The notes under the pieces: model-generated
The model's database searches: none
Seen by the model: only the letters and a program-made list of their open reading frames with translations
What the model was told of the DNA's origin: nothing
Translations under genes and position numbers: made by a program
In this document: in pieces, positions 1 to 64,000 of the stretch
How the letters are laid out: every line of letters begins with the position of its first letter
Position numbering within the stretch: position 1 is the first letter of the stretch
From: a bacterium
Lineage (GTDB): Bacteria; Vulcanimicrobiota; Xenobia; Xenobiales; Xenobiaceae
NCBI GenBank assembly: GCA_017458675.1
Contig: JAFTAM010000096.1
Coordinates: 10,210-74,209 of the forward strand
Reading direction: 5' to 3'
DNA: 64,000 bases

Positions 1-521
1 GGCTCCTTAAATTTAAATTATCAAAAGACATATCTCGGCCTATACCGCTTTTTCCCCTTCGAGCGGAAAATTGTATATCTTGCCTGTGCCGGCGGCTTTT
101 GTATTATTTAATAATATCCTGCGCTCAGCTGACGAAATATATTTAGCTCAAAAGAGCGCGCTGTCGGCAAGTTAACCAAAAGCAGCTTTAAACATGCATG
201 CTATGCACAGGTTTTGTTCTGTACAAGAGCGAACGTCCGAGTCATATGCAGCTGCGGAGTTAAATGCAGTACAAAACCGACATTGCGAAAACAAGCAGAA
301 CACGTTTGATAGATTCATCGCTGCGCGCTCAAAGACAGGGCAAACGTTTACAGGCATAATGCAGATATGCCGCAGCGCCATTTTCAGCGCAATACTGTCT
401 TAACTTAATGACTTTGCAAGGCGCTGCGGCGAAAACACCGCACAAAAGCGTATTCCGCCGGCCGGGAGAACGTCGGGCCGTTTGATATCGGCGATCTTTG
501 CGGAAAAGCGCTGAAGCTGAA

Positions 522-1514
522 TTATCTGAATTTAATTTTCCCTATTTTTACCAAACCTCGCAGACTGTTGCGGATTTGCTGCTGGGCCTGCTTTATTTCA
601 TCCCAGGCTACATGTCCTAAGCCTTCGACGTCGTCTCTCAGGGCTCTGGCCACGTCCGGCGAAAGGAAGCGATAGACCCGCTCCGCCAGGCCTCGGTCCG
701 CCCCCTTCAAGGCCAGGACCAGATCTCTGAAGTCGGTTATGCGCAGAAGCTGCTGCATTGAGTTATCGTCAATATTGTTGATATCTTCGAAATCGCAGAG
801 TTTAGTTTTAAAATCGTCGACTATCTGGGAGTTTCTCTCGTTTAATCCTACTAAAATTCTTTCTTCCGTGCTGCGGTCGGCCTGGTTGAGTATCTCCAGC
901 AGAGCCTCCTTGCCGTCGCTGTGAGCGTAGGGACCGTCCTCTAAGGCCTGATGGAGACGCGATTCCAGAACTTTTTCAAGCTCCTCCAAAACCTCCGGAT
1001 TAACAGGGCCCAGCTCGGCCAGGCGTTTGGCTACTTCCGGCTGTACCTGCGGAGTCAGATCGCTTAACACCGCCGAGGCTTGATTGGGATGCAGGAAGGA
1101 AAGAATGACCGCCAGAGTCTGAGGATGTTCCTTGCGCATGAGCTGCAGGAGCTGGCGGGGATCGACCCTGCGCAGAAAATCCAAGGGACGGTTTCCTGTT
1201 GTGGGAGCAATGGCGGTTTGATCGAAGCCGCCGCCGAACTGAGGAGGACCGAATCCGGCCGGAGCCAGGCCGCCTCCCGGCTTGAAGCCGAAGCCGGCAA
1301 AGGGATTGCCTGCGCTGCCCCCGTCCTGGTCTAAAAATTCCTGGATTACCTGGGCTCTGGTTTCCGGAGATATCTGCGGCAGCTTTGATATTTCGGCGGT
1401 AATAGACTGAACCTCTTCGGGAGGCAGCTCTTTAAATATTTCGGCAGAGGCTTCCGGAGGAAGAGACATCAATAAAATAGCCGTCTTTTGTTTGGGCGGT
1501 AAATTTACGGACAT
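522..1514 (-). CDS. fliG: Flagellar motor switch protein FliG
   Basis: 330 aa. Typical FliG N-terminus (KTAILLMSLPPEASAEIFKELPPEEV) and C-terminal torque helix region. GGAG RBS upstream. Last gene of the flgB-fliG operon. Confidence 0.9.
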   Translation of the reverse strand: MSVNLPPKQKTAILLMSLPPEASAEIFKELPPEEVQSITAEISKLPQISPETRAQVIQEFLDQDGGSAGNPFAGFGFKPGGGLAPAGFGPPQFGGGFDQTAIAPTTGNRPLDFLRRVDPRQLLQLMRKEHPQTLAVILSFLHPNQASAVLSDLTPQVQPEVAKRLAELGPVNPEVLEELEKVLESRLHQALEDGPYAHSDGKEALLEILNQADRSTEERILVGLNERNSQIVDDFKTKLCDFEDINNIDDNSMQQLLRITDFRDLVLALKGADRGLAERVYRFLSPDVARALRDDVEGLGHVAWDEIKQAQQQIRNSLRGLVKIGKIKFR

Positions 1515-1743
1515 GTTATCTCCTTGTAATTATCGGTTCGGCGGGTCGCAAGATAGAATATTCTTATCCACTTCGACCGGAATAATCTTTATCTTGTTTG
1601 AGGAGCGTTTTTTTGCCGTTTTTCATATTATTGCAGGCTGCCTTGAGATAGGCTGCGCCGTACGGAAAAATAAAAAGAGCGCGTATGTCCATTTTGCAAT
1701 GCACATACCGCTCTTCTGCGGATAGCTTTGCGGAGGTTTAAGG

Positions 1744-3534
1744 TCAGCGCTGCTGACTTCCGCTCAGCCAGGTGCTCTTGAGCTTTTCAGCCAGCTCGTT
1801 GGGACGTTCCTTCGCCAGTTTTTCCAATTGATCGGAGGTATTGACTCTGGTTTCACCCATGGCTTTGGACTTGCCGGATTTCTCGTTTAAGAGGTCGGCG
1901 ATATCGGAGGAAGCTGTTCCGGTAGAGGAACCGAGTATGAGCTGAGATTGATTTTCTTTGACCTGACGCTGCTTGGAAGCGTAGACGGCTACGATGGCCA
2001 TGAGCAGCACCGCCGGTACGAAGAGGACCGCAGCCAGAGTAGAAGTGCTTATGCCGGTGGAGGGGGGAGCGACGGGAACGTTTCCGCTGGCCATAGCGCC
2101 TGCCATTTCGCTGTAAACGCCGTCTAAGGAGGCGGTCGCGAAAGGCACGCTCTTAACGGTCACGGAGTCGCCGCGGCTTTCGTTGATGCCTATGGCGTCT
2201 TTGACCAGATCGGCAATGGCCGCCTGCTGCTCGGGCTTGAGGTTGTCAACGGCTACGGATACTGTTAAGCGCTGAATGCGGGGAGAAGTATCGATGTTTT
2301 TGGAAATGGTCTTGTTGACTTCGTATTTTTCGGATTCCTCTGATTTTACGTAGGTACCTTTTTTGTCGTTTTTGTTGTCAACCTGAACAAAACCGTCGTC
2401 TTCGGCCGCGTCTTCGGAAGTGAGCTGAATGAAGCCGTCGGCCTGCGCTTCAAACTCTGAGGACATCTGTACGGAACCGTCGTCGCCGGAACCGGAGGAG
2501 GACGAGGAGCCTCCGCCCTTGTCATATCTCTCTATGCGTTTCTGGCCGCCGACCTTGACGCGTCCGCTGTCGTCGGGACCGCCTACGACCTCGCGCTGAA
2601 CTTCGTTCTGGGAGAAGTCAACCTCAGCCGTGACCTGAGCGGCGAATTTCTGAGCGCCCAGCACCTTAGCCAGCTGCTGCTCAACCTTGTCTTTTAAATG
2701 TTTTTCCAGGGCCAGCTTGTATTCGAGCTGGTTGTTGGGGGCCATGCCCATGCTGCCGGCGCCGTCCAGGGCTAAATTGGCGGTTAAATCTTTGCCGTTG
2801 GTATCTACGATCTTGACGTTTTCTGCTTTGAGGTTTGGAACAGAGTAAGCCACTAAGTTGACGATACCGGTAATCTGATCGCGGGTGATCTGCTTGCCGG
2901 GCTGCAGTTTCAGCATGACTGCGGCTTTGGCGCTTTCCTGACCGTTGTCAAAGAGCGTCTTTTCGGGGAGTCCTAACTTTACATAAGCGTCGGCTACGCC
3001 GTCCATCTGGCGCATGGATTCGGTGAGTTCGCCTTCCAGAACCTGTTTGCGAATATCGTCCTTTTCTTTCTCGGACATGGTATTGATGCCGCTGGAATCG
3101 GGTTTGGTGGCGGCGGTCATGACCGAATGGCGGGGCAGACCGTTGGAGGCCAGACGAGCCTGGGCGCTGACTTTGTCTTTAGGAGCGACTAAGAGATTGT
3201 CATTGGTCTGAGCTACGCTGTGAGGGATATTCCATTCCTGCAGCTTCATGGAGATGTCTTTGACGTCGTCTTCGCTGAGTTTCGTCGCGTACAGCTCTAC
3301 GGGCTTGTTGGCGGAGCTGTAAAGGTTTAGAGCTACAAAACCGACTACGGCAAGGATCACTACAACTATAAGCGCGATCCTCACTTTGGGATTCATACCT
3401 GACCATATCGCACCAATTTTGCCCATTGGGCTGCTGTTTGCAGCTGCGCCTCCCGGGGGTTTGCCCAGGGGACCTCTTCCTGTGGCGAGCGGACCGCTGC
3501 CGGTCCGCATGCCCGTTTGGATACCGGTGGCCAT
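1744..3534 (-). CDS. fliF: Flagellar M-ring protein FliF (start may be internal, near 3426)
   Basis: 596 aa. N-terminal TM helix (IALIVVVILAVVGFVALNLY), a large periplasmic domain and a C-terminal TM (LAAVLFVPAVLLMAIVAVY), which is the FliF architecture. Lies between fliE and fliG. Confidence 0.88.
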   Translation of the reverse strand: MATGIQTGMRTGSGPLATGRGPLGKPPGGAAANSSPMGKIGAIWSGMNPKVRIALIVVVILAVVGFVALNLYSSANKPVELYATKLSEDDVKDISMKLQEWNIPHSVAQTNDNLLVAPKDKVSAQARLASNGLPRHSVMTAATKPDSSGINTMSEKEKDDIRKQVLEGELTESMRQMDGVADAYVKLGLPEKTLFDNGQESAKAAVMLKLQPGKQITRDQITGIVNLVAYSVPNLKAENVKIVDTNGKDLTANLALDGAGSMGMAPNNQLEYKLALEKHLKDKVEQQLAKVLGAQKFAAQVTAEVDFSQNEVQREVVGGPDDSGRVKVGGQKRIERYDKGGGSSSSSGSGDDGSVQMSSEFEAQADGFIQLTSEDAAEDDGFVQVDNKNDKKGTYVKSEESEKYEVNKTISKNIDTSPRIQRLTVSVAVDNLKPEQQAAIADLVKDAIGINESRGDSVTVKSVPFATASLDGVYSEMAGAMASGNVPVAPPSTGISTSTLAAVLFVPAVLLMAIVAVYASKQRQVKENQSQLILGSSTGTASSDIADLLNEKSGKSKAMGETRVNTSDQLEKLAKERPNELAEKLKSTWLSGSQQR

Positions 3535-3851
3535 AGTTTTGTTCTCCTTCCGATGGAAATTTAAACTGGAATTATGACATTTCTTCCGTCCGGGGATTTG
3601 CTGTTACAGATCGCAGACGGAAAGACTGCTGTATTAGCTGTTAAAATGAGAATTCCCATTTATACAGGTTTATTTCCTGCTAAAATTATAGCATATGCAT
3701 AAATTATTCTGACTCTGTTAAACTAAAAAATATTGATAAAAAAATAAAATATCCCTTCTGTGCATCGGCATAAAAGGGATATTTTGTTTACTGCGTTTAT
3801 TTGCAGATTGCTATATTATATAGCGGAACTATACAGCGCAGCGCCTGAGAA

Positions 3852-4214
3852 TTATAACTGCATCTGGAACAGCGTGGTAGCTGAAGAGCAGAGCTTGGAA
3901 GCGATCTGCGTGGTGAGGTGCAGCATAACTTCGGACTTGGCTCCGGCAACGCTCATATCGTGAAGGTTGTTGAGGCTTCCGTCGAGCAGCTTGTCAGTGC
4001 AGGCCTTGGCGTTGTCCATGGTGGTGCTGACGTTGGAAAGAGCGTCACCGAGCATGCTGGAGAAGGACTTGGCATCCGCTTCGGTGGGGGCGTTGATGGA
4101 ACCGATAGAACCAATGCTTGAAGTTCCGGAAATCGAACTGACGTTCATGGGAGCGTTCATCTGAGAAGCCTGGTTTAAATTGCCGATTCCCTGAATAGAA
4201 AATGTACTCTGCAT
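3852..4214 (-). CDS. fliE: Flagellar hook-basal body complex protein FliE
   Basis: 120 aa Ser-rich protein with a conserved C-terminal FliE-like segment, positioned between flgC and fliF. Confidence 0.75.
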   Translation of the reverse strand: MQSTFSIQGIGNLNQASQMNAPMNVSSISGTSSIGSIGSINAPTEADAKSFSSMLGDALSNVSTTMDNAKACTDKLLDGSLNNLHDMSVAGAKSEVMLHLTTQIASKLCSSATTLFQMQL

Positions 4215-4266
4215 AAGCGACCTCCTGAGGCCGTATTAAAGACCTCTGAAAATTAGCGGCGTAAAA

Positions 4267-4722
4267 CTATTTGCCGATCTCGAGAGCTTTGGAAGCCATG
4301 GACTTGGAAGCTTCCAAAATGGTGGCGTTGGCTTCGAAGGCGCGGCTGGCCATCATCATGTTGGTCATTTCAGAAATGACGTTGACATTGGGCATAGCCA
4401 CATAACCCTTGTGCTCGCCCTCTTTCTGGGCTTTGGGGTTGCTGGGGTCGTATACCCAGCGGAAGTCGGAATTGTCAGCCTGTACGCTGGAAACCTCGAC
4501 GCCCTGAGTCTGGGGAGCATCATCGAAAGAGCAGGCCTGGAACTCTTCGTTCCAATCGCCGACCTGTTTCTGGGTTACTACGGCAACCATGCGGCGGAAA
4601 GGAGTGCCGTCAGCAGTTTCGGTGGTATTAACGTTGGCGATGTTAGCAGCGGTAACATCCATCATTTTGCGCTGAGCGGTCATACCGCTGGCAGCGACGT
4701 CAAAACTGTTAAAGAAATTCAT
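4267..4722 (-). CDS. flgC: Flagellar basal-body rod protein FlgC
   Basis: 151 aa. N-terminal rod motif (SGMTAQRKMMDVTAANIANVNT) and a conserved C-terminus (ISEMTNMMMASRAFEANATIL). Confidence 0.9.
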   Translation of the reverse strand: MNFFNSFDVAASGMTAQRKMMDVTAANIANVNTTETADGTPFRRMVAVVTQKQVGDWNEEFQACSFDDAPQTQGVEVSSVQADNSDFRWVYDPSNPKAQKEGEHKGYVAMPNVNVISEMTNMMMASRAFEANATILEASKSMASKALEIGK

Positions 4723-4757
4723 TATTTATTTCCTCCTGCCTTATTTATGGCGCTGAC

Positions 4758-5171
4758 TTAGCGGCCGGCGTTGTCTATGACATACTTCAGGGTGCCGTAC
4801 ACGCCCGAGATTTTGCTCGCTAAAGCGTTGTACATGATCTGGTTCTTGGCAAGGTTGCTCATCTCATTGTTGAGGTCCACGGGGCCGTCCTGAGACTCTA
4901 CGGTAGCATGCAAAGACTCGGCAGTATAGCCGCCGCTGGCGTTAAGGCGGAATTCAGGGTCTACAGCGGTGCTGGCGACATTGAAACCGTCGTCATCGCC
5001 GTTTTCCAAAGCCATAACCTCTTTGAGGTGGCTTTCGAAAACTACTCTTTGAGCGTCGTATCCCTCAGTATTGACATTGGCTATATTGCTGGAGATGACC
5101 TGCTGGCGCAAAGAGGCGGCATCCAGAGCTTTTTCAAGTAAAGTGGTGTCAACTAACTTCACTGGATTCAT
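4758..5171 (-). CDS. flgB: Flagellar basal-body rod protein FlgB
   Basis: 137 aa. SSNIANVNTEGY motif and a C-terminal LSNLAKNQIMYNALA, typical of FlgB. First gene of the operon. Confidence 0.88.
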   Translation of the reverse strand: MNPVKLVDTTLLEKALDAASLRQQVISSNIANVNTEGYDAQRVVFESHLKEVMALENGDDDGFNVASTAVDPEFRLNASGGYTAESLHATVESQDGPVDLNNEMSNLAKNQIMYNALASKISGVYGTLKYVIDNAGR

Positions 5172-5657
5172 CAGTTTATTCTCCCTCCTGGTCCGGTAAT
5201 CCGCCTTAGCGGAAGGTCGGAAATCCTTATCTTTTTCTCGCTAACATATTATTATGGAGCTATTGAATATTATTTGTGATATTGTTAACAAATTGTAAGC
5301 AAGCGTTCCCATAATCTTAGATTGTGAATCGATCGTCTGATTCTCGACGATTGGGAAATTATGCACATTTATCGGGAATCCGACAGCGCAGAAGAGCATC
5401 GGCGGCATGAGCGCATTCGGTTCCGCCGCAGACTGAATTCCTTCTCTGAAGTTTAAGCGCATTCGGAAACCGGTCCTCAGACGCAGAGCTTAAAGACTAT
5501 ATAATTATATACGGATTTCCGCTGCTGAGGCAAGAGTCTGCGCGCCTGTTTTGAAAGAGCCGGCTTCATTTTGCATGAATGAGCGCAGCTCCGATACCGC
5601 AGAGCAGTTCTGTTTAGGCCGCGCCTTTCCGATAAGCGGGCGCGGCTCTGATTCTGC

Positions 5658-5685
5658 TTGACAGCCGTCAGTTTAATAATATTAA
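5658..5685 (+). promoter_or_regulatory. Candidate sigma70-type promoter: TTGACA, 16-nt spacer, TATTAA
   Basis: TTGACA at 5658-5663 and TATTAA at 5680-5685, about 135 nt upstream of the 5823 CDS. Preceded by a GC hairpin (GGCCGCGCC..GGCGCGGC) at about 5620-5650. Confidence 0.35.
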
Positions 5686-5822
5686 AAGATTACGGCCGCT
5701 TACTTTCAGCCGAGACGCAGTCCGCAATTTTTTTTGCTTTAGGCAGAGCCGTTTTCTGCAGGCTTTATGTTTGAGATCTGTAAAATGCTGTTCTGTTAAT
5801 AATGGCGTAAGGATAAAAGATT

Positions 5823-7670
5823 TTGAAAGCTATTGATAGGGCGGAGCCTTCGTTTCTGCCGAATTTTAAAGAATTTTTGGGAGCTTCGGCCTTTTTTCTG
5901 CCGCTGATTTTTCTGGTTGTTTTTCCTTCCTTTGTCAGCGCCGGAGTACAGTCCGGAGGCGAAGAAACGGTGTTTTCCTCCTACTTTCTGGGCAGCGATC
6001 GATCTGACCTTTGGAAGCATACCTGGGATGCCTGGTGGGTAAATTCCGAGCTGCAGCAGGGCAGGTTTCCGCTGCGCTCTTCGCTGCAGAATTTTCCCGA
6101 GGGCGGCAAGCTGTATGTCATCGATCCCTTTAATTCGCTGGTATCCGGACTCATGTCCAGGCTGATCGGTCTGACGGCGGCTTTTAATCTGACTCACCTG
6201 CTGCAGCTTTATCTGTCCTGCATGGGGGCCTGGCTGCTGGGCTGCTGCATTTGCCGAGATAAGGCGGCGGCGCTGGTGACCGGCGTTATTTACGGAATTT
6301 CGCCGTTTATTCTGACCAGCGGCGTTTGCAGCGGCATCTGCGAAACTACCAATCTGGAGTGGCTGCCGCTGAGCCTTTTGGGGCTTATCGTCTGTTTCCG
6401 CACCGAACGTCCCGCCGCAGCGGTAATTTTTACCTCGCTGAGTCTTTGCCTGGGAGCGCTGGGCTGCTGGTATTATTCCATGACCTGCATTATCTGCGTG
6501 GTTATTCTCTGCCTTTGGGCGGCTTTTGTCAAAAGGCTTCCCATACTGGGCTGCGAGGAGAAGCAGAAGCTTAATTGGTTCTGTCCGCTGATCGCCTGTT
6601 TGCTATCTTTAATAATGATCTCTCCCTGCGCTCTGGCATTTGCCGACAGCTTAAAAGGAGAGGGGTCGCTTTTGGCTCAGATTGACATTACCGAAAGGCA
6701 GCAGGCCGGTAATTTGGAGTTTTTCCATAAGGAAGGCCATTTTAAAAACAACGCGCCTTTGCTGGGCTATTTTGTACCGGGAAAGGATAATCTCTCAATC
6801 GCCGACGACGTCGACCTGCGCATGAAGACCGTCTATATAGGCGCCGCCGCGCTGCTGCTGGCCGTTCTGGGCTTTTGCGGAGGAGGCATGGCCTGTCGGT
6901 TCTGGGCTCTTCTGGGAGGCGTGCTGCTTTTGATGTCAACGGGGCCTTATTTCACCTACTGGGGAGAGGATAGCCTTTCAGTTCCCGTAAATCCGATATA
7001 TTGGGCGGCTTATAATTTTGTGCCAGGCTTTAAGATGGCGGTAATTACCGACAGGCTTTCCATCGCCGTGCAGCTGAGCGCTGCGGTGCTGGCTGGAATA
7101 GGCGTTCATTTGCTGAGAGCCGGACTGAAGAAATACTTTATATATGCTGTCTGTCTGCTGGCCCTGACGGTTGTGGCCGAAGTCGTCTTTGTTTCGCCCG
7201 TTCCCTTCCCGCTGCCTGCGGCGGCTTCGGCTATGCCGCGTCAAGCTGAGGCTCTGGCGAAAGAGGAGGGGATGGGCGGCGTTATTCAGCTACCCTTAAA
7301 CAGAATCGGCGGGCAGATGCAGCCGGGCGAATATTACTATTGGCAGACTTTCCACCGGAAGCCGATGCCTATTTCTTTGACGACCCGCTTCCCGAGAAAG
7401 CTCTTTAAAAATATGCTTATGGATACTCTCTATTTATGCGAGGATTCCAGTTACGGCGAGCCTCTGCTTTCCGAATATCTGTTTGAAGGGGCGGAACAGC
7501 TCCGCAAGTCGGGCTTTGAATGGATCTGTGTAAACGGCAATCTAATGAACGGCGTCACTCTGCGCAAGGTAAGATCGGTCCTGGATCAGATATTTCCGAA
7601 TAAGCAAGTTTTTCCTGACGGAGCCGTTCTCTATAAAATTGAAGTTAAAAAAGAGAAGGGAGCCGAATAG
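5823..7670 (+). CDS. Polytopic membrane protein (at least 12 predicted TM helices plus a C-terminal soluble domain), GT-C-like putative glycosyltransferase, function unknown
   Basis: 615 aa with many hydrophobic helices. The first periplasmic loop carries an acidic/aromatic motif (SDRSDLWKHTWDAWW). Paralogue of the 8415-10061 product. Confidence 0.6.
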   Translation: MKAIDRAEPSFLPNFKEFLGASAFFLPLIFLVVFPSFVSAGVQSGGEETVFSSYFLGSDRSDLWKHTWDAWWVNSELQQGRFPLRSSLQNFPEGGKLYVIDPFNSLVSGLMSRLIGLTAAFNLTHLLQLYLSCMGAWLLGCCICRDKAAALVTGVIYGISPFILTSGVCSGICETTNLEWLPLSLLGLIVCFRTERPAAAVIFTSLSLCLGALGCWYYSMTCIICVVILCLWAAFVKRLPILGCEEKQKLNWFCPLIACLLSLIMISPCALAFADSLKGEGSLLAQIDITERQQAGNLEFFHKEGHFKNNAPLLGYFVPGKDNLSIADDVDLRMKTVYIGAAALLLAVLGFCGGGMACRFWALLGGVLLLMSTGPYFTYWGEDSLSVPVNPIYWAAYNFVPGFKMAVITDRLSIAVQLSAAVLAGIGVHLLRAGLKKYFIYAVCLLALTVVAEVVFVSPVPFPLPAAASAMPRQAEALAKEEGMGGVIQLPLNRIGGQMQPGEYYYWQTFHRKPMPISLTTRFPRKLFKNMLMDTLYLCEDSSYGEPLLSEYLFEGAEQLRKSGFEWICVNGNLMNGVTLRKVRSVLDQIFPNKQVFPDGAVLYKIEVKKEKGAE

Positions 7671-7686
7671 CCGTTAGGATCTGATT

Positions 7687-8166
7687 TTATTCCGGAGATT
7701 CTTCATAGCTCTCGTTTTCAGCATTCTCGGTTTGGTACTGCGAAAGCGCGTCTAAAAAATCGCCTACGATTTCCTGGTATTTCTCGTTGCCGGCTATAGT
7801 GTTGACGATTTTATTCTGCATCTGCAGATATTCCGGCCGGGAGGTCGTTTTTTCACCAAAGACCTGCTTGAGAGCGGAATTGACCAGGGTAGAAAGCGAG
7901 TCGTAAAAGTAGCTGGGGGAGTTGGGATTTAATTTAGACAGCTCTTCTGAAGCATTGGCCAGGAAAAGCTGCTGAGGGCTTAAAGCCTGCTCTCCCTGAG
8001 CCTGAGCCGATTCCTGAGCTTCAGCAGCCTCCTGGGAGAGAAAGACGTCGTCGGCGCCTTCTGCGGCGGTTACCGCCGAAGTCTTTGAAGGGTGGGAAGT
8101 CTTTTTGGCCATGCCCAATATGCCGCTGCAGAGCGAAGCCAGGTTTGCAGTCTGTAAAGGATCCAA
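7687..8166 (-). CDS. Hypothetical acidic protein
   Basis: 159 aa ORF on the opposite strand between the two membrane-protein genes. No recognisable domain. Confidence 0.45.
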   Translation of the reverse strand: MDPLQTANLASLCSGILGMAKKTSHPSKTSAVTAAEGADDVFLSQEAAEAQESAQAQGEQALSPQQLFLANASEELSKLNPNSPSYFYDSLSTLVNSALKQVFGEKTTSRPEYLQMQNKIVNTIAGNEKYQEIVGDFLDALSQYQTENAENESYEESPE

Positions 8167-8414
8167 AAAATAAAACCTCGTGAAAAAATGTAAATCGGTA
8201 TTTTTATTGGCTCCGTCGGCGTTATAAATATATTTTATGCCGCTTCAGGGAGTCAGAAGCATATTCGACGCTGTCTATAGGGTTGTTATCAATATAAATT
8301 TGAGGAAAGTAAATAAGCAAAGAAAATCTTTCCCGTCAATTTAACGTAAAAAACTGTTATAATTGAGCTGGCTGCGGCGCCGCGGAGCGGCGGAGCTCTG
8401 CCGAACTTAGAAAC

Positions 8415-10061
8415 ATGAGCAAACTGAGATACTGGATAAATTCTGCGGAAATTAACGCGGAAAAGAGCTTTGAACCTGGGATAACCCACCGAAAGCGCAT
8501 GAGCTTCGGAGGATGGTCTGCGGCCTTATGCTTTTTTCTGATATGCATAATCTGCTTCTTCCTGCTGCAGAACAGTTTTAATCCCTTTAATAATTTCCCC
8601 GGCGGTTATGAAGCGGAAGCGGTCTACTGGCAGCAGCATAAAATTGTTCAAGACTGGCAGAATTTTGATTTCAAGGCTCTGCTATCTGCGGTCTTAAGAC
8701 AGGATATTCCTGATTTCAACGGGATTGGCTTTATGCAGATAATTTGCGCCCTGCCTGTTCTTTTGCTGGGCTATTCCTGGGGCAACCGCCTTTTGTTCGC
8801 GGCGGTGCTGCTTTTAAACGGCATAAGCGCTTTTAAGCTTTCGAGCTGCTTCTGCAGGAATAAGACTGCCGTCGGCTTCGGCGGTCTGCTTTTATTCTTA
8901 AATCCGGCTGCCTTGAGAGCCCTTTCGGCTCTGGACTACGGCGCCGCCTTTATGGCGCCTTTATTTTTTACGCTGGCGTTCTGGATCGCTTTTTTATACG
9001 GCAAGAAAAATAAGTATTTTTACGCTTTCCTCGTTTCCTGGCTGCTGTGCTGCTTCTGCTGCGCGCAATACGCGTTGTCCGCGGCGCTTTACGCGGGATT
9101 GCTGCTTTATTTATATCATAAAAACGAACCTGACGGTCTGCCTGCGGGATTTCCCAGGCAGATTTGGCCGGCTGCGGCGGGAACGGTTTTTATCGCCGTC
9201 GGCCTTTGCTCTCCTTTAGGCGGAGAGTTGGCTGATTTTGAATTGGCATATATATATGCGTTTTTATTTTTTGCGTCGCTTTTCATAGCGCTCCATTTCG
9301 GCAAGGCTGAGATTTCCTTATTTTCTCAGCGCATTATCGCCTTCGCCGTCCTTCTGCTTCCCTTGACGCTTATAAACAGCGGATCGGCGGCTGCAGCGGC
9401 TTTGGGATTTATTCTGCCGGCTCTGGCCCTGTCCTGGACGGATGTTTTTTCGCATCAGCTGGACCGGAAGCATTACGGCTCGGCCTTTTTATGTTCCTGC
9501 GCTCTCGGAGCGGCCATATATTTCCTGTCATATTTCAACGCCGCGCCGCTGTATGCTTTTAACTCAGAAATTGCGCCCTTTTACAGTCTGCTGAAAGAGG
9601 CCGGGCAGGATAGGAATGTTGCGGCGGCGGAACTGCCTTTCTGTTCTCTGCCGATATACCGCTTCGCCCAGTTTCAGCACGGCTGCCGTCTGCAGGATTT
9701 CAGCGGCAGGGAGGGTTTCAGCCATTTTGCTTATGTGCTCGGTCATCTGGATAGGGAGAATCTGCAGAATGACAGGATTTATCTGGAGCTGGCTGAGGAT
9801 CCGGAGCTGATAAAGCGCGAGCTTAAGGCTATGAAAGCCGGGGGCTTTACCTATATTATTCTTCATGAGCGCGCCTTTAATATTATAAATCCGAAAAAAG
9901 GATCTCTTTTGTATGATAAGGGCTTCGCTGCTCTTTACAGGCTTCTGGGAAAAGCGGCGGCTGAAGACTATGAGCCTGTTTCCCGATGGCGCTGGGGACG
10001 CGGCGGTAAGGATACTCAGGCTCTGAGATGGTACAGAATGTCGGTATTTTACATAAAATAG
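8415..10061 (+). CDS. Polytopic membrane protein, paralogue of 5823-7670 (GT-C-like putative glycosyltransferase)
   Basis: 548 aa with the same architecture and a similar first-loop motif (AVYWQQHKIVQDWQ versus DLWKHTWDAWW). Confidence 0.6.
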   Translation: MSKLRYWINSAEINAEKSFEPGITHRKRMSFGGWSAALCFFLICIICFFLLQNSFNPFNNFPGGYEAEAVYWQQHKIVQDWQNFDFKALLSAVLRQDIPDFNGIGFMQIICALPVLLLGYSWGNRLLFAAVLLLNGISAFKLSSCFCRNKTAVGFGGLLLFLNPAALRALSALDYGAAFMAPLFFTLAFWIAFLYGKKNKYFYAFLVSWLLCCFCCAQYALSAALYAGLLLYLYHKNEPDGLPAGFPRQIWPAAAGTVFIAVGLCSPLGGELADFELAYIYAFLFFASLFIALHFGKAEISLFSQRIIAFAVLLLPLTLINSGSAAAAALGFILPALALSWTDVFSHQLDRKHYGSAFLCSCALGAAIYFLSYFNAAPLYAFNSEIAPFYSLLKEAGQDRNVAAAELPFCSLPIYRFAQFQHGCRLQDFSGREGFSHFAYVLGHLDRENLQNDRIYLELAEDPELIKRELKAMKAGGFTYIILHERAFNIINPKKGSLLYDKGFAALYRLLGKAAAEDYEPVSRWRWGRGGKDTQALRWYRMSVFYIK

Positions 10062-10090
10062 CCGCTAAGTTTTAATTTAGCGGTTTAAAA
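10062..10090 (+). terminator. Rho-independent terminator-like hairpin
   Basis: CCGCTAA-GTTTTAA-TTAGCGG followed by a T-rich tract, immediately after the stop of the 8415-10061 CDS. Confidence 0.4.
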
Positions 10091-10128
10091 TAAAGGATTA
10101 TTATTTTTATTTAAATATTTGAAAGCCT

Positions 10129-11532
10129 ATGTTGATTCCAGATAAGCGCACGGCAGATGAAGTTTCAGTAAAGGGAAGAGGCTCGGAGACCTTTTTTTGG
10201 AAGACCCTTGCCGCAGTTTCAGCGGCCTCTGCGCTGGTCGCCGCCGGGCTGGCCTGGTCTATGTGCCGGGATGTGACGCCCTTGGCGGCTATGGCCCGCT
10301 ATGAAAATGAGCCGAAGCTGAACTTAGGGACTGCCGCAGAGGACAATTTTAAAAAAATTACTTTGCTTCAGATTATCGACGGCATGAATCTGCTGAACGG
10401 AAATCCCGAGATAATGCTCAGCGCCGATCAGTCCAGGCAGATCGCGGCGACTCTGCCCTTGGTGAATCAGATAATTGACGACGGCATGGCCGGCGACAAT
10501 ACTGTATTAAAGGACGGCTCGGATAAATATCTGGACAATGTTCCTTTTATGGTTAAAAACAGTCTGTGGAATACTCTCAATGACAGGCAGCGCCTGGAAA
10601 TTGTCAGGCTGCTGGAGGCGGGAAGGCTTAACAGCACCGCTCAGGAGGTTTTAGGCATTCTGCCGGATTTTTACAAGAGAATTTGTCTGGATGTGGGCTT
10701 AACCGACGAATTCAGCGAAAACGGACTCTCGCCTATGCGCAAGCGTCTGGATAAGCTGCGTGTGATCCATTGGATTATCGGCATCATTCTTTTGGGCAAG
10801 GAAGGCAGGTATGCGGTTACGGCCGACCAGGCCAGAGTTTTAAAGCCTATGATCGCTCCTTTGATGCTGGAAGTAAACAAGGCTCCGGGAGTTCGTCCTT
10901 CGACCTATTTCCCTATTTTGGAATCTCAGGTCTGCAGCGTGCTCACTGACGAACAGCAGACGTATATTCTGCAGCTTCTGTGGAACAACGCAATTTTTGA
11001 TAAGATTTTCAGTCCGGTATTTGTTTTCAACCAGTTTGACAGCTTTTTAAACAGCCTGGTTTACGGATCCTATTACGAGGTCCCCACCGTCGACAAGCTG
11101 CTGCAGGGCGAAGACACCGACGAGGACGACATCGTGACGGTATTGTTCCCGGTGGCGATCATCGATACCAGTCTGTACCAGATGCTGTGCGGCATTATGT
11201 TTGTTCTGGAAAATGACGACGAACTGAGGTTTACCGACGAACAGGTGAACGATTTAATTTTAATCCGCGATGAGATTGAGGAATGCTTCCGTGAGGATCA
11301 CGGCCGCGACCGCAACTTGTATATAAGAAAGGTCGAAGCTAAGGTTCTGAGCTTCCTCAACGACGCACAGGTACAGAAGATCAAGGACGTTTTGTCTGTT
11401 ACTTATGTTCCGGAAAAGCTGGCCCGAAATGAATTTGAAAAATTTTTGTCGGCCAGGATGGATCGCAGACGGTACGTTTACGAGGGCGAAAATGAAGAGG
11501 TTCTTAAACTTTGCAGCCACGGCAGGAAATAA
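10129..11532 (+). CDS. Membrane-anchored protein with repeated L-T/S-x-(D/E)-Q motifs (CpxP/Spy LTXXQ-like repeats)
   Basis: 467 aa with an N-terminal TM helix. Multiple motifs: LSADQSRQI, VTADQARVL, VLTDEQQTYI, RFTDEQVNDL. Confidence 0.6.
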   Translation: MLIPDKRTADEVSVKGRGSETFFWKTLAAVSAASALVAAGLAWSMCRDVTPLAAMARYENEPKLNLGTAAEDNFKKITLLQIIDGMNLLNGNPEIMLSADQSRQIAATLPLVNQIIDDGMAGDNTVLKDGSDKYLDNVPFMVKNSLWNTLNDRQRLEIVRLLEAGRLNSTAQEVLGILPDFYKRICLDVGLTDEFSENGLSPMRKRLDKLRVIHWIIGIILLGKEGRYAVTADQARVLKPMIAPLMLEVNKAPGVRPSTYFPILESQVCSVLTDEQQTYILQLLWNNAIFDKIFSPVFVFNQFDSFLNSLVYGSYYEVPTVDKLLQGEDTDEDDIVTVLFPVAIIDTSLYQMLCGIMFVLENDDELRFTDEQVNDLILIRDEIEECFREDHGRDRNLYIRKVEAKVLSFLNDAQVQKIKDVLSVTYVPEKLARNEFEKFLSARMDRRRYVYEGENEEVLKLCSHGRK

Positions 11533-11570
11533 GGCTCGGGGTTATTGACGGCAGAATCTGAGGTGGATTT

Positions 11571-12974
11571 ATGAGCGGCGACAGCAGGACAGAATTGAAT
11601 AAAAACGGAGACGACGTCAAATCCGGAGTCTCCTGCGGCAAGCCGGCCGAGGCCTTGACTTCGGCTGAAGCGGAGGTTTCAGAGGCTGCGGCCGACGCAG
11701 ACGGAAAAGGCGAGGCCGCCGATACGGTTAAAGCGTCGGCGGAGCTTCCTGCCGAAGCCGAACCATCCGAGCCGCCGGCGGATGCGGACGAAGAAGCCGG
11801 CAATGAGGAAAAAGTCAAAGCGGAAAACGCGGCGGAGGCTGCCGGCGGCGCTGAAAAAAGCGGCCGAACGGATGTCGGAGGCGAACCTGCTGCGAATTTG
11901 CCGACAGAGTCCGACGCTCAGACGAAAAAGGAAAAGTTTTGGAATAAGAGCAACATCGCCGGCCTGATTTTTATTCTGGCTCTGATAGGCTTTAATTTGA
12001 TAATATACAGCGGCGCTTTCAACAGCAGCGGAGATTCGCCGGAAAATATACCGGCGGCGAACGGAGAAGCCGGCCCTCCCGGCCCTATGAATCAGGGACC
12101 GCCGCCTCTTTCCGACGGACTGCCTCACGATGACGACGGCAAGCCTCATCCTCCTGCCCCGCCTCCGCCTCCGGGGCAGAACGGAAAAGCCGATACAAAA
12201 TGGACGGACAGCTACATTAAACCTAAAAATGGCAATAACAGAGGCTTTCTGTCCGGGCCGAGCGTTCTTAAATGCATCATATATCTGGCTAATACGGATA
12301 ACCGCAGCTTAACTCTGACGCAGGATCAGCGCCGCAGATGCCGGGAGGAATTAAAAGAACTGATTGCCGAGCGCACCGAATATAACAGGCTTGCCGCAGA
12401 GCTGGCTTCTTATTTTACTCCTCAGCAGCTTGACTGGTATAATAAGCACCGCGGCGATCCGGAGGTCCCCGAGGATAAGAAAAAGGGCGGAGCTTTCAAT
12501 TATTTAATAGACGCTTCTTTGGAAATTCTCAAGGACAGAGCGGGCAGGAACAAAGCGACAGATACCGTTTACAAACACAGTTTTATTGATACTATGCTCA
12601 ATGATATTGTGGCCTGCATTATTAAATGCGAAAAGGAAGAGGATTTGAAGCTTACGCCGGGGCAGGCGGCGGCCATGCTGCCTATTATGCCTCAGCTTGT
12701 TAAGCTGGAAAAGAAAATGGACGAGCGCGTGCGCTTCAAGCTCTGCATGGTATTCAGCGATGAGCAGGCCGAATGGCTGTCCAAACACATGAATGAAATC
12801 AATATCGACAACAATATGGTGATGCTTTTGTATGCCGATTTGACGGTGAGCAGAGACGGAAACGGAGAACAGGCCGCCCGGCCGTCCGAAGCTGCTGAAA
12901 ACAGCGGCGGACAGCCCTCTCGGGAAGGTACGGAAAAACCTGCGCCGGCGCCCGCCGAAAATAAGAAAAGATAG
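11571..12974 (+). CDS. Paralogous LTXXQ-like repeat protein with an Ala/Glu/Pro-rich N-terminus and an internal TM helix
   Basis: 467 aa. Motifs LTLTQDQRRR, FTPQQLDWY, KLTPGQAAAMLPIMPQL and VFSDEQAEWL align with those of the upstream gene. Contains a poly-Pro tract (PPAPPPPPG). Confidence 0.6.
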   Translation: MSGDSRTELNKNGDDVKSGVSCGKPAEALTSAEAEVSEAAADADGKGEAADTVKASAELPAEAEPSEPPADADEEAGNEEKVKAENAAEAAGGAEKSGRTDVGGEPAANLPTESDAQTKKEKFWNKSNIAGLIFILALIGFNLIIYSGAFNSSGDSPENIPAANGEAGPPGPMNQGPPPLSDGLPHDDDGKPHPPAPPPPPGQNGKADTKWTDSYIKPKNGNNRGFLSGPSVLKCIIYLANTDNRSLTLTQDQRRRCREELKELIAERTEYNRLAAELASYFTPQQLDWYNKHRGDPEVPEDKKKGGAFNYLIDASLEILKDRAGRNKATDTVYKHSFIDTMLNDIVACIIKCEKEEDLKLTPGQAAAMLPIMPQLVKLEKKMDERVRFKLCMVFSDEQAEWLSKHMNEINIDNNMVMLLYADLTVSRDGNGEQAARPSEAAENSGGQPSREGTEKPAPAPAENKKR

Positions 12975-12989
12975 AGAAGGCAGCGATTT

Positions 12990-13457
12990 ATGGATAAAAT
13001 AAATAAGGGAACCAAAAACTGCGGATATGCGGCGGAAGAGGCCGGGCAGATCAGGGCTTATGTCCCCGAGCTTGAGCCGGGCAGCGAAGAAATAACCATA
13101 ACCAAATTAGTCAACGGCCGGCTGGCAGCAGGAGGCTGTCTGCGGCCGGGAAGCCGTGAGAGCGTAGCCTACAGGCTGGCGGAAATAATGGTCAGCGCCA
13201 AAAATTTATATACCGAGGTTCTGCCCGGGTTTATAGAGGGCGCCGAAACCGGCGGTGAGGAAGCGGAGGAGTACGCATCTGAAAGCGAGCGCGTTTTCGA
13301 CGATTTAGCCGGAGTGCGCATGGCCTTTATTCACATGCGCGATCTGATCGCCGACTTTGAGGATGCTTTTATGGACGCCATCGACGATATGCATAGCGAT
13401 GATAATGAGGATGAGGACGGGGAGACCTTTGCCCCTGAGAATTTTTTTGAGGATTAG
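12990..13457 (+). CDS. Hypothetical acidic protein
   Basis: 155 aa ORF with a very acidic C-terminus, in codirectional tandem with its neighbours. Confidence 0.45.
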   Translation: MDKINKGTKNCGYAAEEAGQIRAYVPELEPGSEEITITKLVNGRLAAGGCLRPGSRESVAYRLAEIMVSAKNLYTEVLPGFIEGAETGGEEAEEYASESERVFDDLAGVRMAFIHMRDLIADFEDAFMDAIDDMHSDDNEDEDGETFAPENFFED

Positions 13458-13469
13458 TCTTTTCGATCT

Positions 13470-15440
13470 TTGCAGAGGCGTATGGGGAGGAGGGCGGCTG
13501 TGAATTGCATGCTTGATTTTTATGAATCGGAAGAACTGTTCCGCCCGCTCAACGAGCAATATGCTCTGAATAACGGCGAGGCTGACGACGCTGATATAAA
13601 AAAAATTATTTATGATATTTTAAAGCGATTTTACGGTTACAGATCCTTCAGAGGAATGCAGGAGGAGATTATTCTGCATCTTATTAAGGGCGGAGACGCA
13701 ACGGTTCTGATGCCTACCGGCGGCGGAAAATCGCTTTGCTATCAGATCCCTTCTATCGTGCGCCCGGGGATGGGACTGGTCATTTCTCCGCTGATAGCTC
13801 TGATGCAGGACCAGGTGACCTCATTGATAAGCGGCGGCATCAGGGCGGCCTTTTTGAATTCGTCGCTGACTCCGCAGGAAATTCGCCGGGTCTATGCTCA
13901 AATTTACGGGGGAAATCTGGATATATTATATATCTCGCCTGAGCGGGCCGTAATGGACGGCTTTATGGATAGGCTCAGGGAAATTAAAATATCTTTGATC
14001 GCCGTAGACGAGGCTCACTGCATTTCCCAATGGGGGCATGATTTCCGTCCCGAATATACGCAGCTTTCCTCTTTGCGCGAGGCCTTCAGGGACGCGCCCT
14101 GGATCGCTCTGACCGCCACCGCCGACGAGGTTACCCGCCGCGATATCGCAAAGCAGCTGCAGCTCGAGGAGGCGCGCTCCTTCATAACCAGCTTTGATCG
14201 TCCCAATATCTGCTATTACATAAAGCCGCAGAGTTCGTCCCCCCGAGAGATACGTCAGGATTTTCTGCGCTTTCTTAAAGAAAAGCATCAGGGCGACGCC
14301 GGGATTGTGTACTGCATGACCAGGCGGCAGGTGGAGGAGACGGCGGAATGGCTATGTGAAGAGGGATATGAGGCCCTGCCTTACCATGCCGGTCTTCCGG
14401 ACAGCGTGCGGGCGGACAACCAGAACCGCTTCCTGCAGGAAGAGGGTATTATTATGGCCGCCACCGTGGCGTTCGGTATGGGAATTGATAAGCCGAATGT
14501 CCGTTTTGTAGCTCATTTAAGCCTGCCCGGGAGCGTAGAAGCCTACTATCAGGAGACCGGCAGGGCCGGACGCGACGGACTGCCCGCCTCGGCCTGGATG
14601 GAATATAACTTGAGGGATATCGCGATCCGGCAGTCGTTTATTGAAAACTCCGAATCCGACGAGCTGCATAAAAATATAGATAGGCGCAAGCTCAAAGCGC
14701 TGCTGGGGTTCTGCGAATCGGCGGAATGCCGCCGTCATGCCCTGCTGGCCTATTTCGGCGAGGACAGCCCCAGAGACTGCGGCGGCTGCGACAACTGCCT
14801 GGAGCCTCCCGAATCCGTGGACGGTCTGATTCTGGCGCAGAAGGCGCTCTCCTGCGTTTTCCGCACCGGTCAGGTCTTCGGCGTAAATTACCTCATTGAC
14901 GTTTTGCTGGGAAAGAAAAACGAAAAGATTATCAATAACCGTCACGATAAGCTGACGACTTACGGTATAGGCACGGAGCTTTCCCCTCATCAGTGGCAGT
15001 CGGTCTTCCGCCAGCTGACGGCGGGAGGATTTCTGAAGGTTGAGCTGGGTGAAAAGTACAGCAGTCTGAGGCTCAATGAAAACAGCTGGGATATTTTAAA
15101 GGGCAGGACCTCTTTGAAGCTCAGGCTGGAAAAGAAGAAAAGCAAGGTCAGAACCGTCAAAGCCGAAGCCGGGCTCAAAACCGCCTCCGGGGAAAATCGC
15201 GGACAGTCTATCGTTTTGTTTGGACTTCTGCGCCAAAAGAGATTGGAATTGGCGCGCCGCGAGGGTATGCCGCCTTATGTGATACTGCATGACCGCTCGC
15301 TTCTGGAAATTTCCAAGCAGCTTCCGCAGAGCCTGGATGAACTCCAGAATGTTTACGGTTTCGGCGAACTGAGGATAAAAAAATACGGTCAGGAATTTCT
15401 GACCGTAGTCAAGGATTATCTTAAAGATAATCCTCAATAG
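13470..15440 (+). CDS. recQ: ATP-dependent DNA helicase RecQ (true start possibly 13509)
   Basis: [14 protein letters not shown], Walker A (TGGGKSLCY), DEAH box ([15 protein letters not shown]), Zn-binding Cys cluster ([19 protein letters not shown]) and a C-terminal HRDC domain. Confidence 0.92.
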
Positions 15441-15451
15441 CGCGGCAGCCC

Positions 15452-16261
15452 TTAAGGCTGAGCTTCGCCTTCATGCTGATGTTCATGAGCCTCTGGCGCG
15501 GCCTCGGCTTTGCTTTCATGCTGATGTTCATGAGCTTCGGGCGCGGCTTCGCCTTCTTGCTGATGTTCATGAGCTTCGGGCTGAGCTTCGCCTTCATGCT
15601 GATGTTCATGAGCCTCTGACGCGGCTTCGCCTTCGCCGCTGTGCCGGGCATGTTCATGATGATGCTCCTGCTCGGCGTTTTTCAGCAGTTCGTCGCGGCG
15701 CTCCTTATTGCGTTTGCGCGGATCAAACATCTGTTCAGGGTGCTGTTTGTATTTTACGCAGCGGGCCCGGAAATTTTTGGCTATTGCGTTGTCCGGCTCG
15801 AGGATGAGCGCCTTGTCAATTTCTTCTATGGCGCCGTCGAAGTCTTTGCTGAAAAATAAGGATTCCGCCAGGATATAGTGGAGGTGGTAGGTGTCGGGAA
15901 TATTTTTGATGGCTTGGCGGTAGATCTCGATCTCTTTGTCGTATTCGCCTTCAAAGTAGGCGAAGGCGCCCAGCTCCAGGTAAGGGGTCAGCAGCTCGGG
16001 ATCCAGTTCCATGGCTTTGGCAAAGGACTGCTTGGCCGCGTCAATGCTGCCGGCTTCGATCATCTGATGGCCGAACTCGCACAGCTCAACGGCGTCGGCG
16101 ATCCTTTGCCGCTTTTCCAGGGCGGGAGGCAGAAGCCAGAGCATAACGGCTATGCCGACGACGGCCAGTACTGCTTCTATAATCTGAAGCTTCTTTTTTT
16201 TAGGGTCCTTGTAATAGGCGAGAAAAGGCATAAGGCGTTTTTCCTCAATAATTATTTGCAA
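15452..16261 (-). CDS. TPR-repeat protein with N-terminal TM helix and C-terminal His-rich tandem repeats (HEHQHEGEAxPEA)
   Basis: 269 aa. TPR-like helical repeats (AKQSFAKAMELDPELLTPYLELG, YRQAIKNIPDTYHLHYILAE). The C-terminal 60 aa are His/Glu-rich repeats. Confidence 0.7.
   Translation of the reverse strand: MQIIIEEKRLMPFLAYYKDPKKKKLQIIEAVLAVVGIAVMLWLLPPALEKRQRIADAVELCEFGHQMIEAGSIDAAKQSFAKAMELDPELLTPYLELGAFAYFEGEYDKEIEIYRQAIKNIPDTYHLHYILAESLFFSKDFDGAIEEIDKALILEPDNAIAKNFRARCVKYKQHPEQMFDPRKRNKERRDELLKNAEQEHHHEHARHSGEGEAASEAHEHQHEGEAQPEAHEHQQEGEAAPEAHEHQHESKAEAAPEAHEHQHEGEAQP
15461..15640. repeat. Imperfect 39-45 bp tandem repeats (4 copies) encoding the His-rich tail
   Basis: CATGCTGATGTTCATGAGC recurs at 15471, 15516, 15555 and 15594. 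Confidence 0.75.
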
Positions 16262-16273
16262 TTTAATGAAAAT

Positions 16274-16300
16274 GACCGATAGCTGCTGTCAGTATCGGCC
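16274..16300 (-). terminator. Hairpin downstream of lysS (possible terminator)
   Basis: GACCGATA-loop-TATCGGCC between the lysS stop and the TPR gene start. The adjacent run is only modestly A/T-rich. Confidence 0.3.
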
Positions 16301-16324
16301 ATAGGTGAATCTCCGGTTCAGAAA

Positions 16325-17875
16325 TTATTTATCGTCCTTGCCGCCTGCGGCTCCGATGGTTTTCATCAGCGGGAAGAGCAGGACGTCGCGGATGGAATTC
16401 TGCTCGGTTAAGAGCATGACCAGGCGGTCTATGCCCATGCCCATGCCGCCGGTGGGAGGCATGCCGTACATCAGAGCGTTGATAAAGTCTTCGTCTATGG
16501 GATGAGCTTCTTCGTCGATGTCCTTCTGGGCCTGCTGCTCCTCGAAGCGTCTGCGCTGATCGAAAGGATCGTTGAGCTCGCTGAAGGCGTTGCAGAGTTC
16601 GCTGCCGCAGACGTAAAGCTCGAAGCGTTCGGTCAGGGTGGGATCGGAAGCCTTGCGTTTGGCCAGGGGCGAAAGCTCGGTGGGATGGTCGGTTACGAAG
16701 GTGGGCTGAATCAGATGCTCTTCGCAGGCGGCCTCAAAAATTTTGTCGATGAGGTGGGCCAGCGTATGCTCCTGATTGCCCAGCTTGACGCCCAATTCCA
16801 GCGCCTTGGCCTTGGCCCGTCCCGGCTCGCGAAGCTCGGCCAGGGAAATATGAGCGTATTCCTGCAGCAGAGAGTCCATGGTGCGCCTGGGGTAGGGAGG
16901 ACGCAGATCGACTTCGTGGCCCATGAAAGTTACCTGATGCTTGTGGAGGACCTCATTGCAGCAGTGATCGATTAAGGCTTCGGTCAGATCCATCATGCCT
17001 TCATAGTCGGTCCAGGCCTCGTAAAGTTCGATGGTGGTAAACTCGGGGTTATGCCTGGTATCGATGCCTTCGTTGCGGAAGATGCGTCCGATCTCATAGA
17101 CCTTTTCCATGCCGCCCACGATACAGCGCTTTAAATGGAGCTCGGTAGCGATGCGCATGTACATGGTAGTGTTCAGGGCGTTGTGGAAGGTGACGAAGGG
17201 ACGGGCGGCCGCGCCTCCAGCTACCGTTGACATAGCGGGAGTTTCGACTTCCAGATAGCCGCGCTCGTCGAGATAGCTGCGGATAGCCGAAACGATGCGG
17301 CTGCGCTTGATAAAGACCTCGCGCACTTCTTTATTGGCGATTAAATCGGCGTAGCGCTGTCGGTAGCGGGTGTCGATGTCGCTGAGGCCGTGGAATTTTT
17401 CCGGCGGAGGAATCAGCCCCTTGGCGGCTATCGACCATGAGGTGACGCGCAGGGAGAGCTCGCCGCGCTTAGTGCGGAATACGGGTCCCTCGACGGTAAT
17501 CAGATCGCCGATGTCGGCTAAGGAAAGGCGTTTATAATCTTCCTCTCCCAAAACGTCCAGCTTGAAATAGAGCTGAATGCGATCGGAAAGATCGGTTAAA
17601 TCCAGGAACGAAGCTTTGCCGTGGCCGCGCCAGGCGGTGATGCGTCCGGCCAGGCTCACGCTTCCGGGAGCTTCTTCTTCGATCTGCAGGTTTTTATATT
17701 CTTCCTTTATGGCAGCGGCGTTCTTGGGACGGGTGAATTTGGTCATGAGATAAGGATCCAAACCCTGCTCCTGAAGAGCGTGCAGGTGCTGCAGTCTAAC
17801 GGCCTGCTGCTCGCTGAGGCTCAGCTCCGGAGCCGGCTGCCATTTTTGCTTTTTTTCCTTTTGCGGCTGATCCAT
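16325..17875 (-). CDS. lysS: Lysine--tRNA ligase (class II)
   Basis: 516 aa with the N-terminal anticodon-binding OB region and class-II motifs (FRNEGIDTRHNPEFTTIELY, GGMGMGIDRLVMLLT). Confidence 0.95.
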   Translation of the reverse strand: MDQPQKEKKQKWQPAPELSLSEQQAVRLQHLHALQEQGLDPYLMTKFTRPKNAAAIKEEYKNLQIEEEAPGSVSLAGRITAWRGHGKASFLDLTDLSDRIQLYFKLDVLGEEDYKRLSLADIGDLITVEGPVFRTKRGELSLRVTSWSIAAKGLIPPPEKFHGLSDIDTRYRQRYADLIANKEVREVFIKRSRIVSAIRSYLDERGYLEVETPAMSTVAGGAAARPFVTFHNALNTTMYMRIATELHLKRCIVGGMEKVYEIGRIFRNEGIDTRHNPEFTTIELYEAWTDYEGMMDLTEALIDHCCNEVLHKHQVTFMGHEVDLRPPYPRRTMDSLLQEYAHISLAELREPGRAKAKALELGVKLGNQEHTLAHLIDKIFEAACEEHLIQPTFVTDHPTELSPLAKRKASDPTLTERFELYVCGSELCNAFSELNDPFDQRRRFEEQQAQKDIDEEAHPIDEDFINALMYGMPPTGGMGMGIDRLVMLLTEQNSIRDVLLFPLMKTIGAAGGKDDK

Positions 17876-17925
17876 AATTGTTTTCCTTGTGTTAAAAATA
17901 AGTAGCCTAAAGGGTTGAATGAGAA

Positions 17926-18459
17926 TTATTTTGCACTGTCTTCCTGCTTTTTCTCTTCATCTTCCTTTGTCACTATTACAATGTCTTCGATTTTCCAGGA
18001 AATTAAGCCTGAAGGGGTACGGACGTCAACGATATCGCCTACGCCGTGGCCGATCAGGGCTTCTCCTAAAGGACATTCGTTGGAAATGCGGCCCTGCTGA
18101 GGATTGGCTTCTCTGGTACCGACTATCTCCATGGTGTATCTTTCCTCTTCGGCTTCGGGGTCGGTGTTGACGAAGGTTACGGCTGTGCCTACCGATACGG
18201 CGTCCGTGCTGAGATCTTCGATGGTGATGACCTTGCAGTTCTGCAGGGTATGCTCTATATCGCTGATTTGACCTTCGATGAGTCCCTGCTCGTTTTTGGC
18301 GCTCTCATATTCGGCGTTTTCGGAAATATCTCCGAATTCGCGGGCGACTCTGATGCGGTCGGCTATCTGACTGCGTCTGACGGTTTTTAAAAAGTTGAGT
18401 TTTTGTTCGAGATCCAACTTGCCCTGTTCGGTCAGGATGGTGGGTTTTTCGTTAGCCAT
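17926..18459 (-). CDS. greA: Transcription elongation factor GreA
   Basis: 177 aa. Coiled-coil N-terminus with the conserved acidic tip (FGDISENAEYESAK) and a C-terminal FKBP-like domain. Confidence 0.9.
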   Translation of the reverse strand: MANEKPTILTEQGKLDLEQKLNFLKTVRRSQIADRIRVAREFGDISENAEYESAKNEQGLIEGQISDIEHTLQNCKVITIEDLSTDAVSVGTAVTFVNTDPEAEEERYTMEIVGTREANPQQGRISNECPLGEALIGHGVGDIVDVRTPSGLISWKIEDIVIVTKEDEEKKQEDSAK

Positions 18460-18483
18460 TTTGTCCTCCGGCTGAAATACAGC

Positions 18484-19425
18484 TTAAAATTTTACAATAC
18501 GGGGCCTGAAATTCAAGCGCTTTATTAAATCCAGATAGTCTTGGGGAGTGACATCGTCCCATTTTTTGCCCAGCATGGAGATCATTACCGCTTCCATAAC
18601 GTTGGTTCCGAAGGAACGTCCGCTGAACTCCGGCGTAGTGGTTACCAGGCAGGAAACGCCGCGCTCTTTGAGTTCTTCAACGTTGGCTGAGGTGACGGTG
18701 TTGGTTATGATAATTTTGCCGTCCAGGCGCTCCGGCATGCGCCGGCGGATAAAGAGAAAATCGCCGGCAATTATCTCGGCGTCCCGATAGTATTTATCCG
18801 TCATGGGCGTCGGCTCAATGGAGTTCTGCTTGCTGCCGGTGGGATAGACCATGCTTATGGGCATTTTGCAGATATCGGGCAAGAGTTTGTCGGCTCTTTC
18901 GGCCAGCTCGTCCAGATTGGTGACGGGCTGATCGATATCCAGAGTAAAGATCATGTCGCCGTAAGTTACCTTGGCGCCGAACTTATCCAGGGATTCGGCC
19001 ATGCCGAAACGGTCCATGGCGCAGACCATCAGAACTTTTCTATCTTTGAAGTTTATGATGTTCTCTTCGGCCAGGATACGAATGGTTTCTCTTTCCAGAG
19101 TATTCTTCAAGCCGCTGCCGTCGACGACGGGAGTTTTTTTGACCAATTGGAGCAGCCGCAGACCGTCGCGCAGAGCGTAGCGCTTGTTTTTGCTGTAAAT
19201 GTAGACGTCCAGACCCCCCAGGCCTATGGCGTCGACTTTGCCGTCCAGTTCCTGGAGCATGGCCTTGGCTCTGCGGATATCTCCGTCGGTTCCGCGCCGG
19301 GAAATTTCAAATTTCTGCCCCAGCAGCTCGGCAGTAACCTTGTGATCGCGGGAAGCCGAACCGATGCTGACGCTGACGATATGCTTGATATTTTCTTGAG
19401 GCAAGTTTATGCTTTCAGTGCTCAT
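18484..19425 (-). CDS. Hypothetical protein (weak AroM/Asp-Glu-racemase-like resemblance); last gene of the AAR operon
   Basis: 313 aa. Its start overlaps the upstream gene stop (ATGA at 19422-19425). No confident family assignment. Confidence 0.5.
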   Translation of the reverse strand: MSTESINLPQENIKHIVSVSIGSASRDHKVTAELLGQKFEISRRGTDGDIRRAKAMLQELDGKVDAIGLGGLDVYIYSKNKRYALRDGLRLLQLVKKTPVVDGSGLKNTLERETIRILAEENIINFKDRKVLMVCAMDRFGMAESLDKFGAKVTYGDMIFTLDIDQPVTNLDELAERADKLLPDICKMPISMVYPTGSKQNSIEPTPMTDKYYRDAEIIAGDFLFIRRRMPERLDGKIIITNTVTSANVEELKERGVSCLVTTTPEFSGRSFGTNVMEAVMISMLGKKWDDVTPQDYLDLIKRLNFRPRIVKF

Positions 19426-20531
19426 ATGGAAAACATGCGCGAATCTTTGCTGCGCTCTTTCGATAAAGTTTTGACCTGCTCTATGCGGTCGGCGGTTATG
19501 GGCTCGTCGAAAGCCCGCAGACCGGCCAGCTTAAAGCCGTGCTTCTTGGCTAAGCGGCTTATCTCTTCGACTTTCTCTATATGCAGGCCGCGCCCTATGG
19601 AGTAATCTTCGAAGCGTCCTTCCATGGTTAAGATCATGGTTTCAGCCATGCAGGCCAGGCAGATGCCCTTGGGAAAGCCGAAATCGAAATTAAATTCGGG
19701 ATTCTCTCCCGGAGGCACGCAGACGCCGCCTTCGATCACTAAAATATCCGGTCTCAGCTGAGCCACCTCGCGGCAGACGTCGTGGGGCACGGCCACGTCG
19801 CAGATGACCGCTCCGGTTTTAAAGACGTTGGGCTTTAAAATGTCGCCGCCCGAGGAGGTGCAGGACACTACCAGATCGGCCTCCTGAATGGCAGTCTCCA
19901 TGTCTGTGGATATTTCCAGCTCCAGTTGGGGGGCGAGTTCATGTATCTCCTGAGCGGTCTTAGCCAGGCGGCTTTCGCTGCGGGCCAGCAGGAGCAGCTT
20001 GCCCAGCTTGTTTTTTGCCAGAATTTTGGAACAGACGCTGCCTATAGAGCCGGTTGCGCCTACCACGGCGGCGGTGGCTCCGGCTATGTCTTTGTCCAGA
20101 AGCTCATAGGCTTTGGCGGCGCCTTCGATGGCGGTGGCCACCGTATAGCTGTTGCCGCTGGTAATGGCAATCTCCATAGCCTCGGCTATTTCCAGGCCGG
20201 CCGAACCTACAACGGAGGTGTAGCCGCCTAAGCCGACTATCTGCGCGCCGTCCTTTTCCGCCAGTTTACAGGCGTCCATAATGCGCCCTACTACAAATTG
20301 GCGATCGAGGCCGGTAATTTGGGTGGGGAGGAGAGGAACGGTATAAAAATCGCCTTCGATGCCTTTGCCGTCATAGGCCGAGGTTATGCCCGTCACATGG
20401 GAAGCGTGATATGAGGGCGTCCATTCCAGCACTTTTTTGATGAGCGGTTCTCTTTTGCCTGAAACATGAGGCAGATGGCGGACGATATCGCGCATGCCTA
20501 AAGGATGAATAAGAAATCCGAAGCGGTTCAC
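19422..20531 (-). CDS. Acyl-ACP reductase (AAR) family NAD(P)-dependent oxidoreductase
   Basis: 369 aa. Block-wise similarity along the length to cyanobacterial AAR: the N-terminal FGxIxH, GLGGYTSVV versus ALGGFTSII, ATAAVVGATGSIGSVCSKIL versus ATVAVVGATGDIGSAVCRWL, LLLARSESRL versus LILTARNQERL, and the C-terminal ...HIEKVEEISRLAKKHGFKLAGL versus ...TIEKMEAIGEASVRHGFQPLAL. Confidence 0.8.
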   Translation of the reverse strand: MNRFGFLIHPLGMRDIVRHLPHVSGKREPLIKKVLEWTPSYHASHVTGITSAYDGKGIEGDFYTVPLLPTQITGLDRQFVVGRIMDACKLAEKDGAQIVGLGGYTSVVGSAGLEIAEAMEIAITSGNSYTVATAIEGAAKAYELLDKDIAGATAAVVGATGSIGSVCSKILAKNKLGKLLLLARSESRLAKTAQEIHELAPQLELEISTDMETAIQEADLVVSCTSSGGDILKPNVFKTGAVICDVAVPHDVCREVAQLRPDILVIEGGVCVPPGENPEFNFDFGFPKGICLACMAETMILTMEGRFEDYSIGRGLHIEKVEEISRLAKKHGFKLAGLRAFDEPITADRIEQVKTLSKERSKDSRMFSI

Positions 20532-20533
20532 GG

Positions 20534-20974
20534 CTAAGCCTGTCCTTCAACGCGTTTTTTCATGCTCTTCAGCATCATGTCGGAGTTTTCGGTAACCTTG
20601 ATTTCCAGAACTCCGCCTATCAGGTGAATCAGCTCGGGAATGCCGAAATCGTAATCGACGGTTAAGGTAATTTTGCAGCCTTCTTCGGTGGGCTCAAAGA
20701 TCCATTCGCCTTCAAACTTATCCAAATCTCCGTCAATGAGCTTGTAGCTGACGATCATATGCTCGTCGTCGAACTTATCCTGTTCGGTCCATATGATTTC
20801 CGTGCCGTCAATTTCCGTGACCCAATCGGTAACGGTGCTGTTTTCGCCTCGGTCAATTACGGTTACGCTCTGCACGTCGGGCATAAATTTAGGAAAGCTT
20901 TCCATATCCTTGGCGAGCTCATAGGCTTGGCGGGGATCGCCTTTTGCTTCGATACTGCGGACTACGTAAGTCAT
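20534..20974 (-). CDS. SRPBCC (START/Bet v1-like) ligand-binding protein
   Basis: 146 aa. Typical polyketide-cyclase/lipid-binding fold signature of that size. Only 3-nt gaps to its neighbours. Confidence 0.65.
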   Translation of the reverse strand: MTYVVRSIEAKGDPRQAYELAKDMESFPKFMPDVQSVTVIDRGENSTVTDWVTEIDGTEIIWTEQDKFDDEHMIVSYKLIDGDLDKFEGEWIFEPTEEGCKITLTVDYDFGIPELIHLIGGVLEIKVTENSDMMLKSMKKRVEGQA

Positions 20975-21027
20975 CTTGCCTCCGAAAGTTTTTGGGTTAA
21001 AAGTTTAAAGTTTCTGCCTGCTGCCGC

Positions 21028-22299
21028 TTAATCGTTAAATTTGCCGGCAAACATGGAGCGGGTCTTGGCTAAAGATTCCTCCAGAGATTTCAGGCAAAGA
21101 TCGATTTCTTCCCGTCCTATGGACAGGCAGGGTTCAAAGCGGATGACCTTAGGCTGATTCAAGGTATAAACCGCGATAATATTGCGGTGGGCCATCTCGG
21201 AAATGACGGAGCCGGCGTATTCTTCTCTGGTGGTTTCTATGCCCAGAAGCAGTCCCAGGCCGCGTACCTCTTTTATTATCTCGCCGTACTTGCCGGCCAG
21301 CTCCTGCAGGCGTCCTTTGAAATATGCTCCGCTTTGGGCCGATTTTTCGCAGAGGTTTTCCTTTTCGTAAACCTCCAGAGTCGCCAGGCCGGCCGTGCAG
21401 GCCAGGGCGCTGCCGCCGAAGGTGGAGGTGTGGATGGTGGGACGTCCCTTGAAGGCCTGCCAGACGTTGGGAGTGCCGATAAAAGCGCCGATGGGAATAA
21501 TTCCGCCGCTCAGGGCCTTGGCCATGACCAGAATATCGGGAACCACGTTCCAGTGATTGACGGCGAACATTTTGCCGGTGCGTCCGAAGCCGGTCTGAAC
21601 CTCGTCGGCGATCAGCAGAGCGCCATGTTTATCGCAGACTTCGCGAATTTTCTGCATATAACCGTCGGGAGCAACGTGAATGCCGCCCTCTCCCTGGACC
21701 GGTTCAATGATGACGGCGGCCACGCTTTCGTCAACGGCGCTTTCCAGAGTCTGGAAATCGCCGAAGGGGACGTGGCGCACTTCGGGCATTAAAGGAGCGA
21801 AGGGAGCGCGGTAATTGGGGCGGCCCGATACGGCCAGGCTGCCGGTCGACTTGCCGTGGAAAGCGTTTTCCATGGCTACAAAGACGGTGCGTCCGGTGCG
21901 CAGTCGGGCAATTTTCAGAGCGCCCTCGACGGCCTCGGTGCCGCTGTTGCAGAAGAAGGTAAATTTCAGGTCTCCCGGAGTAATTTCCGCCAGCTTCTTG
22001 GCCAGGCGGGCCTGGGCTTCGGTAAAGAATACCTTGGCGGAGAGAGACATTTTATGGAGCTGCTTTTCGATGGCTTCAATTACATGAGGGTGCGAATGGC
22101 CGATGCAGAAGACGCCGTAGCCTCCGGCCATATCCAGATATTTCTGGCCGGTGTTGTCCCATACCCAGCAGCCCTCGGCATGATCCTCTACCGTCCCCAG
22201 TCCGGTAATGCGGATGACTCTGGTCAGATCGGGATTGATATACTCGCGGTACATACGGGAAATTTCTCTGGTCGATAACTCTTCTGTCATATAAAACAC
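21028..22299 (-). CDS. Class-III (omega) PLP-dependent aminotransferase
   Basis: 423 aa. Gly-rich PLP-binding region (GGYGVFCIGHSHP), DEVQTGFGRTGKMFA with the Schiff-base Lys context (VMAKALSGG), C-terminal ...TFGGSALAC. Confidence 0.88.
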   Translation of the reverse strand: MFYMTEELSTREISRMYREYINPDLTRVIRITGLGTVEDHAEGCWVWDNTGQKYLDMAGGYGVFCIGHSHPHVIEAIEKQLHKMSLSAKVFFTEAQARLAKKLAEITPGDLKFTFFCNSGTEAVEGALKIARLRTGRTVFVAMENAFHGKSTGSLAVSGRPNYRAPFAPLMPEVRHVPFGDFQTLESAVDESVAAVIIEPVQGEGGIHVAPDGYMQKIREVCDKHGALLIADEVQTGFGRTGKMFAVNHWNVVPDILVMAKALSGGIIPIGAFIGTPNVWQAFKGRPTIHTSTFGGSALACTAGLATLEVYEKENLCEKSAQSGAYFKGRLQELAGKYGEIIKEVRGLGLLLGIETTREEYAGSVISEMAHRNIIAVYTLNQPKVIRFEPCLSIGREEIDLCLKSLEESLAKTRSMFAGKFND

Positions 22300-22505
22300 C
22301 CTATTTCAGCAGCTCGGTATGAACCTTGCAGAAATAAATAATATCTGCAGCTCGGCGGCTGCAGATTCTTAACTGATATAAGCTGTCTGCAATTCTCCGC
22401 TTTATTCCCCTTTCCTTTAGAATAATAATTTGAGGCTTTCAAGCGGCGGGTCATAATTATTTATGCAGATAGGAGGTTGCGGCAGCCGCAGAAAAATAGG
22501 CGTCT

Positions 22506-23435
22506 ATGCCGAATTTGATTACCCGCCGCTCATATATGTGGATCGCTTTGCTGCTTCTGCTTTTTGCGGGCGGATGCGGCGGCGCGGGCGCGCCGGGAAG
22601 GCCCCTGTACAATCAGGCGCCTTTTGCCGCGGGTACGGGAGAAAAAAGCCTCAGAGTCATTAGCCTGTCGCCGGCGGCGACGGAGACGATCTGCGATCTC
22701 AGGGCCGGCGATATGCTGGTAGGCGTTACCGACAACGACGATTATCCAGAGTTTGTCAGGAAAATTCCCAGCGTGGGCGATATGAATCCCAATCTGGAAA
22801 TAATCGCCGCTTTGGAGCCGGACGTAATTTTTTACGACGAAGGGCTGCTCTCCGCAGAGGCTCAGAGCCGCCTGAAGCGGCTGCGCTTTCGCAGCGTTCC
22901 GATAAAGCAGAACTCCGTGCAGGATATAAGGCGCAATCTGCTCTTTATCGCCGAGGTCCTGAACCTTCCGGAGCAGGGTCGGAGAGCGGCGGCAGAGTTC
23001 GATAGGCGCATGGAGCGTCTTCGTTTAAATAAATGTGAGCTTGAGCGGAAAGAGCTGAAGCTTTTTCTGGTCATCTGGCCCAACCCGCTTACGACGGCGA
23101 GCGGCGGTTCCTTTGTGGGCGAGCTCATCGGTTTGGCGGGAGCGCGCAGCTGCTACTCGGAAGCGGGACTGCAGGATTATCCCGTCGTTTCTATGGAAGA
23201 TCTCTTAAAGCGCGATCCGGATTTGATCGTTTTGGGCATGGATTCGCCCTTTGACGCAAGCCGCGCCGGCGGCTGGCCGTCTCTGCGGGCGGTCAGAAGC
23301 GGCTGTGTGTTTGATATACCGGGAAGTCTGCTCTTTCGTCCCACCCTGCGCTGTTTGGACGGGGTCGAAAAAATGCAGGAATGCTGCCGCCAGTGTCTGG
23401 AAAAGCGCCGTAACACGCCGGAAGCCGCTTTTTGA
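22506..23435 (+). CDS. ABC transporter substrate-binding protein, FecB/BtuF (cluster A-II) family
   Basis: 309 aa. Signal/lipoprotein N-terminus (LLLLFAGGCGG) and the LRVISLSPAATETICDL motif typical of siderophore/cobalamin-binding proteins. Confidence 0.8.
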   Translation: MPNLITRRSYMWIALLLLLFAGGCGGAGAPGRPLYNQAPFAAGTGEKSLRVISLSPAATETICDLRAGDMLVGVTDNDDYPEFVRKIPSVGDMNPNLEIIAALEPDVIFYDEGLLSAEAQSRLKRLRFRSVPIKQNSVQDIRRNLLFIAEVLNLPEQGRRAAAEFDRRMERLRLNKCELERKELKLFLVIWPNPLTTASGGSFVGELIGLAGARSCYSEAGLQDYPVVSMEDLLKRDPDLIVLGMDSPFDASRAGGWPSLRAVRSGCVFDIPGSLLFRPTLRCLDGVEKMQECCRQCLEKRRNTPEAAF

Positions 23436-24451
23436 CAGAGTTTATGTTTATGCGTTATCGAGGTCTGCTGTTTATAGCTCTTTCACTGCTGCTTCTGCTG
23501 CTGTCGGCGGCCATAGCGGCTTCTTTCGGCTCAGTGCATATTCCCTTCGGGAGCGTCTGCCGCGGCTTTTTTTCCCTCGATGTTCTGACGGAGGCGGAAA
23601 GGGTGATCATTTTTGATCTGCGCCTGCCCAGAATCGCTCTGGCCTTCGGCGTGGGCGCGGCCTTGTCTCTTTCGGGCTGCGGTCTGCAGAGCATTCTGCG
23701 CAATCCTCTGGCCGATCCTTATATAGTGGGGACCTCTTCAGGGGCCTGCCTGGGCGCCGCGCTGGCTATTGTATGGCATGTCCCCCCGCTGTTCGGAGTA
23801 TGCTCTGCCGTTCCGGTCCTGGCCTTTGCGGGCGCGGTGCTGGCCATGGGAGCGGTCTATTTCCTGGCTAAAGTCAACAATGTGCTTCCGGTCGAAAACT
23901 TTCTGCTGTCCGGAGTTATAGTGGGATCGTTTATAGGGGCTTTGGTCAGCTTTCTTATGACCGCCGCCGGAAGCGATCTCCACAGAGTCATTTTGTGGAT
24001 GGTCGGCACGCTCGGTCAATCTGAGCCTGCCTCTGTTTGGATGGTTTTTTCCTATCTGCTGGCCGGCGGACTGGTTCTGTGGCTTAACTCCGGAGCGCTG
24101 AACGTCATGGGCATGGGAGAGGAGAAGGCCCAGACTTTGGGCGTAAATGTGGAGAGGCTGAAGCTGGCGGTAATTGCAGCCTGCTCTCTGATGACGGCGG
24201 CGGCGGTCTCCGCCGCCGGCATGATCGGCTTTTTGGGTTTAGTCGTTCCTCATGTTTCCAGAAGCCTGATCGGTCCCGAACACCGAATTTTGCTCCCTGC
24301 CGCTCTGCTTAACGGAGGCGCTTTTTTAATATTGGCCGATACGCTGGCCAGAACGGCCGTATCCCCCCAGGAGCTCCCGGTGGGAGCGGTTACCGCCCTT
24401 TGCGGCGCGCCCTTTTTCTTTTGGGTCATGCACAGAAAGATGAAAAACTGA
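23432..24451 (+). CDS. ABC transporter permease, FecCD/BtuC family
   Basis: 339 aa with about 9-10 TM helices, translationally coupled to the binding-protein gene. Confidence 0.85.
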   Translation: MTEFMFMRYRGLLFIALSLLLLLLSAAIAASFGSVHIPFGSVCRGFFSLDVLTEAERVIIFDLRLPRIALAFGVGAALSLSGCGLQSILRNPLADPYIVGTSSGACLGAALAIVWHVPPLFGVCSAVPVLAFAGAVLAMGAVYFLAKVNNVLPVENFLLSGVIVGSFIGALVSFLMTAAGSDLHRVILWMVGTLGQSEPASVWMVFSYLLAGGLVLWLNSGALNVMGMGEEKAQTLGVNVERLKLAVIAACSLMTAAAVSAAGMIGFLGLVVPHVSRSLIGPEHRILLPAALLNGGAFLILADTLARTAVSPQELPVGAVTALCGAPFFFWVMHRKMKN

Positions 24452-24462
24452 GGTAAAGGAAG

Positions 24463-25284
24463 TTGAGCACGGAAACTGGCGGCGGAGAAGCGCCGAAAAC
24501 GGCGCTGCAGGCTCTGAGCCTGAGCTATGCTTACGGCGGCGGACCTTTGATCCTGGACGGTCTGTCGGCGGAAATAAGGGCGGGAGAGTTTGTAGGAATT
24601 TTAGGGACCAACGGAACAGGCAAATCTACCTTTCTGCGCCTTATGGCCGGACTTCTGCGCCCCCGGTCTGGCAAGGCCGTTCTCAAGGGGCGCGATATCG
24701 CTTCTTTAAGCCGCCGCCAGATCGCCTGCGAGCTGGCTTTTGTGCCTCAGGAACCTTCCGTATGGCTGCCCTTTACCTGCCGGGAGGTAGTGAGCATGGG
24801 CAGATACGTCAGAAGCTCGGGCTGGAAATATTCTGCCGAGGATCTGGAAATTGCAGAGAGATGCATGCGCGAGACCCGCACCCTGGAACTGGCCGATCGC
24901 AGAGTCTGCGAGCTTTCCGGGGGCGAGCTGCAGCGGGTCTGCATCGCTCAGGCCCTGGCTCAGGAGACCGAAATTTTAATGCTGGACGAGCCGACTTCGC
25001 ACCTGGATATTTCCTTTCAGCTTGATATTATGGAGCTTCTGGCCGAACTGCAGCGCCGGCGCAATCTGACGGTAGCTGCGGTGCTGCACGATCTCAACCT
25101 GGCTGCTCAGTTCTGCAGCCGGCTGCTGATTTTGAACGGGGGCGGGGTTTTTGCCGACGGCAGTCCTGCCGAGGTTCTTACGTCTGATAATCTGCGCCGG
25201 GTATTTAAAGTAGAGGCGGATATTTCTTCCGAGGGCGCAGGACCCAGGATCTGGCTGCGCTCAAGCAGCCGATCCGAGTTCTGA
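24463..25284 (+). CDS. ABC transporter ATP-binding protein (FecE/BtuD-like)
   Basis: Walker A (GTNGTGKST), signature LSGGELQRV, Walker B (ILMLDEPTSHLD). Confidence 0.9.
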   Translation: MSTETGGGEAPKTALQALSLSYAYGGGPLILDGLSAEIRAGEFVGILGTNGTGKSTFLRLMAGLLRPRSGKAVLKGRDIASLSRRQIACELAFVPQEPSVWLPFTCREVVSMGRYVRSSGWKYSAEDLEIAERCMRETRTLELADRRVCELSGGELQRVCIAQALAQETEILMLDEPTSHLDISFQLDIMELLAELQRRRNLTVAAVLHDLNLAAQFCSRLLILNGGGVFADGSPAEVLTSDNLRRVFKVEADISSEGAGPRIWLRSSSRSEF

Positions 25285-25349
25285 AGGGGACGGAGCGGAA
25301 AAGAGTAAATTATCTGCAAATTTGCAATGAGGCAGGAGCGCTGAAGATT

Positions 25350-26135
25350 ATGTCAAGGAAATTTTTGTCTGGAAAATACGGTAAGTCTCTGCTGTTTTGG
25401 ATGTGTATGTGTCTGTGCCTGGCTCTGCCGGCGCTGGCTTCGGTCATTTCCACCAAACAGGAAATTCAGATCGGCAGATCGTCCTCGGCTCAGATTGAGA
25501 AGAAATACGGCTTGGTAAACGATCCCGCTTTATGCGGAAAAATTGAAGCTCTGGGAAGAAAACTGGCCGCCAATTCTCAGCGCGATAAGATCTCCTACAG
25601 CTTTAAGGTCCTCAATCAGGACGTCGTCAACGCCTTCGCCTTTCCCGGAGGCTTTGTCTATGTCACTAAGGGCATATGCAAAGTTATGAATCTCAATCAG
25701 TTGAGCTTTGTCATGGGCCATGAAATTACCCACGTGGAAAAGCGCCATTCTGTCAAAGGCATAGAGCGCAATGTCATGGGGCAGATGGGCGGTTCGCTCC
25801 TGGTCAGCCTTTTGGGCGGAGGCAGCCGAAAGCAGATGAATACTCTGGTCAATATGACCAATTTTGTTGTCAACAACCATTACAGTCAGGATCAGGAGCG
25901 CGAGGCCGATGAAGGCGGCATGGAACTGATGAGCGCGGCCGGCTTCGATCCCCAGTATGCGGTGGAGGCCCTGGAGGTACTCAAAAAGAATGACAGCGGC
26001 AAGGGCGACAGCCAATTTATGAATTCTTTGCTGAGCAGCCATCCTCTGACGAAGGAGCGCATTGAGAGCGCCAACGGCAGAGTGGCCGATCTTCGCAAAA
26101 GATACGGACTGCAGGCCGGGGCCTCGGGCTTCTGA
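25350..26135 (+). CDS. M48-family zinc metallopeptidase (secreted or lipoprotein)
   Basis: Signal peptide, HEITH zinc motif (MGHEITHVEKRH) and a downstream Glu (QEREADEGG). Confidence 0.8.
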   Translation: MSRKFLSGKYGKSLLFWMCMCLCLALPALASVISTKQEIQIGRSSSAQIEKKYGLVNDPALCGKIEALGRKLAANSQRDKISYSFKVLNQDVVNAFAFPGGFVYVTKGICKVMNLNQLSFVMGHEITHVEKRHSVKGIERNVMGQMGGSLLVSLLGGGSRKQMNTLVNMTNFVVNNHYSQDQEREADEGGMELMSAAGFDPQYAVEALEVLKKNDSGKGDSQFMNSLLSSHPLTKERIESANGRVADLRKRYGLQAGASGF

Positions 26136-26217
26136 TTAGTGCGCAGGAAATTTTTGCTTCCTTATGGTATAAAATTATTCTTTGCTTTATCTGCAGATAC
26201 TTTTTCAGGTGAGGGTT

Positions 26218-29007
26218 ATGACGGACTTAAAAGGATGGGTTAAAGGACAGAGGATAATCAATGAATCCGATCCGCATATGGGTCTGGGAATTGTAGATTC
26301 TGTACAGGACGGCCTGATAAAGGTGTTCTTTCCCGCTAAGGCTGAATCGTATCTTTACCGTTTGAAGACCGCGCCTCTGCGCCGCATAATCCTCCGTGAG
26401 GGCCAGGCTGCCGCCAGCCGCGGCGGAGAGCATTTTCGGATAAGCAAAACCGAAGAGAGAGACGGCCTGATTTATTATTATAACGAAGACGGTTCGATAG
26501 TTCTGCCGGAATTTGATTTGGACGATAAGGTCCCTCTGGCCAGCTCCCTGGGGCGCATGCGCTACAGCAACGTGGGCTATCCCGAGGATTTGGATCTGCG
26601 TCTGGAGGCCCATGCGGTGCGTTCCGCGATGTATTCTTCCTCTTCTTATTTCCTGGGAGCTTCGCGCATAACCGTACTGCCTCACCAGCTTTACACCGTG
26701 CAGAAGGTCGCTTCCATGCTCAATCCCCGAGTGCTGCTTGCCGATGAAGTGGGCCTGGGCAAAACCATTGAAGCCGGCATGATCTTCAGCGCTCTGCGAG
26801 CTGGCGGCAGAGCCTCGCGGGTGCTGATAATTCTGCCCGACAGTCTGGCCAGTCAATGGCTGGCGGAGATGGCCCGACGTTTCAATGAGGTGTTCCGCCT
26901 TATCGGCCGCGAGTGCCTGGAAGAGGAGAATAATCCTTACGGCGGCTCCCGCCGGGCTATTACTCCCTGGACGGCTCTAAAGGAAGGGCTGCTGGAGGAG
27001 GCCTGTCAGTTTAAATGGGATATGCTGATAGTGGATGAAGCCCATCATCTTCATGAGGGAGAGGAAGCTTATGAAGCGGTAAAGCGCCTGGCCCAGCTTT
27101 CGCGCAGCGTGCTGCTGCTGACGGCTACGCCCTCCCGAGGCGGCATTGAAACCGAATTCGGACTGCTGCGCATTTTGGACCCGCAGCGTTTTTCCGATTT
27201 CGACAAATACTGCACCGAGCGCGAATTCTGGCAGTGCGGTTCCAGCTTTGCCAGGTTCTTATGCGGCTATAGAGACAACGCCATGGCTGAAAATTTGCAG
27301 GCTTTGGACGGCGTAAGCGGTCTCTATGCCGAAGATAAGCAGATCCGGGCTTTGACGGAGAAATGCCGCATATCTTTAAAGGACGGAAGCTCAGAAGAAA
27401 GAGACAAAGCGTTCGAGGATTTGCTCGGCGCCATGATTGACCGGCACGGTCCGGGAAGGGTGATCTTCCGCAACAGGCGGCTCCGTCTGTCCGGTCTCTT
27501 CTGCGGGCGTCATATCAACGCCGTGGTTCTGTCGCGCCGAATATCCGACAACAGCTATGCCGCTTTCCGCGAACTCACCGATATTCAGTCCAAGCAGGAT
27601 CCCAGAGTACTGTGGATAGCTTCGTATATTCTTACGCATCCGGGCGAAAAGATCGTTTTAATTGCCAACCGCATGCATCTGGTGGCGCTGCTGCATGAGC
27701 GCCTGCGCGATGTTTTCGGCATATATTCTGCCGTTTTCCATGAGGGCATGAGCGTTTTTGACCGCGACAAACAGGCAGCCTGGTTTAACGATCCCGAAGG
27801 AGCGAATATTCTGCTCTGCAGTGAAATAGGCAGCGAGGGACGCAATTTCCAAAGCGCGCATACCCTGATATTCTGGGATATCCCTCTGCCTCCCGACGTG
27901 GTGGAGCAGCGCATCGGACGTTTGGACCGCATCGGTCAGACGCAGCCTGTGGAGGTTTATGTGCTCTGTTTCGCAGGCGGCAAAGAGGAGAGGCTCTTCC
28001 GCTGGCATGAGGCCGTCGGTTCGTTTGACGGCCCGGTAGTCGGCGGCGACGATATTATCAACGACGTCGATCTGCTGGATAACCTCGGCGCTGATAATTT
28101 TGACGATATCATTAAAAAATCTCTGCGCTTTGCCAGGGCTTACCGCCGTGAGGCGGAGGCCAATGTCGATTATCTGGTCGATATCAATTCTTTTGACGAG
28201 GCGAAGGGCGGAAAGCTCAGGGATATGGTGCTGGAGGAGGACGCCGGCATCGGTCTGGAAAGCGTTGTCATTAAGCTTTTGGGACGCTTCGGCGTAAATG
28301 TGGACGATCAGTCGATACCTCACTTGTATCGCCTTTCTTCCGGCAAGGAGCAGCAGATCGAAACTCTGGCGCGCATCAATGAAAATGGCACGCTGGTTAC
28401 CTTTGACCGCAGCTATGCTCTGGCCCGCGAGGACGTCGAGTATCTTAACGGAGCGCATCCTATGGTTAAGGAGCTGTTATCCTTTATGCTGGACGGTACG
28501 GAGGGCAGCGCTTCGGCGGTTACCTGGAGGAACGCTCCGAGCAGCGGCGTGATAGTGCAGTTTTTATTTATCTTTGAAGCTCTGGGCCCCGATTATCTGG
28601 AGATAGACAGATATCTGACCCCTCTGCCCTTAAAAATTAACGCTCTGCTGAACGGCGGCATCTATAAAGGAGATATTCCTGCCGGCGCGGATTTAAAGCG
28701 CATTAAGCCTGCTGCGGCAGCGTCGGTGTGGGAGCAGATCGGCGAAAAGGTTGAGGCGCTGTCGGAGAAGGTTTCCAATCTGGTCAATTCTCTGGTGACG
28801 AGCACCCGCGCTCAGGCGCTGAAAAAAGCCGAGCGTCTGCTTGAAAACGAGACCTCCAGACTTATTGAACTGCAGAAGGTCAACCCGGGAATTTCCGATG
28901 CGGAAATCGCCGCTCAGAAAAAGCTCGGCGAGGAGATCTGCGAAGCGATAAAAAATGCGGCTCCGCGTCTGGACGCCGTGAGATTGGTGGTTTTGGAAAA
29001 GAAGTAG
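26218..29007 (+). CDS. rapA: RNA polymerase-associated SNF2-family ATPase RapA (HepA)
   Basis: SNF2 helicase motifs (LLADEVGLGKTIEAG, DEAHHL, a TATPSRGG-containing SAT-like block, QRIGRLDRIGQ) and the RapA N-terminal Tudor-like region. The ATG at 26218 is preferred, with GAGG upstream. Confidence 0.9.
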   Translation: MTDLKGWVKGQRIINESDPHMGLGIVDSVQDGLIKVFFPAKAESYLYRLKTAPLRRIILREGQAAASRGGEHFRISKTEERDGLIYYYNEDGSIVLPEFDLDDKVPLASSLGRMRYSNVGYPEDLDLRLEAHAVRSAMYSSSSYFLGASRITVLPHQLYTVQKVASMLNPRVLLADEVGLGKTIEAGMIFSALRAGGRASRVLIILPDSLASQWLAEMARRFNEVFRLIGRECLEEENNPYGGSRRAITPWTALKEGLLEEACQFKWDMLIVDEAHHLHEGEEAYEAVKRLAQLSRSVLLLTATPSRGGIETEFGLLRILDPQRFSDFDKYCTEREFWQCGSSFARFLCGYRDNAMAENLQALDGVSGLYAEDKQIRALTEKCRISLKDGSSEERDKAFEDLLGAMIDRHGPGRVIFRNRRLRLSGLFCGRHINAVVLSRRISDNSYAAFRELTDIQSKQDPRVLWIASYILTHPGEKIVLIANRMHLVALLHERLRDVFGIYSAVFHEGMSVFDRDKQAAWFNDPEGANILLCSEIGSEGRNFQSAHTLIFWDIPLPPDVVEQRIGRLDRIGQTQPVEVYVLCFAGGKEERLFRWHEAVGSFDGPVVGGDDIINDVDLLDNLGADNFDDIIKKSLRFARAYRREAEANVDYLVDINSFDEAKGGKLRDMVLEEDAGIGLESVVIKLLGRFGVNVDDQSIPHLYRLSSGKEQQIETLARINENGTLVTFDRSYALAREDVEYLNGAHPMVKELLSFMLDGTEGSASAVTWRNAPSSGVIVQFLFIFEALGPDYLEIDRYLTPLPLKINALLNGGIYKGDIPAGADLKRIKPAAAASVWEQIGEKVEALSEKVSNLVNSLVTSTRAQALKKAERLLENETSRLIELQKVNPGISDAEIAAQKKLGEEICEAIKNAAPRLDAVRLVVLEKK

Positions 29008-29190
29008 CTTCTGACGGAACGGAGGAGAGGCTGAACCGGACTGCTGAGCTCAGCCTCGGACCCGGGACAGGCAATAATGTCGACGAGCTTTTCCGGAACG
29101 GCGGAACGCTTGTTCCGAACGAAAGAATCCCTGCCGGACCGGCAGAGGCGCGCGGCCGATAAAAAAAATCATTTTTTTTGTCTTTGTTTA

Positions 29191-29219
29191 TTGACATAAT
29201 GGCGTCATATAAATATAAT
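29191..29219 (+). promoter_or_regulatory. Consensus sigma70 promoter for the tRNA operon (TTGACA, 17 nt, TATAAT)
   Basis: Perfect -35 and -10 hexamers with optimal spacing, about 22 nt upstream of tRNA-Pro. An A8/T8 tract at 29161-29180 could act as an UP-like element. Confidence 0.65.
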
Positions 29220-29241
29220 ACCTCTGCCCGGTTGGTTGCGA

Positions 29242-29319
29242 CGGAGCATAGCGCAGTCTGGATAGCGCACTTGCTTTGGGAGCAAGGGGTCGCCGGTTCA
29301 AATCCGGCTGCTCCGACCA
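29242..29319 (+). tRNA. tRNA-Pro (anticodon TGG)
   Basis: Hand-folded cloverleaf: acceptor CGGAGCA/TGCTCCG, D-stem GCGC, anticodon loop TTTGGGA, T-loop TTCAAAT, CCA encoded. Confidence 0.85.
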
Positions 29320-29337
29320 TTATTAGGGTAAGAACGA

Positions 29338-29413
<76 letters not shown>

Positions 29414-29422
29414 ATTTTATAC

Positions 29423-29500
29423 GGTGGATATAGCTCAGTTGGTTAGAGCGCCGGTCTGTGGAACCGGAGGTCGTGGGTTCGAGTCCCACTATCCACCCCA
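29423..29500 (+). tRNA. tRNA-His (anticodon GTG) with genomically encoded G-1
   Basis: Acceptor GTGGATA/TATCCAC preceded by G-1, anticodon loop CTGTGGA, T-loop TTCGAGT, CCA encoded. Confidence 0.85.
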
Positions 29501-29508
29501 TGATATCT

Positions 29509-29583
29509 GGGTCGCTAGCTCAGTGGAAGAGCATCTGACTTTTAATCCGAGGGTCACAGGTTCGAGTCCTGTGCGACCCACCA
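29509..29583 (+). tRNA. tRNA-Lys (anticodon TTT)
   Basis: Acceptor GGGTCGC/GCGACCC, anticodon loop CTTTTAA, T-loop TTCGAGT, CCA encoded. One mismatch in the anticodon stem. Confidence 0.8.
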
Positions 29584-29614
29584 GAGCATCTTTAACAAGG
29601 TGCTCTTTTTTTTT
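29584..29614 (+). terminator. Rho-independent terminator of the tRNA operon
   Basis: GAGCATC-TTTAACAA-GGTGCTC followed by T9. Confidence 0.65.
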
Positions 29615-29728
29615 GTATTTTGAAGACGTAAATGGGAAGGCGCGGCCATGCTGCGGTGCTGCAGCGGGAATGTCCGCAGATTTAGTAGAAATAGCTTTGC
29701 TCAGATTAGCATTTTTTTTCGAGGTAGG

Positions 29729-30076
29729 ATGATGAAACAGAATATATTTCCGGCGGCGGCTTCCTTCAACGATGAAGAGAGAGCCAGGATAGTTATAAGA
29801 TGTCTGTCCGGCGAGAAGGAAGAGGATTTGGCCAGAGAGATCGGCACTACCCCCGCAGTAATTGAAAGCTGGGTGAGAAAGGCCGGCGACGCCGCTCAAG
29901 GCAAAAAACTGACCGAAGAACAGCAGGTAGCCGAGAAGGATATCCAGGAACAGGCTGCCGAGCTGCAGGAGACGATAGCCCGTCTGCAGATGCAGATCGA
30001 ACAGACCCGAAAAATGGAGGAGACGCGCCGCATAATACTTGAGGCCCGTACCTCTTCGGCGATATTTAAGAATTAA
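29729..30076 (+). CDS. Small HTH protein resembling IS3-family OrfA (Transposase_8/HTH_Tnp_1-like) with a C-terminal coiled coil; orphan, with no OrfB partner
   Basis: About 115 aa starting at ATGATG (29729), with GAGGTAGG RBS. ERARIVIRCLSGEKEEDLAREIGTTPAVIESWVRKA matches the OrfA HTH pattern. Lies immediately 3' of the tRNA cluster. Confidence 0.45.
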   Translation: MMKQNIFPAAASFNDEERARIVIRCLSGEKEEDLAREIGTTPAVIESWVRKAGDAAQGKKLTEEQQVAEKDIQEQAAELQETIARLQMQIEQTRKMEETRRIILEARTSSAIFKN

Positions 30077-30093
30077 CAGGCGCCCTTTGCTCT

Positions 30094-31302
30094 TTGAAAG
30101 GTTCGGCTCTTATGAATCTCAGTTCAAAAATTGCAGGCGGTCTTTTAGCCTTGTTTATCGGCGGCGTTTGGGGATTGCCTGCCCTCGGAGACGATATTTT
30201 CGTTAGAAACGTTCCCTTTAAAAGAGCGGTTTATGCGGAAAATGTCTTATATGTGCCCATGGCGGATTTTATGAGGGCGCTGCGTATGCACTGGGCCGTC
30301 GATCCCAACACGAAAAGGCTTTTGTTCAGGCCTGATTTGACGGAAGGCGGAGATACGCTGCCCGAAGAGCCGATTTTTGAAGGCGAATACGAAGGTACGG
30401 TTTTTCCCGTTAACGGCCTGACGTATGAGGGCGAAATCTGGATTCCGGCGCGATTTGTGGCCGAGCGTCTGGGCTTTGGGGTAAACAGCAATGCTTCTAC
30501 GGGCATTATAGATATTGTCAAGTCCAGAAGTATAAGCCAGGCTGACCGGGACTGCGCCAGAGAGCTTCAGGAGGAGCATGAAGCCAAGGTAAAGAGGGCC
30601 GAAGAAATTTTGGCCGCCCGCCGGGCCGAAAAAAAAGCCAGGCTGCAGCGGGAGGCTGAGGAAGCTGAGGAAGCGGCCAGAAAGAAGGCTGCCGAAAAGG
30701 CTGCCGCCAAGCGCTCTCCCGTGAAAAAGTCCGCTAAGTCTGTCAGCGAGGGAAGTTTCCCGGCTGAATTTGACGAGTATGAGGATACTGGAGAGGCGGC
30801 GTTGAAGCCGCGCAGGGCACAAGCCGTTTCCGAAGACGGCGGTTCATATCCCCGGTCAAAGTCCGGGAGCGGCGCAAAGACTAAGAAAAAGGTTCAGGCC
30901 TCCGCCGCCGGGAAAACGGAGCTCACCCCAGCCGCAAAGGAGACTGCCGCCGAGAAAGCCGATACAGATACTGAAGCGGCGCAAGGCGATAAAGAGGCGA
31001 AGGATATTCCTGCCGCAGCCTTTGTCACCTATATGGCGCCTTTGGCGGCGGCGGATTACTCAACCGGAGATTTTAAACTGTCTGCGGAGATCTGCAACCG
31101 CGGCGAAACTGAGGCCCGCAATGTCAGCGCCGTATTGAGCGTTTTCGATTTTAACGGAAAGACGATCATAAAAAAGAGCGTTCATGTGGGAACTCTGGCC
31201 CCCGGGCAGAGCGTCGTCGTAAAGGAAAGCGGCCGTCATCCTCAGCGCGGCAGCATGCCCCGCGGCAATTATGAACTGAAGGTGGAACTTAACTGGGATT
31301 AG
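30094..31302 (+). CDS. Secreted protein: copper-amine-oxidase-N-like stalk domain, Lys/Ala/Glu-rich linker, C-terminal Ig/CARDB-like domain
   Basis: 402 aa with a signal peptide (LLALFIGGVWGLPALG), a low-complexity charged linker and a beta-rich C-terminus. Confidence 0.55.
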   Translation: MKGSALMNLSSKIAGGLLALFIGGVWGLPALGDDIFVRNVPFKRAVYAENVLYVPMADFMRALRMHWAVDPNTKRLLFRPDLTEGGDTLPEEPIFEGEYEGTVFPVNGLTYEGEIWIPARFVAERLGFGVNSNASTGIIDIVKSRSISQADRDCARELQEEHEAKVKRAEEILAARRAEKKARLQREAEEAEEAARKKAAEKAAAKRSPVKKSAKSVSEGSFPAEFDEYEDTGEAALKPRRAQAVSEDGGSYPRSKSGSGAKTKKKVQASAAGKTELTPAAKETAAEKADTDTEAAQGDKEAKDIPAAAFVTYMAPLAAADYSTGDFKLSAEICNRGETEARNVSAVLSVFDFNGKTIIKKSVHVGTLAPGQSVVVKESGRHPQRGSMPRGNYELKVELNWD

Positions 31303-31528
31303 CTTAAAAGCATAAATGCAGTTTGGGCAGGTATCTTAAATGTATCTGCGAAGCTATTAAGGTTATACGAACTTTTAAAACTTGTTTTTTGTGTCTATTC
31401 AGGTTCCAGGCTTTTTTGGCATACTTTGACCGGGTTTAATATCCCCGTGAAGCTGTACAGAAAAAGTGCCGTTCGGTGCATTCGTATCACGCGTGGTGAC
31501 GTGAGTAGAAACACAGCGGAGGAAATTT

Positions 31529-32089
31529 ATGATCTCAGTTAACGATTTCCGAACCGGTCTGACCGTCAAAATTGACGGCGACCTCTATCAAATCGTAGAA
31601 TTTCTGCATGTAAAGCCCGGAAAAGGCGCAGCTTTTGTCCGTTCTAAGATCAAAAACATCAAGACCGGCTTCGTTATTGAGAGAACCTTCAGAGGCGGCG
31701 AAAAGATCGAGAGAGCTCATATCGATCGCCGCAAGATGCAGTACACCTATTCTGAGGGAGATATGTATCACTTCATGGATATGGAAACCTATGACGATTT
31801 GGCCATCAGCGCCGATATGCTGGGCAAGGACAAGCAGTGGCTCAAGGACGGCATGGAGGTCGATGTCGCTTTGTACGAAGAGAGTCCCATAGGTATTGAG
31901 GTTCCTAACTTTGTTGAGCTGGTTGTCACTCATACCGAGCCCGGCTTCAAGGGCGATACCGCCACCGGCGCAGTCAAGCCCGCTACCGTGGAAACCGGAG
32001 CCGTTGTCAACGTTCCTCTGTTTGTGGAAATCGGGACCAAGATTCAGATCGATACCAGAAGCGGCGAATATCTGCGCCGTCTCAGCTAG
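31529..32089 (+). CDS. efp: Elongation factor P
   Basis: 186 aa. MISVNDFRTGLTVKIDGDLYQIVEFLHVKPGKGAAFVRSKIKN closely matches the EF-P N-terminal KOW-like domain, followed by two OB domains. Confidence 0.95.
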   Translation: MISVNDFRTGLTVKIDGDLYQIVEFLHVKPGKGAAFVRSKIKNIKTGFVIERTFRGGEKIERAHIDRRKMQYTYSEGDMYHFMDMETYDDLAISADMLGKDKQWLKDGMEVDVALYEESPIGIEVPNFVELVVTHTEPGFKGDTATGAVKPATVETGAVVNVPLFVEIGTKIQIDTRSGEYLRRLS

Positions 32090-32104
32090 AAGCTTTTAAA
32101 GAGA

Positions 32105-32140
32105 GCCGTCCTGCCTCTGAGCGAGCAGGGCGGTTTTTTT
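32105..32140 (+). terminator. Rho-independent terminator after efp
   Basis: CCGTCCTGC-loop-GCAGGGCGG followed by T7. Confidence 0.65.
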
Positions 32141-32231
32141 GTGTTCAGGCAGCTTTGAGCAGCTGGGTGAGCACGGAGGCTGCGGATATTTTTGAAGGAA
32201 GGAGAAGAACCTTACAGAACTTTAAACAGTT

Positions 32232-33023
32232 ATGTTTTGTAATTTTCGTCGTCATATATTGTTATCCTGTGCCGGTCTTTTTATTTTGGGACTGAGCGCC
32301 TGCGGAGGCTCGCAGGTGACGCATTACAGCGCGCAGATTGGCCGCTTCTGTGAAAATGGGGTCTCTTTTACGGTCCCTATGATTTCCCGAACTCAGAGCA
32401 TGTCCGGCGAGGACAGATTCTGGGAGCTCAGACGGGGCATCGGCGAAGCGGTGGTCGTGGTTTTGGCCGAAGCCGAATCGGCTTCCGATTCCAAAACTTT
32501 CAGAAGCAATATGACCTTGACCAAAGTGGATTTGGAGGGGGCCAAGCTCAATGCGGAGGTCTTCTGCAAGGAGCAGACCGAGGCTCTGCGCAAAGAGGGC
32601 TTCGCTCAGAAGATAGAGAGCGGCAGCGACGGAGTCGGTCCCTGGGTGAGCTTTTCTCAGGAAAAAAACGGTCTGCCCATAGCCTGCAAGGCCTGGTTTT
32701 TTGTCTATAACCGGGATAACGCTCAGCCGGAGGGCTATGTGCTGCTGGGATCGGCCTGGCAGGGAAGTCCGGCTTTAAAGGATACCATGACTAAATTTGC
32801 CGAGGTGGCCGCTACCGTTAAATTCGGGAGTTTTGAATCCGGTTTCGTCAAACATGCCGCCGCCCTGAGCGACGCCGCGGCCTCGCTGTCTGAGGGCGGC
32901 TTAAAGAGCGTATCGGCGGCCGCGGATAAGGCGGCTGCGCCCGAGCCAGGCAAAGGAGCGGAGATAACCGGCAATAATTCTGAGGCGCCGTCCGCCGAGC
33001 CTTCCAAAGAGCAGGCCGATTAA
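32232..33023 (+). CDS. Hypothetical lipoprotein
   Basis: 263 aa. Lipobox (LGLSACGG) after a hydrophobic signal. Ala/Ser-rich C-terminus. Confidence 0.55.
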   Translation: MFCNFRRHILLSCAGLFILGLSACGGSQVTHYSAQIGRFCENGVSFTVPMISRTQSMSGEDRFWELRRGIGEAVVVVLAEAESASDSKTFRSNMTLTKVDLEGAKLNAEVFCKEQTEALRKEGFAQKIESGSDGVGPWVSFSQEKNGLPIACKAWFFVYNRDNAQPEGYVLLGSAWQGSPALKDTMTKFAEVAATVKFGSFESGFVKHAAALSDAAASLSEGGLKSVSAAADKAAAPEPGKGAEITGNNSEAPSAEPSKEQAD

Positions 33024-33209
33024 ATTCCCAGCGGCAGAAGCGGCAAGGCGGCGTCTGCCGTTCCGAGCGGAGAGGCTGTAATTGAATCGCTGGATCTTTC
33101 GCCGGATGGGCAGGACGGCAAAAAGACTCTCATTCTGAGCGGAGCGAAAAATCTTGCGTATTTGAGCCGCTAAACTCATTAGGCCGGATTCGACAGAACG
33201 GCCGGTATC

Positions 33210-33578
33210 GTGCAGTATTTGGAAAGGCGGTGCGCTTTGGCGGACGTCCCCGATAAATGGAAGGTTTGTGCTCTTTGCCGTCATTTGGAAAGCGTAGTGA
33301 GCGACCAGGATATAGAGGGTATTATCAATACTGAATATACGGTTTTTCACTGCCGAAAGCTGGACGCATACCGATATGAGCAATATCTGCTGACGCCGCC
33401 GGCGGAAAGCACCGAAGAAATGGAAGCGGGAAACAGGGAGGAACCCTGTCCCTATTGGGAAGCCTGGGAGCAGGAAAACGCCGAAGCCTATGCAGAGATG
33501 CCTGAATGTGACGGCGACGTTTCCGACAGCGATATGGCCAGACTGCTCCGAGATCTTATGGACGCCTCCGGCGATTGA
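33210..33578 (+). CDS. Hypothetical acidic protein
   Basis: 122 aa ORF. No domain recognised and the start is uncertain. Confidence 0.35.
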   Translation: MQYLERRCALADVPDKWKVCALCRHLESVVSDQDIEGIINTEYTVFHCRKLDAYRYEQYLLTPPAESTEEMEAGNREEPCPYWEAWEQENAEAYAEMPECDGDVSDSDMARLLRDLMDASGD

Positions 33579-33642
33579 AATTGTGCATAGCTGCTGCAGG
33601 CCTTCAGTTCAGAAATTTCCTGCCGCAGAGTGAGGATATTAT

Positions 33643-35811
33643 ATGGCAGGAATTATCTCTGAGATTGCCGGCTTGAAGAAGCTGGGCGAGCATACCCGCC
33701 GCGGTAAGCACTCTGAATTCGGCGAGGTTGTGGTCAGGGAGCTTACGGGCGTCTCTCTTAAGGAGGCTGAAGCCAGATTTGAACAAATCCGCAGATGCGC
33801 AGTCCCCAATCTTACGGTCCCTCATGCCGTGTGTGAGGAGGAGGGTCATGTTTATGCGGTGCGTCCCTGGGTTGAGGGCCAGCCGCTCAGGCCTGTCATT
33901 AAAATTGACCAGGCCAGGCAGATTGCAGAATTGGCGGCTTCTATTCCCGCAGACTTTGCCGTCTACGATTTTTGTCCCGAGCATTTAATCCGTCAGGGCA
34001 AGAAAATTGTTTTATGCGATCCCGGTTTTTCGGTCAGAGGAAGGCTTCCCTACTGCGCCCCCGAGCAGGTAAACCGCGCCGAAGTGACGGCCGAAGCCTT
34101 TTATTATCAGTTGGGTGCGGTTCTGTACCATTTGTTGGAGGGCGAGGCTCCTCCCGATCCGCAGACTCTGCTGATCCCCAATGTGGAGCTGCCTGAACTT
34201 AAAAAGGTGTCCGGAGCGGTCGCTTCGACCGTCAGAAATATGTTTGAGGCCGATCCGGCAATGCGCCCTCTGCCTTCTGAGCTGCTGAGCGATTTTATGG
34301 ATCTGCAGGGGAGCGGCGGCGAAGACTCCGCCTCTATGGAGCGGCGCTTTAAGGAGGCCAAAGCCCAGGAGCAGCCGCCTGGACTTACAAAATTTGAACT
34401 GCAGAGCGGATTGCAGAACGATCTCTCGCTTTCGGAGGAAATCTGCCGCTGCATCAATCTTAAGCTCAAGGCCTTCTTCGGCAAAATCGACGGAGCGGCG
34501 CTGGCTCTGGTTGCGCTGCCTCTGCTGATCGGCGGTGGAGCGGGATATCTGGCGCTGCGCGGCCATTGGTTCGACTATCTCGACGAACAGCCCGCTGCGG
34601 CGGAGATCAGCGAAAAGGCTCCTCCTTCAATGGACAATCTGCCCTCTTCCTGGGTTTCCCCTAAGGATAGAGCCCGCATGATTTTAATTCAGGCCGGTCC
34701 TTTTTATAAGGGTCCCGTGCCGGATATCGGAAAGTCCTCACAGCCTAAAATCACCGATTTAGAGGCTTTTTATATCGACCGCTATGAGGTCACCAACCGC
34801 CAGTTCAAGAAATTTGTCGAGGAAACCGGCTATAAGGCTCAGGGAAGCTGGCAGGAGGCGGCCACAGACGACCGTCTGGATCATCCGGTCATCATGGTCT
34901 CTTATTATGACTGCGAGGCCTATGCCCATTGGGCGGGCAAGCGTCTGCCTACGGCGGCGGAATGGGAAAAGGCCGCCCGCGGCGGCGATCTGCGCGTTTA
35001 TCCCTGGGGCGGAACCACCGCGGATTTAAGTAAATTCAACTGCGTGGAGAGCGGCATAGGCAACACCGTACCGGTCGGCTCCTTCCCAAAGGGAGCTTCC
35101 CCTTACGGAGTGGAGGATATGGCAGGCAACGTCTGGGAATGGGTTGATACCTGGTTTATCCCCTATGGGGCTTCCGACAAATATACTCCGCTGTCGAAGG
35201 TCATTAAGGGCGGTTCGCGCAGCGACAAGGCGGCCGACTGTATGCTGATTCAGGAGAGAGGCGTGCTTCCGGAGCAGGGACGCTTGGTAAATTCCGGATT
35301 CCGCTGCGTTTTCGATCCCTTGGGCAAAAAGACCGATCTCAAAGATCGGCAGATCAAAAAGCTGCGTCCCTTGGATAAGCTGCAGCCTAAAAAATCTGAC
35401 AGAGACGAGCCGGATCGAACGGCGCTTCCTTATGAGGGCGCCGCTTCCCCCGGATACGGCGCGGAGGGCGATTACGACAGCCATTTTGACTCTCCGTATG
35501 AAGGCGGCTACGATAACGGCGGCTCCGCTTATTACGCTGATGAAAATACGGACGGCGGAGACGCGGAGAGCGAAGGCTCGGCGTATGACGCAGCGGGGAA
35601 TGGCGAAGCCGCCGAGGAAGAAGCAGCCGGAAAGAATGAAGGCGGAGCGTTCTCCGAAACGGGAGAGGATAAGAGCAAAAAATATAAGTTTGACAATGGC
35701 GATATCCCTGACGCTCCTGACCCCAATAAGCCCAGACATACGGTAATTCCCGACATAGAGAGCGGAACCAGCAGCGGTTTTGTCGATGAAGATCAGGTCA
35801 ATTATCATTAA
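33643..35811 (+). CDS. Degenerate Ser/Thr protein kinase-like domain fused via a TM segment to a formylglycine-generating-enzyme (FGE/SUMF1) sulfatase-modifying domain, with an acidic C-terminal tail
   Basis: 722 aa. The N-terminus has a kinase-like fold (YCAPEQ APE-like motif), but the catalytic HRD is replaced by YDF and DFG by DPG. TM helix LALVALPLLIGGGAGYLAL. The FGE domain has DRYEVTNRQF, ...YYDCEAYAHWAGKRLPTAAEWEKAARGG, RVYPWG and GNVWEWV. Confidence 0.75.
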   Translation: MAGIISEIAGLKKLGEHTRRGKHSEFGEVVVRELTGVSLKEAEARFEQIRRCAVPNLTVPHAVCEEEGHVYAVRPWVEGQPLRPVIKIDQARQIAELAASIPADFAVYDFCPEHLIRQGKKIVLCDPGFSVRGRLPYCAPEQVNRAEVTAEAFYYQLGAVLYHLLEGEAPPDPQTLLIPNVELPELKKVSGAVASTVRNMFEADPAMRPLPSELLSDFMDLQGSGGEDSASMERRFKEAKAQEQPPGLTKFELQSGLQNDLSLSEEICRCINLKLKAFFGKIDGAALALVALPLLIGGGAGYLALRGHWFDYLDEQPAAAEISEKAPPSMDNLPSSWVSPKDRARMILIQAGPFYKGPVPDIGKSSQPKITDLEAFYIDRYEVTNRQFKKFVEETGYKAQGSWQEAATDDRLDHPVIMVSYYDCEAYAHWAGKRLPTAAEWEKAARGGDLRVYPWGGTTADLSKFNCVESGIGNTVPVGSFPKGASPYGVEDMAGNVWEWVDTWFIPYGASDKYTPLSKVIKGGSRSDKAADCMLIQERGVLPEQGRLVNSGFRCVFDPLGKKTDLKDRQIKKLRPLDKLQPKKSDRDEPDRTALPYEGAASPGYGAEGDYDSHFDSPYEGGYDNGGSAYYADENTDGGDAESEGSAYDAAGNGEAAEEEAAGKNEGGAFSETGEDKSKKYKFDNGDIPDAPDPNKPRHTVIPDIESGTSSGFVDEDQVNYH

Positions 35812-37303
35812 ATGCTTCGCTTCGTTTATTTGCCTGCGCCGCCAGAGGCTGGCTGAGCCTGTGCGGAAGCGTTTTGCTTCCTCAAAAGGCTTTTCGGAAG
35901 CAGCGGCTTTATGCTCTCTGCTTATGCTGCTTTTTTGCTTTTCAGCGGCGGGCTTCTGCGGTCCTGAAAGTACTGAAGACGGCCCGGGGGCGGAAGAATT
36001 AAAAGCGGCTGAAAGCGTTAAGAGATCAGAGCCTGGAGACGGCGGAGCGGAACATGAAAAAACAGATGAAAGCGAAGCCTTTGACGCTGTCGCCGCTCTT
36101 AAATATCCGGTGCGGATTCTGCTGGCTGTAAAGAAAGAAAGCTTCTGCATTAAAGCGGCTGAGGCGGTTACGCCCTCTTTTAATGAACAGCCTGCCGCTT
36201 CGGAGAGCGGCGCCGAAGGGAAGCTTTATGTCAACGGCCGCCCGCATGAGGGCGACAGTTTTGAATATTCCTGCAGCGAAGGAGTGACGACGCTGGCTTG
36301 TTCGGGAGCGCGATCTGCTTTAGAGTTCGACGGGAACATATTTCGCGGCTGTCTGGAGCTGTCCGGGCGCGGGGGCAGAACCGAGGTGGTCAACGTCGTG
36401 GCCTTGGAGGATTATCTGCGCGGAGTTGTCGCTAAGGAGCTGCTTTGCTCGGAGCTGGAAGCTATGAAAGCTCAGGCGGTGGCGGCGCGGACTTATGCCT
36501 ATGCCCGAAGCGGGGCCGCAGCCGGCGGCTGGGATCTGCGCTGCGATACTTCTTCTCAGGTTTACGGAGGCATTAAAGCCGAACGCTCTATTTCCGATCT
36601 GGCTGTTGAGCAGACTCGGGGGCTGGTGCTGGCCTATAACGGTTCGCTGGCTTCTCAGGCTCTGTATCATTCGGCCTGCGGAGGACATACGGAAAGCAGC
36701 GGCTTTGTTTACGGAACCGCGCCCGTCGAATATCTGCAGGGAGTAGAGTGCGCCGGCTCTGAAGGACGCCCGGCCTGCGCCGCTTCGCCTTACTCTTTTT
36801 GGCGCGCCGAATGGAGCCGTGAAGAGTTAGGGCAGGAGATAGCGGAATATTTGGGAAGAAAAGCTGAGGCGGTGCGGGGAATACGTATTTTGGAACGCGG
36901 TCCCTCGGGAAGAGTTTCCAGGCTGGAAGCCGTTTTTGAAGACGGCGGCAGCGCAGTTCTTGAGCGTGAACAAATACGCCGGGCTCTGCGCTTTACCGAC
37001 GGCGCAGGACGGCGGAGGAACCTTCCGTCGCTGAAATTTGTTGTAGAGGCAGACGGCTTTTCGCAGAATTTACAGTTTGAGGACGACGATATTCCTTTCC
37101 CCGAAGCGGTTTTTGAAAGCGGCGGAGAGGCGGAGAATAAAAGCGGTTCCGTAGTCATTGTCGGAAGCGGCTGGGGACACGGCGTGGGAATGTGTCAGTT
37201 CGGAGCGATGGGGCTGTCGGCCCTTAAATTCTCTTTTGAGGATATTTTGAAATATTATTATTCAGGTACAGAGGTTGTCTGTATAGACAGTCTGCATATT
37301 TAA
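35780..37303 (+). CDS. SpoIID/LytB-domain protein (putative lytic transglycosylase/amidase enhancer); probable true start 35924 (signal peptide MLLFCFSAAGFCG)
   Basis: SpoIID signature region (VVNVVALEDYLRGVVAKELLCSELEAMKAQAVAARTYAYAR...YHSACGGHTE). The first 48 codons of the long ORF overlap the upstream gene. Confidence 0.75.
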   Translation: MSMKIRSIIIKCFASFICLRRQRLAEPVRKRFASSKGFSEAAALCSLLMLLFCFSAAGFCGPESTEDGPGAEELKAAESVKRSEPGDGGAEHEKTDESEAFDAVAALKYPVRILLAVKKESFCIKAAEAVTPSFNEQPAASESGAEGKLYVNGRPHEGDSFEYSCSEGVTTLACSGARSALEFDGNIFRGCLELSGRGGRTEVVNVVALEDYLRGVVAKELLCSELEAMKAQAVAARTYAYARSGAAAGGWDLRCDTSSQVYGGIKAERSISDLAVEQTRGLVLAYNGSLASQALYHSACGGHTESSGFVYGTAPVEYLQGVECAGSEGRPACAASPYSFWRAEWSREELGQEIAEYLGRKAEAVRGIRILERGPSGRVSRLEAVFEDGGSAVLEREQIRRALRFTDGAGRRRNLPSLKFVVEADGFSQNLQFEDDDIPFPEAVFESGGEAENKSGSVVIVGSGWGHGVGMCQFGAMGLSALKFSFEDILKYYYSGTEVVCIDSLHI

Positions 37304-37331
37304 TTTATATATAGACAGGAGAGCTGAGATA

Positions 37332-38420
37332 ATGCTTTACAGAAAAGGATCGACGGTTTTTAACGAGATTATTGAACAGCCTAAAATGTGGCGGAGCGTT
37401 TTGAGCGCTATGGAGGCCAGGCGCAGCGAGATATTTGCCTGGATTAAGAGTCAGAATTTCGGTCAGGTTATTTATATTGCGGCCGCTGATCTTTACAACG
37501 CAGCTATGTCGGCGGCGAAAATAACTCATTTGGTTTCCGGCTTAAATTCGCTGGCGGCTTCTCCCAGTGAAATTATGTACGGACGCAGGCCTCCCTATGA
37601 CGCCCGTATCCGCACTCTGGTTGTAGTTCTCTCTTCTCCGGATGTAAAACAGGAGCTGGTATGGGGCATTGAAAAGCTCAAGCAAATGGATCCCAAGGCT
37701 CAGTTTTTAGCCCTTGAGGTTGAAGAAGCGGCGATTGCTTCGGAAGGCCTGGTAAATTACAGCATTTTGTTCGCCGATGTCAAAGATGCGGCCAAAACTC
37801 CCATTCACAAGGTCAGCGGCCTGCTGTTGGCTTCCTTTGTCCTTGTCGGATGGCTGTCCGGCAAGCAGATGCTTTTGGACGAGCTCAACCGCCTTCCCGA
37901 TATCGGCGAGGCTCATATAAAGGATTGGCAGGTCAAAGCTCAGCAGTTAGTTTTAGATAAGCCCGTTCATATGGTATTCTTAGGTTCAGGTCCTTTTTAC
38001 GGTATAGCCCGCGAGGCGGCCAGCCTTGTAGCCAGAACCGCCGCCGTTCACAGCGGCAGCGACACCTTTGCGGAATACCGCCACGGCGCCTACGGCTGCA
38101 CCACCAATCAGTCCCTGATAGTGGGCCTTATGTCAAATACCTTTAAAAATATCGAGAGCCGCATTCTGGCCGACGTCGGCATCTGCCGCGCCCGCAGGGT
38201 GGCCGTGGCCGAGGAATCCAGTTCCGAGCTGATCACTCGCTGCGACGATATTTTGGAACTTAAATCGGGAGTGAGCGAGATCGCCAGAGTTCTGCTCATG
38301 CTTCCTGCGGTCCAGTTTATTGTGTTCTACCTGGCTATGTCCCGAGGCATCAATCCCGATAATCCCAAGCATCTGGATCATCCTGCCATTGCGCTGAAAG
38401 AACGTCCGGGCGCCAAGTAA
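37332..38420 (+). CDS. SIS-domain sugar-phosphate isomerase/aminotransferase-like protein
   Basis: 362 aa with two SIS-like Rossmann halves (VIYIAAADLYNAAMS..., HMVFLGSGPFYGIAREAASLVART). Confidence 0.65.
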   Translation: MLYRKGSTVFNEIIEQPKMWRSVLSAMEARRSEIFAWIKSQNFGQVIYIAAADLYNAAMSAAKITHLVSGLNSLAASPSEIMYGRRPPYDARIRTLVVVLSSPDVKQELVWGIEKLKQMDPKAQFLALEVEEAAIASEGLVNYSILFADVKDAAKTPIHKVSGLLLASFVLVGWLSGKQMLLDELNRLPDIGEAHIKDWQVKAQQLVLDKPVHMVFLGSGPFYGIAREAASLVARTAAVHSGSDTFAEYRHGAYGCTTNQSLIVGLMSNTFKNIESRILADVGICRARRVAVAEESSSELITRCDDILELKSGVSEIARVLLMLPAVQFIVFYLAMSRGINPDNPKHLDHPAIALKERPGAK

Positions 38421-38426
38421 AATACT

Positions 38427-39131
38427 ATGTTTTTAGCCTTTTATACGAATTTAGCCGAGTTTCTGGGAACGCGCAGCGGAATCTTCGCGGCCTTAATCCC
38501 TCTGATTGCGGCTATGGCTCTTATTAAATGGTGGGATTCCAAATTGGGAGTCCCTCCCTATGCGAGCCTGAGGAACGAACAGAAGATCTGGCTGACGCTG
38601 CATTTTCTGCCTCCCCAGGCCTCTGCCCGCACCGCCTCCTGTCTGGGAGAGGAAAAACTGCGGATCTGCATGGACAGTTCTAAAGAGACCGCCGACAGTA
38701 CCGTCAGATACAAGAAAGAACTTATCGACGATTTTTTAGATCGTTATGATAAATTGGGCAAGGAAGATCTGGACCTCAGTATAGTCGGCTGCAGCGACGC
38801 CTTTGAGGCTTTGGCTCATATTTATGAAAACCGCGAGGAAGAGCTGTCCGCCTGTCTGCTGGCTGTATGGCCGCTGCAGGAGGATAAGGCAGCCGAACCC
38901 TCCGAGAAGAGCTCTGCCGGGGAAGATACCGATCCTGACGCAAAGTCCGGAGAGGCAGCTTCTGACAAGGCTGTTCCTGCCGATAAGGCTGAGCCTGCTT
39001 TGCCGGAAGCGGCTGCTCCGAAGGCTGAAGCCGACAAGTCTCCGAATGCCGAGGCGAATGAGGCTTCTGTAGCTGAGGAAAAGGCTGAGCCGAGTGCGGC
39101 GCCTGCGGATAAGGAGACGGCTGAAGTCTGA
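38427..39131 (+). CDS. Hypothetical membrane-anchored protein with Ala/Glu/Lys/Pro-rich tail
   Basis: 234 aa with an N-terminal TM helix and a low-complexity C-terminus. Confidence 0.45.
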   Translation: MFLAFYTNLAEFLGTRSGIFAALIPLIAAMALIKWWDSKLGVPPYASLRNEQKIWLTLHFLPPQASARTASCLGEEKLRICMDSSKETADSTVRYKKELIDDFLDRYDKLGKEDLDLSIVGCSDAFEALAHIYENREEELSACLLAVWPLQEDKAAEPSEKSSAGEDTDPDAKSGEAASDKAVPADKAEPALPEAAAPKAEADKSPNAEANEASVAEEKAEPSAAPADKETAEV

Positions 39132-39150
39132 AGTCGGCTTCTGCTGAAAG

Positions 39151-39188
39151 GCCGCTGCATTTATTTTATGCGGCGGCTTTTTTTTTCG
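39151..39188 (+). terminator. Rho-independent terminator
   Basis: GCCGCTGCAT-TTATTTT-ATGCGGCGGC followed by T10. Confidence 0.65.
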
Positions 39189-39307
39189 GTTTCCTGGCCG
39201 GACCGTCATGCTGAGCGAAGAATTTTGCGGCTGCAGTTATCTCTGTCGGTTCTAGGCGCGCCGTGCAAATATTTTCTTATTGAAAACAGACAAAGAGGGA
39301 GTCTTTT

Positions 39308-40531
39308 ATGAGCGATATGCTTTATAAGCGCTGGCTGGAAATGCTGGAAAAAAAAGAAGGTTTTGCCTTAATTACGGTTATTAAGGCCAAGGGCTCTACT
39401 CCCCGCGGAGCGGGTACAAAGATGTTGGTCGACAGCCTGGGGCGCGCTATAGGCACGATAGGCGGCGGCTGTCCGGAGGCCGAGGCCTGGCAGGAGGCTA
39501 AGCTTATCGCTTCCGAGGGCGGCTACTGTCTTCTCGATATAAATCTGGCCCATAGCGGCGATATTATCAAGGACGGCGGCGAGGCTATGATCTGCGGCGG
39601 CCGCCTGCAGGTCTTTATTGAGCATATCGCTCCGGACAGCGAGAAGAGCAGGCTTCTGCAGGCTGCTCTGGACAGCGTCCATAGGCGCGGCCTTAAGGAT
39701 ATTATAGGTATCGTCTGTTTGGGCGTTAAAGAAGGCGAGGACAGCGAGGAGCTTTTTCCCGCTCCGGCTATGCGCTTTATGTATTCCCGCACCGAAGGTC
39801 TGAGCGGCGGCGCCGAGGAGTGGAATAAGGCTGAAAATGCCGATTTAAAGAGACGCCTGACCGAATCGGCCGCCGAAGTTGAAGCGTCCGGTCTTCCTAA
39901 ACTGGCCGAAATAGAGCATAACGGGCGCGTCCTGGAGTTTTTTATAGAATCATTTAAGCCTTGCAGGCGTTTTTATATAGCCGGAGCCGGTCATGTTTCC
40001 CGTCCCCTGAGCGCTATTGCCAATATGTGCGGCTTTGCGGTCCACGTTAACGACGACCGCCCCGAATACGCCGATCCCAAGATGTTTGCCGAGGGCGTCA
40101 GAGTCGGGTCTCTGCCCTTCAAGGATTTTTTTGCTCCTGAGCGCTTGCAGTTGGATGAAAACTGTGCTGTCGTGCTGGTAACCCGCGGCCATAAGCATGA
40201 CGGGGAATGTCTGCGGGCTTTGATCGGCTGCCATGTCGGCTATCTGGGCATGATCGGCAGTCAAAGGCGTACGATTTTAATTAGGGAGCGTCTGCTGCGC
40301 GACGGCGTTGATCCCGAGTGGCTGGCTCAGGTTCATGCGCCCATAGGCCTTGACATTGGCGGTGAGACTCCCGAAGAGATCGCCGTCGCCATCATGGCCG
40401 AGGTCATCGCCGAATTCAACGGCGCTTCCAAAGCCTTAGAGGCGGGGCTGAGCGTAAGGCTGCGCTCCAAACTTCCGGATAAAGCGGACAGCCGCGCCTT
40501 TGAGTGTCCGGTTTCTCCCCAATGTAATTAA
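39308..40531 (+). CDS. XdhC/CoxI-family protein (molybdenum-hydroxylase maturation factor-like), orphan
   Basis: 407 aa. The N-terminal XdhC_CoxI domain (FALITVIKAKGSTPRGAGTKMLVD...GGGC) plus a C-terminal Rossmann domain (FYIAGAGHVSRPL). Confidence 0.75.
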   Translation: MSDMLYKRWLEMLEKKEGFALITVIKAKGSTPRGAGTKMLVDSLGRAIGTIGGGCPEAEAWQEAKLIASEGGYCLLDINLAHSGDIIKDGGEAMICGGRLQVFIEHIAPDSEKSRLLQAALDSVHRRGLKDIIGIVCLGVKEGEDSEELFPAPAMRFMYSRTEGLSGGAEEWNKAENADLKRRLTESAAEVEASGLPKLAEIEHNGRVLEFFIESFKPCRRFYIAGAGHVSRPLSAIANMCGFAVHVNDDRPEYADPKMFAEGVRVGSLPFKDFFAPERLQLDENCAVVLVTRGHKHDGECLRALIGCHVGYLGMIGSQRRTILIRERLLRDGVDPEWLAQVHAPIGLDIGGETPEEIAVAIMAEVIAEFNGASKALEAGLSVRLRSKLPDKADSRAFECPVSPQCN

Positions 40532-40639
40532 GCTGAGCAGTTTTTAACTCTGTAAATATGAACGGCGGCAGGTTCTCTGCCGCCGTTCCGCATATTGCGC
40601 CATTTTTTTGTCGATATAGCGCCGCGAAGACTTTGTCAA

Positions 40640-41180
40640 ACATGTTTTGCGTATTATCGTTATGCCGGTTTTGTTTTGTGCTTCGCTCCGCGACTGCGCT
40701 TCGCTCACGACGCTCGCTTTAGTGCAAAACAAAACCTGTGCAAAGCGTGTCTGCTGAAAGCCTGTTTTTGCTCAGCACGCTCGGCGTGTTTTCGCTATGC
40801 CGGTTTTCTTTGCCGTTACCGCTCCGCGCTCGCTTCGCTCGAATCTCCGCGTACACGTCAAAGAAAACCTCTATTAAGCATGTATGCTGAAAGCCTGTTT
40901 TTGCTCAGCATGCTCGGCGTGTGTTCGCTATGCCGGTTTTCTTTGCCGTTACCGCTCTGCGCTCGCTTCGCGCGAATCTCCGCGTACACGTCAAAGAAAA
41001 CCTCGATTAAGCATGTCTGCTGAAAGCGCGTTTTGTCAGCAAGCTCTGTTTGTTTTTGCTATGCCGGTTTTCTTTGTCGTTACCGCTCCGCGCTCGCTTC
41101 GCTCGAATCTCCGCGTACACGTCAAAGAAAACCTCTATTAAGCATGTCTGCTGAAAGCGCGTTTTTGTTCAGCATGCTCC
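40640..41180. repeat. Tandem array of 131-133 bp units (about 4 copies, first diverged), each with an internal 11-15 bp inverted repeat
   Basis: The GCTGAAAGC anchor recurs at 40753, 40886, 41019 and 41150. Each unit has GGTTTTCTTTG...(about 50 nt)...CAAAGAAAACC. The diverged copy has GGTTTTGTTTTG...CAAAACAAAACC, which is compensatory. Confidence 0.85.
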
Positions 41181-41183
41181 GCG

Positions 41184-41210
41184 TGTCATTCTGAGCGCCG
41201 CGAAGAATCT
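41184..41210. repeat. Copy of the dispersed REP-like element (GTCATTCTGAGCGCCGCGAAGAATCT)
   Basis: Same element at 33128-33157, 39204-39226, 42998-43026, 53290-53317 and 53354-53384, with an inverted partial copy at about 53428-53445. Confidence 0.6.
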
Positions 41211-41238
41211 TATAATGCCTGTTTTTGTATGCGCAATA

Positions 41239-42675
41239 TTACAGCTTTTCCGTGCAGGCGCTCAGGGTTTCAACTATCTGATTCTGGGCGTTTACGGCGT
41301 TCCAAATTTCGGTATTGTTGCAGAGAACGGAAAACTCCAGCTCCTGACCGGCCTGGGTCATTACGTATCCTGTTAAGGAGGAATCGTGCGCCAGGGTTCC
41401 GGTTTTGGCCCGGACGTCGATTCCGCCCAGGCGGCCGCGCAGCGTGCCTTTGCCGCTGTGGGGGAGGCTGTCTTTGAACCAGCGGCGGTAATAGCTGCGC
41501 TGCATAGTGTCGAGCACTTCCACCAGCTGATGGGGAGTGATGCGGTTGTCGGGCGAAAGGCCGCAGCCGTCAACCATATATAAATTTTCGGGATCTATAT
41601 TGTGACTGGATAAAAAGGTTTGACAGGCCTTATAGCCGGTGTCGGCGCTGCCGCGGCCGTGACTGATCTGTCCTATGACTTTGTAGAGATGTTCGGCAAA
41701 AAGGTTGTCGCTTTCGTGGTTGATTTCCCGGCATATTTCCGAAACCGGCAAAGAATAGTGAGAGGCGTACAGATTGAGCTCTTCGACGCAGGCGGCTTCT
41801 CCGTTTTTGCCGATTAAGCGGGTTTGTCCCTTGACCTTTATGCCGGCCTGATTGAGCATGCTTTTAAAAACGCCTATGGCAAAGAGAGGCGGACTTTCGA
41901 CGCAGATCTGATTGCGCACATTTCCGTTATTGGCGCCCTTTACGGTTATAATATTGCTGCCCTTGGGACGCTCTACCAGCGGCGCCCCGCCGTCGTCCAA
42001 AAGTTTGACGCCCATAGTCGCGCAGGAAGGGTTGAAGGCGCACTGACCGTCTATGACGGACACCTCTATCAAGTTGCCGTTTAAGGAGAGAGAACCCACC
42101 GGAGCGGCAAAGGAGTCGAGGCGGTAGTTGTCTTTCCAGCCCTTGGGGAGATATTCGCGGTCAAAAGCGGAATCGTCGGCCACCAGATCGCCGGCGATAG
42201 ATTTCACTCCGGCTTCTTTAAGTCTCTTTATAAATTTTTCGTAAGGCCGGGTGCAGGGGGTGTCGTAGGGCGGAGTAGTAGTCGGATCGCCGCTGCCGCG
42301 CAGATACAAATTTCCCTGTATTTCTCCGTTTTGATCGGGCAGGCCGCCTCTCAGCTCAGTTTTCAGTCTGTAGTTGGGCCCCAGCAGGTTTAAAGAAGCG
42401 GCGGTGGTCAGAATTTTAAGGTTGGAGGCCGGCACCAGCGGCGTATTGCCGTCGGCGGAAAATACGATGCGGCCGCTTTCGGGGACTTTGACGCAAACGC
42501 CGATCAGCGTATCGGGCTTGGTTTTGGCATTTCTGACGATAGCGGAAAGCTGCTGCTTGAGCTGCACGGTCTGGTCGTATGAGGCGTTGGCCTTACAGCT
42601 GTAAAAATGGACGGAAAAACAGAGCGCAGCGGCGGAAAAAGCGGCCAGCAGAGTTTTGCATAAGGAGCGGTTCAT
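41239..42675 (-). CDS. dacB: D-alanyl-D-alanine carboxypeptidase/endopeptidase, PBP4 (peptidase S13) family
   Basis: 478 aa with a signal peptide. Conserved S13 blocks (VPASNLKILTTAASL, an SxN-like region, KTGTLAHDSSLTGYV). Confidence 0.85.
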   Translation of the reverse strand: MNRSLCKTLLAAFSAAALCFSVHFYSCKANASYDQTVQLKQQLSAIVRNAKTKPDTLIGVCVKVPESGRIVFSADGNTPLVPASNLKILTTAASLNLLGPNYRLKTELRGGLPDQNGEIQGNLYLRGSGDPTTTPPYDTPCTRPYEKFIKRLKEAGVKSIAGDLVADDSAFDREYLPKGWKDNYRLDSFAAPVGSLSLNGNLIEVSVIDGQCAFNPSCATMGVKLLDDGGAPLVERPKGSNIITVKGANNGNVRNQICVESPPLFAIGVFKSMLNQAGIKVKGQTRLIGKNGEAACVEELNLYASHYSLPVSEICREINHESDNLFAEHLYKVIGQISHGRGSADTGYKACQTFLSSHNIDPENLYMVDGCGLSPDNRITPHQLVEVLDTMQRSYYRRWFKDSLPHSGKGTLRGRLGGIDVRAKTGTLAHDSSLTGYVMTQAGQELEFSVLCNNTEIWNAVNAQNQIVETLSACTEKL

Positions 42676-42785
42676 AAAGGCATCCGGGTTTCAAGAGTGC
42701 GTTTTTATGGACTTTTTTTATATTTGCGGATTAGTTTTTCCTTTATAAAAAAGCCGAAAAACGAAAATGTTTATGGACGTGTCCG

Positions 42786-42905
42786 CATGTATTCGCTGTT
42801 TCGGTTTTCTTTGCTGCGCCGCTGCGCGTCAGCTTTGCTCGAATTCCCGTGTGCGCTTCAAATACAACTATATTTTAGAACATCTGCCGTAAGTCTGTTT
42901 TGCTG
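42786..42905. repeat. Degenerate single copy of the 131-bp repeat unit downstream of dacB
   Basis: CGGTTTTCTTTGCTGCGCCGCTGCGCG...TCTGTTTTGCTGAA aligns to the unit. The second half of the inverted repeat is decayed. Confidence 0.5.
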
Positions 42906-42997
42906 AATTGATCGCCGGTGTTTCTCTCCCTGAACGTTCGGAACTCTCCTCTTTATCAAACTGTGCTTTCCCGCTTGTCATCTCAAGCTTCTCTTCT

Positions 42998-43026
42998 TGT
43001 CATCCTGAGCGCAGCGAAGGATCTTT
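42998..43026. repeat. Copy of the dispersed REP-like element (GTCATCCTGAGCGCAGCGAAGGATCT)
   Basis: Matches the 41184 copy with 3 substitutions. Preceded by a partial duplication (CTTGTCATCTCAAGC). Confidence 0.55.
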
Positions 43027-43241
43027 ACCATTTTATTCTGTCTGATTTTGCCGCTGCGCGCTCGCTTTCGTTTTCTGAAACTCAGAATTCAGCGAAATGA
43101 AAGAATAGCTGTTTTCGCTGTTTTCCAATTTTAGAAGTAATAATTTTTGGGATATAATTTAATAATGGCGTCAATACAACCGCTGATTAAATGCGAGGTA
43201 AGAGCTTGTATATTGCAGCGTCAGGATTATGGAGGGAAAAA

Positions 43242-43655
43242 ATGAGAGACTGTAAACGTTTTGTGTTTGCATTATTTTCTGTTATTCTACTCAGTTTAGT
43301 ATTATGCAATGCAGTATATGCTGATTATTGGAGGTGGCCGGAAATGCCATGCCCTGACTGCTGGGGAACAGGATTTTTGGGAAACGGAAATATCCCTTGC
43401 GGCGCTTGTAATGGTTATAAATCCAGACGAAAAGAGTTTCGCGAATTTAATCAGCGAGATATCCTGTATTTTAAAAGTATCGGAGCTTGGACTGAGCGTA
43501 AAAATAATAGCGTTATACTGCATTTGCCTTGTTCTGCTTGCGGCGCACGAAATCAGTTTGAAACTGTGATTGATACCAATAACCCGCTGGTAGGTTACTT
43601 GGAATTTAATATGTGGATATGCAGTAAATGCGGTTACCGTGGAATGGGTTACTAA
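43242..43655 (+). CDS. Small secreted Cys-rich protein (four CxxC-type pairs; zinc-ribbon-like)
   Basis: 137 aa from the ATG at 43242, with GGAGGG RBS. Signal peptide FVFALFSVILLSLVLCNAVYA. Cys pairs CPDC, CGAC, CSAC and CSKC. Sits in an AT-rich islet. Confidence 0.5.
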   Translation: MRDCKRFVFALFSVILLSLVLCNAVYADYWRWPEMPCPDCWGTGFLGNGNIPCGACNGYKSRRKEFREFNQRDILYFKSIGAWTERKNNSVILHLPCSACGARNQFETVIDTNNPLVGYLEFNMWICSKCGYRGMGY

Positions 43656-43680
43656 GTTAGTTTCAATAAAGATAAATAAT

Positions 43681-43720
43681 AAAAAAGGCTGTCCGCCGAG
43701 GAAGGCGGGCAGCCTTTTTG
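43681..43720. terminator. Bidirectional rho-independent terminator between convergent genes
   Basis: A6-GGCTGTCCGCC-GAGGAA-GGCGGGCAGCC-T5. Confidence 0.65.
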
Positions 43721-43737
43721 TTATTGTTCAGCGCATA

Positions 43738-45699
43738 TTATCTGTGGCCTCTGCGTCCGCCGCCGACGTGCGTCGAGGAATGAGACGAAGAGTGCGAGGG
43801 CCTGCTCACCGAGTGGGTCGAGGTGCGCGGTGTGGAGCTGTAGCTTGATGAGGGCCTGCTCACCGAGTGGGTCGAGGTGCGCGGTGTGGAGCTGTAGCTT
43901 GAGGATGGCCTGCTTACCGTGCTGCCGGAACTGCGAGGCGAAGAGGTGTAGGAGGGGGTGGACTGCGTTCTTACCGTATAGGATGATGAGCGCGGGGACG
44001 AGGTATAGGAGGGAGTTCCGAAGATATTGGTTTTTGACCTGGACGGAGCCGGCGAGGGGTTATAGGTCTTGGTAGGCGAGTTCTGAACCGTTACCGGAGA
44101 CGATACATAGGAAGGTCTGGAAGGGCTGGAGCCGCTTCGGCCCGAGTTTACTGAACCGGATGGGGAGTAGGACTTGCTGGGGTTGTAAGACCTTGCCGGA
44201 GCAGATGACGAACTTCCGGAGGGCTTGTAGCCTGGAGGCGCGATTCGGCTGCCGGAGCTTTGCGTCGGCGCGGAACTTTTAAGCCTGGCGGGATCAAACG
44301 TGGGATGGCTGGCTGAAGCGGGCTTGCTGACTGCGGCGGGTCTGCTGGCTGAAGCGGGTCTGCTGACTGCAGCGGGCCTGGCTGACGAACCTACCGTGCT
44401 TGAAGGGCGGCTGGGCGTATACTGCGGCCGGTTGGCGGTATTGGTCTGAACTCGGGAAGAGCTCGGAGAATTCTGAGATTTGGGAGCAGCGGGCAGATTG
44501 GGAGTACTGCTGTAAATTTTGCTGCCGTGATGAGCCGGACGGGCAGGCTGAGCGCTCGTACCGATATGGCTGGGCTGACTGCCGGAATTGATGCGGTTGG
44601 GCTGATATCCGGGATTAGGGCGTGCGCTCTGAGGACGGCCGTCGGGGCGTTTAGCTGAAGCTGCGGCGGTCTTTGTTTTGTTCATGCTGCTGCCGCCGAC
44701 CACTCCGTTATTGACGGAACGGCGCGGACCGTTGTGGATATAGCCGCCGCCGAGCTGTTCGCTGGGAATGGGCGAAGAAGCGTGATGATTGCCGCCCGGA
44801 TAATTATTGTGCCAGTGATGAGGATCGTGGTGGGGATCGTGATGATGGTCGTGATGATGGTCATGGTGCGGCGGATGGGGCATGGGCTTGGGGCGATAGG
44901 GTTCGGGACGCGGCGGCGGAGGCGGCGGCGGATAGTGACGGGGATGATCGTACCAGGGGTACCAGCGATGATCGTAATAGCGGTAATATCCGTAGCCGGG
45001 GCCCCACCACATGTCATGGTTGTACCAGTCCCAGGAGCTGGTGCAGAAGATAGCCGCGGTTACTAAAGCCAGACTGCCCCAGATGATGGCGGCGTCTGAG
45101 GTGTTCGTATAGGCGTAGCGGCTGGAGCCCGGGTAGTCGTAAACGACGACGGGATCGTAGGTGGGAACGACTATAGTGTCGGCGCTGGCCGGAGTAATAT
45201 AGATATATTCCTTTTCCTTGACAACTTTGACGTCTTTGGTCGAGGTCAGGGTACCGGTATTGTAGGCATTGTTGCGCAGCTTCTGGATGGAAGTGTACAT
45301 CTCGTCGTTTTTGTTGGAGAAAATGTAGGCCAGATCGTTGGTCCAGTCCATGTTTTCCGCCATATAATTGATGACGTCGGGAGTTACCACCAGCAGCGAA
45401 ACCACGCTTTCGTTCCAGTTTTTATATTTAACCAGATCGGAAATTTTATCGATGGGAACGTCGGAATTCGATTTGTACCAATTGTTGGCTTCTATAATCT
45501 GATCCGGATAGGTAGAAGCGATCAGCACACTCCCCAGCAGCGAATCCGGATAGAGAGCTATCGGAGCTAAAGTTTTATCTATATCAGTATAGACCGCTTT
45601 CTGTACCGTCGTCGTGCCGGCATAAGCCATGAAGGGCATTCCGAGGCTGACGGCGGCGCCTAGGGCCAGGCCTATAATTATTTTTTCAAACTTATGCAT
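43738..45699 (-). CDS. DUF3300-like secreted protein with poly-Pro, His-rich (HHDHHHDHHHD) and long Ser/Pro/Thr-rich repetitive tail
   Basis: 653 aa with a signal peptide. The N-terminal about 200 aa form a globular domain (LAPIALYPDSLLGSVLIASTYPDQIIEANNW). The rest is low-complexity with exact 18-aa repeats. Confidence 0.65.
   Translation of the reverse strand: MHKFEKIIIGLALGAAVSLGMPFMAYAGTTTVQKAVYTDIDKTLAPIALYPDSLLGSVLIASTYPDQIIEANNWYKSNSDVPIDKISDLVKYKNWNESVVSLLVVTPDVINYMAENMDWTNDLAYIFSNKNDEMYTSIQKLRNNAYNTGTLTSTKDVKVVKEKEYIYITPASADTIVVPTYDPVVVYDYPGSSRYAYTNTSDAAIIWGSLALVTAAIFCTSSWDWYNHDMWWGPGYGYYRYYDHRWYPWYDHPRHYPPPPPPPRPEPYRPKPMPHPPHHDHHHDHHHDPHHDPHHWHNNYPGGNHHASSPIPSEQLGGGYIHNGPRRSVNNGVVGGSSMNKTKTAAASAKRPDGRPQSARPNPGYQPNRINSGSQPSHIGTSAQPARPAHHGSKIYSSTPNLPAAPKSQNSPSSSRVQTNTANRPQYTPSRPSSTVGSSARPAAVSRPASASRPAAVSKPASASHPTFDPARLKSSAPTQSSGSRIAPPGYKPSGSSSSAPARSYNPSKSYSPSGSVNSGRSGSSPSRPSYVSSPVTVQNSPTKTYNPSPAPSRSKTNIFGTPSYTSSPRSSSYTVRTQSTPSYTSSPRSSGSTVSRPSSSYSSTPRTSTHSVSRPSSSYSSTPRTSTHSVSRPSHSSSHSSTHVGGGRRGHR
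43797..43904. repeat. 54-bp coding tandem repeat (2 exact copies plus decayed copies further 3') encoding SSYSSTPRTSTHSVSRPS
   Basis: GGGCCTGCTCACCGAGTGGGTCGAGGTGCGCGGTGTGGAGCTGTAGCTTGATGA occurs twice consecutively. Confidence 0.8.
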
Positions 45700-45904
45700 A
45701 TTGCGCAGGTCCTTTCCTGAAAAATGGCCTTTTTCTCAAGGAGGCAAAAGAAAATTTTCCATTTAGAATATTAAATAAATCTTTTGAAATTTATATTGTT
45801 TTTTTAGAGAAAAATTTTTTAACAGATTCTTACTTAAAGCTCAGGGACAGGCTGTTGTTTCGGTTGCGGAGGAAGAAATCTGAAAATTTTAAAAATATAA
45901 ATAT

Positions 45905-46663
45905 ATGGCGTTTGATATAGAAATATTATATGAGGACGAATATATTATAGCAGTTGATAAACCGGCGGGGCTGCCCATGCATCCCAACCTGGACCCGCAG
46001 AGAGAGAATCTTGTCTCTGTTTTGGAGGCGGAACTGCGCGCACGAGGAGAAGGGCTGCTGAAGCTGGGAATTCATCAGCGTCTTGACCTGGGCACTTCCG
46101 GGGCGGTAGTCTTTTCCAAAAGCCGGGAAGCTAATCCCTCGCTGGCCCGACAATTTGCCGAGCATTCGGCGCGCAAAATTTATGCGGCCCTGACGGACGC
46201 CGTCCGTTTAAAACAAAAAAACTGGGAATGCGCTTTCTCTTTGGCCGAGCCTTTGAAGCGCGGCGGTCCGGTGCGCTGGCTCAAGGGCGCGGAGTCCGAC
46301 GAAATAAAGGGAAAGACAGCTTTTAAAAACGCCTTGACGCAGTTTGCGCTTTTAAAAAGAGGCAGAGGAGCTTTGCTGCTCCAGGCGGAGCTTAAAAGCG
46401 GACGCAAGCATCAGATCCGCGCCCATCTGGCTGCGCAGAAGACGCCTATTTTAGGCGATGAGCTTTATCGGGGAAGTCTCAGAGCGGAAAGGGACGGACG
46501 GATTTTTGTATTCGGCCGGCCCATGCTCCACGCCCGTTATCTGCAGATCGTCCATCCTATAGACGGCAGACTTATGGAGTTTAAGGCGCCTTGGCCGGAA
46601 GATTTTCGGAAAGCCTGTCAGTTTTTTGAAATAGAATTAGAGGAACTTGATGTCCAAACCTAA
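45905..46663 (+). CDS. RluA-family 23S rRNA/tRNA pseudouridine synthase
   Basis: 252 aa. Catalytic motif HQRLDLGTSGAVVFSK and a downstream GRKHQIRAHL. Confidence 0.85.
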   Translation: MAFDIEILYEDEYIIAVDKPAGLPMHPNLDPQRENLVSVLEAELRARGEGLLKLGIHQRLDLGTSGAVVFSKSREANPSLARQFAEHSARKIYAALTDAVRLKQKNWECAFSLAEPLKRGGPVRWLKGAESDEIKGKTAFKNALTQFALLKRGRGALLLQAELKSGRKHQIRAHLAAQKTPILGDELYRGSLRAERDGRIFVFGRPMLHARYLQIVHPIDGRLMEFKAPWPEDFRKACQFFEIELEELDVQT

Positions 46664-47558
46664 GGCAATAGCGATTATGGGACCGACAGCCTCGGGAAAG
46701 TCGGCTCTGGCCCTGGCTCTGGCCCAGGAATTCGGCGGTGAAATTATCAGCGCCGATTCTGCGCAGGTATACGCAGGTCCGGATATCGGCACGGCCAAGC
46801 CCGATAAGCGGGAGCGTTCCCTGGTCCCCCATCATTTAATAGATATACGCACTTTGAAGGAGCCCTTCAGTCTGGCCGATTTTAAGGAACTGGCTCAGAA
46901 TTTGATTTTCAGAATCTGGGAGGCGGGACGCATTCCCTTTGTGGTCGGCGGCAGCGGTTTGTATCTGCGCGGACTCTGCGAGGGTTACACTCTTATAGAG
47001 ACGCCGCCGGACCCGGAGCTCAGGGAACGTCTCAACAGCCTGGAGCTGCCGGAGCTTTTGAACCGCCTGGCCAAAGCCGATCCGCAGACGTATGAAAAAA
47101 TCGACAGATGCAACAAGCGGCGGATAGTGCGCTCTTTGGAGGTCATTGAGCAGACCGGCAGATCTTTTACGGAGCTTTCCCGCTGCACGCCTCCGCCCTT
47201 TGAGGTTCTGAAGCTGGGACTGCACTGGGAGCGTCAGGCTCTCTTTGCCAGAATCGATCTGCGCCTGAAAGAAATGATGGCGCAAGGGTGGCCTGAAGAA
47301 GCGGAGCGGCTGTACAGGGAGGGATTTGCCGAAGACCTGCGCTGCCTTCGCATTTTGGGGTATCCGGAACTTTTGGATGCGATCGAAGGAAAAATAACGC
47401 TTCCGGAAGCAGAGGAGCTGATTCGCCTGGCCACTCACCGTTTTGCCAAGCGTCAGCAGACGTGGTTTAAGAAGGAACCCGAGCTTCACACGCTGTCGGC
47501 GGGCGAAGAAGCGTATTCGGAAGCCTGCCGTTTAATCAGGGAATTTTTAAGGCATTGA
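46647..47558 (+). CDS. miaA: tRNA dimethylallyltransferase MiaA
   Basis: P-loop (IMGPTASGKSALAL), SADSAQVY and DIGTAKP motifs. Overlaps the rluA-like stop by 17 nt. Confidence 0.92.
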   Translation: MMSKPKAIAIMGPTASGKSALALALAQEFGGEIISADSAQVYAGPDIGTAKPDKRERSLVPHHLIDIRTLKEPFSLADFKELAQNLIFRIWEAGRIPFVVGGSGLYLRGLCEGYTLIETPPDPELRERLNSLELPELLNRLAKADPQTYEKIDRCNKRRIVRSLEVIEQTGRSFTELSRCTPPPFEVLKLGLHWERQALFARIDLRLKEMMAQGWPEEAERLYREGFAEDLRCLRILGYPELLDAIEGKITLPEAEELIRLATHRFAKRQQTWFKKEPELHTLSAGEEAYSEACRLIREFLRH

Positions 47559-48668
47559 TTTCTTGGGCAGATATTCTTTATCGAACCATTCGCTGAAGCG
47601 TTCGGCCCAATAGGCGTGGACAAAGGCGTTGGGATGAAAGCCGGATTTCTGCAGGACGCGATATTCCGGATCTTCAATTTTGGCAAAGGCTATATCGACT
47701 TTGGGACTTTTGATGCCGATATTGGGAAAGACTTCGCTGACAATTTTTTTCTCCAATGCAAAGATTGCAAAATCGCTGTTGTGTGCGCGGCAAAGCTTCT
47801 CCATTTCCCGAATCTGATAGGCGTAAGCTTTTTTCCAGTTTTCTTTTATGATCTCTTTTCTGTCTGTATGGGTGCTGTAATTATAGGGTCCGTTCAGACT
47901 TAAACAGAAGCGCCATATTAAATCGAGGCACAGCAGGCGGTTTCGGCAGGGCCATTCATCGTTGAAGCTGTTGTAATTGTGCCAGCGGCCAAATAAGTTC
48001 TCAGCTGAATAGGGGGCTATAATATATAGACTGTTGGGAGTCAGTTTCCCGCTGTGAACGTGGGCATAGGCATTGGACAGGAGGTTTCCGTAATTAATAT
48101 TGTAGCAGATTAAGTCATATTGATTATGTGAGAAAACATGCTTTTTTAAGTGCTCAGTACATTGCAGAGGACCGTATCCGGGCACGGCAAAGTTGTCAAA
48201 TGTTATATCGGGATATTTTTCATTGAGCTTCCAGACCATAGTATCCCGATCTCTTACACCTTCTCCAAACGTGTAGGAGCCGTTGATAAAGGCCACGTTA
48301 ATTTTTGTCTTTTTCTCAGGATTGGGGCGGCTGGCTCGCATGAGTGCGGGCCATACCGTCATGGTGACGGAAGGATCCTCTTTGCTTTTATGTTCGCCGG
48401 GACTGACAGACCAACCGTTGAGTTTAACAAAGCTTCTCTCTGTATAAACAGCGGTATGATTTATTCTTATTGAGACAGGGTAGAACTTGTCTAATTCGCT
48501 GCGCCAGTCTAAGCGAATGCCTTGAAAAAAAAGCATTATTTCAGCAGACAATAACGGAAGCAAGATAAAGCTTAAGAGCATTAAGACTGTATTTAACGTA
48601 TTTTTTAAAAGCTTCAGCATGTATGTTATATAATCGGCTGAGTTTGAATAACGTCTGCCCTCTTTCAC
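47547..48668 (-). CDS. Hypothetical membrane-anchored protein, possibly SGNH/GDSL-like hydrolase or acyltransferase
   Basis: 373 aa with an N-terminal TM helix. Asn/Tyr-rich and AT-rich codon usage unlike its neighbours. No firm motif. Confidence 0.45.
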   Translation of the reverse strand: MKEGRRYSNSADYITYMLKLLKNTLNTVLMLLSFILLPLLSAEIMLFFQGIRLDWRSELDKFYPVSIRINHTAVYTERSFVKLNGWSVSPGEHKSKEDPSVTMTVWPALMRASRPNPEKKTKINVAFINGSYTFGEGVRDRDTMVWKLNEKYPDITFDNFAVPGYGPLQCTEHLKKHVFSHNQYDLICYNINYGNLLSNAYAHVHSGKLTPNSLYIIAPYSAENLFGRWHNYNSFNDEWPCRNRLLCLDLIWRFCLSLNGPYNYSTHTDRKEIIKENWKKAYAYQIREMEKLCRAHNSDFAIFALEKKIVSEVFPNIGIKSPKVDIAFAKIEDPEYRVLQKSGFHPNAFVHAYWAERFSEWFDKEYLPKKSMP

Positions 48669-48808
48669 TCTTTATAAGCAAATATTATAGCATAATTCGG
48701 CGATGAACTGCGGCTTAGCCGCCGAATCGGCGGAAAGTAAAACGGAAGCTGCGTCAAAGCTATAGTTAGGTTTTCGGTTATCATAATGAAAATTGAGGGC
48801 GTGCGTAT

Positions 48809-49612
48809 ATGTCGGCGGAAGGAAAAATAACATTTCAGAAATGGCAGGGATTGGGCAACGATTTTGTGATGCTTCTGGGCGAACCGGACGCGGAAAGCGG
48901 AAAGCTGGCGCGTAAAATCTGCTCCCGCAGGCTGGGCGTAGGAGCGGACGGCCTGATTTATCTTTGTACCGAAGGCGATAAGCTCAGGATGAAAATTTAT
49001 AATGCCGACGGCAGTTTAGCTAAGATGTGCGGCAACGGCATCCGCTGCCTGGCGGCGATGGCCTGCCGCGAGGGGATGCTGCGGAAGGGAGAAAACGCCG
49101 AAATTGTAACTGACAGCGGCCTGCGCCGGGCTGAAGTAATGGGGGAGCGGCCTTATTTTGTAAAGGTCGATATGGGAGAACCCCAAATTTTGTCAAGTTC
49201 TGAGGTCGAGCTGAAAAGCGGAAGCTTATGCAGAAGCGTGCGGGTAGACATGGGCAATCCTCATTGGGTGATATTTTTGCCCGAAAGGGCCGATTTGGAC
49301 AGTTTTCCTGTCGCCGCAGAGGGAAAGCGCCTGGAGAATTCTGTGGAGGGCGGCATAAACGTGGAATTTGTCTGCGCGGAAACGCCGCATAAGCTGAATA
49401 TGCGGGTCTGGGAGCGCGGAGTCGGAGAAACTATGGCCTGCGGCACCGGCGCCTGCGCGGTTCTGGCGGCGGCGCGTTTTCAGAAGCTGAGTTCGGCTAA
49501 GGCGGACGTTATTCTGCCCGGCGGAATACTGCAGATCCTCTGGGAAGAGGGCGGGCATATATTTATGACCGGGGGAGCGGAGCAGGTGTTTGAAGGCGAG
49601 TATTTTGTATAA
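48809..49612 (+). CDS. dapF: Diaminopimelate epimerase
   Basis: 267 aa. GLGNDFVM and the two catalytic Cys contexts (MCGNGIRC, ACGTGACA). Confidence 0.9.
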   Translation: MSAEGKITFQKWQGLGNDFVMLLGEPDAESGKLARKICSRRLGVGADGLIYLCTEGDKLRMKIYNADGSLAKMCGNGIRCLAAMACREGMLRKGENAEIVTDSGLRRAEVMGERPYFVKVDMGEPQILSSSEVELKSGSLCRSVRVDMGNPHWVIFLPERADLDSFPVAAEGKRLENSVEGGINVEFVCAETPHKLNMRVWERGVGETMACGTGACAVLAAARFQKLSSAKADVILPGGILQILWEEGGHIFMTGGAEQVFEGEYFV

Positions 49613-49640
49613 ACTTGATGTAAAAAGGAGCGTAATACCT

Positions 49641-50756
49641 ATGAATTCAGCGTGCAAAAAGCTGGCGGAAGCGCTGGTTAAGGAAAATATCGAGGGCATG
49701 ATAATTACCTCGGCTGCGAATATCCGTTATTTCTCCGGCTTTGCCAGCGAGGACGGCTGGGTCTTTGTCGGCAGAGGGGGCGCGGCGCTGATAACCGACG
49801 GCCGCTATTGGGATGATGTGACGGCCAAGCTTCCGGATGTGGAGCTGGTAAAATATGTGGCCGCCCGAGACGGCTCTTTGAACCTCTGTCTGGCCGGCTG
49901 GCTCAGAAGCAAAGGCGTAAGCGGCAGTATTGCCTTTGAGGGCGATACGATCTCCTTGGCCGATTTCCACAGCATTGAGCGGCTGCTCATGGCCGGAGTT
50001 GTCAAGGATCTGATCAACAAATCGGATTTAATAAGCGATCTGCGTTTAATAAAGACGGAAGCGGAACTGCGCGGCATTGCCAAAGCGGCCGCGGCTGCCG
50101 ACGCGGCCTGGCGGAGAGCTCTGCCCGCCTTTAAAGAGGGCGTAAGCGAAGCCGATTTCTGCGCCGAGCTCGAATACTGCATGCAGAAGTGCGGAGCCCG
50201 CAAGCCTTCTTTCGATACCATCGTCGCTTCCGGCATAAACGGCGCTTATCCCCATGCTACCGTTACCGATAAGGTCATTAAAAGAGGCGAGCTGGTGACG
50301 GTAGACTTCGGCTGCATCGTCGACGGCTGGTGCAGCGATATCACCAGGACCGTGTGGCTGGGAGATCTAGACGAAAAATCCCTGAAGATCTGGCAGACGG
50401 TGCGCCGGGCTCACGATACGGCTCTGGAGAGCGTAAAAGCCGGCATAGGCTGCGCCGATCTCGATAAAATAGCCCGCGATATTATTGCCGAAGCCGGTTT
50501 CGGCGAATATTTCAACCATAGCCTGGGACACGGAGTGGGCTTAGCCGTGCATGAGAGGCCGGGACTGCGCAATACCTCCGAGGAAATTCTGGCTCCGGGC
50601 ATGACGGCGACGATTGAGCCCGGCATTTATATTCCCGGCTTCAGCGGCTGCCGCATCGAAGATTTGGTCTATGTTAAGGCTGACGGCTATGAGCGGCTGA
50701 GCCGCGCTCCTTACCAGATTCCCGGACAGGCTCATCCTCTGGAGGCTTATAAATAA
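49641..50756 (+). CDS. M24-family Xaa-Pro aminopeptidase
   Basis: ATG at 49641 with AAAGGAG RBS. N-terminal creatinase-like domain. Pita-bread metal ligands (DFG...D...HSLGHGVGLAVHE...E...E). Confidence 0.85.
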   Translation: MNSACKKLAEALVKENIEGMIITSAANIRYFSGFASEDGWVFVGRGGAALITDGRYWDDVTAKLPDVELVKYVAARDGSLNLCLAGWLRSKGVSGSIAFEGDTISLADFHSIERLLMAGVVKDLINKSDLISDLRLIKTEAELRGIAKAAAAADAAWRRALPAFKEGVSEADFCAELEYCMQKCGARKPSFDTIVASGINGAYPHATVTDKVIKRGELVTVDFGCIVDGWCSDITRTVWLGDLDEKSLKIWQTVRRAHDTALESVKAGIGCADLDKIARDIIAEAGFGEYFNHSLGHGVGLAVHERPGLRNTSEEILAPGMTATIEPGIYIPGFSGCRIEDLVYVKADGYERLSRAPYQIPGQAHPLEAYK

Positions 50757-50970
50757 AGGTTTTGAAAAGAGCGTCCGTCGGCAGGCGGCAGCGGGGGGCG
50801 CTGGGCTGACGTGCACCTGTACGGTCGGCCGGCAGGCGGCTTACGGTCGGAGGCTCGGAAGGGTATGCAGGCCGGGCGCTCTGCGCTATAATAAATTGAT
50901 TCAAGGCGTTTCGCCGGCCGCTGCGTTTTATGGCGGAGCAGGCTAGGGCGAGATTAGAAACGGAGATAAT

Positions 50971-53175
<2,205 letters not shown>

Positions 53176-53289
53176 GTTTTCGGCATAAGAGCCGGAGGCT
53201 GCGGAGGGAATGTCACTGTACGGGGCCTGCGCAGCCGGATATGTTGGGCTGAAAATTTTATGTTGTCGTTCAGTCCGGCGACCGCATTT

Positions 53290-53445
53290 TGTCATGCTGA
53301 GAGGGCGAAGAAGCTTGTCTTTTTCGGCGGCCGCCATCGGCAGGCTTGGGGCGAAAGAAGCTTTGTCATTTTGAGCGCGCAGCAAAGAATCTGATATTTT
53401 AGGCAGGAAAAAGTCTGCTCCGGAAGTTCAGGATGACAGGGACCG
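53290..53445. repeat. Cluster of three REP-like element copies (two direct, one inverted partial) upstream of the RM island
   Basis: GTCATGCTGAGAGGGCGAAGAAGCT at 53290, GTCATTTTGAGCGCGCAGCAAAGAATCT at 53354, and an inverted CAGGATGACAG at about 53430. Confidence 0.5.
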
Positions 53446-53590
53446 CAAATTTTGCTTATATTATAAGTATAGGTCAGTATCTTTATCATACTTATGCGAC
53501 ATATATTTGTGCCGTTTCGTTTGTTTTTATTCAACGCAGCGTATTCGGTTTGCGTTGGCATATCTCTTAGAAAGCAGTCGGTAAATAGTT

Positions 53591-54604
53591 TTGAAAATAA
53601 ATAATCGCCGATATTTAGGCAATAAATATAAACTGCTTCCTTTTATTAAGAAGATTATTTCAGAAGAATGTGTCGACGTTAAGACCTTTTTTGATGTGTT
53701 TGCAGGTACTGGGGCGGTGGCGTCAGCTTTTTTAGATAAAGAACTGATAGTAAACGATATTTTATACAGCAATTATCTGGCCCATTTAACCTGGTTAAGC
53801 GCAGAAGCTTATAGCGGAGAAAAAATAGCCGCTTGCATAGATTTTTACAACAGTCTGAAAGATATAGCTTCCGATAATTATATGTCTGTAAATTTTGCCA
53901 ATACCTATTTTTCTTATGAAGTTTGTAAGAAAATCGGTTTTATAAGAGAGGATATTGAACAGAAATTTGCGGCAGGCTGTTTAAACAGGCGCGAACATGC
54001 AATGTTGGTGACTTCGCTGCTGTATGCTATAGATAAAATCGCCAATACCTGCGGTCATTACGATGCTTATCGTAAGAACGTTAGTTACTCGAATAACTTT
54101 ATTATGGAAGTTCCGGAAATAGAAAAGGAAGGTCTAAAGAGCAACAGCTTTTATACTGAAGATTCCAACGAGCTTGTAAAGAGAATTGTTTGTGACTTGG
54201 CTTATTTAGACCCTCCCTATAACAGCCGCCAATATTGTGATGCCTACCATTTACCGGAAAATATCGCCAGGTGGGAAAAACCGAAGGTCTACGGAGTTGC
54301 AGGGAAGATGGATCGCAGCGGTTTGAAAAGCGCTTACTGTACTCAAAAGGCTGTATCGGCCTTTGCTGATTTAATTAGCAAGCTGCGCTGCAGATATATA
54401 GTGCTTTCTTATAATAATACAGGCGAAGGCGCAGATGGCAGAAGTAATGCTAAAATAAGCGATGACGCAATAATGCGCATTCTATCGGCAAAGGGGCAAG
54501 TTACGGTGTTTTCTCAGTCATATAAAGCCTTTTCTGCCGGAAAGTCTGAGAATAATCATAATCAGGAAAGGCTGTTTTTATGCAAAGTCAATGCCAAATC
54601 ATAG
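53591..54604 (+). CDS. D12-class N6-adenine DNA methyltransferase (M1) of a Type IIS-like RM system
   Basis: 337 aa. Dam-family motifs: N-terminal RYLGNKYKLLP (SAM-binding) and the catalytic DPPY (LAYLDPPYN). AT-rich. Confidence 0.85.
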   Translation: MKINNRRYLGNKYKLLPFIKKIISEECVDVKTFFDVFAGTGAVASAFLDKELIVNDILYSNYLAHLTWLSAEAYSGEKIAACIDFYNSLKDIASDNYMSVNFANTYFSYEVCKKIGFIREDIEQKFAAGCLNRREHAMLVTSLLYAIDKIANTCGHYDAYRKNVSYSNNFIMEVPEIEKEGLKSNSFYTEDSNELVKRIVCDLAYLDPPYNSRQYCDAYHLPENIARWEKPKVYGVAGKMDRSGLKSAYCTQKAVSAFADLISKLRCRYIVLSYNNTGEGADGRSNAKISDDAIMRILSAKGQVTVFSQSYKAFSAGKSENNHNQERLFLCKVNAKS

Positions 54605-55503
54605 CTTCACCTTTAAATTATACCGGCGGAAAGGCCAGACTGTTTCCGCAGATTAGACCTTTATTTCCTGATTATATTAATACTTTTGTCGATCTTTTCT
54701 GTGGCGGCTGTAATGTAGGTATAAATACAAAAGCTGAACGGTATTATTATAATGATATATCCGAACCTTTAATTGGCCTTTATCAAACCTTTCTTGAAGT
54801 TTCAGAGGATGAACTAATAAGCGATTTTGATAGAATCATCAACAGTTATAATTTATCAGACAGTACAAAGCACACCTACGAATATTATTCCTGCAACAGT
54901 TCTGAAGGCTTGGCTGCTTATAATAAGAGCAAATTTGAAAATATAAGAGACGATTTCAATGCTCTCACCCAAAAAGATAAATACTATTATGAGCTGTTCT
55001 ATATGCTTATTGTTTTCGGATTTAACAATCAGATTCGTTTTAATAAGAATGGACAGTTTAATTTACCAGTAGGTAAAAGAGATTTTAATTTTAAGATACG
55101 AAGAAAGCTATCAGCTTTTTTAAAGGTCTTGAAAAAACAGAAGCCTGTAATTACTAATATCCATTTTAATGATTACGATATGTCTCATTTGAATGATGAT
55201 TGCTTTGTCTATTGCGATCCTCCTTATCTGATTGCTACAGCGGCATATAATGAAAATGGTAAGTGGACTGAAAAGGAGGAATATGAATTATTGGGTCTTT
55301 TGGATAGACTGAACGCAAAGAAGCTTCGTTTTGCTTTGTCAAATGTATTAAGTCATAAGGGCAAAGAGAACAAACTGCTAAAGCGGTGGACTGAGAAAAA
55401 CAGATATAAGGTTCATCATTTAAATTTTGGTTATACGAACTCAAATTATCATACTAAGGATAAAGTAAATCTCTCCGATGAAGTTTTAATAGTGAATTAT
55501 TAA
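54580..55503 (+). CDS. Second D12-class N6-adenine DNA methyltransferase (M2)
   Basis: 307 aa. LNYTGGKARL and VYCDPPYL motifs. Overlaps M1 by 25 nt. Confidence 0.85.
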   Translation: MQSQCQIIASPLNYTGGKARLFPQIRPLFPDYINTFVDLFCGGCNVGINTKAERYYYNDISEPLIGLYQTFLEVSEDELISDFDRIINSYNLSDSTKHTYEYYSCNSSEGLAAYNKSKFENIRDDFNALTQKDKYYYELFYMLIVFGFNNQIRFNKNGQFNLPVGKRDFNFKIRRKLSAFLKVLKKQKPVITNIHFNDYDMSHLNDDCFVYCDPPYLIATAAYNENGKWTEKEEYELLGLLDRLNAKKLRFALSNVLSHKGKENKLLKRWTEKNRYKVHHLNFGYTNSNYHTKDKVNLSDEVLIVNY

Positions 55504-55516
55504 GGTTGGTGAAATT

Positions 55517-57334
55517 ATGGAAACTTTGTGGAGTATGAGTACGACGGTTCGTGAAGCGGAAAGAATAATTGGATTTTTGCAGACCGCTTTAGAGCTGGAT
55601 GGTGAAGTCTGGAATAAAGATAATCAAAAAAAATTTCAGATTTTACTGATAAAAAACAGACAGTATCTAAATGATCCGGACAATACGCAGTCATTCAGTA
55701 AGCTGTCGGCAGAACAAGTCTCGTTACTTAAAGATAAATCTGTACGAATGACTTACGAACAGGCGAAAGAGATATTTGAAGCCAAAGATTATAATGATCC
55801 TCCTATGCGCGGCAGACAGTCGATGTCTCCTTTAACAAAATTAGGTTTGGTCTATATTGAAAAAGATAAAAGGGTGGCAGTGTCTGATGTAGGGCATAGA
55901 TTGATCAATGGGGATATTGATTTCTCTGATTTTATGTTGGAAGCGCTTTTAAAATTTCAGTATCCCAATCCTTATGAAAGCGGTTTTAAAACTTGGGATA
56001 CAAAGCCGTTTATAAATACTCTTCGTTTAATTAAGCTTGTAAACGAAAAATGCAGAGAAAACGGTTTAAAGGAAAAAGGAATTTCCAAAATTGAATTTGG
56101 CATATTCGCTTTATCGCTGCAGTCGTTTGAACTGGTTGAAAAAACTGCGGCTGAAATTTTAGAATTCAGAAAGATGTATGAAGCTTATACCGATGAAGCG
56201 TTAAGAGATAAATATATAAGCGATTATATTAAGGAGTATTTAGGCGCATTTAAAAATCCTGAAAAAAATATCAAAGAATATACCGATAATATGATTCGTT
56301 ATTTAAGGTTGACAAAATATATTTACATCAGAGGTAAATATGCTAACACCTATATCGACCTTGAACCCAGAAGAATGACTGAGATTAATTCCATATTGGA
56401 GGCAGATGATGGAAGCGCACAAGCTTTTTCAGATGAAGAGTGGCGTAACTATATGGGTATATACGGAAAGTATAGTTTGCCGTTTGAAACTGTCGAAAAA
56501 CTGTCAGAAATAGTCCAGGGTATTCAGCATGATATCAATAGAATAGAAGGTAAAATTGGCTTAAAACTTACAAGGATAGAATTATGCAGTCAAAAAGAAG
56601 CTTTGAAGCAACAGATAGATAAGCTGAGATTATACAGAACTGAGCTGCAGAATCTGGAACTAAAGAAAGATTATCACGAAGATATTAAAAAAATTGAAGA
56701 AGCTATAGAATCATTAGAAGAGATAAGAAAACGCAATAAAGCCGGGTTGTCAAAAAAATTCTCCATAGAATTGGAAAAATGGGCCAATGTCGCTTTAAAT
56801 GTTATAAACGACGCCATACTTATTAAACCAAACTATCCCGTCGGCGACGATAATGAACCGATTTATACTGCTCCGAACGGGGCGCCTGATATAGAATGCT
56901 ATTACGATAGTTTTGGAGCAATATGTGAAGTTACCATGCTGACGAGCAGAGATCAATGGTACAATGAGGGCCAGCCGGTAATGCGTCATCTGCGACAGTT
57001 TGAAGTCAAAAACAGCCGTTTGCCTAACTACTGCTTATTTGTGGCGCCTTCTTTACATATAGACACCGTAAACACTTTTTATATGTCTGTAAAATATGAA
57101 TATGAAGGTGCAGCGCAAAAGATTATTCCTATAACGATTTCGCAGTTAGAAAATATTTTAGAGGCAGTTAAGCAATTGATTATAAAAGGGAAAACTTTAC
57201 CGCATTCTGAGATAATGAAACTGTATGATCGCTGCTGCAGTATTGCCGGCTTGAGCAGCTCGAAATTATGGTTAGAACATATTGCAAAAGAATTAAATTC
57301 CTGGTTTGAAGGGCTGGCTGCTTTGGCAGTATAG
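55517..57334 (+). CDS. Putative Type IIS restriction endonuclease or nicking enzyme of the AlwI/PleI/MlyI/N.BstNBI family
   Basis: 605 aa, which matches the size of N.BstNBI/PleI. A PD...(D/E)xK-like segment (APDIECYYDSFGAICEVT). Sits downstream of two Dam-like MTases, the signature arrangement of asymmetric-site IIS systems. Confidence 0.55.
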   Translation: METLWSMSTTVREAERIIGFLQTALELDGEVWNKDNQKKFQILLIKNRQYLNDPDNTQSFSKLSAEQVSLLKDKSVRMTYEQAKEIFEAKDYNDPPMRGRQSMSPLTKLGLVYIEKDKRVAVSDVGHRLINGDIDFSDFMLEALLKFQYPNPYESGFKTWDTKPFINTLRLIKLVNEKCRENGLKEKGISKIEFGIFALSLQSFELVEKTAAEILEFRKMYEAYTDEALRDKYISDYIKEYLGAFKNPEKNIKEYTDNMIRYLRLTKYIYIRGKYANTYIDLEPRRMTEINSILEADDGSAQAFSDEEWRNYMGIYGKYSLPFETVEKLSEIVQGIQHDINRIEGKIGLKLTRIELCSQKEALKQQIDKLRLYRTELQNLELKKDYHEDIKKIEEAIESLEEIRKRNKAGLSKKFSIELEKWANVALNVINDAILIKPNYPVGDDNEPIYTAPNGAPDIECYYDSFGAICEVTMLTSRDQWYNEGQPVMRHLRQFEVKNSRLPNYCLFVAPSLHIDTVNTFYMSVKYEYEGAAQKIIPITISQLENILEAVKQLIIKGKTLPHSEIMKLYDRCCSIAGLSSSKLWLEHIAKELNSWFEGLAALAV

Positions 57335-57335
57335 A

Positions 57336-57380
57336 TAAAAAACTGCCGTCTCCTTATGGCTGGGAGGCGGCAGTTTTACT
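57336..57380. terminator. Bidirectional terminator between the RM island and the convergent NAPRT gene
   Basis: A-run-AACTGCCGTCTCC-TTATGGCT-GGGAGGCGGCAGTT-TTAC. Confidence 0.55.
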
Positions 57381-57391
57381 TTGCGTTTGCG

Positions 57392-58975
57392 CTAATCTTC
57401 GAGACGGTCGCGGAACTTTTTAATGAGCTCCACCTTGGCGTCCAGCAGCTTGGTGGTCAGGGACACGTGATAGATATGGGGATTGTGCATGCGCAGAACG
57501 CCGGTGTCGAGGTAGTTGAGGTCGGCGGTGCGGTTGGCCTTCAGCTCCTGCAGAGAGGGAGCGGGACGGGTGCGGCCGCCCTTGTCCCAGACGGTCTGGA
57601 GCAGCGGCTCGACCCGGCTGATTTCCTGTCTCTTTAAGCGGCGCATGACGTCTTTTTCGACGGGATGATGGAGTTCGAGGACCTCTTCGGAGGCGGGTTC
57701 CTCGTCGGCGAAGCCCACCAGATCGGCGGTGGCGCGGCCGCGGCTGTCGTAGATGCGCCAGGCGGTCTTGTGGCCGGGATTGATGAGCTTGGCTATAGAG
57801 TTGGAGAACTTCATGGCCGGGACCCATTTGCCGTCGACCTGCAGGGCCACCAGCTTATAGACGCCGCCCAGGGCGGACTGGCCGTCTGAGGTTATCAGGC
57901 GGGTGCCCACTCCGTAGGTCAGCCTGTCGATGACCTTCTGAGGATCGGCGCCGTTTCGGGGAGCGTCCTCGCGGATCTGTATATTGATCTGGTTGATGGT
58001 CATTTCGTCCAGGTCGTTGGATAAAACTATGCAGGCCTTGGGGAAGCCGGCTTCGTCAAGAACCTTGGAGACCTGAATGGCCAGATAAGCCAGGTCGCCC
58101 GAATCGAGGCGCACGCCGACAGGCTCATAGCCTTTGGAGCGCAGGTTCTTAAAGACTTTAATGGCGTTGGGCAGACCGCTCTTCAAGCTGTCGATGGTGT
58201 CGATCAGGAGCAGGCAGTTGTCGGGATAGAGATCGGCGTAGGCCTGGAAGGCCTCGTATTCGCTCTTGCCCAGGGCCAGCCAGGTCTGGACCATAGCATG
58301 GGAGTGTGTACCCTTGGGAGGCAGGCCCATGGCGTAGGACTGACCGACGTTGGAGGTATAGTCGCAGCCTCCGATAACAGCCGCTCTGGCCCCGAAGTTG
58401 CCTCCGTAGCCGTGGGCGCGGCGCAGACCGAATTCCATCAGGAGCTTGCTGCCGCAGCTGTGGCGGATGCGGGAGGCTTTAGTGGCGATTAAGGTCTGAA
58501 AGTTGATGATATTTAAAAGGGTGGTTTCCAGAATCTGGGCCATGGCCAGGGGACCTTCGACCATGGTTATCGGCACGTTGGGATGGATTACCCGGCCTTC
58601 GGCCATAGCTTTGACGGTGAGCTTTCTGAAATTTCCCTCTTTTCTGAGCCAGTCCAGAAATTCGGGACAGAAGACGGGATTGCCCTTAGCGTCCTTTTCA
58701 CCGGCTAAATAGTGCAGATCGTTATCGTCAAAATGAGCTTCTTTCATCCAGTCCAGCAGCGATTCCAGACCGGCGTATATGCAATATCCGGCCTTGTGGC
58801 CGCCGTAGTTGGGATATTGGCGGAAGAAGTGGTCGAAATGGGCTCTCTGCTCATGAATGCCGGCTTTGAAATAAAGCTGCGCCATGGTCAGCTGATACAT
58901 GTCGGTAAACAGAATGCCCTGAGTAAGGCGGTTTAGCGTTTGCTGATCCATAAAAGATACAGGTCCCTTTCTCAA
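57392..58975 (-). CDS. pncB: Nicotinate phosphoribosyltransferase (large, eukaryote-like NAPRT type)
   Basis: 527 aa. N-terminal LFTDMYQLTMAQ, a central GTHSHAM-containing TIM-barrel-like region. Stop/start overlap with the hexokinase gene (ATGA). Confidence 0.85.
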   Translation of the reverse strand: MRKGPVSFMDQQTLNRLTQGILFTDMYQLTMAQLYFKAGIHEQRAHFDHFFRQYPNYGGHKAGYCIYAGLESLLDWMKEAHFDDNDLHYLAGEKDAKGNPVFCPEFLDWLRKEGNFRKLTVKAMAEGRVIHPNVPITMVEGPLAMAQILETTLLNIINFQTLIATKASRIRHSCGSKLLMEFGLRRAHGYGGNFGARAAVIGGCDYTSNVGQSYAMGLPPKGTHSHAMVQTWLALGKSEYEAFQAYADLYPDNCLLLIDTIDSLKSGLPNAIKVFKNLRSKGYEPVGVRLDSGDLAYLAIQVSKVLDEAGFPKACIVLSNDLDEMTINQINIQIREDAPRNGADPQKVIDRLTYGVGTRLITSDGQSALGGVYKLVALQVDGKWVPAMKFSNSIAKLINPGHKTAWRIYDSRGRATADLVGFADEEPASEEVLELHHPVEKDVMRRLKRQEISRVEPLLQTVWDKGGRTRPAPSLQELKANRTADLNYLDTGVLRMHNPHIYHVSLTTKLLDAKVELIKKFRDRLED

Positions 58976-60156
58976 TTATGACTTAAAGCTGCGTAGGCAG
59001 CGCCCAGAAGGTTGGCATTGTCAACCTTTATTATCTTAAAGGTAACCTGAGGTCCGACTAATTTGGGAAGGAGCTCCTGCACATAGGGGGCCAGCAGCGG
59101 ATCGGCCCAGTAGCGGCTGCCTTCGGCAGCAATGCAGAAATGTCCCTCGTTGCCTAAAGCTTTGATGAATCCGGCCAGACCGGCGGCGATTAAATCGGCG
59201 GAGCGGGTCAGGATGGCTTCGGCAATTTCATCGTTCTCTTCGTCTCTTTTGGCGGTGAGGACCGAACTGCCTTCGTAGGGATCGAAGGATTTGTCTTCGG
59301 GGCAGGCCTGAGCGTAGAGGAAGGGCAGATAGTAGCCCGACAGCGCCTTCTCAAAGCGCTGACGCCCCGGCATGTCCATCTGGGAATCCATCAGGTCGTC
59401 ATAGGCGTTCAGATAGGGAGGCGTAAAATTGCCCGATTCAAGATTTACGGCCATCGTGGATTTGTTCCAGGGCAGCGCCCCCAGTTTGTTGCAGGGAGAT
59501 ACTTTGACGAAGCCGGCCATGTTGGTTCCGGTGCCGGCGATCAAGCCTATAAATTTGTCAAATTCCTGAGCATGGGCTCCGGCCCCGGCCAGGAGAGCGG
59601 CCACGGTATCGTTCAAAACCGTTATTTTTCCGGTTTGATAGCCTAAATCGGCGAAGGCTTCGCCCAGAAGTTTGCCTACAGGCCGTCCCTCCACGTTGGT
59701 AACATGGATGTCTTTGGTCCAGTGGATCAGGCTGGCGTCGGAATCGGGAGTGGATTGAGCCGGGTAAGAAAAGCAGTAGCCCACCGGCAGATTCGGTTCG
59801 GGATTCAGCTGCAGAGCCAGTTTGGCCTGAAAGGCAAAAAATTCCTGAGAAGAAAAGGGCTTGCCCTGACGTCCGGAGGGGATGTGATCCTTCAGGGGAC
59901 CGGCTTTGACCTCGCAGGTTCCGTCAGGGAATAATTCAACGATGGCAGCCCGGACGTTGGTTCCGCCGATATCGACGATCAGAACCCTGCCCTTCAGACC
60001 CTGAGCGGGCTGCTGCAGATAAGCGGGAATAGCCTTGATCTCTCCGCCGTCTTCATCCAGGCCTTCTTTAATTTTCCGGCACATAGCCTGAGAAATATCC
60101 TGCAGCTGTTCGGAAGTCAGGCGAAAAGCCGCCGCAGTGTTGGCAATATTTTCCAT
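58972..60156 (-). CDS. Hexokinase-family sugar kinase
   Basis: 394 aa. LIVDIGGTNVRAA (hexokinase phosphate-1), GYCFSYP and LNDTVAALLAGA motifs. Confidence 0.8.
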   Translation of the reverse strand: MENIANTAAAFRLTSEQLQDISQAMCRKIKEGLDEDGGEIKAIPAYLQQPAQGLKGRVLIVDIGGTNVRAAIVELFPDGTCEVKAGPLKDHIPSGRQGKPFSSQEFFAFQAKLALQLNPEPNLPVGYCFSYPAQSTPDSDASLIHWTKDIHVTNVEGRPVGKLLGEAFADLGYQTGKITVLNDTVAALLAGAGAHAQEFDKFIGLIAGTGTNMAGFVKVSPCNKLGALPWNKSTMAVNLESGNFTPPYLNAYDDLMDSQMDMPGRQRFEKALSGYYLPFLYAQACPEDKSFDPYEGSSVLTAKRDEENDEIAEAILTRSADLIAAGLAGFIKALGNEGHFCIAAEGSRYWADPLLAPYVQELLPKLVGPQVTFKIIKVDNANLLGAAYAALSHN

Positions 60157-60161
60157 ATATA

Positions 60162-61046
60162 TCAGTTTTGAGCCTCTGAGGAGTAAATTTTTAAAATTTC
60201 AGCGGCGGCCGCCGCTAAGAGCAGGCCGCTTTGAGAACAGTGACAGCGTCCGAAAAGAGGGACGGCTTTATACCATCGGTGAAATGCGTCCAGAAAATCG
60301 ATCATTTGCCAAGCTTCCCTTTTGTTTGTCTTTTCAGCGGCCGAGCGCCGTCTGTCAATATCAGCACCTTTCCGCGCCGACAGAGTTTGCCCTTTAAAGA
60401 TCGGGCTCAGGTACTGCAGAGATTCTATTCTGCTTATCAGAGCCGCGCTTTCCTGAGCCAGACTTTTCCAGGGCGGGGCGGCCTCGGTTTCGGACGTTTG
60501 GAAAACCTCGCCGTCTGTGCGCCCGCCGCTCTGCGGAGGCCAGAGCTTTAAGGCGGCGGCTGTCCTGAAAATATTTTGCAGACGTCGGCAGGCCAGAATC
60601 CAGGCGCTTTTGAGCTCTGCTGAGACCGCATAGGCCGAAGGCGGCGGCAGCTCGCCCAGGCGGGAGAGAGGCGGCCGTTTCGGATGCTCTGCCCGGGCAG
60701 GCGGCGAAGCTGCGGAGCGGACAATATAATCCAAGCCGGCGTCGGTGAATTCCAGCACAAGCAGCTCTCCCCGCAGGCCGAGGCCGGCCAGCTTTGCCGG
60801 AGGCGCGGTTTCGCCGGCGCAGGGAAGCAGCCAGGTTTCAGGGAGCGTTCGGACTGCGGCCGCGCTTTGGACTTTGAATTCGGGGCGGCTGAGAAGGCGG
60901 GAGGTCAGAGCCAGAGCGTCCCAGCGGTTGGGAAAGCCGTCGCGCAGACCGGCCGCGGCCGAGGCAGAATCTAAAAACGGCAGGCGCCGGCAGAGGGCCT
61001 CCGCCAGAATCAGGCGCAGATTTTTTGAAAAGCGTATTTCTGACAT
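60162..61046 (-). CDS. Hypothetical protein (Ala/Pro/Arg-rich), first gene of the minus-strand hyp-hexokinase-NAPRT operon
   Basis: 294 aa ORF 6 nt upstream of hexokinase. No recognised domain. Confidence 0.45.
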   Translation of the reverse strand: MSEIRFSKNLRLILAEALCRRLPFLDSASAAAGLRDGFPNRWDALALTSRLLSRPEFKVQSAAAVRTLPETWLLPCAGETAPPAKLAGLGLRGELLVLEFTDAGLDYIVRSAASPPARAEHPKRPPLSRLGELPPPSAYAVSAELKSAWILACRRLQNIFRTAAALKLWPPQSGGRTDGEVFQTSETEAAPPWKSLAQESAALISRIESLQYLSPIFKGQTLSARKGADIDRRRSAAEKTNKREAWQMIDFLDAFHRWYKAVPLFGRCHCSQSGLLLAAAAAEILKIYSSEAQN

Positions 61047-61162
61047 AATTTAGCTTGAGAAAATGAGCCTGCGTCAGCGGCGGAGCAGGTCCGAGTCGGT
61101 TCCGGATGACATAACGGCATTAACTTCAAAGCAGGGAAGAAATATCTTTTTCAGTAAAAGCC

Positions 61163-64000
61163 ATGTCTATGGACAGCGATACTTTCAATCCCAACATTTA
61201 CAGCTCCGCCGCCGAGGCGCTGCAGGCGCTGCGCCGCGAGGGCGTCAGCTTAAACCACCGTCTGGGGGCCCGGGTCTGCGCCCTGGGACGCCGGCTCATT
61301 CTCTTTTCCTGGGCCTTTTTGGAGGAGGCCGCCGATTCGGAGGCCTTCGGCGAATGTCTGCGCGACAAGCGCTGGAACTCTCTCAATATTGAAGATTCGG
61401 ATACCGTCGCCTCCGTTCTGCAGCCGATAGGGGCCGTATCCAAGCTTGAAGACGGCATTTTGAAGGTCTATACCGAGGACGAAGAAATCGCCTCCGAGCC
61501 GGGCAATGAGCTGGCTCTGCGTTCGGAAATGAGCGGATCGGTAGCGCCGGCGGTGTTGGGCATAGCCGATCTCTCGGGAATCAAAGGGCTGCTTTGGGAT
61601 CGGCAGAGGATAGAAGAAGCTTCGCTGACCCTTCTCGACAGCGAGGACAACACGAAGCTGGTCGAGGCCTTCCGCTATCTGTTCAGAGCCGGCATTACCT
61701 GCGGACAGGACCCGACCGGTCTGCTGATCACCGCCTTTAAGCGCGGCAAACCTGCGCTTTCCTCTGAGGTCATGCGCCAGGTGCGCGATAATTTGGACAG
61801 AGATTTGGGCCGAGCGCTGATCAATCTGCTGGGCGACGATCCCAAGAAATGCCGGGAAGCGCTGCGCTATTTCAATAAACCCGAGCAGGAGCGTTTTCTG
61901 CCGATTTTAAAAGTGATTCTGATCCCGGCTCTGCTGCCTCTGGTTCATAAAGAGGGCTTCAAAAAGAATATTCTGCCCGGACTGCTCCATCTGGCCCCTC
62001 TGATAGGGCGGGTCAGCTCGGCTGACGGTTCGCTGGGCGAGCTGCTGGCCTTTCTGGACGCTCTGCTGGATGATTTAGGCGGTATGGAACTGTCGGAGCG
62101 CTTTGCTCTGTCGGCCTTTATTTATGACTTGGCTCTCCATTCCGAGGACCTGCGCCGATATACAATGGAGCGCTTCCGCAATGCCGAGGCCAGCGGAGAT
62201 TCGGCATTTTTGGGCAACATTTTGGCTCGGCTGCCCATGAGCGATCCGGAATACAAGGAGATAAAGGACAAGCTTATCGAGCTTTTCGCCGTCCATGGCA
62301 GCGAGGCGGGGCTGAGCCGCCGTCTGAGAGCTACCTTCAGATTTTTAGGAACCGACGTTTTGACGGATCTCTGCCAGAGCGCTTTTCTGGAGAGACTGGA
62401 CGAAGGACAGCGCATGTTTGTGGTCAACCTGTGGGACGATTTCCGCAGGCTGCACGGCTCCGCCGGAGACGCTGCCGCTTCACATATCCATTCTCACGGC
62501 GAACATGAGAGCGCCTGCGAATGCGGCTGCCATGAGGCTGACGCGGAATGCGCCCATGAAGAATGCGGCTGCTGCGGACACGGGAGCGCGCGCGGCTTCG
62601 CCGAGACTGCGGAGCGGGAAGAAGCCGCCTGCGGACATGAGAAAAGCGAGGCGGCTGACTTTGATATAAATAAATCGCTGGAGCTTTGGCAGAACCTCAA
62701 CGGACGCGGCCGCACCGTTGATTCCGAGTATATGAACCGCGTTTTTACCGATTTTGTGTTAGGACGCTTAATCAGCAGAGACAAGGCGGCTTCCCTGGCC
62801 TTGGTCCATACCGGCCAGATCGATCTGCCGGTCGTCAAGCAGGCTCTGCAGAACTTAGACAGCCAGCGCTATTCGATATATTCTTTCCTCTTTGAGGAAT
62901 CTTGCCGTCTGGAGGACCCCGACGATAAGCTGGTGCTGGACCTTTTGGCCTCCTGCGGTCCGGGCGGTCTGGAATTCAGCTTTAAGGTCATCAGCGAGGA
63001 GGCGGCTCTGGAATCGGGCGGAGAAGCCGGAAAAATTGCGGTTTTCGGCAGGCTGCTGCATCGCGAGGACCTTTCAGTTCCGCACATGGCCGAGCGAATA
63101 AACGAAATGACGGCGGCCGCTTTGAATTTCCCCAGCCTGTATGAGCGTCCCAAATATCATCTGCTGCCGGTGGTATGGGAAGGTCTGGGCCTTTTAGGAT
63201 CGGTCCCGTGCATCAATGAGGATGTGCGCAGGCGCATCGTCGAGCGTCTTTCCGAAAAGCTTTCCAAGGACCCGCAGGCCAAAGTCGACGCTCTCCTCGA
63301 AATATACAGAGCGGCCGGAGCCGAGGTTAAGGCCCTCATAGAAACTGAGCTGCGCCGAATCTTTACGGACCCCGAGCCGGATCGCCGAGTTCTGAGATCG
63401 TGTCTGGAGGGTTTGCATAAGCTTTTGAGCGACGGACCTCTGCCGGTGGAAATTGAGGCTCTGATTTCCACTCTGTGCCGGACGGTTTTGAGTAAATCCA
63501 AGGAACCCAGCCTGGACGATATTATGAAGCGGATGCTCAGCAAGGAGGCCGAAGGCGACGGGGTACAGATCCCCACGGCCTGGAGCCATGAGGATAAGCT
63601 GACGGCTCTGCGCATTTTAGGGGCGGCGGCTTGCCATAAACAGGCCTCCGAGCGGCTGCACCGGGTTTTGGTTTACCGTCTGTTTTCATTTTTGGACGAC
63701 TGGTTTGCGGGCGTAGAGAAGGGAAGCAACCTTTATGCTTACCGCAGCAATCCCATTTGGCGAGAATTGGTGCAGCTGCTGGAGGTCGATCGCTCGGACT
63801 TTACCGTCAATCTGGCCCGCGAAGCGGCGCTGCGCTTAATGGCCGATTACAGCCGCCGGCTGGAGGGCTGCGATTTAGTGCAGAGCGAAGCCGCTCAGCA
63901 ATTCCTGTTGGAGGCGCTGCGCTGCAGTCAGGGCTTCAGCTGCGAGGTCAACGGCATAAAGGTCGATTTGAGCCATGCCATTATCAACGTCATGATGGAG
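61163..64000 (+). CDS. Large helical-repeat protein (over 945 aa, 3' end beyond the window) with an internal Cys/His metal-binding-like cluster
   Basis: Open reading frame from the ATG at 61163 with no stop to the window end. Leu/Ala-rich alpha-helical (HEAT/ARM-like) composition. HIHSHGEHESACECGCHEADAECAHEECGCCGHG at about aa 440-475. Confidence 0.6.
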   Translation, partial: MSMDSDTFNPNIYSSAAEALQALRREGVSLNHRLGARVCALGRRLILFSWAFLEEAADSEAFGECLRDKRWNSLNIEDSDTVASVLQPIGAVSKLEDGILKVYTEDEEIASEPGNELALRSEMSGSVAPAVLGIADLSGIKGLLWDRQRIEEASLTLLDSEDNTKLVEAFRYLFRAGITCGQDPTGLLITAFKRGKPALSSEVMRQVRDNLDRDLGRALINLLGDDPKKCREALRYFNKPEQERFLPILKVILIPALLPLVHKEGFKKNILPGLLHLAPLIGRVSSADGSLGELLAFLDALLDDLGGMELSERFALSAFIYDLALHSEDLRRYTMERFRNAEASGDSAFLGNILARLPMSDPEYKEIKDKLIELFAVHGSEAGLSRRLRATFRFLGTDVLTDLCQSAFLERLDEGQRMFVVNLWDDFRRLHGSAGDAAASHIHSHGEHESACECGCHEADAECAHEECGCCGHGSARGFAETAEREEAACGHEKSEAADFDINKSLELWQNLNGRGRTVDSEYMNRVFTDFVLGRLISRDKAASLALVHTGQIDLPVVKQALQNLDSQRYSIYSFLFEESCRLEDPDDKLVLDLLASCGPGGLEFSFKVISEEAALESGGEAGKIAVFGRLLHREDLSVPHMAERINEMTAAALNFPSLYERPKYHLLPVVWEGLGLLGSVPCINEDVRRRIVERLSEKLSKDPQAKVDALLEIYRAAGAEVKALIETELRRIFTDPEPDRRVLRSCLEGLHKLLSDGPLPVEIEALISTLCRTVLSKSKEPSLDDIMKRMLSKEAEGDGVQIPTAWSHEDKLTALRILGAAACHKQASERLHRVLVYRLFSFLDDWFAGVEKGSNLYAYRSNPIWRELVQLLEVDRSDFTVNLAREAALRLMADYSRRLEGCDLVQSEAAQQFLLEALRCSQGFSCEVNGIKVDLSHAIINVMME

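Follow-up and report, generated by a model that had tools for sequence, protein, structure and literature searches.

A GT-C-like protein pair and a helical-repeat family beside the flagellar genes of gut Xenobia: a candidate envelope glycosylation locus

The GT-C enzymes that act outside the cytoplasm to decorate envelope polymers and proteins have received much attention in Firmicutes, Actinobacteria and Proteobacteria but are unstudied in Vulcanimicrobiota. Among the described systems, the YfhO-type enzymes (B. subtilis YfhO, Listeria GtlB, streptococcal PgtC2 and S. mutans PgfM1/PgfM2) are polytopic proteins that combine the GT-C fold with an outer domain at the C-terminus, and in the S. 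mutans Pgf cluster two of them are encoded beside their substrate proteins (PMC12041528). A locus of comparable composition, with two paralogous polytopic proteins encoded next to membrane or secreted proteins in a single cluster (cf. PMC12041528; PMC5836110), is found in a metagenome-assembled genome from the gut. Its host is an uncultured relative of Candidatus Bruticola (class Xenobia of the Vulcanimicrobiota). In contrast to the YfhO-type systems, however, this host belongs to a diderm phylum and not to the Firmicutes, and the surroundings of the two membrane protein genes M1 and M2 contain neither a GT-A/GtrB nor a GtcA partner gene. The stretch of DNA analysed, of 64 kb in total, is referred to as the window in the following.

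Gene order and its conservation in Xenobia

The four open reading frames M1, M2, A and B of the first-pass annotation were verified at their proposed positions (Table 1), and for M1 and B the NCBI annotation agrees with 100% identity and equal length. As had also been proposed, the cluster is divergent from flgB, with a spacer of 651 bp between flgB and M1. In the window, the gaps between M2, A, B, s155 and recQ amount to 67, 38, 15 and 12 nt, respectively, while in relatives neighbouring genes overlap or are 3-6 nt apart, with, e.g., a 4-nt overlap of M2 and A in locus L001 and a distance of 3 nt between A and B in locus L004. The gene at the downstream end codes for a genuine RecQ helicase (756.6 bits against a TIGR01389 cutoff of 640.2), and the five flagellar proteins encoded by flgB-fliG are 56-91% identical to those of Xenobia relatives.

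Table 1. Features of the locus, with positions in the window
Feature	Position (nt)	Strand	Description	Basis
flgB-flgC-fliE-fliF-fliG	522..5171	-	Rod, MS-ring, rotor	ORFs; Pfam labels on L004/L025 orthologues
flgB	4758-5171	-	Divergent from M1	ORF
M1	5823..7670	+	615 aa, polytopic, predicted GT-C-fold glycosyltransferase	ORF; NCBI IJT93_05875
s159	7687..8166	-	Small acidic soluble protein, convergent with M1	ORF
M2	8415..10061	+	548 aa, polytopic; distant M1 paralogue, first gene of the M2-A-B-s155-recQ run	ORF
A	10129..11532	+	467 aa, one membrane anchor, three helical modules	ORF
A, transmembrane segment	10207-10263		Residues 27-45; single, N-terminal	
A, module R1	10324-10713			
A, module R2	10714-11103			
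A, module R3	11131-11493			
B	11571..12974	+	467 aa, one membrane anchor, two helical modules	ORF; NCBI IJT93_05895
B, N-terminal tail			Residues 1-120; acidic, variable	
B, transmembrane segment	11955-12011		Residues 129-147; single	
B, proline-rich spacer	12015-12254		Residues 149-228	
B, module R1	12234-12575			
B, module R2	12576-12866			
s155	12990..13457	+	Small acidic soluble protein	ORF
recQ	13470..15440	+	RecQ helicase, downstream end of the gene run	TIGR01389 match

With respect to the synteny check suggested in the first-pass annotation, M2-A-B, M1, s159 and flgB-fliG form one neighbourhood in nine of the ten species loci of Xenobia that are informative. In the remaining one, from a Bruticola species, M2-A-B-M1 is kept at an IS605 break but neither s159 nor flgB is adjacent, so that M2-A-B and M1 stay linked in every informative locus. 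Among the lineages with the conserved arrangement, RecQ identity falls to about 60% and M1 identity to 44-50%, and A, B and M2 evolve fast, with 24-33% identity between lineages. The ancestral arrangement has M1 head-to-head with M2 and s159 head-to-head with flgB, and M1 has its upstream region in common with M2 and not with flgB; the M1-s159 block was inverted in the lineage of the window, an inversion also present in a relative with 87% M1 identity. Close orthologues of M1 turned up in Xenobia only, and more distant homologues have unrelated, non-flagellar neighbours.

Of the two small genes, s159 lies divergent from flgB in the relatives and probably starts at the ATG at 8112 (residue M19), where an 'M(Q/A)KK' motif is conserved in an alignment of 10 orthologues. 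It has no match in Pfam or the PDB, and its similarity to FlgM is not significant (E = 0.14 and 0.37 against approximate FlgM sequences). The gene s155 is conserved in gut lineages only and absent from the UBP9 loci; past B in loci L014 and L015, ComB, MurB and Mrp genes are found in its place, and no family match was obtained for it in Pfam or NCBIfam.

The polytopic proteins M1 and M2

M1 has a GT-C fold, characterised by a polytopic core of about 8-13 membrane helices, according to its AlphaFold model (pLDDT 80.7, pTM 0.85). When the PDB was searched with this model by Foldseek, all 22 matches at E < 1e-3 were GT-C enzymes, comprising AglB (best, E = 7e-8), AftD, STT3, DPY19, AftA, ArnT and Pmt4 down to E = 5e-4, all with a probability of 1.0, TM-scores of 0.4-0.5 on the query and 8-14% sequence identity; the next-ranked matches, MFS transporters, had probabilities below 0.2. 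M1 thus resembles the solved GT-C enzymes (STT3/AglB, AftD/AftA, ArnT, DPY19, PMT) in overall fold and in an invariant acidic residue at the first outer loop helix, but differs from them in its sequence and in its C-terminal alpha/beta outer domain (about residues 460-605), which it has in common only with M2. Sequence-level searches of the PDB gave no match.

With regard to the YfhO-type enzymes, Pfam YfhO (PF09586) scores 18.3 bits on M1, i.e. below its gathering cutoff of 28.5. The similarity covers M1 residues 98-279 and profile positions 71-244 of 835, a profile considerably longer than M1 and M2 with their 548-615 aa. Weak YfhO and PTPS_related matches also occur among M1 family members, the former at E ≤ 0.01 in 3 of 15 (best E = 1.7e-5). 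The M2 family has no Pfam match at all, and only 8 relatives of M2 could be found among 1.84 billion representative proteins.

Both proteins are predicted to be polytopic, and the proposal that they are multi-pass paralogues holds at the level of profiles: the M1 and M2 families align with a probability of 98.1% (hhalign, E = 1.2e-13, 400 columns), whereas pairwise BLAST barely detects the relationship (E = 0.005 over 59 aa). The homology includes both the membrane core and the outer domain at the C-terminus, with invariant residues common to both (N122/N124, G154/G156, P161/P164, an (E/Q)LP(F/L) motif and Q..H). The aromatic/acidic first loop that had suggested a likeness to GT-C enzymes is indeed conserved, since all 15 sequences aligned for M1, homologues at 23-27% identity among them, have D62 and W68, and all 6 aligned for M2 have E68 and W72. 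In the model, D62 lies just N-terminal to helix 63-78, where the helix of the first outer loop begins. The M2 loop of the UBP9 lineage, 'EIEGWLWRYWWMKQL', is similar to the M1 loop 'SDVWKHLWGAWWMGQEL' and carries the E-I-E-G-W-L-W motif matching that of M1. The conserved first-loop acidic residue, a feature of GT-C enzymes, is therefore present in both proteins, its catalytic role being putative. While the GT-C likeness is borne out for M1 by its structural model, M2 would be a GT-C protein by virtue of its profile homology to M1.

A new helical module in A and B

A and B had been described as two 467-aa paralogues. They do have a helical module of about 100 aa in common, present in three copies in A (each about 100-130 aa) and in two in B, but they are not paralogous over their full length: pairwise BLAST gives E = 0.17, and the profiles align with a probability of 95.5% over 181 columns covering the repeat modules only. 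Their equal length is a coincidence, as orthologues of B range from 342 to 431 aa and those of A from 465 to 600 aa, with a fourth module in A from UBP9. By hhalign, the copies match each other within A (R1-R2 92.7%, R2-R3 97.2% probability), within B (R1-R2 96.4%) and between A R3 and B R1 (90.7%). In family searches the module was seen in no other proteins, A matched nothing in Pfam, NCBIfam or the PDB, and the repeat is previously undescribed, without relatives in these three databases.

Each module copy bears two (L/F)(T/S)xxQ motifs, and the reported abundance of LTXXQ-type motifs was confirmed: the pattern [LIVMF][TS]xxQ occurs five times each in A and B against 0.54 and 0.22 occurrences expected, a count not reached in any of 2000 shuffles, and the motif glutamines are invariant across the orthologues. 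The model of the B domain is all-helical (pLDDT 74), with the motifs at helix starts.

The membrane anchors noted before were recovered as one N-terminal transmembrane segment in each protein. In B, this segment and its flanking charges suggest an N-terminus inside and a C-terminus outside, while in A the charge bias gives no clear direction. With its single N-terminal transmembrane segment followed by a proline-rich spacer (80-117 aa, 21-34% Pro, about 10% Ser+Thr) and a folded domain, B is reminiscent of TonB. However, its all-helical C-terminal domain is unrelated, the analogy being one of layout only, and ExbB/ExbD-like partners for B were not found.

The motifs had led to a comparison with CpxP/Spy periplasmic chaperones, and A and B could be regarded as tandem-array relatives of CpxP, Spy and ZraP, acting as stress sensors or as membrane-tethered holdases for envelope proteins apart from the GT-C enzymes. 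In favour of such a kinship, A and B are all-helical and probably periplasmic, with two enriched and invariant L-T-x-x-Q-like motifs per module, at helix starts in the model of B, and module R1 of A can be placed on CpxP with both motifs in register, albeit at E = 0.029 and a probability of only 1.7%. Nevertheless, neither a sequence nor a fold relationship is detectable: Pfam LTXXQ/CpxP-like families match none of 13 A-family members, nor A and B of the window, even at E ≤ 1; hhalign against E. coli CpxP and Spy yields probabilities of just 0.6-2.8%; and the B domain model has no significant fold match in the PDB (best E 0.5, TM-scores < 0.3), with CpxP, Spy and ZraP structures missing from its best 50 Foldseek matches. 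The chaperones are moreover soluble and not membrane-anchored, A and B are three times their size and built of tandem modules, and the motifs are spaced by 33-53 residues as opposed to roughly 70 in the aligned E. coli CpxP sequence. S/T-x-x-E/Q is also a generic helix N-cap. The kinship is not supported and must be regarded as very improbable.

Possible roles: envelope glycosylation or a flagellar accessory

Taken together, there is an even chance that the region constitutes a Xenobia-restricted extracytoplasmic glycosylation module consisting of a GT-C pair and its helical-repeat partners A and B, probably at the outer face of the cytoplasmic membrane. M1 and M2 would be two anciently diverged GT-C-fold glycosyltransferases which, by analogy with YfhO, ArnT and PMT enzymes, might use a polyprenyl-phosphate-linked sugar donor to modify an envelope polymer or extracytoplasmic proteins, and which may pair heteromerically like Pmt1-Pmt2 and EmbA-EmbB. 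A and B would present single-anchored, outward-facing arrays of the new module, that of B being borne on its spacer in the manner of TonB, and might serve as accessory scaffolds or acceptor-binding subunits for M2 and M1, or as their substrates, although a role of B as a streptococcal-type substrate is less plausible because its spacer is rich in proline and not in Ser/Thr. A periplasm to accommodate them exists, given that the cultured member of the phylum has an outer membrane (PMC9758169). Neither a GT-A/GtrB-type polyprenyl-phosphate sugar synthase nor a GtrA-type flippase was found among the annotated genes scanned in the window or in the flanks of related loci, which makes the module incomplete locally; the corresponding genes could reside elsewhere in the genome. 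The position beside flgB would reflect the inherited gene order of the class. In this reading the fold of M1, its homology to M2, the repeats of A and B, their enrichment in motifs and the synteny are established by the data, and the membrane topology, donor and acceptor, a physical association of the components and their independence from the flagellum are inferred.

Alternatively, the four genes might be neighbours by history only, with unrelated functions and an order preserved because genomes of a small clade rearrange slowly. The loci all belong to one class, A, B and M2 diverge rapidly, and the association is seen at the level of gene order. However, this is rather unlikely, as M2, A and B are tightly spaced or overlapping in three lineages, the M1/M2 paralogues have been retained side by side, the module of A and B is seen nowhere else, and the gene set has remained intact through both an inversion and an IS-mediated break.

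A flagellar role for the module is possible, and the adjacency to flgB, being better conserved than that to recQ, would also fit it. M1 and M2 might glycosylate periplasmic basal-body or stator parts, or A and B might surround the rod and MS-ring as a scaffold in the periplasm, with a role like that of spirochaete collar or Campylobacter disk proteins, and the co-inheritance with flgB-fliG would then result from a joint function. In line with this, s159 and flgB-fliG adjoin the module in all but one of the informative loci across diverged lineages, even where the recQ flank is not conserved; close M1 orthologues were found in Xenobia only, and flagella are lacking in the single cultured representative of the phylum, which belongs to a different class (PMC9758169); and the long spacer of B would suit a reach into the periplasm. 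In contrast, none of M1, M2, A, B, s159 and s155 matches a flagellar Pfam or NCBIfam family, no sigma-28-type motif (TAAA-N14-16-CCGATA) occurs anywhere in the window, the Bruticola species with the IS605 break has M2-A-B-M1 without adjoining s159 or flgB, the ancestral layout pairs the upstream region of M1 with M2, and the distant M1 homologues reside beside non-flagellar genes. A flagellum-associated module appears rather unlikely, and s159 is more likely than the module to be the flagellum-linked gene. Flagellin is unlikely to be glycosylated by M1 or M2, since GT-C enzymes work at the outer face of the cytoplasmic membrane, which flagellin does not meet when it exits via the flagellar channel.

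A more elaborate proposal, which we consider distinctly unlikely, holds that A and B are a new periplasmic helical-repeat family in which two-motif, CpxP-like modules follow each other in tandem behind a membrane tether, and that they and a heteromeric GT-C pair make up a dedicated machine for assembling or glycosylating a structure in the periplasm that surrounds the flagellar rod and MS-ring. Since the host lineage belongs to the Bacillati and is both flagellated and diderm, such a machine would be a lineage-specific basal-body accessory system.

No member of the gut class Xenobia is described as cultured in the literature surveyed, and the locus is a clear candidate for a role in glycosylating the envelope of these bacteria. 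It offers a new repeat domain and poses the question whether a GT-C pair works together with helical partners of its own. A true flagellar link would make the locus a basal-body accessory of a new kind; otherwise it would be an ordinary lineage-specific envelope operon.

Two membrane proteins of the GT-C type

The genes between fliG and recQ (Table) have a G + C content of 0.49-0.52 with no local shift, and recQ is identified by TIGR01389 (756.6 bits, cutoff 640.2). The multi-pass protein M1 and the single-anchor repeat protein B are completely identical to IJT93_05875 and IJT93_05895, respectively, both annotated as hypothetical proteins in a metagenome-assembled genome (MAG) whose nearest named relatives are Candidatus Bruticola spp. 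(phylum Vulcanimicrobiota, class Xenobia).

Table. Coordinates of the genes and other features discussed
Feature	Position	Strand	Basis
fliG	522-1514	-	ORF call
fliF	1744-3534	-	ORF call
fliE	3852-4214	-	ORF call
flgC	4267-4722	-	ORF call
flgB	4758-5171	-	ORF call
flgB-M1 spacer	5172-5822		
M1	5823-7670	+	ORF call
s159	7687-8166	-	ORF call
M1-s159 block	5823-8166		
M2	8415-10061	+	ORF call
A	10129-11532	+	ORF call
B	11571-12974	+	ORF call
s155	12990-13457	+	ORF call
recQ	13470-15440	+	ORF call
TPR protein	15452-16261	-	
tRNA genes	29242-29583	+	
Low-G+C island	53591-57334	+	

M1 and the second membrane protein, M2, are both predicted to be polytopic. Since pairwise BLAST was too weak to decide on paralogy either for this pair (E = 0.005 over 59 aa) or for the repeat proteins A and B (E = 0.17), profiles were compared instead. 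By hhalign, the M1 profile (n = 15) aligns with that of M2 (n = 6) over 400 columns (98.1% probability, E = 1.2e-13), spanning both the membrane core and the soluble domain at the C-terminus, and N122/N124, G154/G156, P161/P164, QLPL/ELPF, Q-P and Q..H are invariant in both families. As these signals go beyond mere hydrophobic composition, M1 and M2 are, judged from their profiles, anciently diverged paralogues.

On Pfam YfhO, M1 stays under the threshold (18.3 against 28.5 bits), and a few members of its family match YfhO or PTPS_related, both families of the Pfam GT-C clan; M2 has no match in a Pfam scan and only 8 relatives in 1.84 billion representative proteins, and PDB sequence searches with both profiles gave chance-level matches only. 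An AlphaFold2 model of M1 based on the 15-sequence alignment (pLDDT 80.7, pTM 0.85) was compared with the PDB by Foldseek, and all 22 matches with E < 1e-3 were GT-C enzymes, including AglB (7e-8), AftD, STT3 in OST complexes, DPY19, AftA, ArnT and Pmt4; Pmt1-Pmt2 and EmbA-EmbB were both present among the structural matches, and the first matches outside GT-C were MFS transporters with a probability below 0.2. The GT-C-like character ascribed to both proteins by the first-pass annotation was correct: as modelled, M1 is a GT-C protein, and M2 would be one by homology to M1. The aromatic and acidic first outer loop is likewise conserved as claimed, with D62 and W68 invariant in the 'SDLWKHxWxAWW' of M1, also in homologues at 23-27% identity, and E68 and W72 invariant in the 'PGGxWxExxYWQ' of M2 from gut lineages; in M2 of the UBP9 lineage the loop reads 'GGGEIEGWLWRYWWMKQL', by eye the same motif as in M1.

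A helical repeat module in A and B

The profiles of A (n = 13) and B (n = 12) align over 181 columns (hhalign, 95.5% probability, E = 1.6e-8) because both proteins carry copies of one helical module. Comparisons of alignment segments by hhalign revealed three copies in A (R1-R2 92.7%, R2-R3 97.2%) and two in B (96.4% to each other), with cross-matches between A and B modules of up to 84-91%, and A orthologues in UBP9 have a fourth copy. Of their earlier description as paralogues of equal length, the common module therefore holds, whereas paralogy is not established by BLAST and the shared 467 aa are coincidental; orthologues of A measure 465-600 aa and those of B 342-431 aa, the latter spread being due to a variable acidic N-terminal tail.

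Each module contains two (L/F/V)(T/S/N)xxQ motifs, whose Q residues are invariant across the alignments of both families. The abundance of such motifs was borne out, as [LIVMF][TS]xxQ occurs five times in each protein against 0.54 (A) and 0.22 (B) expected, a count reached in 0 of 2000 shuffles, and no enrichment was seen in six control proteins of the window. The membrane anchors noted earlier are also predicted, as a single N-terminal transmembrane segment each. Flanking charges favour a topology of B with the N-terminus inside and the C-terminus outside; for A the charge bias is ambiguous in the window genome and the N-terminal flanks are clearly basic in Bruticola orthologues. In B the membrane segment is followed by a spacer of 80-117 aa that is rich in proline (21-34%) and poor in Ser + Thr (about 10%).

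When modelled, residues 205-440 of B form helices only (pLDDT 74.3, pTM 0.70), and the motifs lie where helices begin; Foldseek found nothing significant in the PDB (best E 0.5, TM-scores < 0.3), and PDB sequence searches with the A and B profiles yielded chance-level matches only. Scans of genomes and metagenomes for wider relatives returned Xenobia loci only, and the repeat domain seems to be a new one, confined to Xenobia.

The motifs had suggested a resemblance to the periplasmic chaperones CpxP and Spy, a kinship that has to be rejected. Neither A, B nor any of the 13 A-family members matches the Pfam LTXXQ or CpxP-like families, NCBIfam has no match for A or B, their profiles reach 0.6-2.8% probability by hhalign against the genuine E. 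coli CpxP and Spy sequences, and the PDB sequence searches with both, like the fold comparison of the B model, are negative as well. One alignment of module R1 of A with CpxP has both motifs in register (E = 0.029), which is a lead and not evidence; LTxxQ-type motifs are a common helix N-cap. The likeness is superficial, and A and B may have a chaperone-like action.

Gene order and the flagellar neighbourhood

Eleven loci from a scan of GTDB species genomes, seven from a JGI metagenome scan and those from additional contig look-ups were all annotated by BLAST with the window proteins. The layout common to Bruticola and UBP9 MAGs is B <- A <- M2, M1 ->, <- s159, flgB -> flgC -> fliE -> fliF -> fliG, with M1/M2 and s159/flgB head-to-head; beyond B lie s155 and recQ (recQ <- s155 <- B) or, in UBP9 instead, ComB-like, MurB and Mrp genes. 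From M2 to recQ the intergenic gaps in the window are 67, 38, 15 and 12 nt, and in relatives the genes overlap or lie 3-6 nt apart.

Comparison of the window with L004, L005, L006, L008, L009, L012-L014 and L025 shows that the convergent M1-s159 block is inverted in the window and its closest relative, L025 (87% M1 identity), with respect to all Bruticola and UBP9 genomes, which exchanges the gene facing flgB for the one facing M2. Because L025 has it too, the inversion is genuine rather than an assembly artefact. No inverted repeats were found at the block ends, only short matches of 73-86% complementarity elsewhere. The unusually long flgB-M1 spacer (651 bp), with no ORF of note and nothing found by Rfam, could hold regulatory elements displaced through the inversion.

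Adjacency to flgB is conserved in Xenobia, except for one Bruticola species (L001, L019) where IS200/IS605 genes and scpAB, not s159 and flgB, adjoin M1, and which retains M2-A-B-s155-recQ despite this loss. In L001 an IS200/IS605 element (12030-13554; TnpB/OrfB and Y1 transposase) sits exactly at the s159/flgB site of other Bruticola genomes and marks the rearrangement by which flagellar operon and GT-C cluster became separated in this species. From the pattern across loci, the cohesive unit is therefore M2-A-B with M1; s159 and the flagellar operon adjoin it in a conserved manner, more persistently than recQ, yet can be separated from it.

The proposed tie of the module to the flagellum retains some weight because the adjacency to the flgB operon is conserved; however, L001 and L019 keep M2-A-B-M1 without it and distant M1 homologues in other organisms have unrelated neighbours, so that we consider such a tie improbable. 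What associates the module with the flagellum is position alone. Flagellin is an unlikely acceptor for M1/M2, since it is exported via the flagellar channel. No sigma-28 promoter motif was found within the 64-kb window, and generic scans for promoter-like (16 versus 9.0 ± 2.8 in shuffles) and terminator-like sites (19 versus 15.6 ± 3.3) were uninformative.

The conserved, small, acidic s159, probably starting at the ATG at 8112 and divergent from flgB in relatives, may be the gene in this neighbourhood that is really linked to the flagellum. Its 'DDVxLSxEAAxAQ' stretch resembles FlgM; comparison by hhalign with FlgM of B. subtilis and of Salmonella (approximate sequences) was not significant, Pfam gave no match and a PDB search chance-level matches only. 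The very acidic s155 (155 aa) is 48-52% identical among gut lineages, absent from UBP9 loci and had no match in a family search.

Elsewhere in the window, FliF has an insertion of low complexity, rich in Gly, Ser and Asp (about residues 340-400), and an extended Gly/Pro-rich N-terminal tail preceding its first membrane segment. A TPR protein of 269 aa has a hydrophobic segment at its N-terminus and ends in about 5 His/Glu-rich tandem repeats ('EAHEHQHEGEAxP'), suggestive of metal binding; its only flagella-related likeness, a weak one to the collar protein FlcA, is at TPR level (E = 1.3e-4, 20.6 bits, cutoff 300). In an island of low G + C content (0.36-0.44, about 0.53 elsewhere), genes for two D12-class N6-adenine DNA methyltransferases accompany one for an AlwI-family restriction endonuclease; together they probably form a type IIS restriction-modification system gained by horizontal transfer. 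The only Rfam matches in the window are four clustered tRNA genes (Pro-TGG, Arg-TCT, His-GTG, Lys-TTT), which follow a RapA-like helicase gene on its downstream side.

A proposed extracytoplasmic glycosylation module

The best-supported reading of the locus is an extracytoplasmic glycosylation module, in which two GT-C paralogues would act together, possibly as a heteromer by analogy with Pmt1-Pmt2 or EmbA-EmbB, and A and B would be tethered helical-repeat proteins that serve either as substrates or as accessory or acceptor-binding subunits. Among the window genes scanned, none near M1/M2 was recognised as a GT-A or flippase partner. The Pgf locus of S. mutans, where two YfhO-type GT-C enzymes are clustered with their protein substrates (PMC12041528), is a direct precedent for such an arrangement; YfhO itself glycosylates lipoteichoic acid (PMC5836110). 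Streptococcal-type substrates are Ser/Thr-rich and B, with its Pro-rich spacer, is rejected as one of that type. As the sole cultured member of the phylum has an outer membrane bearing LPS (PMC9758169), the outward-facing domains would be periplasmic.

Follow-up and report, generated by a model that had tools for sequence, protein, structure and literature searches.

A predicted thioester reductase and omega-transaminase in a conserved four-gene operon of Eremiobacterota

Genes at the locus and in related genomes

The window is a 64,000-nucleotide stretch of bacterial DNA. Four co-directional genes on its minus strand, in the order AT, SRPBCC, RED and UNK, form the cassette described here (Table 1). 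An earlier note on this DNA had described four tightly packed reading frames, and the junctions, which were read directly, agree with that description. AT and the SRPBCC gene are separated by a 53-nt spacer carrying a GGAGG ribosome-binding site, the SRPBCC gene and RED by a 2-nt gap (TAG-cc-GTG, GTG being the RED start codon), and RED and UNK overlap by 4 nt (ATGA). A second possible start of AT is the ATG at 22290. UNK and greA, whose junction was also read directly, are 24 nt apart; the spacer contains GGAGG but no terminator, so greA is probably co-transcribed with UNK. The inverted repeat in the AT leader is present as a single copy in the window, and no counterpart was apparent by eye in the corresponding region of locus L007. 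The repeat could be an operator or attenuator.

Table 1. Features of the cassette and its backbone neighbours
Feature	Position	Strand	Basis or location
AT, class-III PLP omega-aminotransferase, 423 aa	21028..22299	-	ORF and Pfam Aminotran_3
SRPBCC/START (helix-grip) protein, 146 aa	20534..20974	-	ORF and Pfam Polyketide_cyc
RED, AAR/PigE-N-type NADPH-dependent thioester reductase (predicted), 369 aa	19422..20531	-	ORF and profiles/structures
UNK, uncharacterised family, two-domain AAR-like predicted fold, 313 aa	18484..19425	-	ORF
greA, backbone neighbour	17926..18459	-	ORF and junction
lysS (class II lysyl-tRNA synthetase), backbone neighbour	16325..17875	-	ORF
Perfect 9-bp inverted repeat ATCTGCAGC-N6-GCTGCAGAT, then T-rich run	22343..22366	-	AT leader/divergent promoter region

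Of the 80 nearest genome loci, 58 carry all four genes in this order, with RED identities of 41-77%, so chance does not account for the operon. Most of these loci belong to Eremiobacterota, and their other flanks vary. In the window the cassette is flanked by greA, lysS, recQ and an ABC transporter, whereas relatives have coaBC, coaX, dus, truA and rplM; a greA homologue lies inside the stored flank in 52 of the 80 genome loci. The cassette adjoins coaBC-coaX in Eremiobacterota and coaX elsewhere. Because the arrangement coaX-dus-greA-lysS recurs in many cassette loci, and also occurs in Firmicutes, the synteny of the cassette may be inherited rather than functional. Genes typical of secondary-metabolite clusters (PigD/PigB, TamA, PKS) were not found around the cassette in the window or its relatives, where the flanks are housekeeping genes. 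Where cassette variants carry inserted genes, these are of mixed kinds, with no ACP or ligase among them, which suggests that the substrate is drawn from a general pool.

The reductase and the transaminase

[quoted passage not shown] The AAR-like blocks listed in the earlier note are all present (FGFLIHP, GLGGYTS, VVGATGSIGS, LARSESRL and KHGF), as is a catalytic-cysteine motif, LACMAET. LAC294MAET aligns with FAC294FAEA of AAR (C294 of SeAAR) and GATGSIG with GATGDIG. Across 14 diverse orthologues neither Cys294 nor GATGSIG varies, and cysteine occupies the nucleophile position in 46 of 47 family sequences. The best solved structures, PigE (4ppm; E = 3.7e-35) and AAR (6jzq; E = 1.7e-24), align over the whole protein with the catalytic cysteine in register. 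RED and AAR share a fold, a nucleophile of the Cys294 type, the GATGxIG loop and the blocks FGxIxH, GLGGxTS and HGF; identity with the cyanobacterial enzyme is about 31% over 280 aligned residues.

The more specific assignment to AAR made in the earlier note did not hold. With the NCBIfam models, RED scores 104.5 bits against an AAR equivalog cut-off (TIGR04058) of 449.7. The PigE model NF053554 is matched over its positions 1-362 (RED residues 3-362) with 206 bits, below an equivalog cut-off of 850. Failure at both cut-offs counts against the explanation preferred below. Going by profile scores, RED appears closer to the PigE reductase domain, to which it is about 30% identical, than to cyanobacterial AAR. 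The downstream enzyme also differs, being a transaminase in this operon rather than a deformylating oxygenase. As the earlier note had stated, no aldehyde-deformylating oxygenase (ADO) gene is present locally: the operon genes and flanks of the window and of the Pfam-annotated loci L001-L006 all belong to other families.

The Rossmann region of RED also matches HemA models in NCBIfam (E about 1e-14). The HemA/HemL pair offers a parallel, in which a cysteine-dependent reductase of an activated carboxyl group hands an aldehyde to a PLP enzyme of class-III fold. However, the similarity of RED to HemA is confined to the NADPH domain, and the substrate of HemA is a tRNA ester. No sign that RED uses aminoacyl-tRNA was found in this analysis, and the adjacency of lysS is read as inherited gene order.

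AT matches Pfam Aminotran_3 (E = 6e-114). Its best NCBIfam matches are putrescine aminotransferase (459 bits; cut-off of the YgjG/PatA model NF008570, 612), the PigE C-terminal domain (422 bits) and ArgD (399 bits; cut-off 410.05), and its best solved structures are YgjG (E = 4e-110) and, second, the PigE transaminase domain (4e-86). AT retains the PLP lysine Lys261 as well as Glu204 and Arg387. Its Lys150 is the counterpart of Lys183 of YgjG, whereas ArgD, OAT and GabT have a carboxylate-binding arginine at this position; 57 of the 59 sequences compared (the AT of the window and 58 cassette orthologues) have the lysine. Sequence comparison supports an omega-transaminase, as the earlier note had proposed, and places it with the YgjG/PigE type rather than with ArgD, GabT or OAT. 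YgjG residues Lys183, Phe180, Leu419 and Thr332 are kept, but the putrescine-contacting Gln119 and Phe327 are both replaced, the former by a basic residue (K/R89, 56 of the 59 sequences) and the latter by Leu, Val or Thr288.

The cassette might instead consist of four unrelated neighbours, with AT a housekeeping acetylornithine/GABA transaminase and RED a shikimate/quinate-type dehydrogenase. The ArgD-subfamily score of AT, just below 410 bits, and the public names "shikimate dehydrogenase" (RED) and "quinate 5-dehydrogenase" (UNK) are consistent with this, but RED scores 22.8 bits against the 200-bit aroE cut-off in NCBIfam, matches Pfam PF01488 only over its Rossmann domain, and matches no shikimate dehydrogenase structure at E <= 0.01, so that its public label is rejected. 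AT lacks the arginine for the substrate carboxylate. In addition, gene order, with the 2-nt gap and 4-nt overlap, is kept across about 40% sequence divergence, and natural fusions join RED with AT (PigE and others) and UNK with RED. The reading of unrelated neighbours is already largely refuted, and we regard it as highly improbable.

The START protein and the UNK family

The SRPBCC protein matches Pfam Polyketide_cyc (E = 2e-19; 70.5 bits, gathering score 23.4) and Polyketide_cyc2 (E = 6e-17). Its closest solved structure is the hypothetical START protein TTHA0849 of Thermus thermophilus (2d4r; E = 1.8e-22), and the START/Bet v1-like assignment of the earlier note is well founded. The TTHA0849 cavity is almost closed, at roughly 18 cubic angstrom (PMC13525633); this small volume counts against the pathway preferred below. 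The lipid carrier and long-chain substrate put forward in the earlier note are inferences. Lipid-binding-type partners of UNK are START in Eremiobacterota and SCP2 in Desulfotomaculia.

The UNK family comprises 969 clusters, includes Thermus thermophilus, and belongs to no Pfam family. Searches of Pfam, NCBIfam and solved structures returned no match for UNK, and hence none to AroE or YdiB, so the public label of quinate 5-dehydrogenase was rejected. The predicted structure has an N-terminal alpha/beta domain and a Rossmann-like domain, and the closest solved fold to it is AAR. A profile-profile comparison with AAR was not significant, and the proposed homology to AAR is based on the predicted structure alone. 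UNK has VCAMDRFGMA where RED has VVGATGSIGS, and no glycine-rich loop. Among 110 family representatives, no cysteine is conserved at >= 90%, and Asn275 is. This asparagine probably sits at the catalytic-cysteine position, a correspondence drawn from a weak co-linear local alignment and predicted secondary structure rather than from superposition. In contrast, the terminal amidation domain of carmabin (TAD, 9E4S) keeps an invariant cysteine and binds NAD.

UNK lies next to RED at 66 of 80 genome loci and at 28 of 80 loci from metagenomes, and both gene orders occur. Fusions of the two make up four independent protein clusters, of which P0276 is found on two independent contigs and P0306 and P0348 on one each. 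Because Thermus and Desulfotomaculia have UNK without RED or AT, the role of UNK is not tied to the RED/AT pathway alone. UNK and RED, which are also found without AT in other lineages, appear to form an older core. AT and START would be an extension of it, near-universal in Eremiobacterota.

Reading of the pathway

Conversion of an acyl thioester to an aldehyde and then to a primary amine, the route put forward in the earlier note, is the most economical chemical reading of a reductase with the cysteine and NADPH loop and a YgjG/PigE-type transaminase. The same note had held that such a pathway was not described for AAR homologues, which is contradicted by several precedents. PigE of the Serratia prodigiosin MAP pathway (PMC8341465), KecF of koreenceine synthesis (PMC6498172) and TA-AAR fusions of the thermophilic Firmicutes Thermaerobacter and Thermincola (PMC10829540) each couple an AAR-type reductase with a class-III transaminase, and TamH of tambjamine YP1 synthesis converts C12-acyl-ACP to the fatty amine dodecylamine, using glutamate (PMC9594044), which is exactly the route proposed. 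The chemistry thus has precedents in pathways to pigments and alkaloids.

PigE is the closest of these: its thioester-reductase domain is AAR-like, with a catalytic cysteine, its class-III transaminase is related to YgjG and ArgD, and it (4PPM) is the top match of RED by both profile and solved structure. However, PigE is a single 850-aa fusion in a pigment cluster with PigD and PigB, whereas RED and AT are separate reading frames split by the START gene and flanked by housekeeping genes. TamH, KecF and the TA-AAR proteins are likewise fusions, with the two domains reversed (TA then TR), and neither a START nor an UNK partner is reported for any of them. The tamH and kecF genes lie within secondary-metabolite clusters, and TamH depends on TamA, an adenylation-ACP protein dedicated to it. 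What is uncharacterised is an unfused cassette kept across a whole uncultured phylum among housekeeping genes, and the joining of the UNK family to a reductase/transaminase gene pair.

With modest confidence, we favor the reading that the operon encodes, in unfused form, the logic by which PigE, TamH and KecF reductively aminate a thioester. Homology and conserved motifs suggest that RED would transfer to its Cys294 the acyl group of a phosphopantetheine thioester, either acyl-ACP or acyl-CoA, and reduce it with NADPH to the aldehyde. The active-site residues of AT are consistent with conversion of this aldehyde, by means of glutamate/2-oxoglutarate, to a primary amine without an omega-carboxylate. 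START probably protects the hydrophobic intermediate, whether acyl or aldehyde, or serves to present acyl-ACP. UNK, from its adjacency to RED and the natural fusions, would be a non-redox, AAR-like partner, possibly docking on the N-terminal domain of RED, where AAR passes its aldehyde to ADO. For the putative acyl chain, an aliphatic structure of medium to long length is most likely.

The same chemistry might serve primary metabolism with a small polar substrate, which we consider unlikely. The substrate reduced by RED would be a dicarboxyl- or aminoacyl-thioester (for example malonyl-, succinyl-, glutaryl- or aminoacyl-CoA/ACP), and AT would yield a diamine or an omega-amino acid, with beta-alanine, GABA, 5-aminovalerate and a polyamine precursor among the candidates. 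The closest characterised relative of AT acts on putrescine, a polar diamine, which counts against the preferred reading, and the distal pocket of AT is lined by the conserved basic residues K150 and K/R89. An APC-family amino-acid/polyamine-type permease gene follows UNK in many loci (Eremiobacteria and Desulfotomaculia), an observation that would also fit a small polar substrate and tells against the preferred reading; in Thermus, UNK has a speB-like gene of the arginase family upstream. Proximity to coaBC-coaX or coaX points the same way, and phylum-wide conservation among housekeeping genes suggests a core metabolite. However, the coaX-linked synteny may, as noted, simply be inherited, and lysine in place of arginine at position 150 disfavors a GABA- or ornithine-type substrate that bears a carboxylate. 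Both START and SCP2, as partners, indicate a hydrophobic ligand, and characterised reductases of the AAR superfamily all use aliphatic C8-C18 or polyketide chains.

Less likely still is a catabolic direction, in which AT would convert an imported amine to an aldehyde and RED, in reverse, would act as a CoA/ACP-acylating aldehyde dehydrogenase leading to beta-oxidation. Thermodynamics favors the oxidation of an aldehyde to a thioester, and a permease often adjoins the cassette. The physiological direction of YgjG is likewise from amine to aldehyde (PMC4244111). Against this, the window's own cassette has no permease, no regulator or beta-oxidation gene lies inside or next to the cassette, the surrounding housekeeping genes are constitutive, and none of the AAR-family enzymes reviewed is reported to run in reverse.

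Beyond the preferred route from thioester to amine, we tentatively suggest a broader possibility, which we hold with less confidence than the route itself. UNK and RED may be an ancient two-protein machine that generates aldehydes in the primary metabolism of Terrabacteria, in Eremiobacterota and other lineages, with UNK, which has Asn for the nucleophilic Cys, as an obligate partner or aldehyde acceptor, and the AT and START extension in Eremiobacterota would lead to a primary amine made throughout the phylum. If so, UNK would represent an unrecognised class of AAR-like proteins that has no Pfam family, and the amine of Eremiobacterota, such as a fatty amine destined for an amino-lipid, would be a housekeeping product rather than a secondary metabolite.

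Operon organization and conservation

The genes for a class-III aminotransferase (AT), a START/SRPBCC protein, a thioester reductase (RED) and a protein without a Pfam family (UNK) were called as four open reading frames arranged head to tail (see table), and comprise the cassette AT-START-RED-UNK. Direct reading of the junctions reveals a 53-nucleotide spacer with a GGAGG sequence between the AT and SRPBCC genes, TAG-cc-GTG at the SRPBCC stop and RED start, and an ATGA overlap of RED and UNK. The gene coordinates and spacings of the earlier note are therefore correct, and the operon that it described is confirmed. A greA gene with its own GGAGG begins 24 nucleotides after UNK and is followed by lysS; no terminator-like site was found in the UNK-greA spacer.

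Cassette genes and other features of the window (window positions)
Feature	Position	Strand	Size or content
AT	22299..21028	-	423 aa
START/SRPBCC protein	20974..20534	-	146 aa
RED	20531..19422	-	369 aa, GTG start
UNK	19425..18484	-	313 aa
Inverted repeat in AT leader	22343-22366		ATCTGCAGC-N6-GCTGCAGAT
TPR protein	15452-16261		
Protein with two phosphofructokinase stretches	50971-53175		734 aa
Low-GC island	53591-57334		GC 0.36-0.44 (~0.53 elsewhere)
Protein with hexokinase domains	58972-60156		394 aa

The divergent gene upstream of the cassette encodes an ABC-transporter binding protein. The intergenic region between them, which includes the AT leader, contains a perfect 9-bp inverted repeat, followed on the cassette strand by a T-rich run. 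The window contains no second copy of this palindrome, nor can a similar sequence be seen by eye in the matching region of the homologous locus L007. A riboswitch search of the window between 15 and 24 kb (E <= 1) returned nothing, so the leader offers no hint as to a ligand.

Other parts of the window also have distinctive content. Two D12-class (Dam-like) N6-adenine methyltransferases are encoded in the low-GC island together with a restriction endonuclease of the AlwI family, probably as a type IIS restriction-modification system gained by horizontal transfer; a PADLOC scan for defence systems gave no matches. The two phosphofructokinase stretches suggest a duplicated enzyme, and the 394-aa protein matches the eukaryote-type Hexokinase_1 and Hexokinase_2 domains; both are sugar-kinase architectures unusual in a bacterium. 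The TPR protein has His/Glu-rich repeats of the type 'EAHEHQHEGEA' in a C-terminal tail, and these might bind metal.

On the basis of a UNK amino-acid identity of 75% and a taxonomy look-up, the window is probably from class Xenobia, close to Candidatus Bruticola. On contigs that are otherwise differently flanked, homologues of RED with 53-67% identity lie in a cassette of identical gene content and order. A scan for the UNK family that used one genome per species detected at least 590 species, and the best 80 of these loci are mostly from Eremiobacterota/Vulcanimicrobiota, with Desulfotomaculia in addition. Among these 80, RED is directly upstream of UNK in 66, the cassette is complete in 58, and a greA homologue lies inside the flank in 52. 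With the operon conserved in this way, a reading of the four genes as unrelated neighbours is less likely. In Eremiobacteria, the cassette is preceded by coaBC, coaX and dusB and followed by greA, lysS, truA, rplM and rpsI, a housekeeping backbone and not a biosynthetic gene cluster. Inserts within cassette variants are heterogeneous (GGDEF, glyoxalase, OsmC, Rce1-like and MscS-like), and include no ACP, no ligase or other acyl-activating enzyme, and no further pathway enzyme. In many Eremiobacteria, UNK is separated from greA by a gene for an APC-family permease, which is absent from the window.

The reductase, aminotransferase and START protein

RED is publicly named shikimate dehydrogenase because its Pfam matches, of which PF01488 is the best, are confined to the Rossmann-type NAD(P)-binding region. 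The aroE model scores only 22.8 bits, versus 104.5 bits for the model of cyanobacterial acyl-ACP reductase (AAR; TIGR04058) and 206 bits for that of the reductase-transaminase fusion PigE (NF053554), of which the N-terminal 362 positions align. Among solved structures, the matches are to PigE (4ppm, E 3.7e-35) and then AAR (6jzq, E 1.7e-24), and include no shikimate dehydrogenase at E <= 0.01, which argues against a shikimate/quinate dehydrogenase assignment, the outcome that would have spoken against the earlier note. The catalytic Cys is matched (LAC294MAET in RED, FAC294FAEA in AAR), the GATGSIG loop also aligns, and both are invariant in orthologues. Because RED is ~30% identical both to the PigE N-terminal domain and to AAR, and falls below the equivalog cut-offs of both models, it is placed in a separate, third clade within the AAR superfamily. 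The description of RED as an AAR homologue thus holds for the superfamily and its retained motifs, but not for AAR itself, to which it is less similar in score than to PigE. Lys-tRNA was considered as a RED substrate by analogy with HemA, given the recurrent adjacency of lysS. However, coaX-dus-greA-lysS is better read as an inherited backbone with UNK-RED inserted, so Lys-tRNA is retained only as a distant prospect.

AT belongs to class III (Aminotran_3, E 6e-114), and its closest relative is the putrescine aminotransferase YgjG (459 bits; PDB E 4e-110), followed by the PigE transaminase domain and ArgD. Residues of AT and 58 cassette orthologues (59 sequences in all) were mapped onto the YgjG structure (PMC4244111). 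The PLP-binding Lys261 is retained, as are Glu204 and Arg387, whose equivalents form the recognition pair for Glu/2-oxoglutarate (PMC4244111). [quoted passage not shown] Residues that tailor YgjG to putrescine are also altered (Gln119 to Lys/Arg89, and Phe327 to Leu/Val/Thr288). Because of these substitutions, AT is neither a YgjG orthologue nor the canonical ArgD/GabT enzyme whose presence would have spoken against an amine pathway.

The SRPBCC protein is assigned a plain START fold by Pfam, consistent with its earlier description as START-like. The solved structure nearest to it is that of Thermus TTHA0849, whose crystal cavity is almost closed (PMC13525633), so a role as lipid carrier is only a guess.

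The UNK family

UNK has no match in Pfam, NCBIfam or PDB sequences. Its family comprises 969 clusters at 50% identity, has no Pfam model and is present in Thermus thermophilus; the public label 'quinate 5-dehydrogenase' is backed by none of the model or structure searches run. With 13 homologues as input, AlphaFold2 gave a confident model of UNK (pLDDT 89.8). Among 110 family representatives, down to ~30% identity, ~26 positions are conserved at >=90%, including the charged residues R43, D61, D102, K107, E111, R139, D157, D222 and R270, as well as N275; no Cys is in this set. A weak co-linear local alignment places TN275VMEA of UNK opposite AC294MAET of RED, and 'VCAMDRFGMA' opposite 'VVGATGSIGS', and the predicted secondary structure of UNK shows a matching strand-loop-helix arrangement. 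Asn275 may therefore correspond to the catalytic Cys of RED, a correspondence drawn from the weak alignment and predicted secondary structure and not from a superposition. Profile-profile comparison of UNK with RED/AAR (hhalign) gave E values of 0.025 when the alignments were small and 0.47 when they were broad, neither significant, so sequence-profile homology was dropped and the UNK-AAR relationship is one of predicted structure only.

UNK-RED fusions occur in four separate protein clusters: P0276, on two independent contigs, P0306 and P0348, on one contig each, and P0356. UNK is thus linked to RED by fusion as well as adjacency. Modeling of the P0276 fusion with AlphaFold2 without an alignment gave a pLDDT of 34, too low for the model to be of use. 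An SDR beside one UNK-RED fusion was considered as an aldehyde reductase, but is actually a dTDP-glucose 4,6-dehydratase. A 762-aa protein on a metagenome contig (L168, 1364-3652) fuses a BioF/KBL/serine-palmitoyltransferase-like alpha-oxoamine synthase to an UNK domain, linking UNK to a second kind of acyl-thioester-using enzyme.

In a second UNK subfamily, found in metagenomes, UNK and RED are reversed and AT is absent, the commonest order being (birA-bioY-)coaX-(dus)-UNK-RED-greA-lysS. UNK and RED are thus the recurrent core, and AT and START are an addition characteristic of Eremiobacterota. In Desulfotomaculia, no AT, START or RED accompanies UNK (56-60% identity), which is directly followed by genes for a lipid-binding SCP2 protein of the sterol-carrier type and for an APC-family permease; in L043, L070 and other such loci (UNK at ~6001-6900), Germane-domain germination-related and amidase genes are nearby. 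Thermus and Meiothermus have the order speB-like/hydrolase-UNK-efp-accB-accC, in which UNK and efp share 4 nucleotides. On the Thermus thermophilus chromosome (L167, 10001-11454), the homologue lies in a tight co-directional run of genes for an M20 peptidase, an arginase-family (SpeB-like) protein, an alpha/beta hydrolase, a 54-aa ORF, UNK, efp, accB and accC. A role in EF-P modification was dropped, because the loop tip of Thermus EF-P is Arg (KLGRGG) and efp in the window is ~9 kb away.

A candidate route to primary amines

RED would be loaded at Cys294 with the acyl group of acyl-ACP or acyl-CoA and would then release an aldehyde by using NADPH, as has precedent in AAR (PMC7089970). AT would then convert the aldehyde to an amine with glutamate as donor, and the START protein and UNK might handle the intermediate or its carrier. 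A pathway running instead in the catabolic direction is less likely. The acyl tunnel of AAR exits at the N-terminal domain, where its aldehyde-deformylating oxygenase (ADO) docks, and engineered fusions join the ADO C-terminus to the AAR N-terminus (PMC7089970). Natural UNK-RED fusions share this topology, which is compatible with, but not proof of, UNK docking at the aldehyde exit of RED. Given the aliphatic precedent, and with START and SCP2 as partners, the substrate is more likely to be a hydrophobic chain than a small polar molecule, a rival that is kept alive by the YgjG-like character of AT, its basic pocket residues and the permease.

The chemistry proposed for the cassette is already precedented. 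AAR-type reductases are coupled to class-III transaminases in PigE (PMC8341465), KecF (PMC6498172), fusions from Thermaerobacter and Thermincola (PMC10829540), and TamH, for which conversion of C12-acyl-ACP to a fatty amine has been shown in vitro (PMC9594044). An unrelated reductase-transaminase pair in Streptomyces yields the same kind of amine (bioRxiv 10.1101/2025.08.11.669332). The fatty-amine interpretation of the earlier note gains partial support from RED and AT homology and operon conservation, whereas its claim that such a pathway was undescribed for AAR homologues does not stand. In contrast to the published fusions, the cassette genes are separate and have two extra conserved partners, and the cassette is located in a core-genome neighbourhood and distributed phylum-wide. 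A literature search within the searchable library found no paper on the cassette or the UNK family.

Two widespread misannotations are corrected here, RED as shikimate dehydrogenase and UNK as quinate 5-dehydrogenase. The operon provides a functional handle on the large UNK family, and the Thermus thermophilus locus offers a genetically tractable host in which to study it. An unfused, naturally partnered reductase and transaminase is also of practical interest for converting fatty acids to amines. Eremiobacterota/Vulcanimicrobiota is a candidate phylum represented almost only by metagenome-derived genomes. If our reading is true, this whole phylum would make a primary amine by a route hitherto known just from gene clusters for pigments and alkaloids.

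Follow-up and report, generated by a model that had tools for sequence, protein, structure and literature searches.

Mycobacterium tuberculosis carries MIRUs, intergenic units of 40–100 bp that are dispersed as well as tandem, some of them within operons; they are without dyad symmetry, and their small ORFs are translationally coupled to neighbouring genes. The BIMEs of Escherichia coli are mosaics of motifs. The BOX elements of Streptococcus pneumoniae (boxA–boxB(n)–boxC) contain an internal module present in variable tandem number (PMC3049150). MITEs such as Correia, ERIC, RUP and Nezha are described in the same paper as small, non-coding, intergenic and highly base-paired, with inverted ends and target-site duplications (PMC3049150). 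The REPINs of Pseudomonas fluorescens SBW25 cluster in tandem, with as many as four units and more than 700 bp in total; compensatory hairpin changes are common among them, and it has been suggested that they fold as single-stranded DNA or as mRNA (PMC3116915).

The repeat array analysed here lies beside a PBP4 gene in a 64-kb stretch of DNA (the window) from a gut Xenobia bacterium. Like BOX, the element is composite, intergenic, extensively folded by prediction, strain-variable and non-coding (PMC3049150). The analogy is architectural only: there is no sequence relationship, the host belongs to a different phylum, boxB measures 45 nt against 133 nt for the module here, and the Xenobia element differs by a 27-nt hairpin (M) and by target-site duplications of 9–10 bp. 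With REPIN/REP and the E. coli BIMEs the array shares extragenic hairpin units in ordered tandem clusters; however, REP-type mini-palindromes do not make up the arms of its main stem (H1), the window yielded no RAYT, target-site duplications are present and the 5' word is TGTC, not GTAG. The element resembles MITEs in being small (<~500 bp) and non-coding and in having target-site duplications and terminal inverted repeats, but its main stem, the conserved one, lies in the interior and is not made by the termini, its internal modules are tandemly amplified and a parent IS was not found in the 64-kb window. The Xenobia units are, like MIRUs, both dispersed and tandem, but are hairpins without a conserved frame. 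The repeat family is new, but the kind of element is well known, and it is not a new kind of system. We consider it probable that the array arose by local amplification, in tandem, of the internal A module belonging to a MITE-like family of mosaic hairpin repeats that is non-coding and specific to the lineage.

Layout of the array beside the PBP4 gene

The original prediction described about four head-to-tail copies of a 131–133 bp unit. This is confirmed: four full units of 127–136 bp each span 40652–41186 (Table 1). Tandem Repeats Finder reports 40743–41186 with a period of 133, 3.4 copies, 91% matches and a score of 741, and the repeat search gives start-to-start spacings of 135/133/133/131. 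Unit borders were set by flank-defined phasing, the coordinates of u0–u3 being those of the covariance-model hits. Repeat DNA at the locus occupies 40612–41238 and 42788–43105; the span first assigned to the feature, 40640–42905, is mostly the PBP4 gene itself. As read from the sequence, the GC-rich hairpin 3' of the xdhC-like gene is likely the terminator of that gene, with the array beginning beyond it; a sister species carries another hairpin at this position and lacks the array.

Table 1. Coordinates of the repeat-family components and associated features in the window
Feature	Position	Strand	Details and basis
B-subtype unit between two fliG paralogues	158..293	-	stem GGTTTTGTaCTG / CAGaACAAAACC; 109.6 bits
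Linker, degenerate M (311-337) and head of the fliG-locus composite	294..408	-	left end CAAAGTCATTAAGTTAAG; multi-locus alignment
Solo, slightly degenerate M TCTCATTCTGAGCGGAGCGAAAAATCT	33128..33154	+	another intergenic region; pattern search
GC-rich hairpin GAACGGCGGCAG-gttct-CTGCCGCCGTTC	40560..40588	.	just 3' of xdhC-like gene; read from sequence
Degenerate M copy (M', ..AGCGCCGCGAAGACT..)	40612..40634	+	left edge of array; compared with M at 41184 and 42998
Linker between M' and u0	40635..40651	+	homologous to unit-unit junction and to linkers of other loci
u0, B subtype	40652..40786	+	stem GGTTTTGTTTTGTGCT / AGTGCAAAACAAAACC, 16 pairs including 2 G.U
u1, A subtype	40787..40922	+	arms 40802-40816 and 40855-40869; 154.5 bits; folded
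u2, A subtype	40923..41049	+	arms 40935-40949 and 40988-41002; 114.6 bits
u3, A subtype	41051..41186	+	arms 41066-41080 and 41119-41133; 150.6 bits
M TGTCATTCTGAGCGCCGCGAAGAATCT, closing end of array	41184..41210	+	pattern search, fold
Truncated linker copy TATAATGCCTGTTTTTGTATGCGCAATATTAC	41211..41238	+	flush with PBP4 stop codon; compared with linkers of other loci
PBP4 / D-Ala-D-Ala carboxypeptidase gene (Peptidase_S13)	41239..42675	-	flanked gene, outside the element
Decayed A-like unit upstream of PBP4	42788..42921	+	right arm mutated (CAAATACAAC), stem partly broken
Two 22-nt repeats of M 5' half (CTTGTCATC...), then canonical M TGTCATCCTGAGCGCAGCGAAGGATCT (42998-43024)	42965..43024	+	repeat family D11, pattern search, fold
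Remnant of a further unit (TTGCCGCTGCGCGCTCGCTTTCG...)	43044..43105	+	weak nhmmer match, E = 0.03

At the left edge, the distance from M' to the first stem equals the M-to-stem distance at other loci, and the linker region 40632–40676 is 73% identical to 40767–40811 (repeat family D4), in agreement with the multi-locus alignment. The first unit, u0, had been taken for a diverged copy of its neighbours. It belongs instead to a subfamily, B, that is present at other loci; its nearest relative is the B copy of locus L067 (76%), followed at 68% by the copy at 158–293 of the window, and its covariance-model score is 122.6 bits, with u0 itself in the training set. Among the A units, u2 carries a 2-nt deletion in its second hairpin, and u3 is 97.7% identical to a copy adjoining RND efflux genes at locus L001. 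The decayed copy reported across the PBP4 gene is real: with an nhmmer profile built from u1–u3 only, it is matched at 42782–42868 (E = 1e-10), its full extent being 42788–42921. The remnant further on has 90% identity to the unit core (repeat family D5).

Two negative statements of the original prediction hold. A CRISPR array is rejected, since the units abut without unique spacers, and a domain search of nearby ORFs detected no cas-like domains near the array. That the embedded ORFs encode proteins is likewise rejected, these being artefacts: no frame is consistently open across the units, the period is not divisible by 3 and all indels between copies are of 1–2 nt. For this locus a false lead is removed, the array being neither a gene nor a PBP4-specific regulator.

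Close relatives that lack the array keep the same gene order. In the sister species, whose PBP4 is 90% identical, no array is present in the 139 nt downstream of PBP4, which reach the 3' end of xdhC, and the upstream copy is absent too. Ca. Bruticola has a 90-nt spacer at the array site instead of the array, its upstream intergenic region having been read by eye. Unit-specific patterns gave no matches in the metagenome and viral contigs scanned, blastn of the array gave no plasmid or phage match, and the spurious ORFs have only three relatives among 1.84 billion representative proteins. A contig scan with AGGTTTTN{40,68}AAAACCGNCATNRCRA, a pattern too AT-rich, returned 59 chance matches from unrelated taxa, none of them a family member by nhmmer. 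From these comparisons, the array appears to be recent and lineage-restricted. Its copy number is known from one assembly, as other assemblies of the species stop inside it.

The regular spacing of 131–135 bp might suggest an array of protein-binding sites with a locus-specific role (centromere-like, iteron-like or for nucleoid proteins), and a Calothrix plasmid on which M lies in ~117-nt tandem repeats beside a DnaB helicase gene could be read in the same way. However, units also occur single or decayed at many unrelated loci, close relatives of the same gene order do without the array and no origin-like GC-skew feature is found at the locus; this explanation seems to us extremely unlikely.

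The H1 stem and its compensatory changes

The internal inverted repeat noticed at first has, in each of u1–u3, arms of 15 nt (GGTTTTCTTTGCCGT and ACGTCAAAGAAAACC) that are 93% complementary and 38 nt apart. In u0, as had been predicted, both arms have changed together (GGTTTTGTTTTG / CAAAACAAAACC): one C–G pair is swapped for G–C and a matched T/A insertion lengthens the stem to 16 pairs, two of them G.U. Over 11 copies, 87% of cells pair at H1, versus 34–58% with the partners slid; eight pairs show changes on both sides, and the observed covariation score was reached by none of 500 shuffles. The fold of the unit comprises H1 (15–16 bp), a 5-bp base helix and a weaker second hairpin, the 3' half of which (CTTAACTTRCCGACAG) is the inverted partner of the end of the head module described below. 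No palindrome is present within the H1 arms (GGTTTTCTTTGCCGT), whereas M, which forms no H1 arm, is a mini-palindrome. H1 is a clean natural example of compensatory evolution. The compensatory changes show that the stem is kept, not why, and indicate that single-strand folding matters to the element.

Selection on a folded RNA or DNA, rather than on a coding function, had been proposed on the basis of this covariation. The non-coding character and the retention of the stem stand, but covariation alone is insufficient to establish RNA, since strand-specific folding of single-stranded DNA or hairpin-templated repair might also account for it. Quasipalindrome correction is a repair mechanism of the latter type; it would keep the arms complementary with no selection, and the array would then be a neutral minisatellite. 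The changes are mostly clean Watson–Crick swaps and there are only two subfamilies, so few independent events are represented, as such a process would have it. Yet G.U pairs exceed A.C in H1 and the base helix (20 cells in 8 pair columns versus 3 cells in 2 columns), which is not expected from templated correction, and the decayed copies at 42788–42921 and L191B, whose arms have drifted apart, show that arms do diverge. We regard templated repair as a very improbable account.

The same G.U excess points to folding of the unit-sense strand. It would suit a functional structured RNA, the units being transcribed as 3' UTR modules or tandem sRNA genes and H1 being selected as RNA, for instance as a transcript-end stabiliser, attenuator or regulator. 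The unit is also sense to the upstream gene in the five orientation-informative loci, the A units have fold z-scores of −2.4 to −2.9, and in u1 and u2 a terminator-like hairpin is followed by a T run. On the other side, promoter-like and terminator-like sites in the array show no excess over shuffled sequence (in a scan with a consensus that may not be that of the phylum), and no Rfam family matches: at the gathering threshold the only hits are four tRNAs, and at E up to 10 only chance-level matches appear. At three loci the element lies beyond the apparent terminator of the upstream gene, orientation is uninformative at convergent and divergent sites, presence differs between sister species and many copies are decayed. 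The apex of the stem in A and B units is moreover packed with GCGNAGC-type mini-hairpin words that are enriched on the opposite strand. A role as structured RNA is, in our judgement, unlikely. Of the three identities originally offered, a MITE/REP-type element is the one favoured; a tandem small ncRNA gene finds no support in Rfam or in the consensus scan for promoter-like and terminator-like sites.

A dispersed mosaic family and its ends

The unit is found at 11 loci at least of the gut Xenobia lineage, in subtypes A and B, in ~100 kb of lineage DNA examined. All family loci are intergenic. By nhmmer and the covariance model, the window holds copies at three loci, one of which (158–293, minus strand) shows that the feature is not confined to the PBP4 locus. 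Other copies lie at L001, in an RND efflux operon and in the region upstream of OEP, and at L067, L190/L191, L192 (two), L193 and L194, in unrelated contexts. The covariance-model search for the unit elsewhere, which had been proposed as a check, recovered copies at unrelated loci, with 66–138 bits for copies left out of the building of the model. The dispersed family, the flanking 27-nt M, the terminal inverted repeats and the target-site duplications all go beyond the original prediction.

The multi-locus alignment resolves composites of 260–400 bp, made of a ~110-nt head (start CAATGTCATTAAGTTAAG), the 27-nt M, a ~30-nt linker and at least one A or B unit of ~133 nt. Sequence words distinctive of the family are GCTCGAATCTCCGCGTACRCGTCAAAGAAAACC and the head end CAATGTCATTAAGTTAAG. 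The same head-M-linker leads into A-B, B-A or B alone, depending on the locus, and the units that follow number from one to four, in an order that varies. The module at 294–408 of the fliG locus is 81% identical to positions 392–526 of L067; the possibility that L067 is the orthologue of the fliG locus with an extra unit was rejected, since the flanking genes are unrelated, and L067 is hence a paralogous copy.

The ends are marked at two loci. In L191, 15-nt terminal inverted repeats (TGTCATAAAGTTAAG, 440–454, and CTTAACTTACCGACA, 678–692) are 80% complementary, and an exact 10-bp duplication, GTCTTAGCCA, abuts the element ends at 427–436 and 696–705. In L067, an exact 9-bp duplication, GGCGTATGA, abuts the ends at 375–383 and 777–785. 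The homology boundary obtained independently from the multi-locus alignment coincides with the same CAAT. Terminal inverted repeats aligned by eye have 11/15 matches at the fliG locus of the window and ~10/18 in L067; the inverted ends are imperfect (72–80%). No clear target-site duplication was seen at the fliG locus (158–408), clear ones being restricted to the two loci above.

Neither an autonomous element nor a transposase carrying matching ends was detected in the 64-kb window by a Pfam search of 40 ORFs together with the annotation of about ten genes of the flagellar region, a few short ORFs at 61–63 kb lying outside the search. The sole transposase-like trace is a sub-threshold HTH_Tnp_1 ORF at 29648–30076, and Y1_Tnp had no match among the window ORFs searched. 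The last result bears on a mechanism of REPIN/RAYT type, in which a Y1 (HUH) transposase, encoded in single copy, would act on the hairpins as single-stranded DNA and M would be the REP, with TGTC in the role of GTAG. In its hairpin units, its compensatory changes and its tandem grouping of about four units, the array does resemble REPIN clusters (PMC3116915); in M, a hairpin follows a conserved 5' tetranucleotide, and M often forms inverted pairs 0–46 nt apart; strand asymmetry would suit single-strand recognition. Exact duplications of 9 and 10 bp are nevertheless not what Y1 transposition would be expected to leave, the H1 arms do not form small palindromes of their own, the window yielded no Y1_Tnp gene and units occur on both strands within a stretch of uniform GC skew. 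This alternative appears quite improbable.

According to the MITE-like reading that we prefer, composites would insert into intergenic DNA, moved presumably by a transposase encoded elsewhere in the genome, and leave the 9–10 bp duplications seen at two loci; the L191 site before insertion would read ...GCCTGTCTTAGCCATGTCGG.... Three units of subtype A follow one another directly at the array, neither head nor M intervening, and no more than 5–9% of their positions differ, from which we infer that, 3' of xdhC, a headless M-linker-B-A grew to three A units by slippage or unequal recombination. The MITE model alone leaves the conservation of the internal H1 unexplained, as a cut-and-paste or copy-and-paste element needs only its ends. 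H1 would most likely persist because it serves propagation or persistence of the element, or renders read-through transcripts harmless. For the host, the likely consequence would be that stable hairpins stand as a block where two convergent genes meet.

The analysis documents a repeat family, structured and apparently mobile, in a gut lineage of the Vulcanimicrobiota (Eremiobacterota) without cultured members. Because of this family, metagenome assemblies of the organism break at such sites and, in one case, are mis-joined. Since their copy number varies, the repeats are candidate strain-typing markers.

The 27-nt M hairpin

The consensus of M is TGTCATYCTGA-GCGNAGC-GAAGRATC, and its pattern has three matches in the window against 0.08 expected. 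In the fold of M at 41184–41210, a 5-bp stem leads through a GA/GA internal loop to a 2-bp GC stem capped by a triloop, which is GCC (GCGCCGC) and not the usual GNA; M at 42998–43024 (GCGCAGC) has a GNA loop, as do 135 of 137 instances among the viral matches listed. The 5-bp outer stem covaries perfectly, the 5' word TGTC is fixed and M is frequently found in inverted pairs, 0–46 nt apart.

GCGNAGC heptamers reportedly melt at 70–76 C and are found at ssiA and at the sites where single-stranded DNA of phage G4 is primed (PMC13037366). The core of M, GA-GCGNAGC-GA, is of the same type as these GCGNAGC / GCGNNAGC DNA mini-hairpins, to which M adds the covarying 5-bp outer stem and the fixed TGTC. 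M is also an interspersed genomic repeat, and none such is described for the mini-hairpins in PMC13037366. Nearest-neighbour folding of M gave z-scores near 0 and did not reproduce the exceptional stability reported in the literature, in which we found no paper containing the M sequence or its spurious peptide translations.

It may be speculated that M (TGTC + ATYCT-GA-GCGNAGC-GA-AGRAT) is an undescribed interspersed element, spread across phyla and phages, and that as a single strand it has a conserved function, for instance in signalling priming or replication or as the hairpin that a widespread HUH-type enzyme recognises. In that case the A and B units of Xenobia would have elaborated this system within their own lineage and would not be plain selfish repeats. 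We hold this to be clearly unlikely.

A sense-strand bias of M was rejected (30 same/same versus 26 opposite/opposite among the viral matches listed, with crude ORF calls), and in the Xenobia organism the loci that could inform on its apparent strand bias are too few. The idea of a gene regularly associated with M was likewise rejected, as the ORFs within 1.5 kb of it at 120 viral loci among the matches listed encode phage structural proteins only. M was found on at least 120 viral contigs and, on the Calothrix plasmid, inside ~117-nt tandem repeats adjoining the DnaB helicase gene. Common to a Xenobia bacterium, many viral contigs and a cyanobacterial plasmid, this 27-nt GNA-triloop hairpin is a side finding more unusual than the array and may merit a study of its own.

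The repeat array beside the PBP4 gene

The repeat unit of about 133 nt is a dispersed family and not a feature of a single locus. The original prediction described head-to-tail copies of a 131–133 bp unit next to dacB, the PBP4 gene, with a decayed copy across that gene, and both were recovered. Tandem Repeats Finder detects a single strong array in the window (period 133, 3.4 copies, 91 per cent matches), and a repeat search gives unit-to-unit spacings of 135/133/133/131 and, in each unit, arms GGTTTTCTTTGCCGT and ACGTCAAAGAAAACC of 15 nt, 93 per cent complementary, with 38 nt between. Setting the unit phase by the flanks gives four full units, u0–u3, between the 3' ends of the convergent XdhC-family and PBP4 genes. 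A profile from u1–u3 alone matches the decayed unit upstream of PBP4 (E = 1e-10) as well as a minus-strand copy near the window start. The arms of u0, GGTTTTGTTTTG / CAAAACAAAACC, read exactly as first given; u0 had been regarded as a diverged first copy, and its arms do differ, but it belongs to a distinct subtype.

Features in the window
Feature	Position	Strand	Remark
Composite repeat	158-408		head-M-linker-B
M	311-337	-	
FliG paralogue	522-1514		second paralogue beyond window start
Coding tandem repeat	15462-15634		
tRNA cluster, then 142-aa ORF	29242-30076		Pro, Arg, His, Lys
M	33128-33154		
XdhC-family gene	39308-40531	+	
Degenerate M (M')	40612-40634		left bound of array
u0	40652-40786		subtype B
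Tandem Repeats Finder array	40743-41186		
u1	40787-40922		subtype A
GCGNAGC-class words	40827-40844, 40971, 41091-41108	-	examples
u2	40923-41049		subtype A
u3	41051-41186		subtype A
M	41184-41210		right bound of array
Array end	41224-41241		
PBP4 gene	41239-42675	-	Peptidase_S13
Decayed unit	42782-42868		upstream of PBP4
M 5'-half repeats	42965-43004		two copies, upstream of ORF at 43191
M	42998-43024		
Coding tandem repeat	43796-43919		
Coding tandem repeat	44308-44386		
Restriction-modification module	53591-57334		

Units are of two subtypes: A, with stem GGTTTTCTTTG..., then ...AAAACCTYTATTAAGCATG (copies 76–98 per cent identical between loci), and B, with stem GGTTTTGTTYTG..., then ...AAAACCTGTGYAWAGCRTG (68–76 per cent identical). 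At several loci they are preceded by a head (approx. 110 nt), a 27-nt hairpin motif, M (TGTCATYCTGAGCGNNGCGAAGRATCT), and a linker of approximately 30 nt homologous to the unit–unit junction. The order is head-M-linker-A-B in the retrieved sequences L067, L191 and L192 (second copy, L192b), head-M-linker-B-A in L193 and head-M-linker-B near the window start. The order in the PBP4 array is M'(degenerate)-linker-B-A-A-A-M-linker'(truncated), and the array is thus bounded by two direct M copies. That its A units abut directly, with neither head nor M between them, suggests that they arose by local duplication, through slippage or unequal exchange, rather than by repeated insertion.

The PBP4 array and the first L192 copy (L192a; L192 765-780) both end with GCGMAATATTAC followed by AG, flush with the stop codon (TAA, other strand) of a convergent gene. 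The repeat element near the window start lies in the 525-nt spacer between tandem FliG paralogues (330 and 333 aa) of a flagellar gene cluster (window 522-1514 and, beyond the window start, L068 10001-12520). The other tandem repeats of the window lie within coding sequence: a 39/78-nt repeat at the edge of a TPR protein gene (15462-15634), and 54-nt and 18/36-nt repeats in the Ser/Pro-rich tail of a DUF3300 protein (43796-43919 and 44308-44386).

Folding of the unit

Both RNAalifold and a direct count of pairs point to two helices, the main stem H1 (16 pairs) and a 5-bp base helix (TATGC/GCATG) closing H1 across an 8-nt bulge. Across 11 copies aligned with MAFFT, 87 per cent of cells are paired, against 34–58 per cent with the partners slid; eight pairs are changed on both sides, and 0 of 500 shuffles reached the observed covariation score. 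Model-guided alignment of 12 distinct copies, new loci included, gives 86 per cent and nine such pairs. The double changes mostly separate the two subfamilies and so represent few independent events. The structure is real and compensated, as had been proposed for the stem. A second hairpin forms well in the units of the PBP4 array and is poorly conserved elsewhere. The units are non-coding: their period is not a multiple of three, all indels between copies are of 1–2 nt and no frame remains open, which supports the earlier view that the embedded ORFs are artefacts.

The stem may act as RNA, or at least through folding of the unit-sense strand, or it may act as DNA; the evidence points both ways. 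In H1 and the base helix, G.U pairs (20 cells, eight pair columns) far outnumber A.C (three cells, two columns), at all five loci with informative orientation the unit runs in the same sense as the gene upstream, and in A units a T run follows a terminator-like hairpin. Against this, the units have no Rfam match, promoter-like and terminator-like signals are as numerous as in shuffled sequence, and at three loci the element follows an apparent terminator. Words of the GCGNAGC/GCGNNAGC class, approximately 10-fold commoner on the opposite strand at the H1 apex (30 versus 3 in 16 copies; background 1.4 per kb per strand), likewise count against RNA. The central apex word differs among copies (GCGAAGC, GCGCAGC, GCGTAAGC) yet remains in this class. 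GC skew is positive throughout the window and units occur on both strands; their orientation therefore does not track the direction of replication.

Dispersal and apparent mobility of the family

The host is a gut bacterium of class Xenobia (Vulcanimicrobiota), whose nearest named relative is Ca. Bruticola (PBP4 60 per cent identical). Additional copies were located through the spurious ORFs that gene callers put on the repeat, and lie beside unrelated genes in L067, L190/L191, L192 (two copies), L193 and L194. The covariance-model search proposed originally was run with a model trained on nine copies; copies outside the training set scored 66–138 bits, and scanning the window gave nothing beyond six full copies. 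In total the unit occurs at no fewer than 11 loci within about 100 kb of sequence examined. The family looks restricted to this gut Xenobia lineage: pattern scans of metagenome and viral contigs, and searches of plasmid and phage collections, gave no match to the unit, and its translation matched three similar ORFs only, all spurious, among 1.84 billion representative proteins. In a sister species (PBP4 90 per cent identical) the 139 nt downstream of PBP4 lack the array, already reach the xdhC 3' end and contain only a terminator hairpin; no copy lies upstream of PBP4 either. At the array site Ca. Bruticola carries nothing but a 90-nt spacer.

Other assemblies of this species terminate within the repeat; one of them (L001) connects an A unit with another locus, on the downstream side of an RND efflux operon. 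There (L001 11437-11900) PBP4 is linked through the common A unit to this operon, and in the window to xdhC; the L001 junction is either an assembly chimera through the repeat or a true rearrangement between strains. The public contig L193 ends right after a unit (approx. 810-853) in Illumina adapter (AGATCGGAAGAGCACACGTCTGAACTCCAGTCAC), an artefact of assembly where the repeat has broken the contig.

In L191 a head-M-linker-A element has imperfect inverted ends, TGTCATAAAGTTAAG (440-454) and CTTAACTTACCGACA (678-692), and an exact 10-bp direct repeat, GTCTTAGCCA, on either side. It lies within the linker of a B unit preceded by an M of its own, an arrangement that looks like a nested insertion. 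In L067 an exact 9-bp repeat, GGCGTATGA, stands on both sides of the entire head-...-A-B composite. Both duplications abut the start of the multi-locus homology (CAAT...); we put the probability of a single match of this kind at a fixed boundary at about 1e-4. Inverted ends with target-site duplications are a MITE signature. The 3' half of the unit's second hairpin serves as the right inverted end, and any unit can therefore supply the right end of a composite.

In architecture the closest systems are BOX elements, which also have a variable tandem internal module (PMC3049150), REPIN clusters, in which as many as four hairpins stand in ordered tandem sets and compensatory changes occur frequently (PMC3116915), and BIMEs; in mechanism they are MITEs, whose target-site duplications and inverted ends the Xenobia family shares. 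These same features speak against a single-strand mechanism of the RAYT type. The family has no homology to any of these systems, and we file it as a new family of an already known element type.

No transposase with matching ends was found in the window. Pfam matches in the window are to ordinary housekeeping, flagellar and restriction-modification genes, with the exception of the 142-aa ORF beyond the tRNA cluster, whose sub-threshold HTH_Tnp_1 (transposase) match (23.9 bits, cutoff 24.1) may mark an IS remnant. The restriction-modification module comprises two D12-class N6-adenine methyltransferases and an AlwI-family endonuclease; its low GC (0.43 versus approx. 0.53 elsewhere) suggests horizontal acquisition.

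The M hairpin

Further work is most likely to pay off for the widespread hairpin M (TGTCATYCTGA-GCGNAGC-GAAGRATC). M folds into two stems, one of 5 bp and one of GC/GC, with a GA/GA internal loop between them, and a triloop. It includes the GCGNAGC mini-hairpin, which is reported to melt at 70–76 °C and to be present at the phage G4 and ssiA priming sites (PMC13037366). M is not lineage-specific, occurring in at least 120 viral contig stretches (chance expectation estimated well below one); among the matches listed, the GC content of the host contigs lies between 32 and 70 per cent. The listed matches comprise 137 distinct instances, found with a pattern free at one stem position, and this position covaries perfectly (T-A 81, C-G 55, T.G 1, C.A 0); the A of the GNA loop is conserved in 135, and an inverted partner lies downstream in 39, mostly 0–46 nt away. 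The listed viral matches showed neither orientation bias nor a recurrent neighbouring gene.

M also occurs, at 27/27 identity, on plasmids of Calothrix sp. PCC 7716. On p3 (AP025021.1; L195 2501-2648) it lies within three iteron-like tandem repeats of approximately 117 nt. The p3 repeats (L195 2420-2790) fall in a CDS annotated as hypothetical that directly follows a DnaB helicase gene; judging from this context, M may be linked to replication or priming. No description of M was found in the searchable part of the literature.

Tandem repeats of the M 5' half (..TGTCATCCTGAGCC.., approx. 22–27 nt) run into full M in the window and, in a run of about six, downstream of the RND efflux gene (L001 11640-11830, minus strand). 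An unrelated tandem repeat of approximately 66 nt (two copies), followed by M, lies in the spacer of membrane-fusion/RND pump genes (L001 15330-15500); the intergenic DNA of this organism is generally repeat-rich.

Follow-up and report, generated by a model that had tools for sequence, protein, structure and literature searches.

A probable horizontally acquired AlwI-family Type IIS restriction-modification cassette with two D12-class methylase genes in an uncultured ruminant-gut bacterium

Systems of the SfaNI, AlwI and BspD6I types, together with a nuclease from Caldicellulosiruptor, are the described relatives against which the present locus can be read. The methylase of S. xylosus TMW 2.1324 makes both G6mATGC and GC6mATC; GCATC methylation is abolished when the enzyme loses its C-terminal 173 aa, and its N-terminal domain works alone (PMC10030836). 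SfaNI itself comes from E. faecalis (PMC9465063). The AlwI system, which recognizes GGATC (4/5), has two Dam-class domains in a fused methylase, M.AlwI, one for each strand (PMC4081073, PMC3526280), and MlyI, a GAGTC system, has a single GASTC methylase (PMC4081073). The Caldicellulosiruptor enzyme R.Cal02329 (CsaDORF2754P) was assigned to GCATC by its authors (PMC9799307). The GAGTC nickase Nt.BstNBI/BspD6I forms the larger half of a heterodimeric enzyme whose 186-aa partner is encoded by the adjacent gene. The BspD6I mutants E418A and D456A are inactive (PMC6261011).

The window that we analyzed, a stretch of 64 kb, holds in its list of open reading frames a cassette of three codirectional plus-strand genes, M1, M2 and R, at positions 53591 to 57334 (Table 1). 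M1 and M2, in different reading frames, have 25 nt in common, and 13 nt separate M2 from R; two different D12 methylases stand directly upstream of the nuclease in one operon, and the same three genes are called in public assemblies of the same organism. The preliminary description had proposed a Type IIS-like restriction-modification island with two D12 methylases and an endonuclease of about 600 aa from the AlwI/PleI/BstNBI family, and both parts of that proposal held. The matches of the methylases to PF02086 and of R to PF09491, the fold match of R, the base composition and a related genome in which the site is empty support this reading, and we put the probability that the cassette is an AlwI-family Type IIS system acquired horizontally at about 0.9.

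Table 1. Positions of the cassette genes and neighboring features in the window.
Feature	Position	Strand	Description
Terminator-like hairpin	53262-53282	+	Downstream of the host PFK gene, on the host side of the junction
Dispersed element of about 26 nt, two direct copies	53289-53315, 53362-53392	+	Looser copies of GTCATTCTGAGCGnAGCGAAGAATCT
AT-rich leader of the cassette	53440-53590	+	With a sigma-70-like site; no controller (C) protein gene
M1	53591-54604	+	337 aa, TTG start; D12-class N6-adenine methyltransferase
Domain-linker junction	54576-54606	+	1 nt missing compared with the fused L038 gene; nucleotide comparison by eye, protein alignment
M2	54580-55503	+	307 aa; Dam/T4-Dam-like D12 methyltransferase
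R	55517-57334	+	605 aa; AlwI-family Type IIS restriction endonuclease
Bidirectional intrinsic-terminator hairpin	57339-57377	.	16-bp stem, A-run before and T-run after

The assignment of R rests on profile, structure and catalytic residues alike. An HMM search of its product against RE_AlwI, a check that had been proposed from the start, gave a match to Pfam PF09491 from end to end (profile positions 1 to 440 of 441, E = 3.5e-75, 254.1 bits against a cutoff of 23.1), and 2,051 homologues were found at an E value of at most 1e-5 among the candidates scored. Its AlphaFold model (pLDDT 86.7) matched N.BspD6I (2EWF/6QNZ) over the whole length in Foldseek (TM 0.74 to 0.78, E of about 1e-27), in agreement with a PDB sequence match to the same enzyme (E = 7e-24). 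The model predicts a FokI/BspD6I-like architecture, in which a recognition region at the N terminus is followed by a helical linker and then by a single PD-(D/E)XK domain at the C terminus. The catalytic residues are E420, D458 and E471-V-T; E420, D458 and E471-V472 do not vary across 40 homologues and align with E418, D456 and E469 (EVT) of BspD6I, so that the E...PD...EVT signature is common to both enzymes.

Both methylases belong to the D12 (alpha, Dam-family) class, with a PF02086 MethyltransfD12 match, an N-terminal SAM region of the xxGxK/FxGxG type and a DPPY motif in each. M1 carries the motifs RYLGNK and DPPYNSRQY and matched PF02086 with an E value of 5.5e-30 (105 bits) and the PADLOC model PDLC03292 at positions 78 to 410 of 722 (E = 1.9e-125). 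M2 matched PF02086 with an E value of 1.7e-34 (120 bits) and TIGR00571 with 154 bits (cutoff 114.85). In the fused SfaNI-type methylases, the N-terminal domain is the counterpart of M1 and the C-terminal domain that of M2. As for the working of the system, M1 and M2 would protect the host DNA by methylating a 5-bp asymmetric site, each at the adenine of one strand, while the N-terminal domain of R would bind the same site and its single C-terminal PD-(D/E)XK center would cut a few bases to one side, destroying incoming DNA that lacks the methylation. The activity of all three proteins is a prediction. If R behaves like AlwI and MlyI, two R molecules would have to dimerize transiently to cut both strands, and such dimeric cutting is likewise the presumed mode of R.

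Next, we compared the cassette with the SfaNI-type systems of S. xylosus TMW 2.1324 (PMC10030836), S. aureus SAP055A and E. faecalis pW208. All have two alpha-class Dam-family domains, an M1-type domain followed by an M2-type domain, and an RE_AlwI-family nuclease as partner. Three fused methylases, from S. aureus SAP055A, E. faecalis pW208 and P. megaterium, were 44 to 50% identical to M1 and M2 (48 to 50% for M1). The recognition hairpin of M2, GFNNQIRFN..G.FNLPVGKRDF, was the same as in these three enzymes at every position shown, and a family-specific insertion was common to M1/M2 and all three. The identity of 44 to 50% reaches the characterized S. xylosus enzyme through the S. aureus gene, by way of gene sizes and the S. 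xylosus methylase reverse primer, 25 of the 27 nt of which agree with the S. aureus gene at its 3′ end. The E. faecalis plasmid enzyme is probably SfaNI and the S. aureus plasmid enzyme probably a GCATC enzyme. The likeness has limits, in that their methylases form one chain of 700 to 710 aa with an N-terminal helix-turn-helix (HTH) extension, whereas the present cassette encodes two proteins without it. Their nucleases, of 651 to 701 aa, belong to the PADLOC model PDLC03557 (the E. faecalis pW208 nuclease scored 1,024 bits against it) and are about 30% identical to R over 70 to 116 aa of the catalytic core only.

Among the characterized nucleases compared, the closest to R was R.Cal02329, with 30% identity over the full length (E = 6e-68); the recognition region was 30 to 37% identical, against 30% for the catalytic domain. 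Both proteins begin with an N-terminal WSxSTTVR motif and have PDLC03393 as their best PADLOC model. The two methylases that accompany R.Cal02329 differ from M1 and M2 in being beta-class enzymes, with DPPY near the N terminus, and not D12 enzymes. Judged from the methylase and nuclease comparisons together, GCATC/GATGC is the most likely site of the cassette, as in SfaNI, with about an even chance of being right; another site of the form NNATC, such as CCATC or GGATC, is somewhat less probable. M1 is predicted to act on the GATGC strand and M2 on the GCATC strand, and the truncation of the S. xylosus enzyme suggests such a division of labor between the two. The comparison, which drew its references from GCATC, GGATC and GAGTC systems, does not tell GCATC from CCATC, the BccI/HpyC1I type of site. 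In addition, its basis is a methylase identity of 44 to 50% and a nuclease identity of 30%, distances at which sites can differ. Avoidance statistics on the candidate sites, also proposed in the preliminary description, gave no clear avoidance of any in the 64-kb window (observed/expected ratios of 0.88 for GCATC, 0.87 for GGATC, 0.96 for CCATC and 0.76 for GAGTC).

We also evaluated whether the cassette could be a true isoschizomer of AlwI/BinI, in which M1 and M2 would methylate GGATC and GATCC and R would cut GGATC (4/5). M2 is strongly similar to T4 Dam (1YFJ, GATC; E = 8e-49) and keeps all mapped base-contact residues (K11, R116, P126 and R130), of which R116 is the equivalent of the E. 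coli Dam residue R124 that reads the fourth base pair (PMC4417163). AlwI likewise has a nuclease of the same Pfam family and pairs a Dam-like methylase domain with an RYxGxK-type domain, each serving one strand. However, an arginine of the R116 type fixes merely the ATC core, which is common to GCATC and CCATC. Moreover, the A. lwoffii plasmid pH7-48, our stand-in for AlwI, encodes a methylase (1,006 bits, presumably against the M.AlwI model) that is just 26 to 28% identical to M1/M2, has the domains in reversed order and carries a Dam-like hairpin, CFNGLYRVN..FNVPFGKY, that differs from that of M2. The similarity of its nuclease to R lies chiefly in the catalytic core (32% over 134 aa), with a recognition region 20 to 28% identical, and the pH7-48 system includes a controller protein. 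GGATC, one of the two sites named in the preliminary description, is less likely than GCATC on the methylase and nuclease comparisons with AlwI-type and SfaNI-type systems, and we consider a true isoschizomer unlikely.

Another reading is that R recognizes a sequence, or cuts at a position, new among characterized AlwI-family enzymes, or that it is a natural monomeric nickase that works without a partner subunit. The nearest characterized enzyme compared has only 30% identity to R, and the methylases have at most 50% to enzymes of labeled specificity; we regard this reading as distinctly unlikely.

A further alternative is that the cassette is decaying or partly inactive, a frameshift or the loss of the controller having disabled part of it, with R silent or being lost. 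The relative L038 is informative here: its nuclease is 70% identical to R and adjoins a single fused methylase of 643 aa, the N-terminal half of which is 67% identical to M1 and the C-terminal half 59% identical to M2. Relative to this fused gene, the cassette has lost 1 nt at the methylase linker, and M1 and M2 are, on the sequence comparison, its frameshift-split form, with the M1 stop codon (TAG) at 54602-54604 and the M2 start codon (ATG) at 54580. L038 also has a gene for an HTH_26 controller (C) protein, whereas neither the leader nor the cassette contains one (a tblastn search with the L038 protein gave no match there), and close relatives of the cassette were not seen in other strains. 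Nevertheless, all three reading frames are full length with intact catalytic motifs, the break lies precisely at the boundary of two autonomous domains, and M2 keeps its ATG with a Shine-Dalgarno-like GGAAAGG ahead of it. In nature, M1 and M2 are separate genes in an S. epidermidis plasmid as well, and many homologues of 303 to 312 aa are separate too; in S. xylosus, furthermore, the N-terminal methylase domain functions alone, and an intact R beside a dead M2 would be toxic. Decay is accordingly quite improbable.

That R is instead a GAGTC-specific enzyme of the PleI/MlyI/N.BstNBI type, and perhaps a natural nickase that biotechnology could use, as the preliminary description had speculated, is highly improbable: the only solved structural relative of R is the GAGTC nickase N.BspD6I and its best PADLOC model, PDLC03393 (E = 3.7e-106), is described as "Type II nicking endonuclease," but R is 20 to 21% identical to BspD6I, MlyI-type systems have one GASTC methylase against two Dam-class enzymes here, and a pure nickase would be a poor restriction barrier. 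The label of the model says nothing on activity, because R.Cal02329, from a GCATC restriction system, matches the same model (E = 6e-84). Nor did the window offer the separately encoded small subunit with which Nt.BspD6I works: the list of open reading frames has none of about 186 aa in the interval from 57334 to the host gene that converges on R, and tblastn of the window with the catalytic domain of R found R alone. The earlier suggestion of a nicking variant thus found nothing positive in its favor.

Returning to the cassette as an acquired AlwI-family system, we looked at its surroundings. It lies between two convergent host genes, for PPi-phosphofructokinase (PFK, whose reading frame ends at 53175) and nicotinate phosphoribosyltransferase (NAPRTase), and its GC content of 31 to 42% stands against 56 to 64% in the flanks, as the preliminary description had observed of an AT-rich block. 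In the goat-rumen metagenome-assembled genome RGIG3558, the closest genome compared (NAPRTase 78% identical to that of the host), the gap between the two genes is just 89 bp plus a hairpin, and the cassette is absent. Base composition and this one syntenic empty site (n = 1) bear out the horizontal acquisition that had been suggested. The bidirectional terminator placed at the end of the block is also there, as a hairpin common to the convergent R and NAPRTase genes, and the hairpin between NAPRTase and PFK at the empty site (L006) is similar to it. Upstream, a sigma-70-like site, ATGACA-18-TATATT, occupies 53433-53462. The three copies of a dispersed element reported there were right just in part: two are direct copies, and the third is a degenerate inverted fragment near 53404-53438, recognized by eye. 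The consensus GTCATTCTGAGCGnAGCGAAGAATCT has 3 matches elsewhere in the window at up to 3 mismatches (0 expected), and the elements sit in a GC-richer, host-like spacer outside the AT-rich cassette.

Uncultured relatives place the cassette in varied settings. The nucleases of the gut-metagenome relatives P0002 to P0120 are 58 to 72% identical to R. The L038 operon has 68.7% nucleotide identity to the cassette from the start of M1 into R, the homology beginning only at 53592, and differs in its setting, a defense island with GmrSD and an integrase. In L043, a relative on a viral contig, the order is R and then a fused methylase.

The cassette is a routine new Type IIS system of a well-known kind, low in novelty, and its importance is small: one more such system, from an uncultured ruminant-gut bacterium, in a family of thousands. 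It does illustrate cleanly how a single-base frameshift at the linker splits a fused two-domain methylase. Moreover, R is a candidate for an SfaNI-like enzyme whose nuclease lineage is distinct, and the comparisons show that methylase and nuclease lineages have been shuffled among the systems of the GCATC/GGATC group.

The cassette made up of the two methyltransferase genes M1 and M2 and the endonuclease gene R is a real, intact-looking, horizontally acquired AlwI-family Type IIS restriction-modification system. Profile matches, predicted fold, GC content and an empty site in a relative support the main reading of the preliminary description, and three public assemblies that belong to this same organism have identical calls for the three genes. 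Running the R product against family profiles, as had been suggested, gave a match to RE_AlwI (Pfam) along the whole profile (E value = 3.5e-75). The solved nickase N.BspD6I matched R by sequence (E value = 7e-24), and an AlphaFold model of R built from 40 homologues (pLDDT 86.7, pTM 0.81) superposed on it over the whole chain in Foldseek (E value ~1e-27, TM 0.74-0.78). Residues E420, D458 and E471-V472 of R showed no variation in the homologue alignment and are equivalent to E418, D456 and E469-V of BspD6I, whose mutants E418A and D456A are catalytically dead (PMC6261011).

Both methylases matched PF02086, the D12-class N6-adenine methyltransferase family (M1, E value = 5.5e-30; M2, E value = 1.7e-34). 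M2 also passed the NCBIfam Dam-family model and was similar to phage T4 Dam (E value = 8e-49), while no solved relative of M1 was found by sequence. The best database match to M2 was 57% identical, with the exact M2 sequence absent among the matches listed; for R, in contrast, a 100% entry was present and the next match was 72% identical. The low value for M2 may be an effect of the limit on candidate sampling; alternatively, divergence may have gone further in the methylases than in the nuclease.

Features of the window, with positions and strands
Feature	Position	Strand	Remarks
Dispersed ~26-nt element GTCATTCTGAGCGnAGCGAAGAATCT	33129-33154, 41185-41210, 42999-43024	+	3 strict matches vs 0 expected by chance
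GTCATTCTGAGCGnAGCGAAGAATCT, further copy	311-338	-	
GTCATTCTGAGCGnAGCGAAGAATCT, two copies	53289-53392	+	Between PFK stop and AT-rich leader
Four-tRNA cluster	29242-29580	+	Rfam RF00005, 66-75 bits
M1	53591-54604	+	337 aa, TTG start
M2	54580-55503	+	307 aa; 25-nt overlap with M1, different frame
R	55517-57334	+	605 aa
Hairpin, 16-bp stem	57339-57377		Between convergent R and NAPRTase, common to both; A-run and T-run either side

The host bacterium is uncultured and comes from the ruminant gut. GC content is 0.31-0.42 within the cassette block versus 0.56-0.64 in both flanks. Upstream, the gene for PPi-phosphofructokinase (PFK) ends with a stop codon at 53175, before the cassette's AT-rich leader; downstream, the hairpin follows the end of R by 5 nt and is shared with the nicotinate phosphoribosyltransferase (NAPRTase) gene. 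Within the species collection, the nearest genome is the goat-rumen MAG RGIG3558 (NAPRTase 78% identical), which has NAPRTase and PFK convergent, separated by 89 bp that hold only a hairpin. Because RGIG3558 has the flanks without the cassette, the ~3.9-kb AT-rich block must have been inserted here. Neither an integrase or transposase gene nor a flanking duplication was found at the cassette in the window, and the best candidate for a target-site duplication or direct repeat at the island ends was an 8-mer, at chance level. When a strain-level empty site was sought through exact matches to the R, NAPRTase and PFK proteins, all contigs retrieved came from the same organism, and the cassette was present wherever these reached that far. 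The host PFK gene itself (50971-53175, + strand) encodes 734 aa and is internally duplicated, its halves aligning with each other and with a half-gene at the RGIG3558 locus.

The dispersed element contains a short ATTCT/AGAAT inverted repeat and is REP-like. Of the three copies that had been placed upstream of the cassette, two were recovered, and the third proved to be a degenerate inverted fragment only; the copies upstream of M1 lie in host-like sequence, outside the cassette. In the Rfam search, neither the element nor the cassette matched a family, the four tRNAs being the sole hits. A tandem array at 40632-41186 (3-5 copies of ~133-bp units, 63-97% identical) stops immediately before the element copy at 41185. 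Short-period tandem repeats at 43796-43957, 44308-44379, 44822-44876 and 15451-15636 (units of 54, 18, 12 and 39-45 bp) probably lie within coding sequence.

A nuclease 70% identical to R (P0016) was found at a gut-metagenome locus, L038 (3862-9718), where the homologous system comprises an HTH_26 controller, a fused methylase and the nuclease. A GmrSD (Type IV) gene comes directly after this system, and an integrase gene and AAA_15/HEPN genes are nearby, so that L038 is a composite defence island. Among IMG/VR viral contigs, an alignment scan gave one relative, at 55% identity, and a single-protein scan gave no match. The L038 methylase is one 643-aa protein holding both domains in the order M1 then M2 (67% identical to M1 and 59% to M2). 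At the linker junction, one base has been lost in the window relative to the L038 nucleotide sequence, so M1 ends at a TAG; M2 starts at an in-gene ATG with GGAAAGG just before it. Comparison of the two loci thus indicates that M1 and M2 are a split version of a fused methylase. The split enzyme is probably functional: the break separates two domains that are autonomous, M1 and M2 exist as natural separate genes in other systems, the Staphylococcus xylosus enzyme has an N-terminal domain that is active by itself, and R is intact. Unlike L038, the window cassette is without an HTH controller gene upstream, and no remnant of one was found upstream of M1.

As to the recognition site, we put the probability of GCATC/GATGC at about one-half, judging from sequence; another NNATC sequence is a credible but lesser prospect, and anything else is improbable. 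Fused methylases from S. aureus SAP055A, E. faecalis pW208 and a plasmid of P. megaterium show 44-50% identity to M1 and M2. All three have a recognition hairpin identical to that of M2 (GFNNQIRFN..G.FNLPVGKRDF) and share an insertion with it; both features are absent from T4 Dam, E. coli Dam and the A. lwoffii enzyme. The reverse cloning primer for the S. xylosus TMW 2.1324 methylase matched the S. aureus SAP055A gene at 25/27 nt, exactly at the stop codon. In E. coli, the S. xylosus methylase produced G6mATGC and GC6mATC, and minus its C-terminal 173 aa it still methylated only GATGC (PMC10030836). With a score of 1024 bits, the E. faecalis pW208 nuclease nearly coincided with a model in PADLOC that derives from REBASE, and E. 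faecalis is the source of SfaNI (PMC9465063). Along its entire length, R shares 30% identity with R.Cal02329, a Caldicellulosiruptor nuclease to which its authors assigned GCATC (PMC9799307), with the recognition region conserved at least as well as the catalytic domain. On the P. megaterium plasmid pPmC-129-1 (830-8936), the fused SfaNI-type methylase lies between genes for two different nucleases of the AlwI family, 706 aa and 652 aa long; the two nucleases are only distantly related, each having been compared with the S. aureus and E. faecalis nucleases and not with the other.

M2 keeps the T4-Dam contact residues, which are predicted to fix an "ATC" core common to GCATC, CCATC and GGATC. 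GGATC, one of two sites proposed in the preliminary description, was favoured first for the T4-Dam similarity and then dropped, since SfaNI-type methylases have the same hairpin as M2. AlwI (GGATC) does use two Dam-class domains (PMC4081073, PMC3526280), and an A. lwoffii plasmid system scored 1006 bits on the presumed M.AlwI model. However, the A. lwoffii methylase is 26-28% identical to M1/M2 with its domain order reversed, and its nuclease is similar to R mainly in the catalytic core. GCATC is better supported than GGATC on both the methylase and the nuclease sides. For CCATC, the literature offered no usable labelled system, and an H. pylori plasmid locus is IS-disrupted. GAGTC, the other proposed site, is unlikely: in the literature consulted, the one GAGTC system described, MlyI, works with a single methylase, specific for GASTC (PMC4081073), and identity between R and BspD6I, which recognises GAGTC, is no more than 20-21%. 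The suggested avoidance statistics were run on the 64-kb window, where counts of GATC, GGATC, GAGTC, CCATC, GCATC and GGATG against Markov expectation gave ratios all within 0.76-1.14, with no discriminating power between sites.

The further idea that R is a nicking variant did not gain support. In the Nt.BstNBI/BspD6I heterodimer, of which the nickase is the large subunit, the gene for the small subunit adjoins that for the large one (PMC4081073), and no small-subunit gene or paralogue was found in the window. The best PADLOC model for R is described as "nicking endonuclease", a label without weight because R.Cal02329, a restriction enzyme, matches the same model. By analogy with AlwI and MlyI, the default expectation is that R would cut both strands via transient dimerisation. 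The cassette adds another member to the already known AlwI-family kind.
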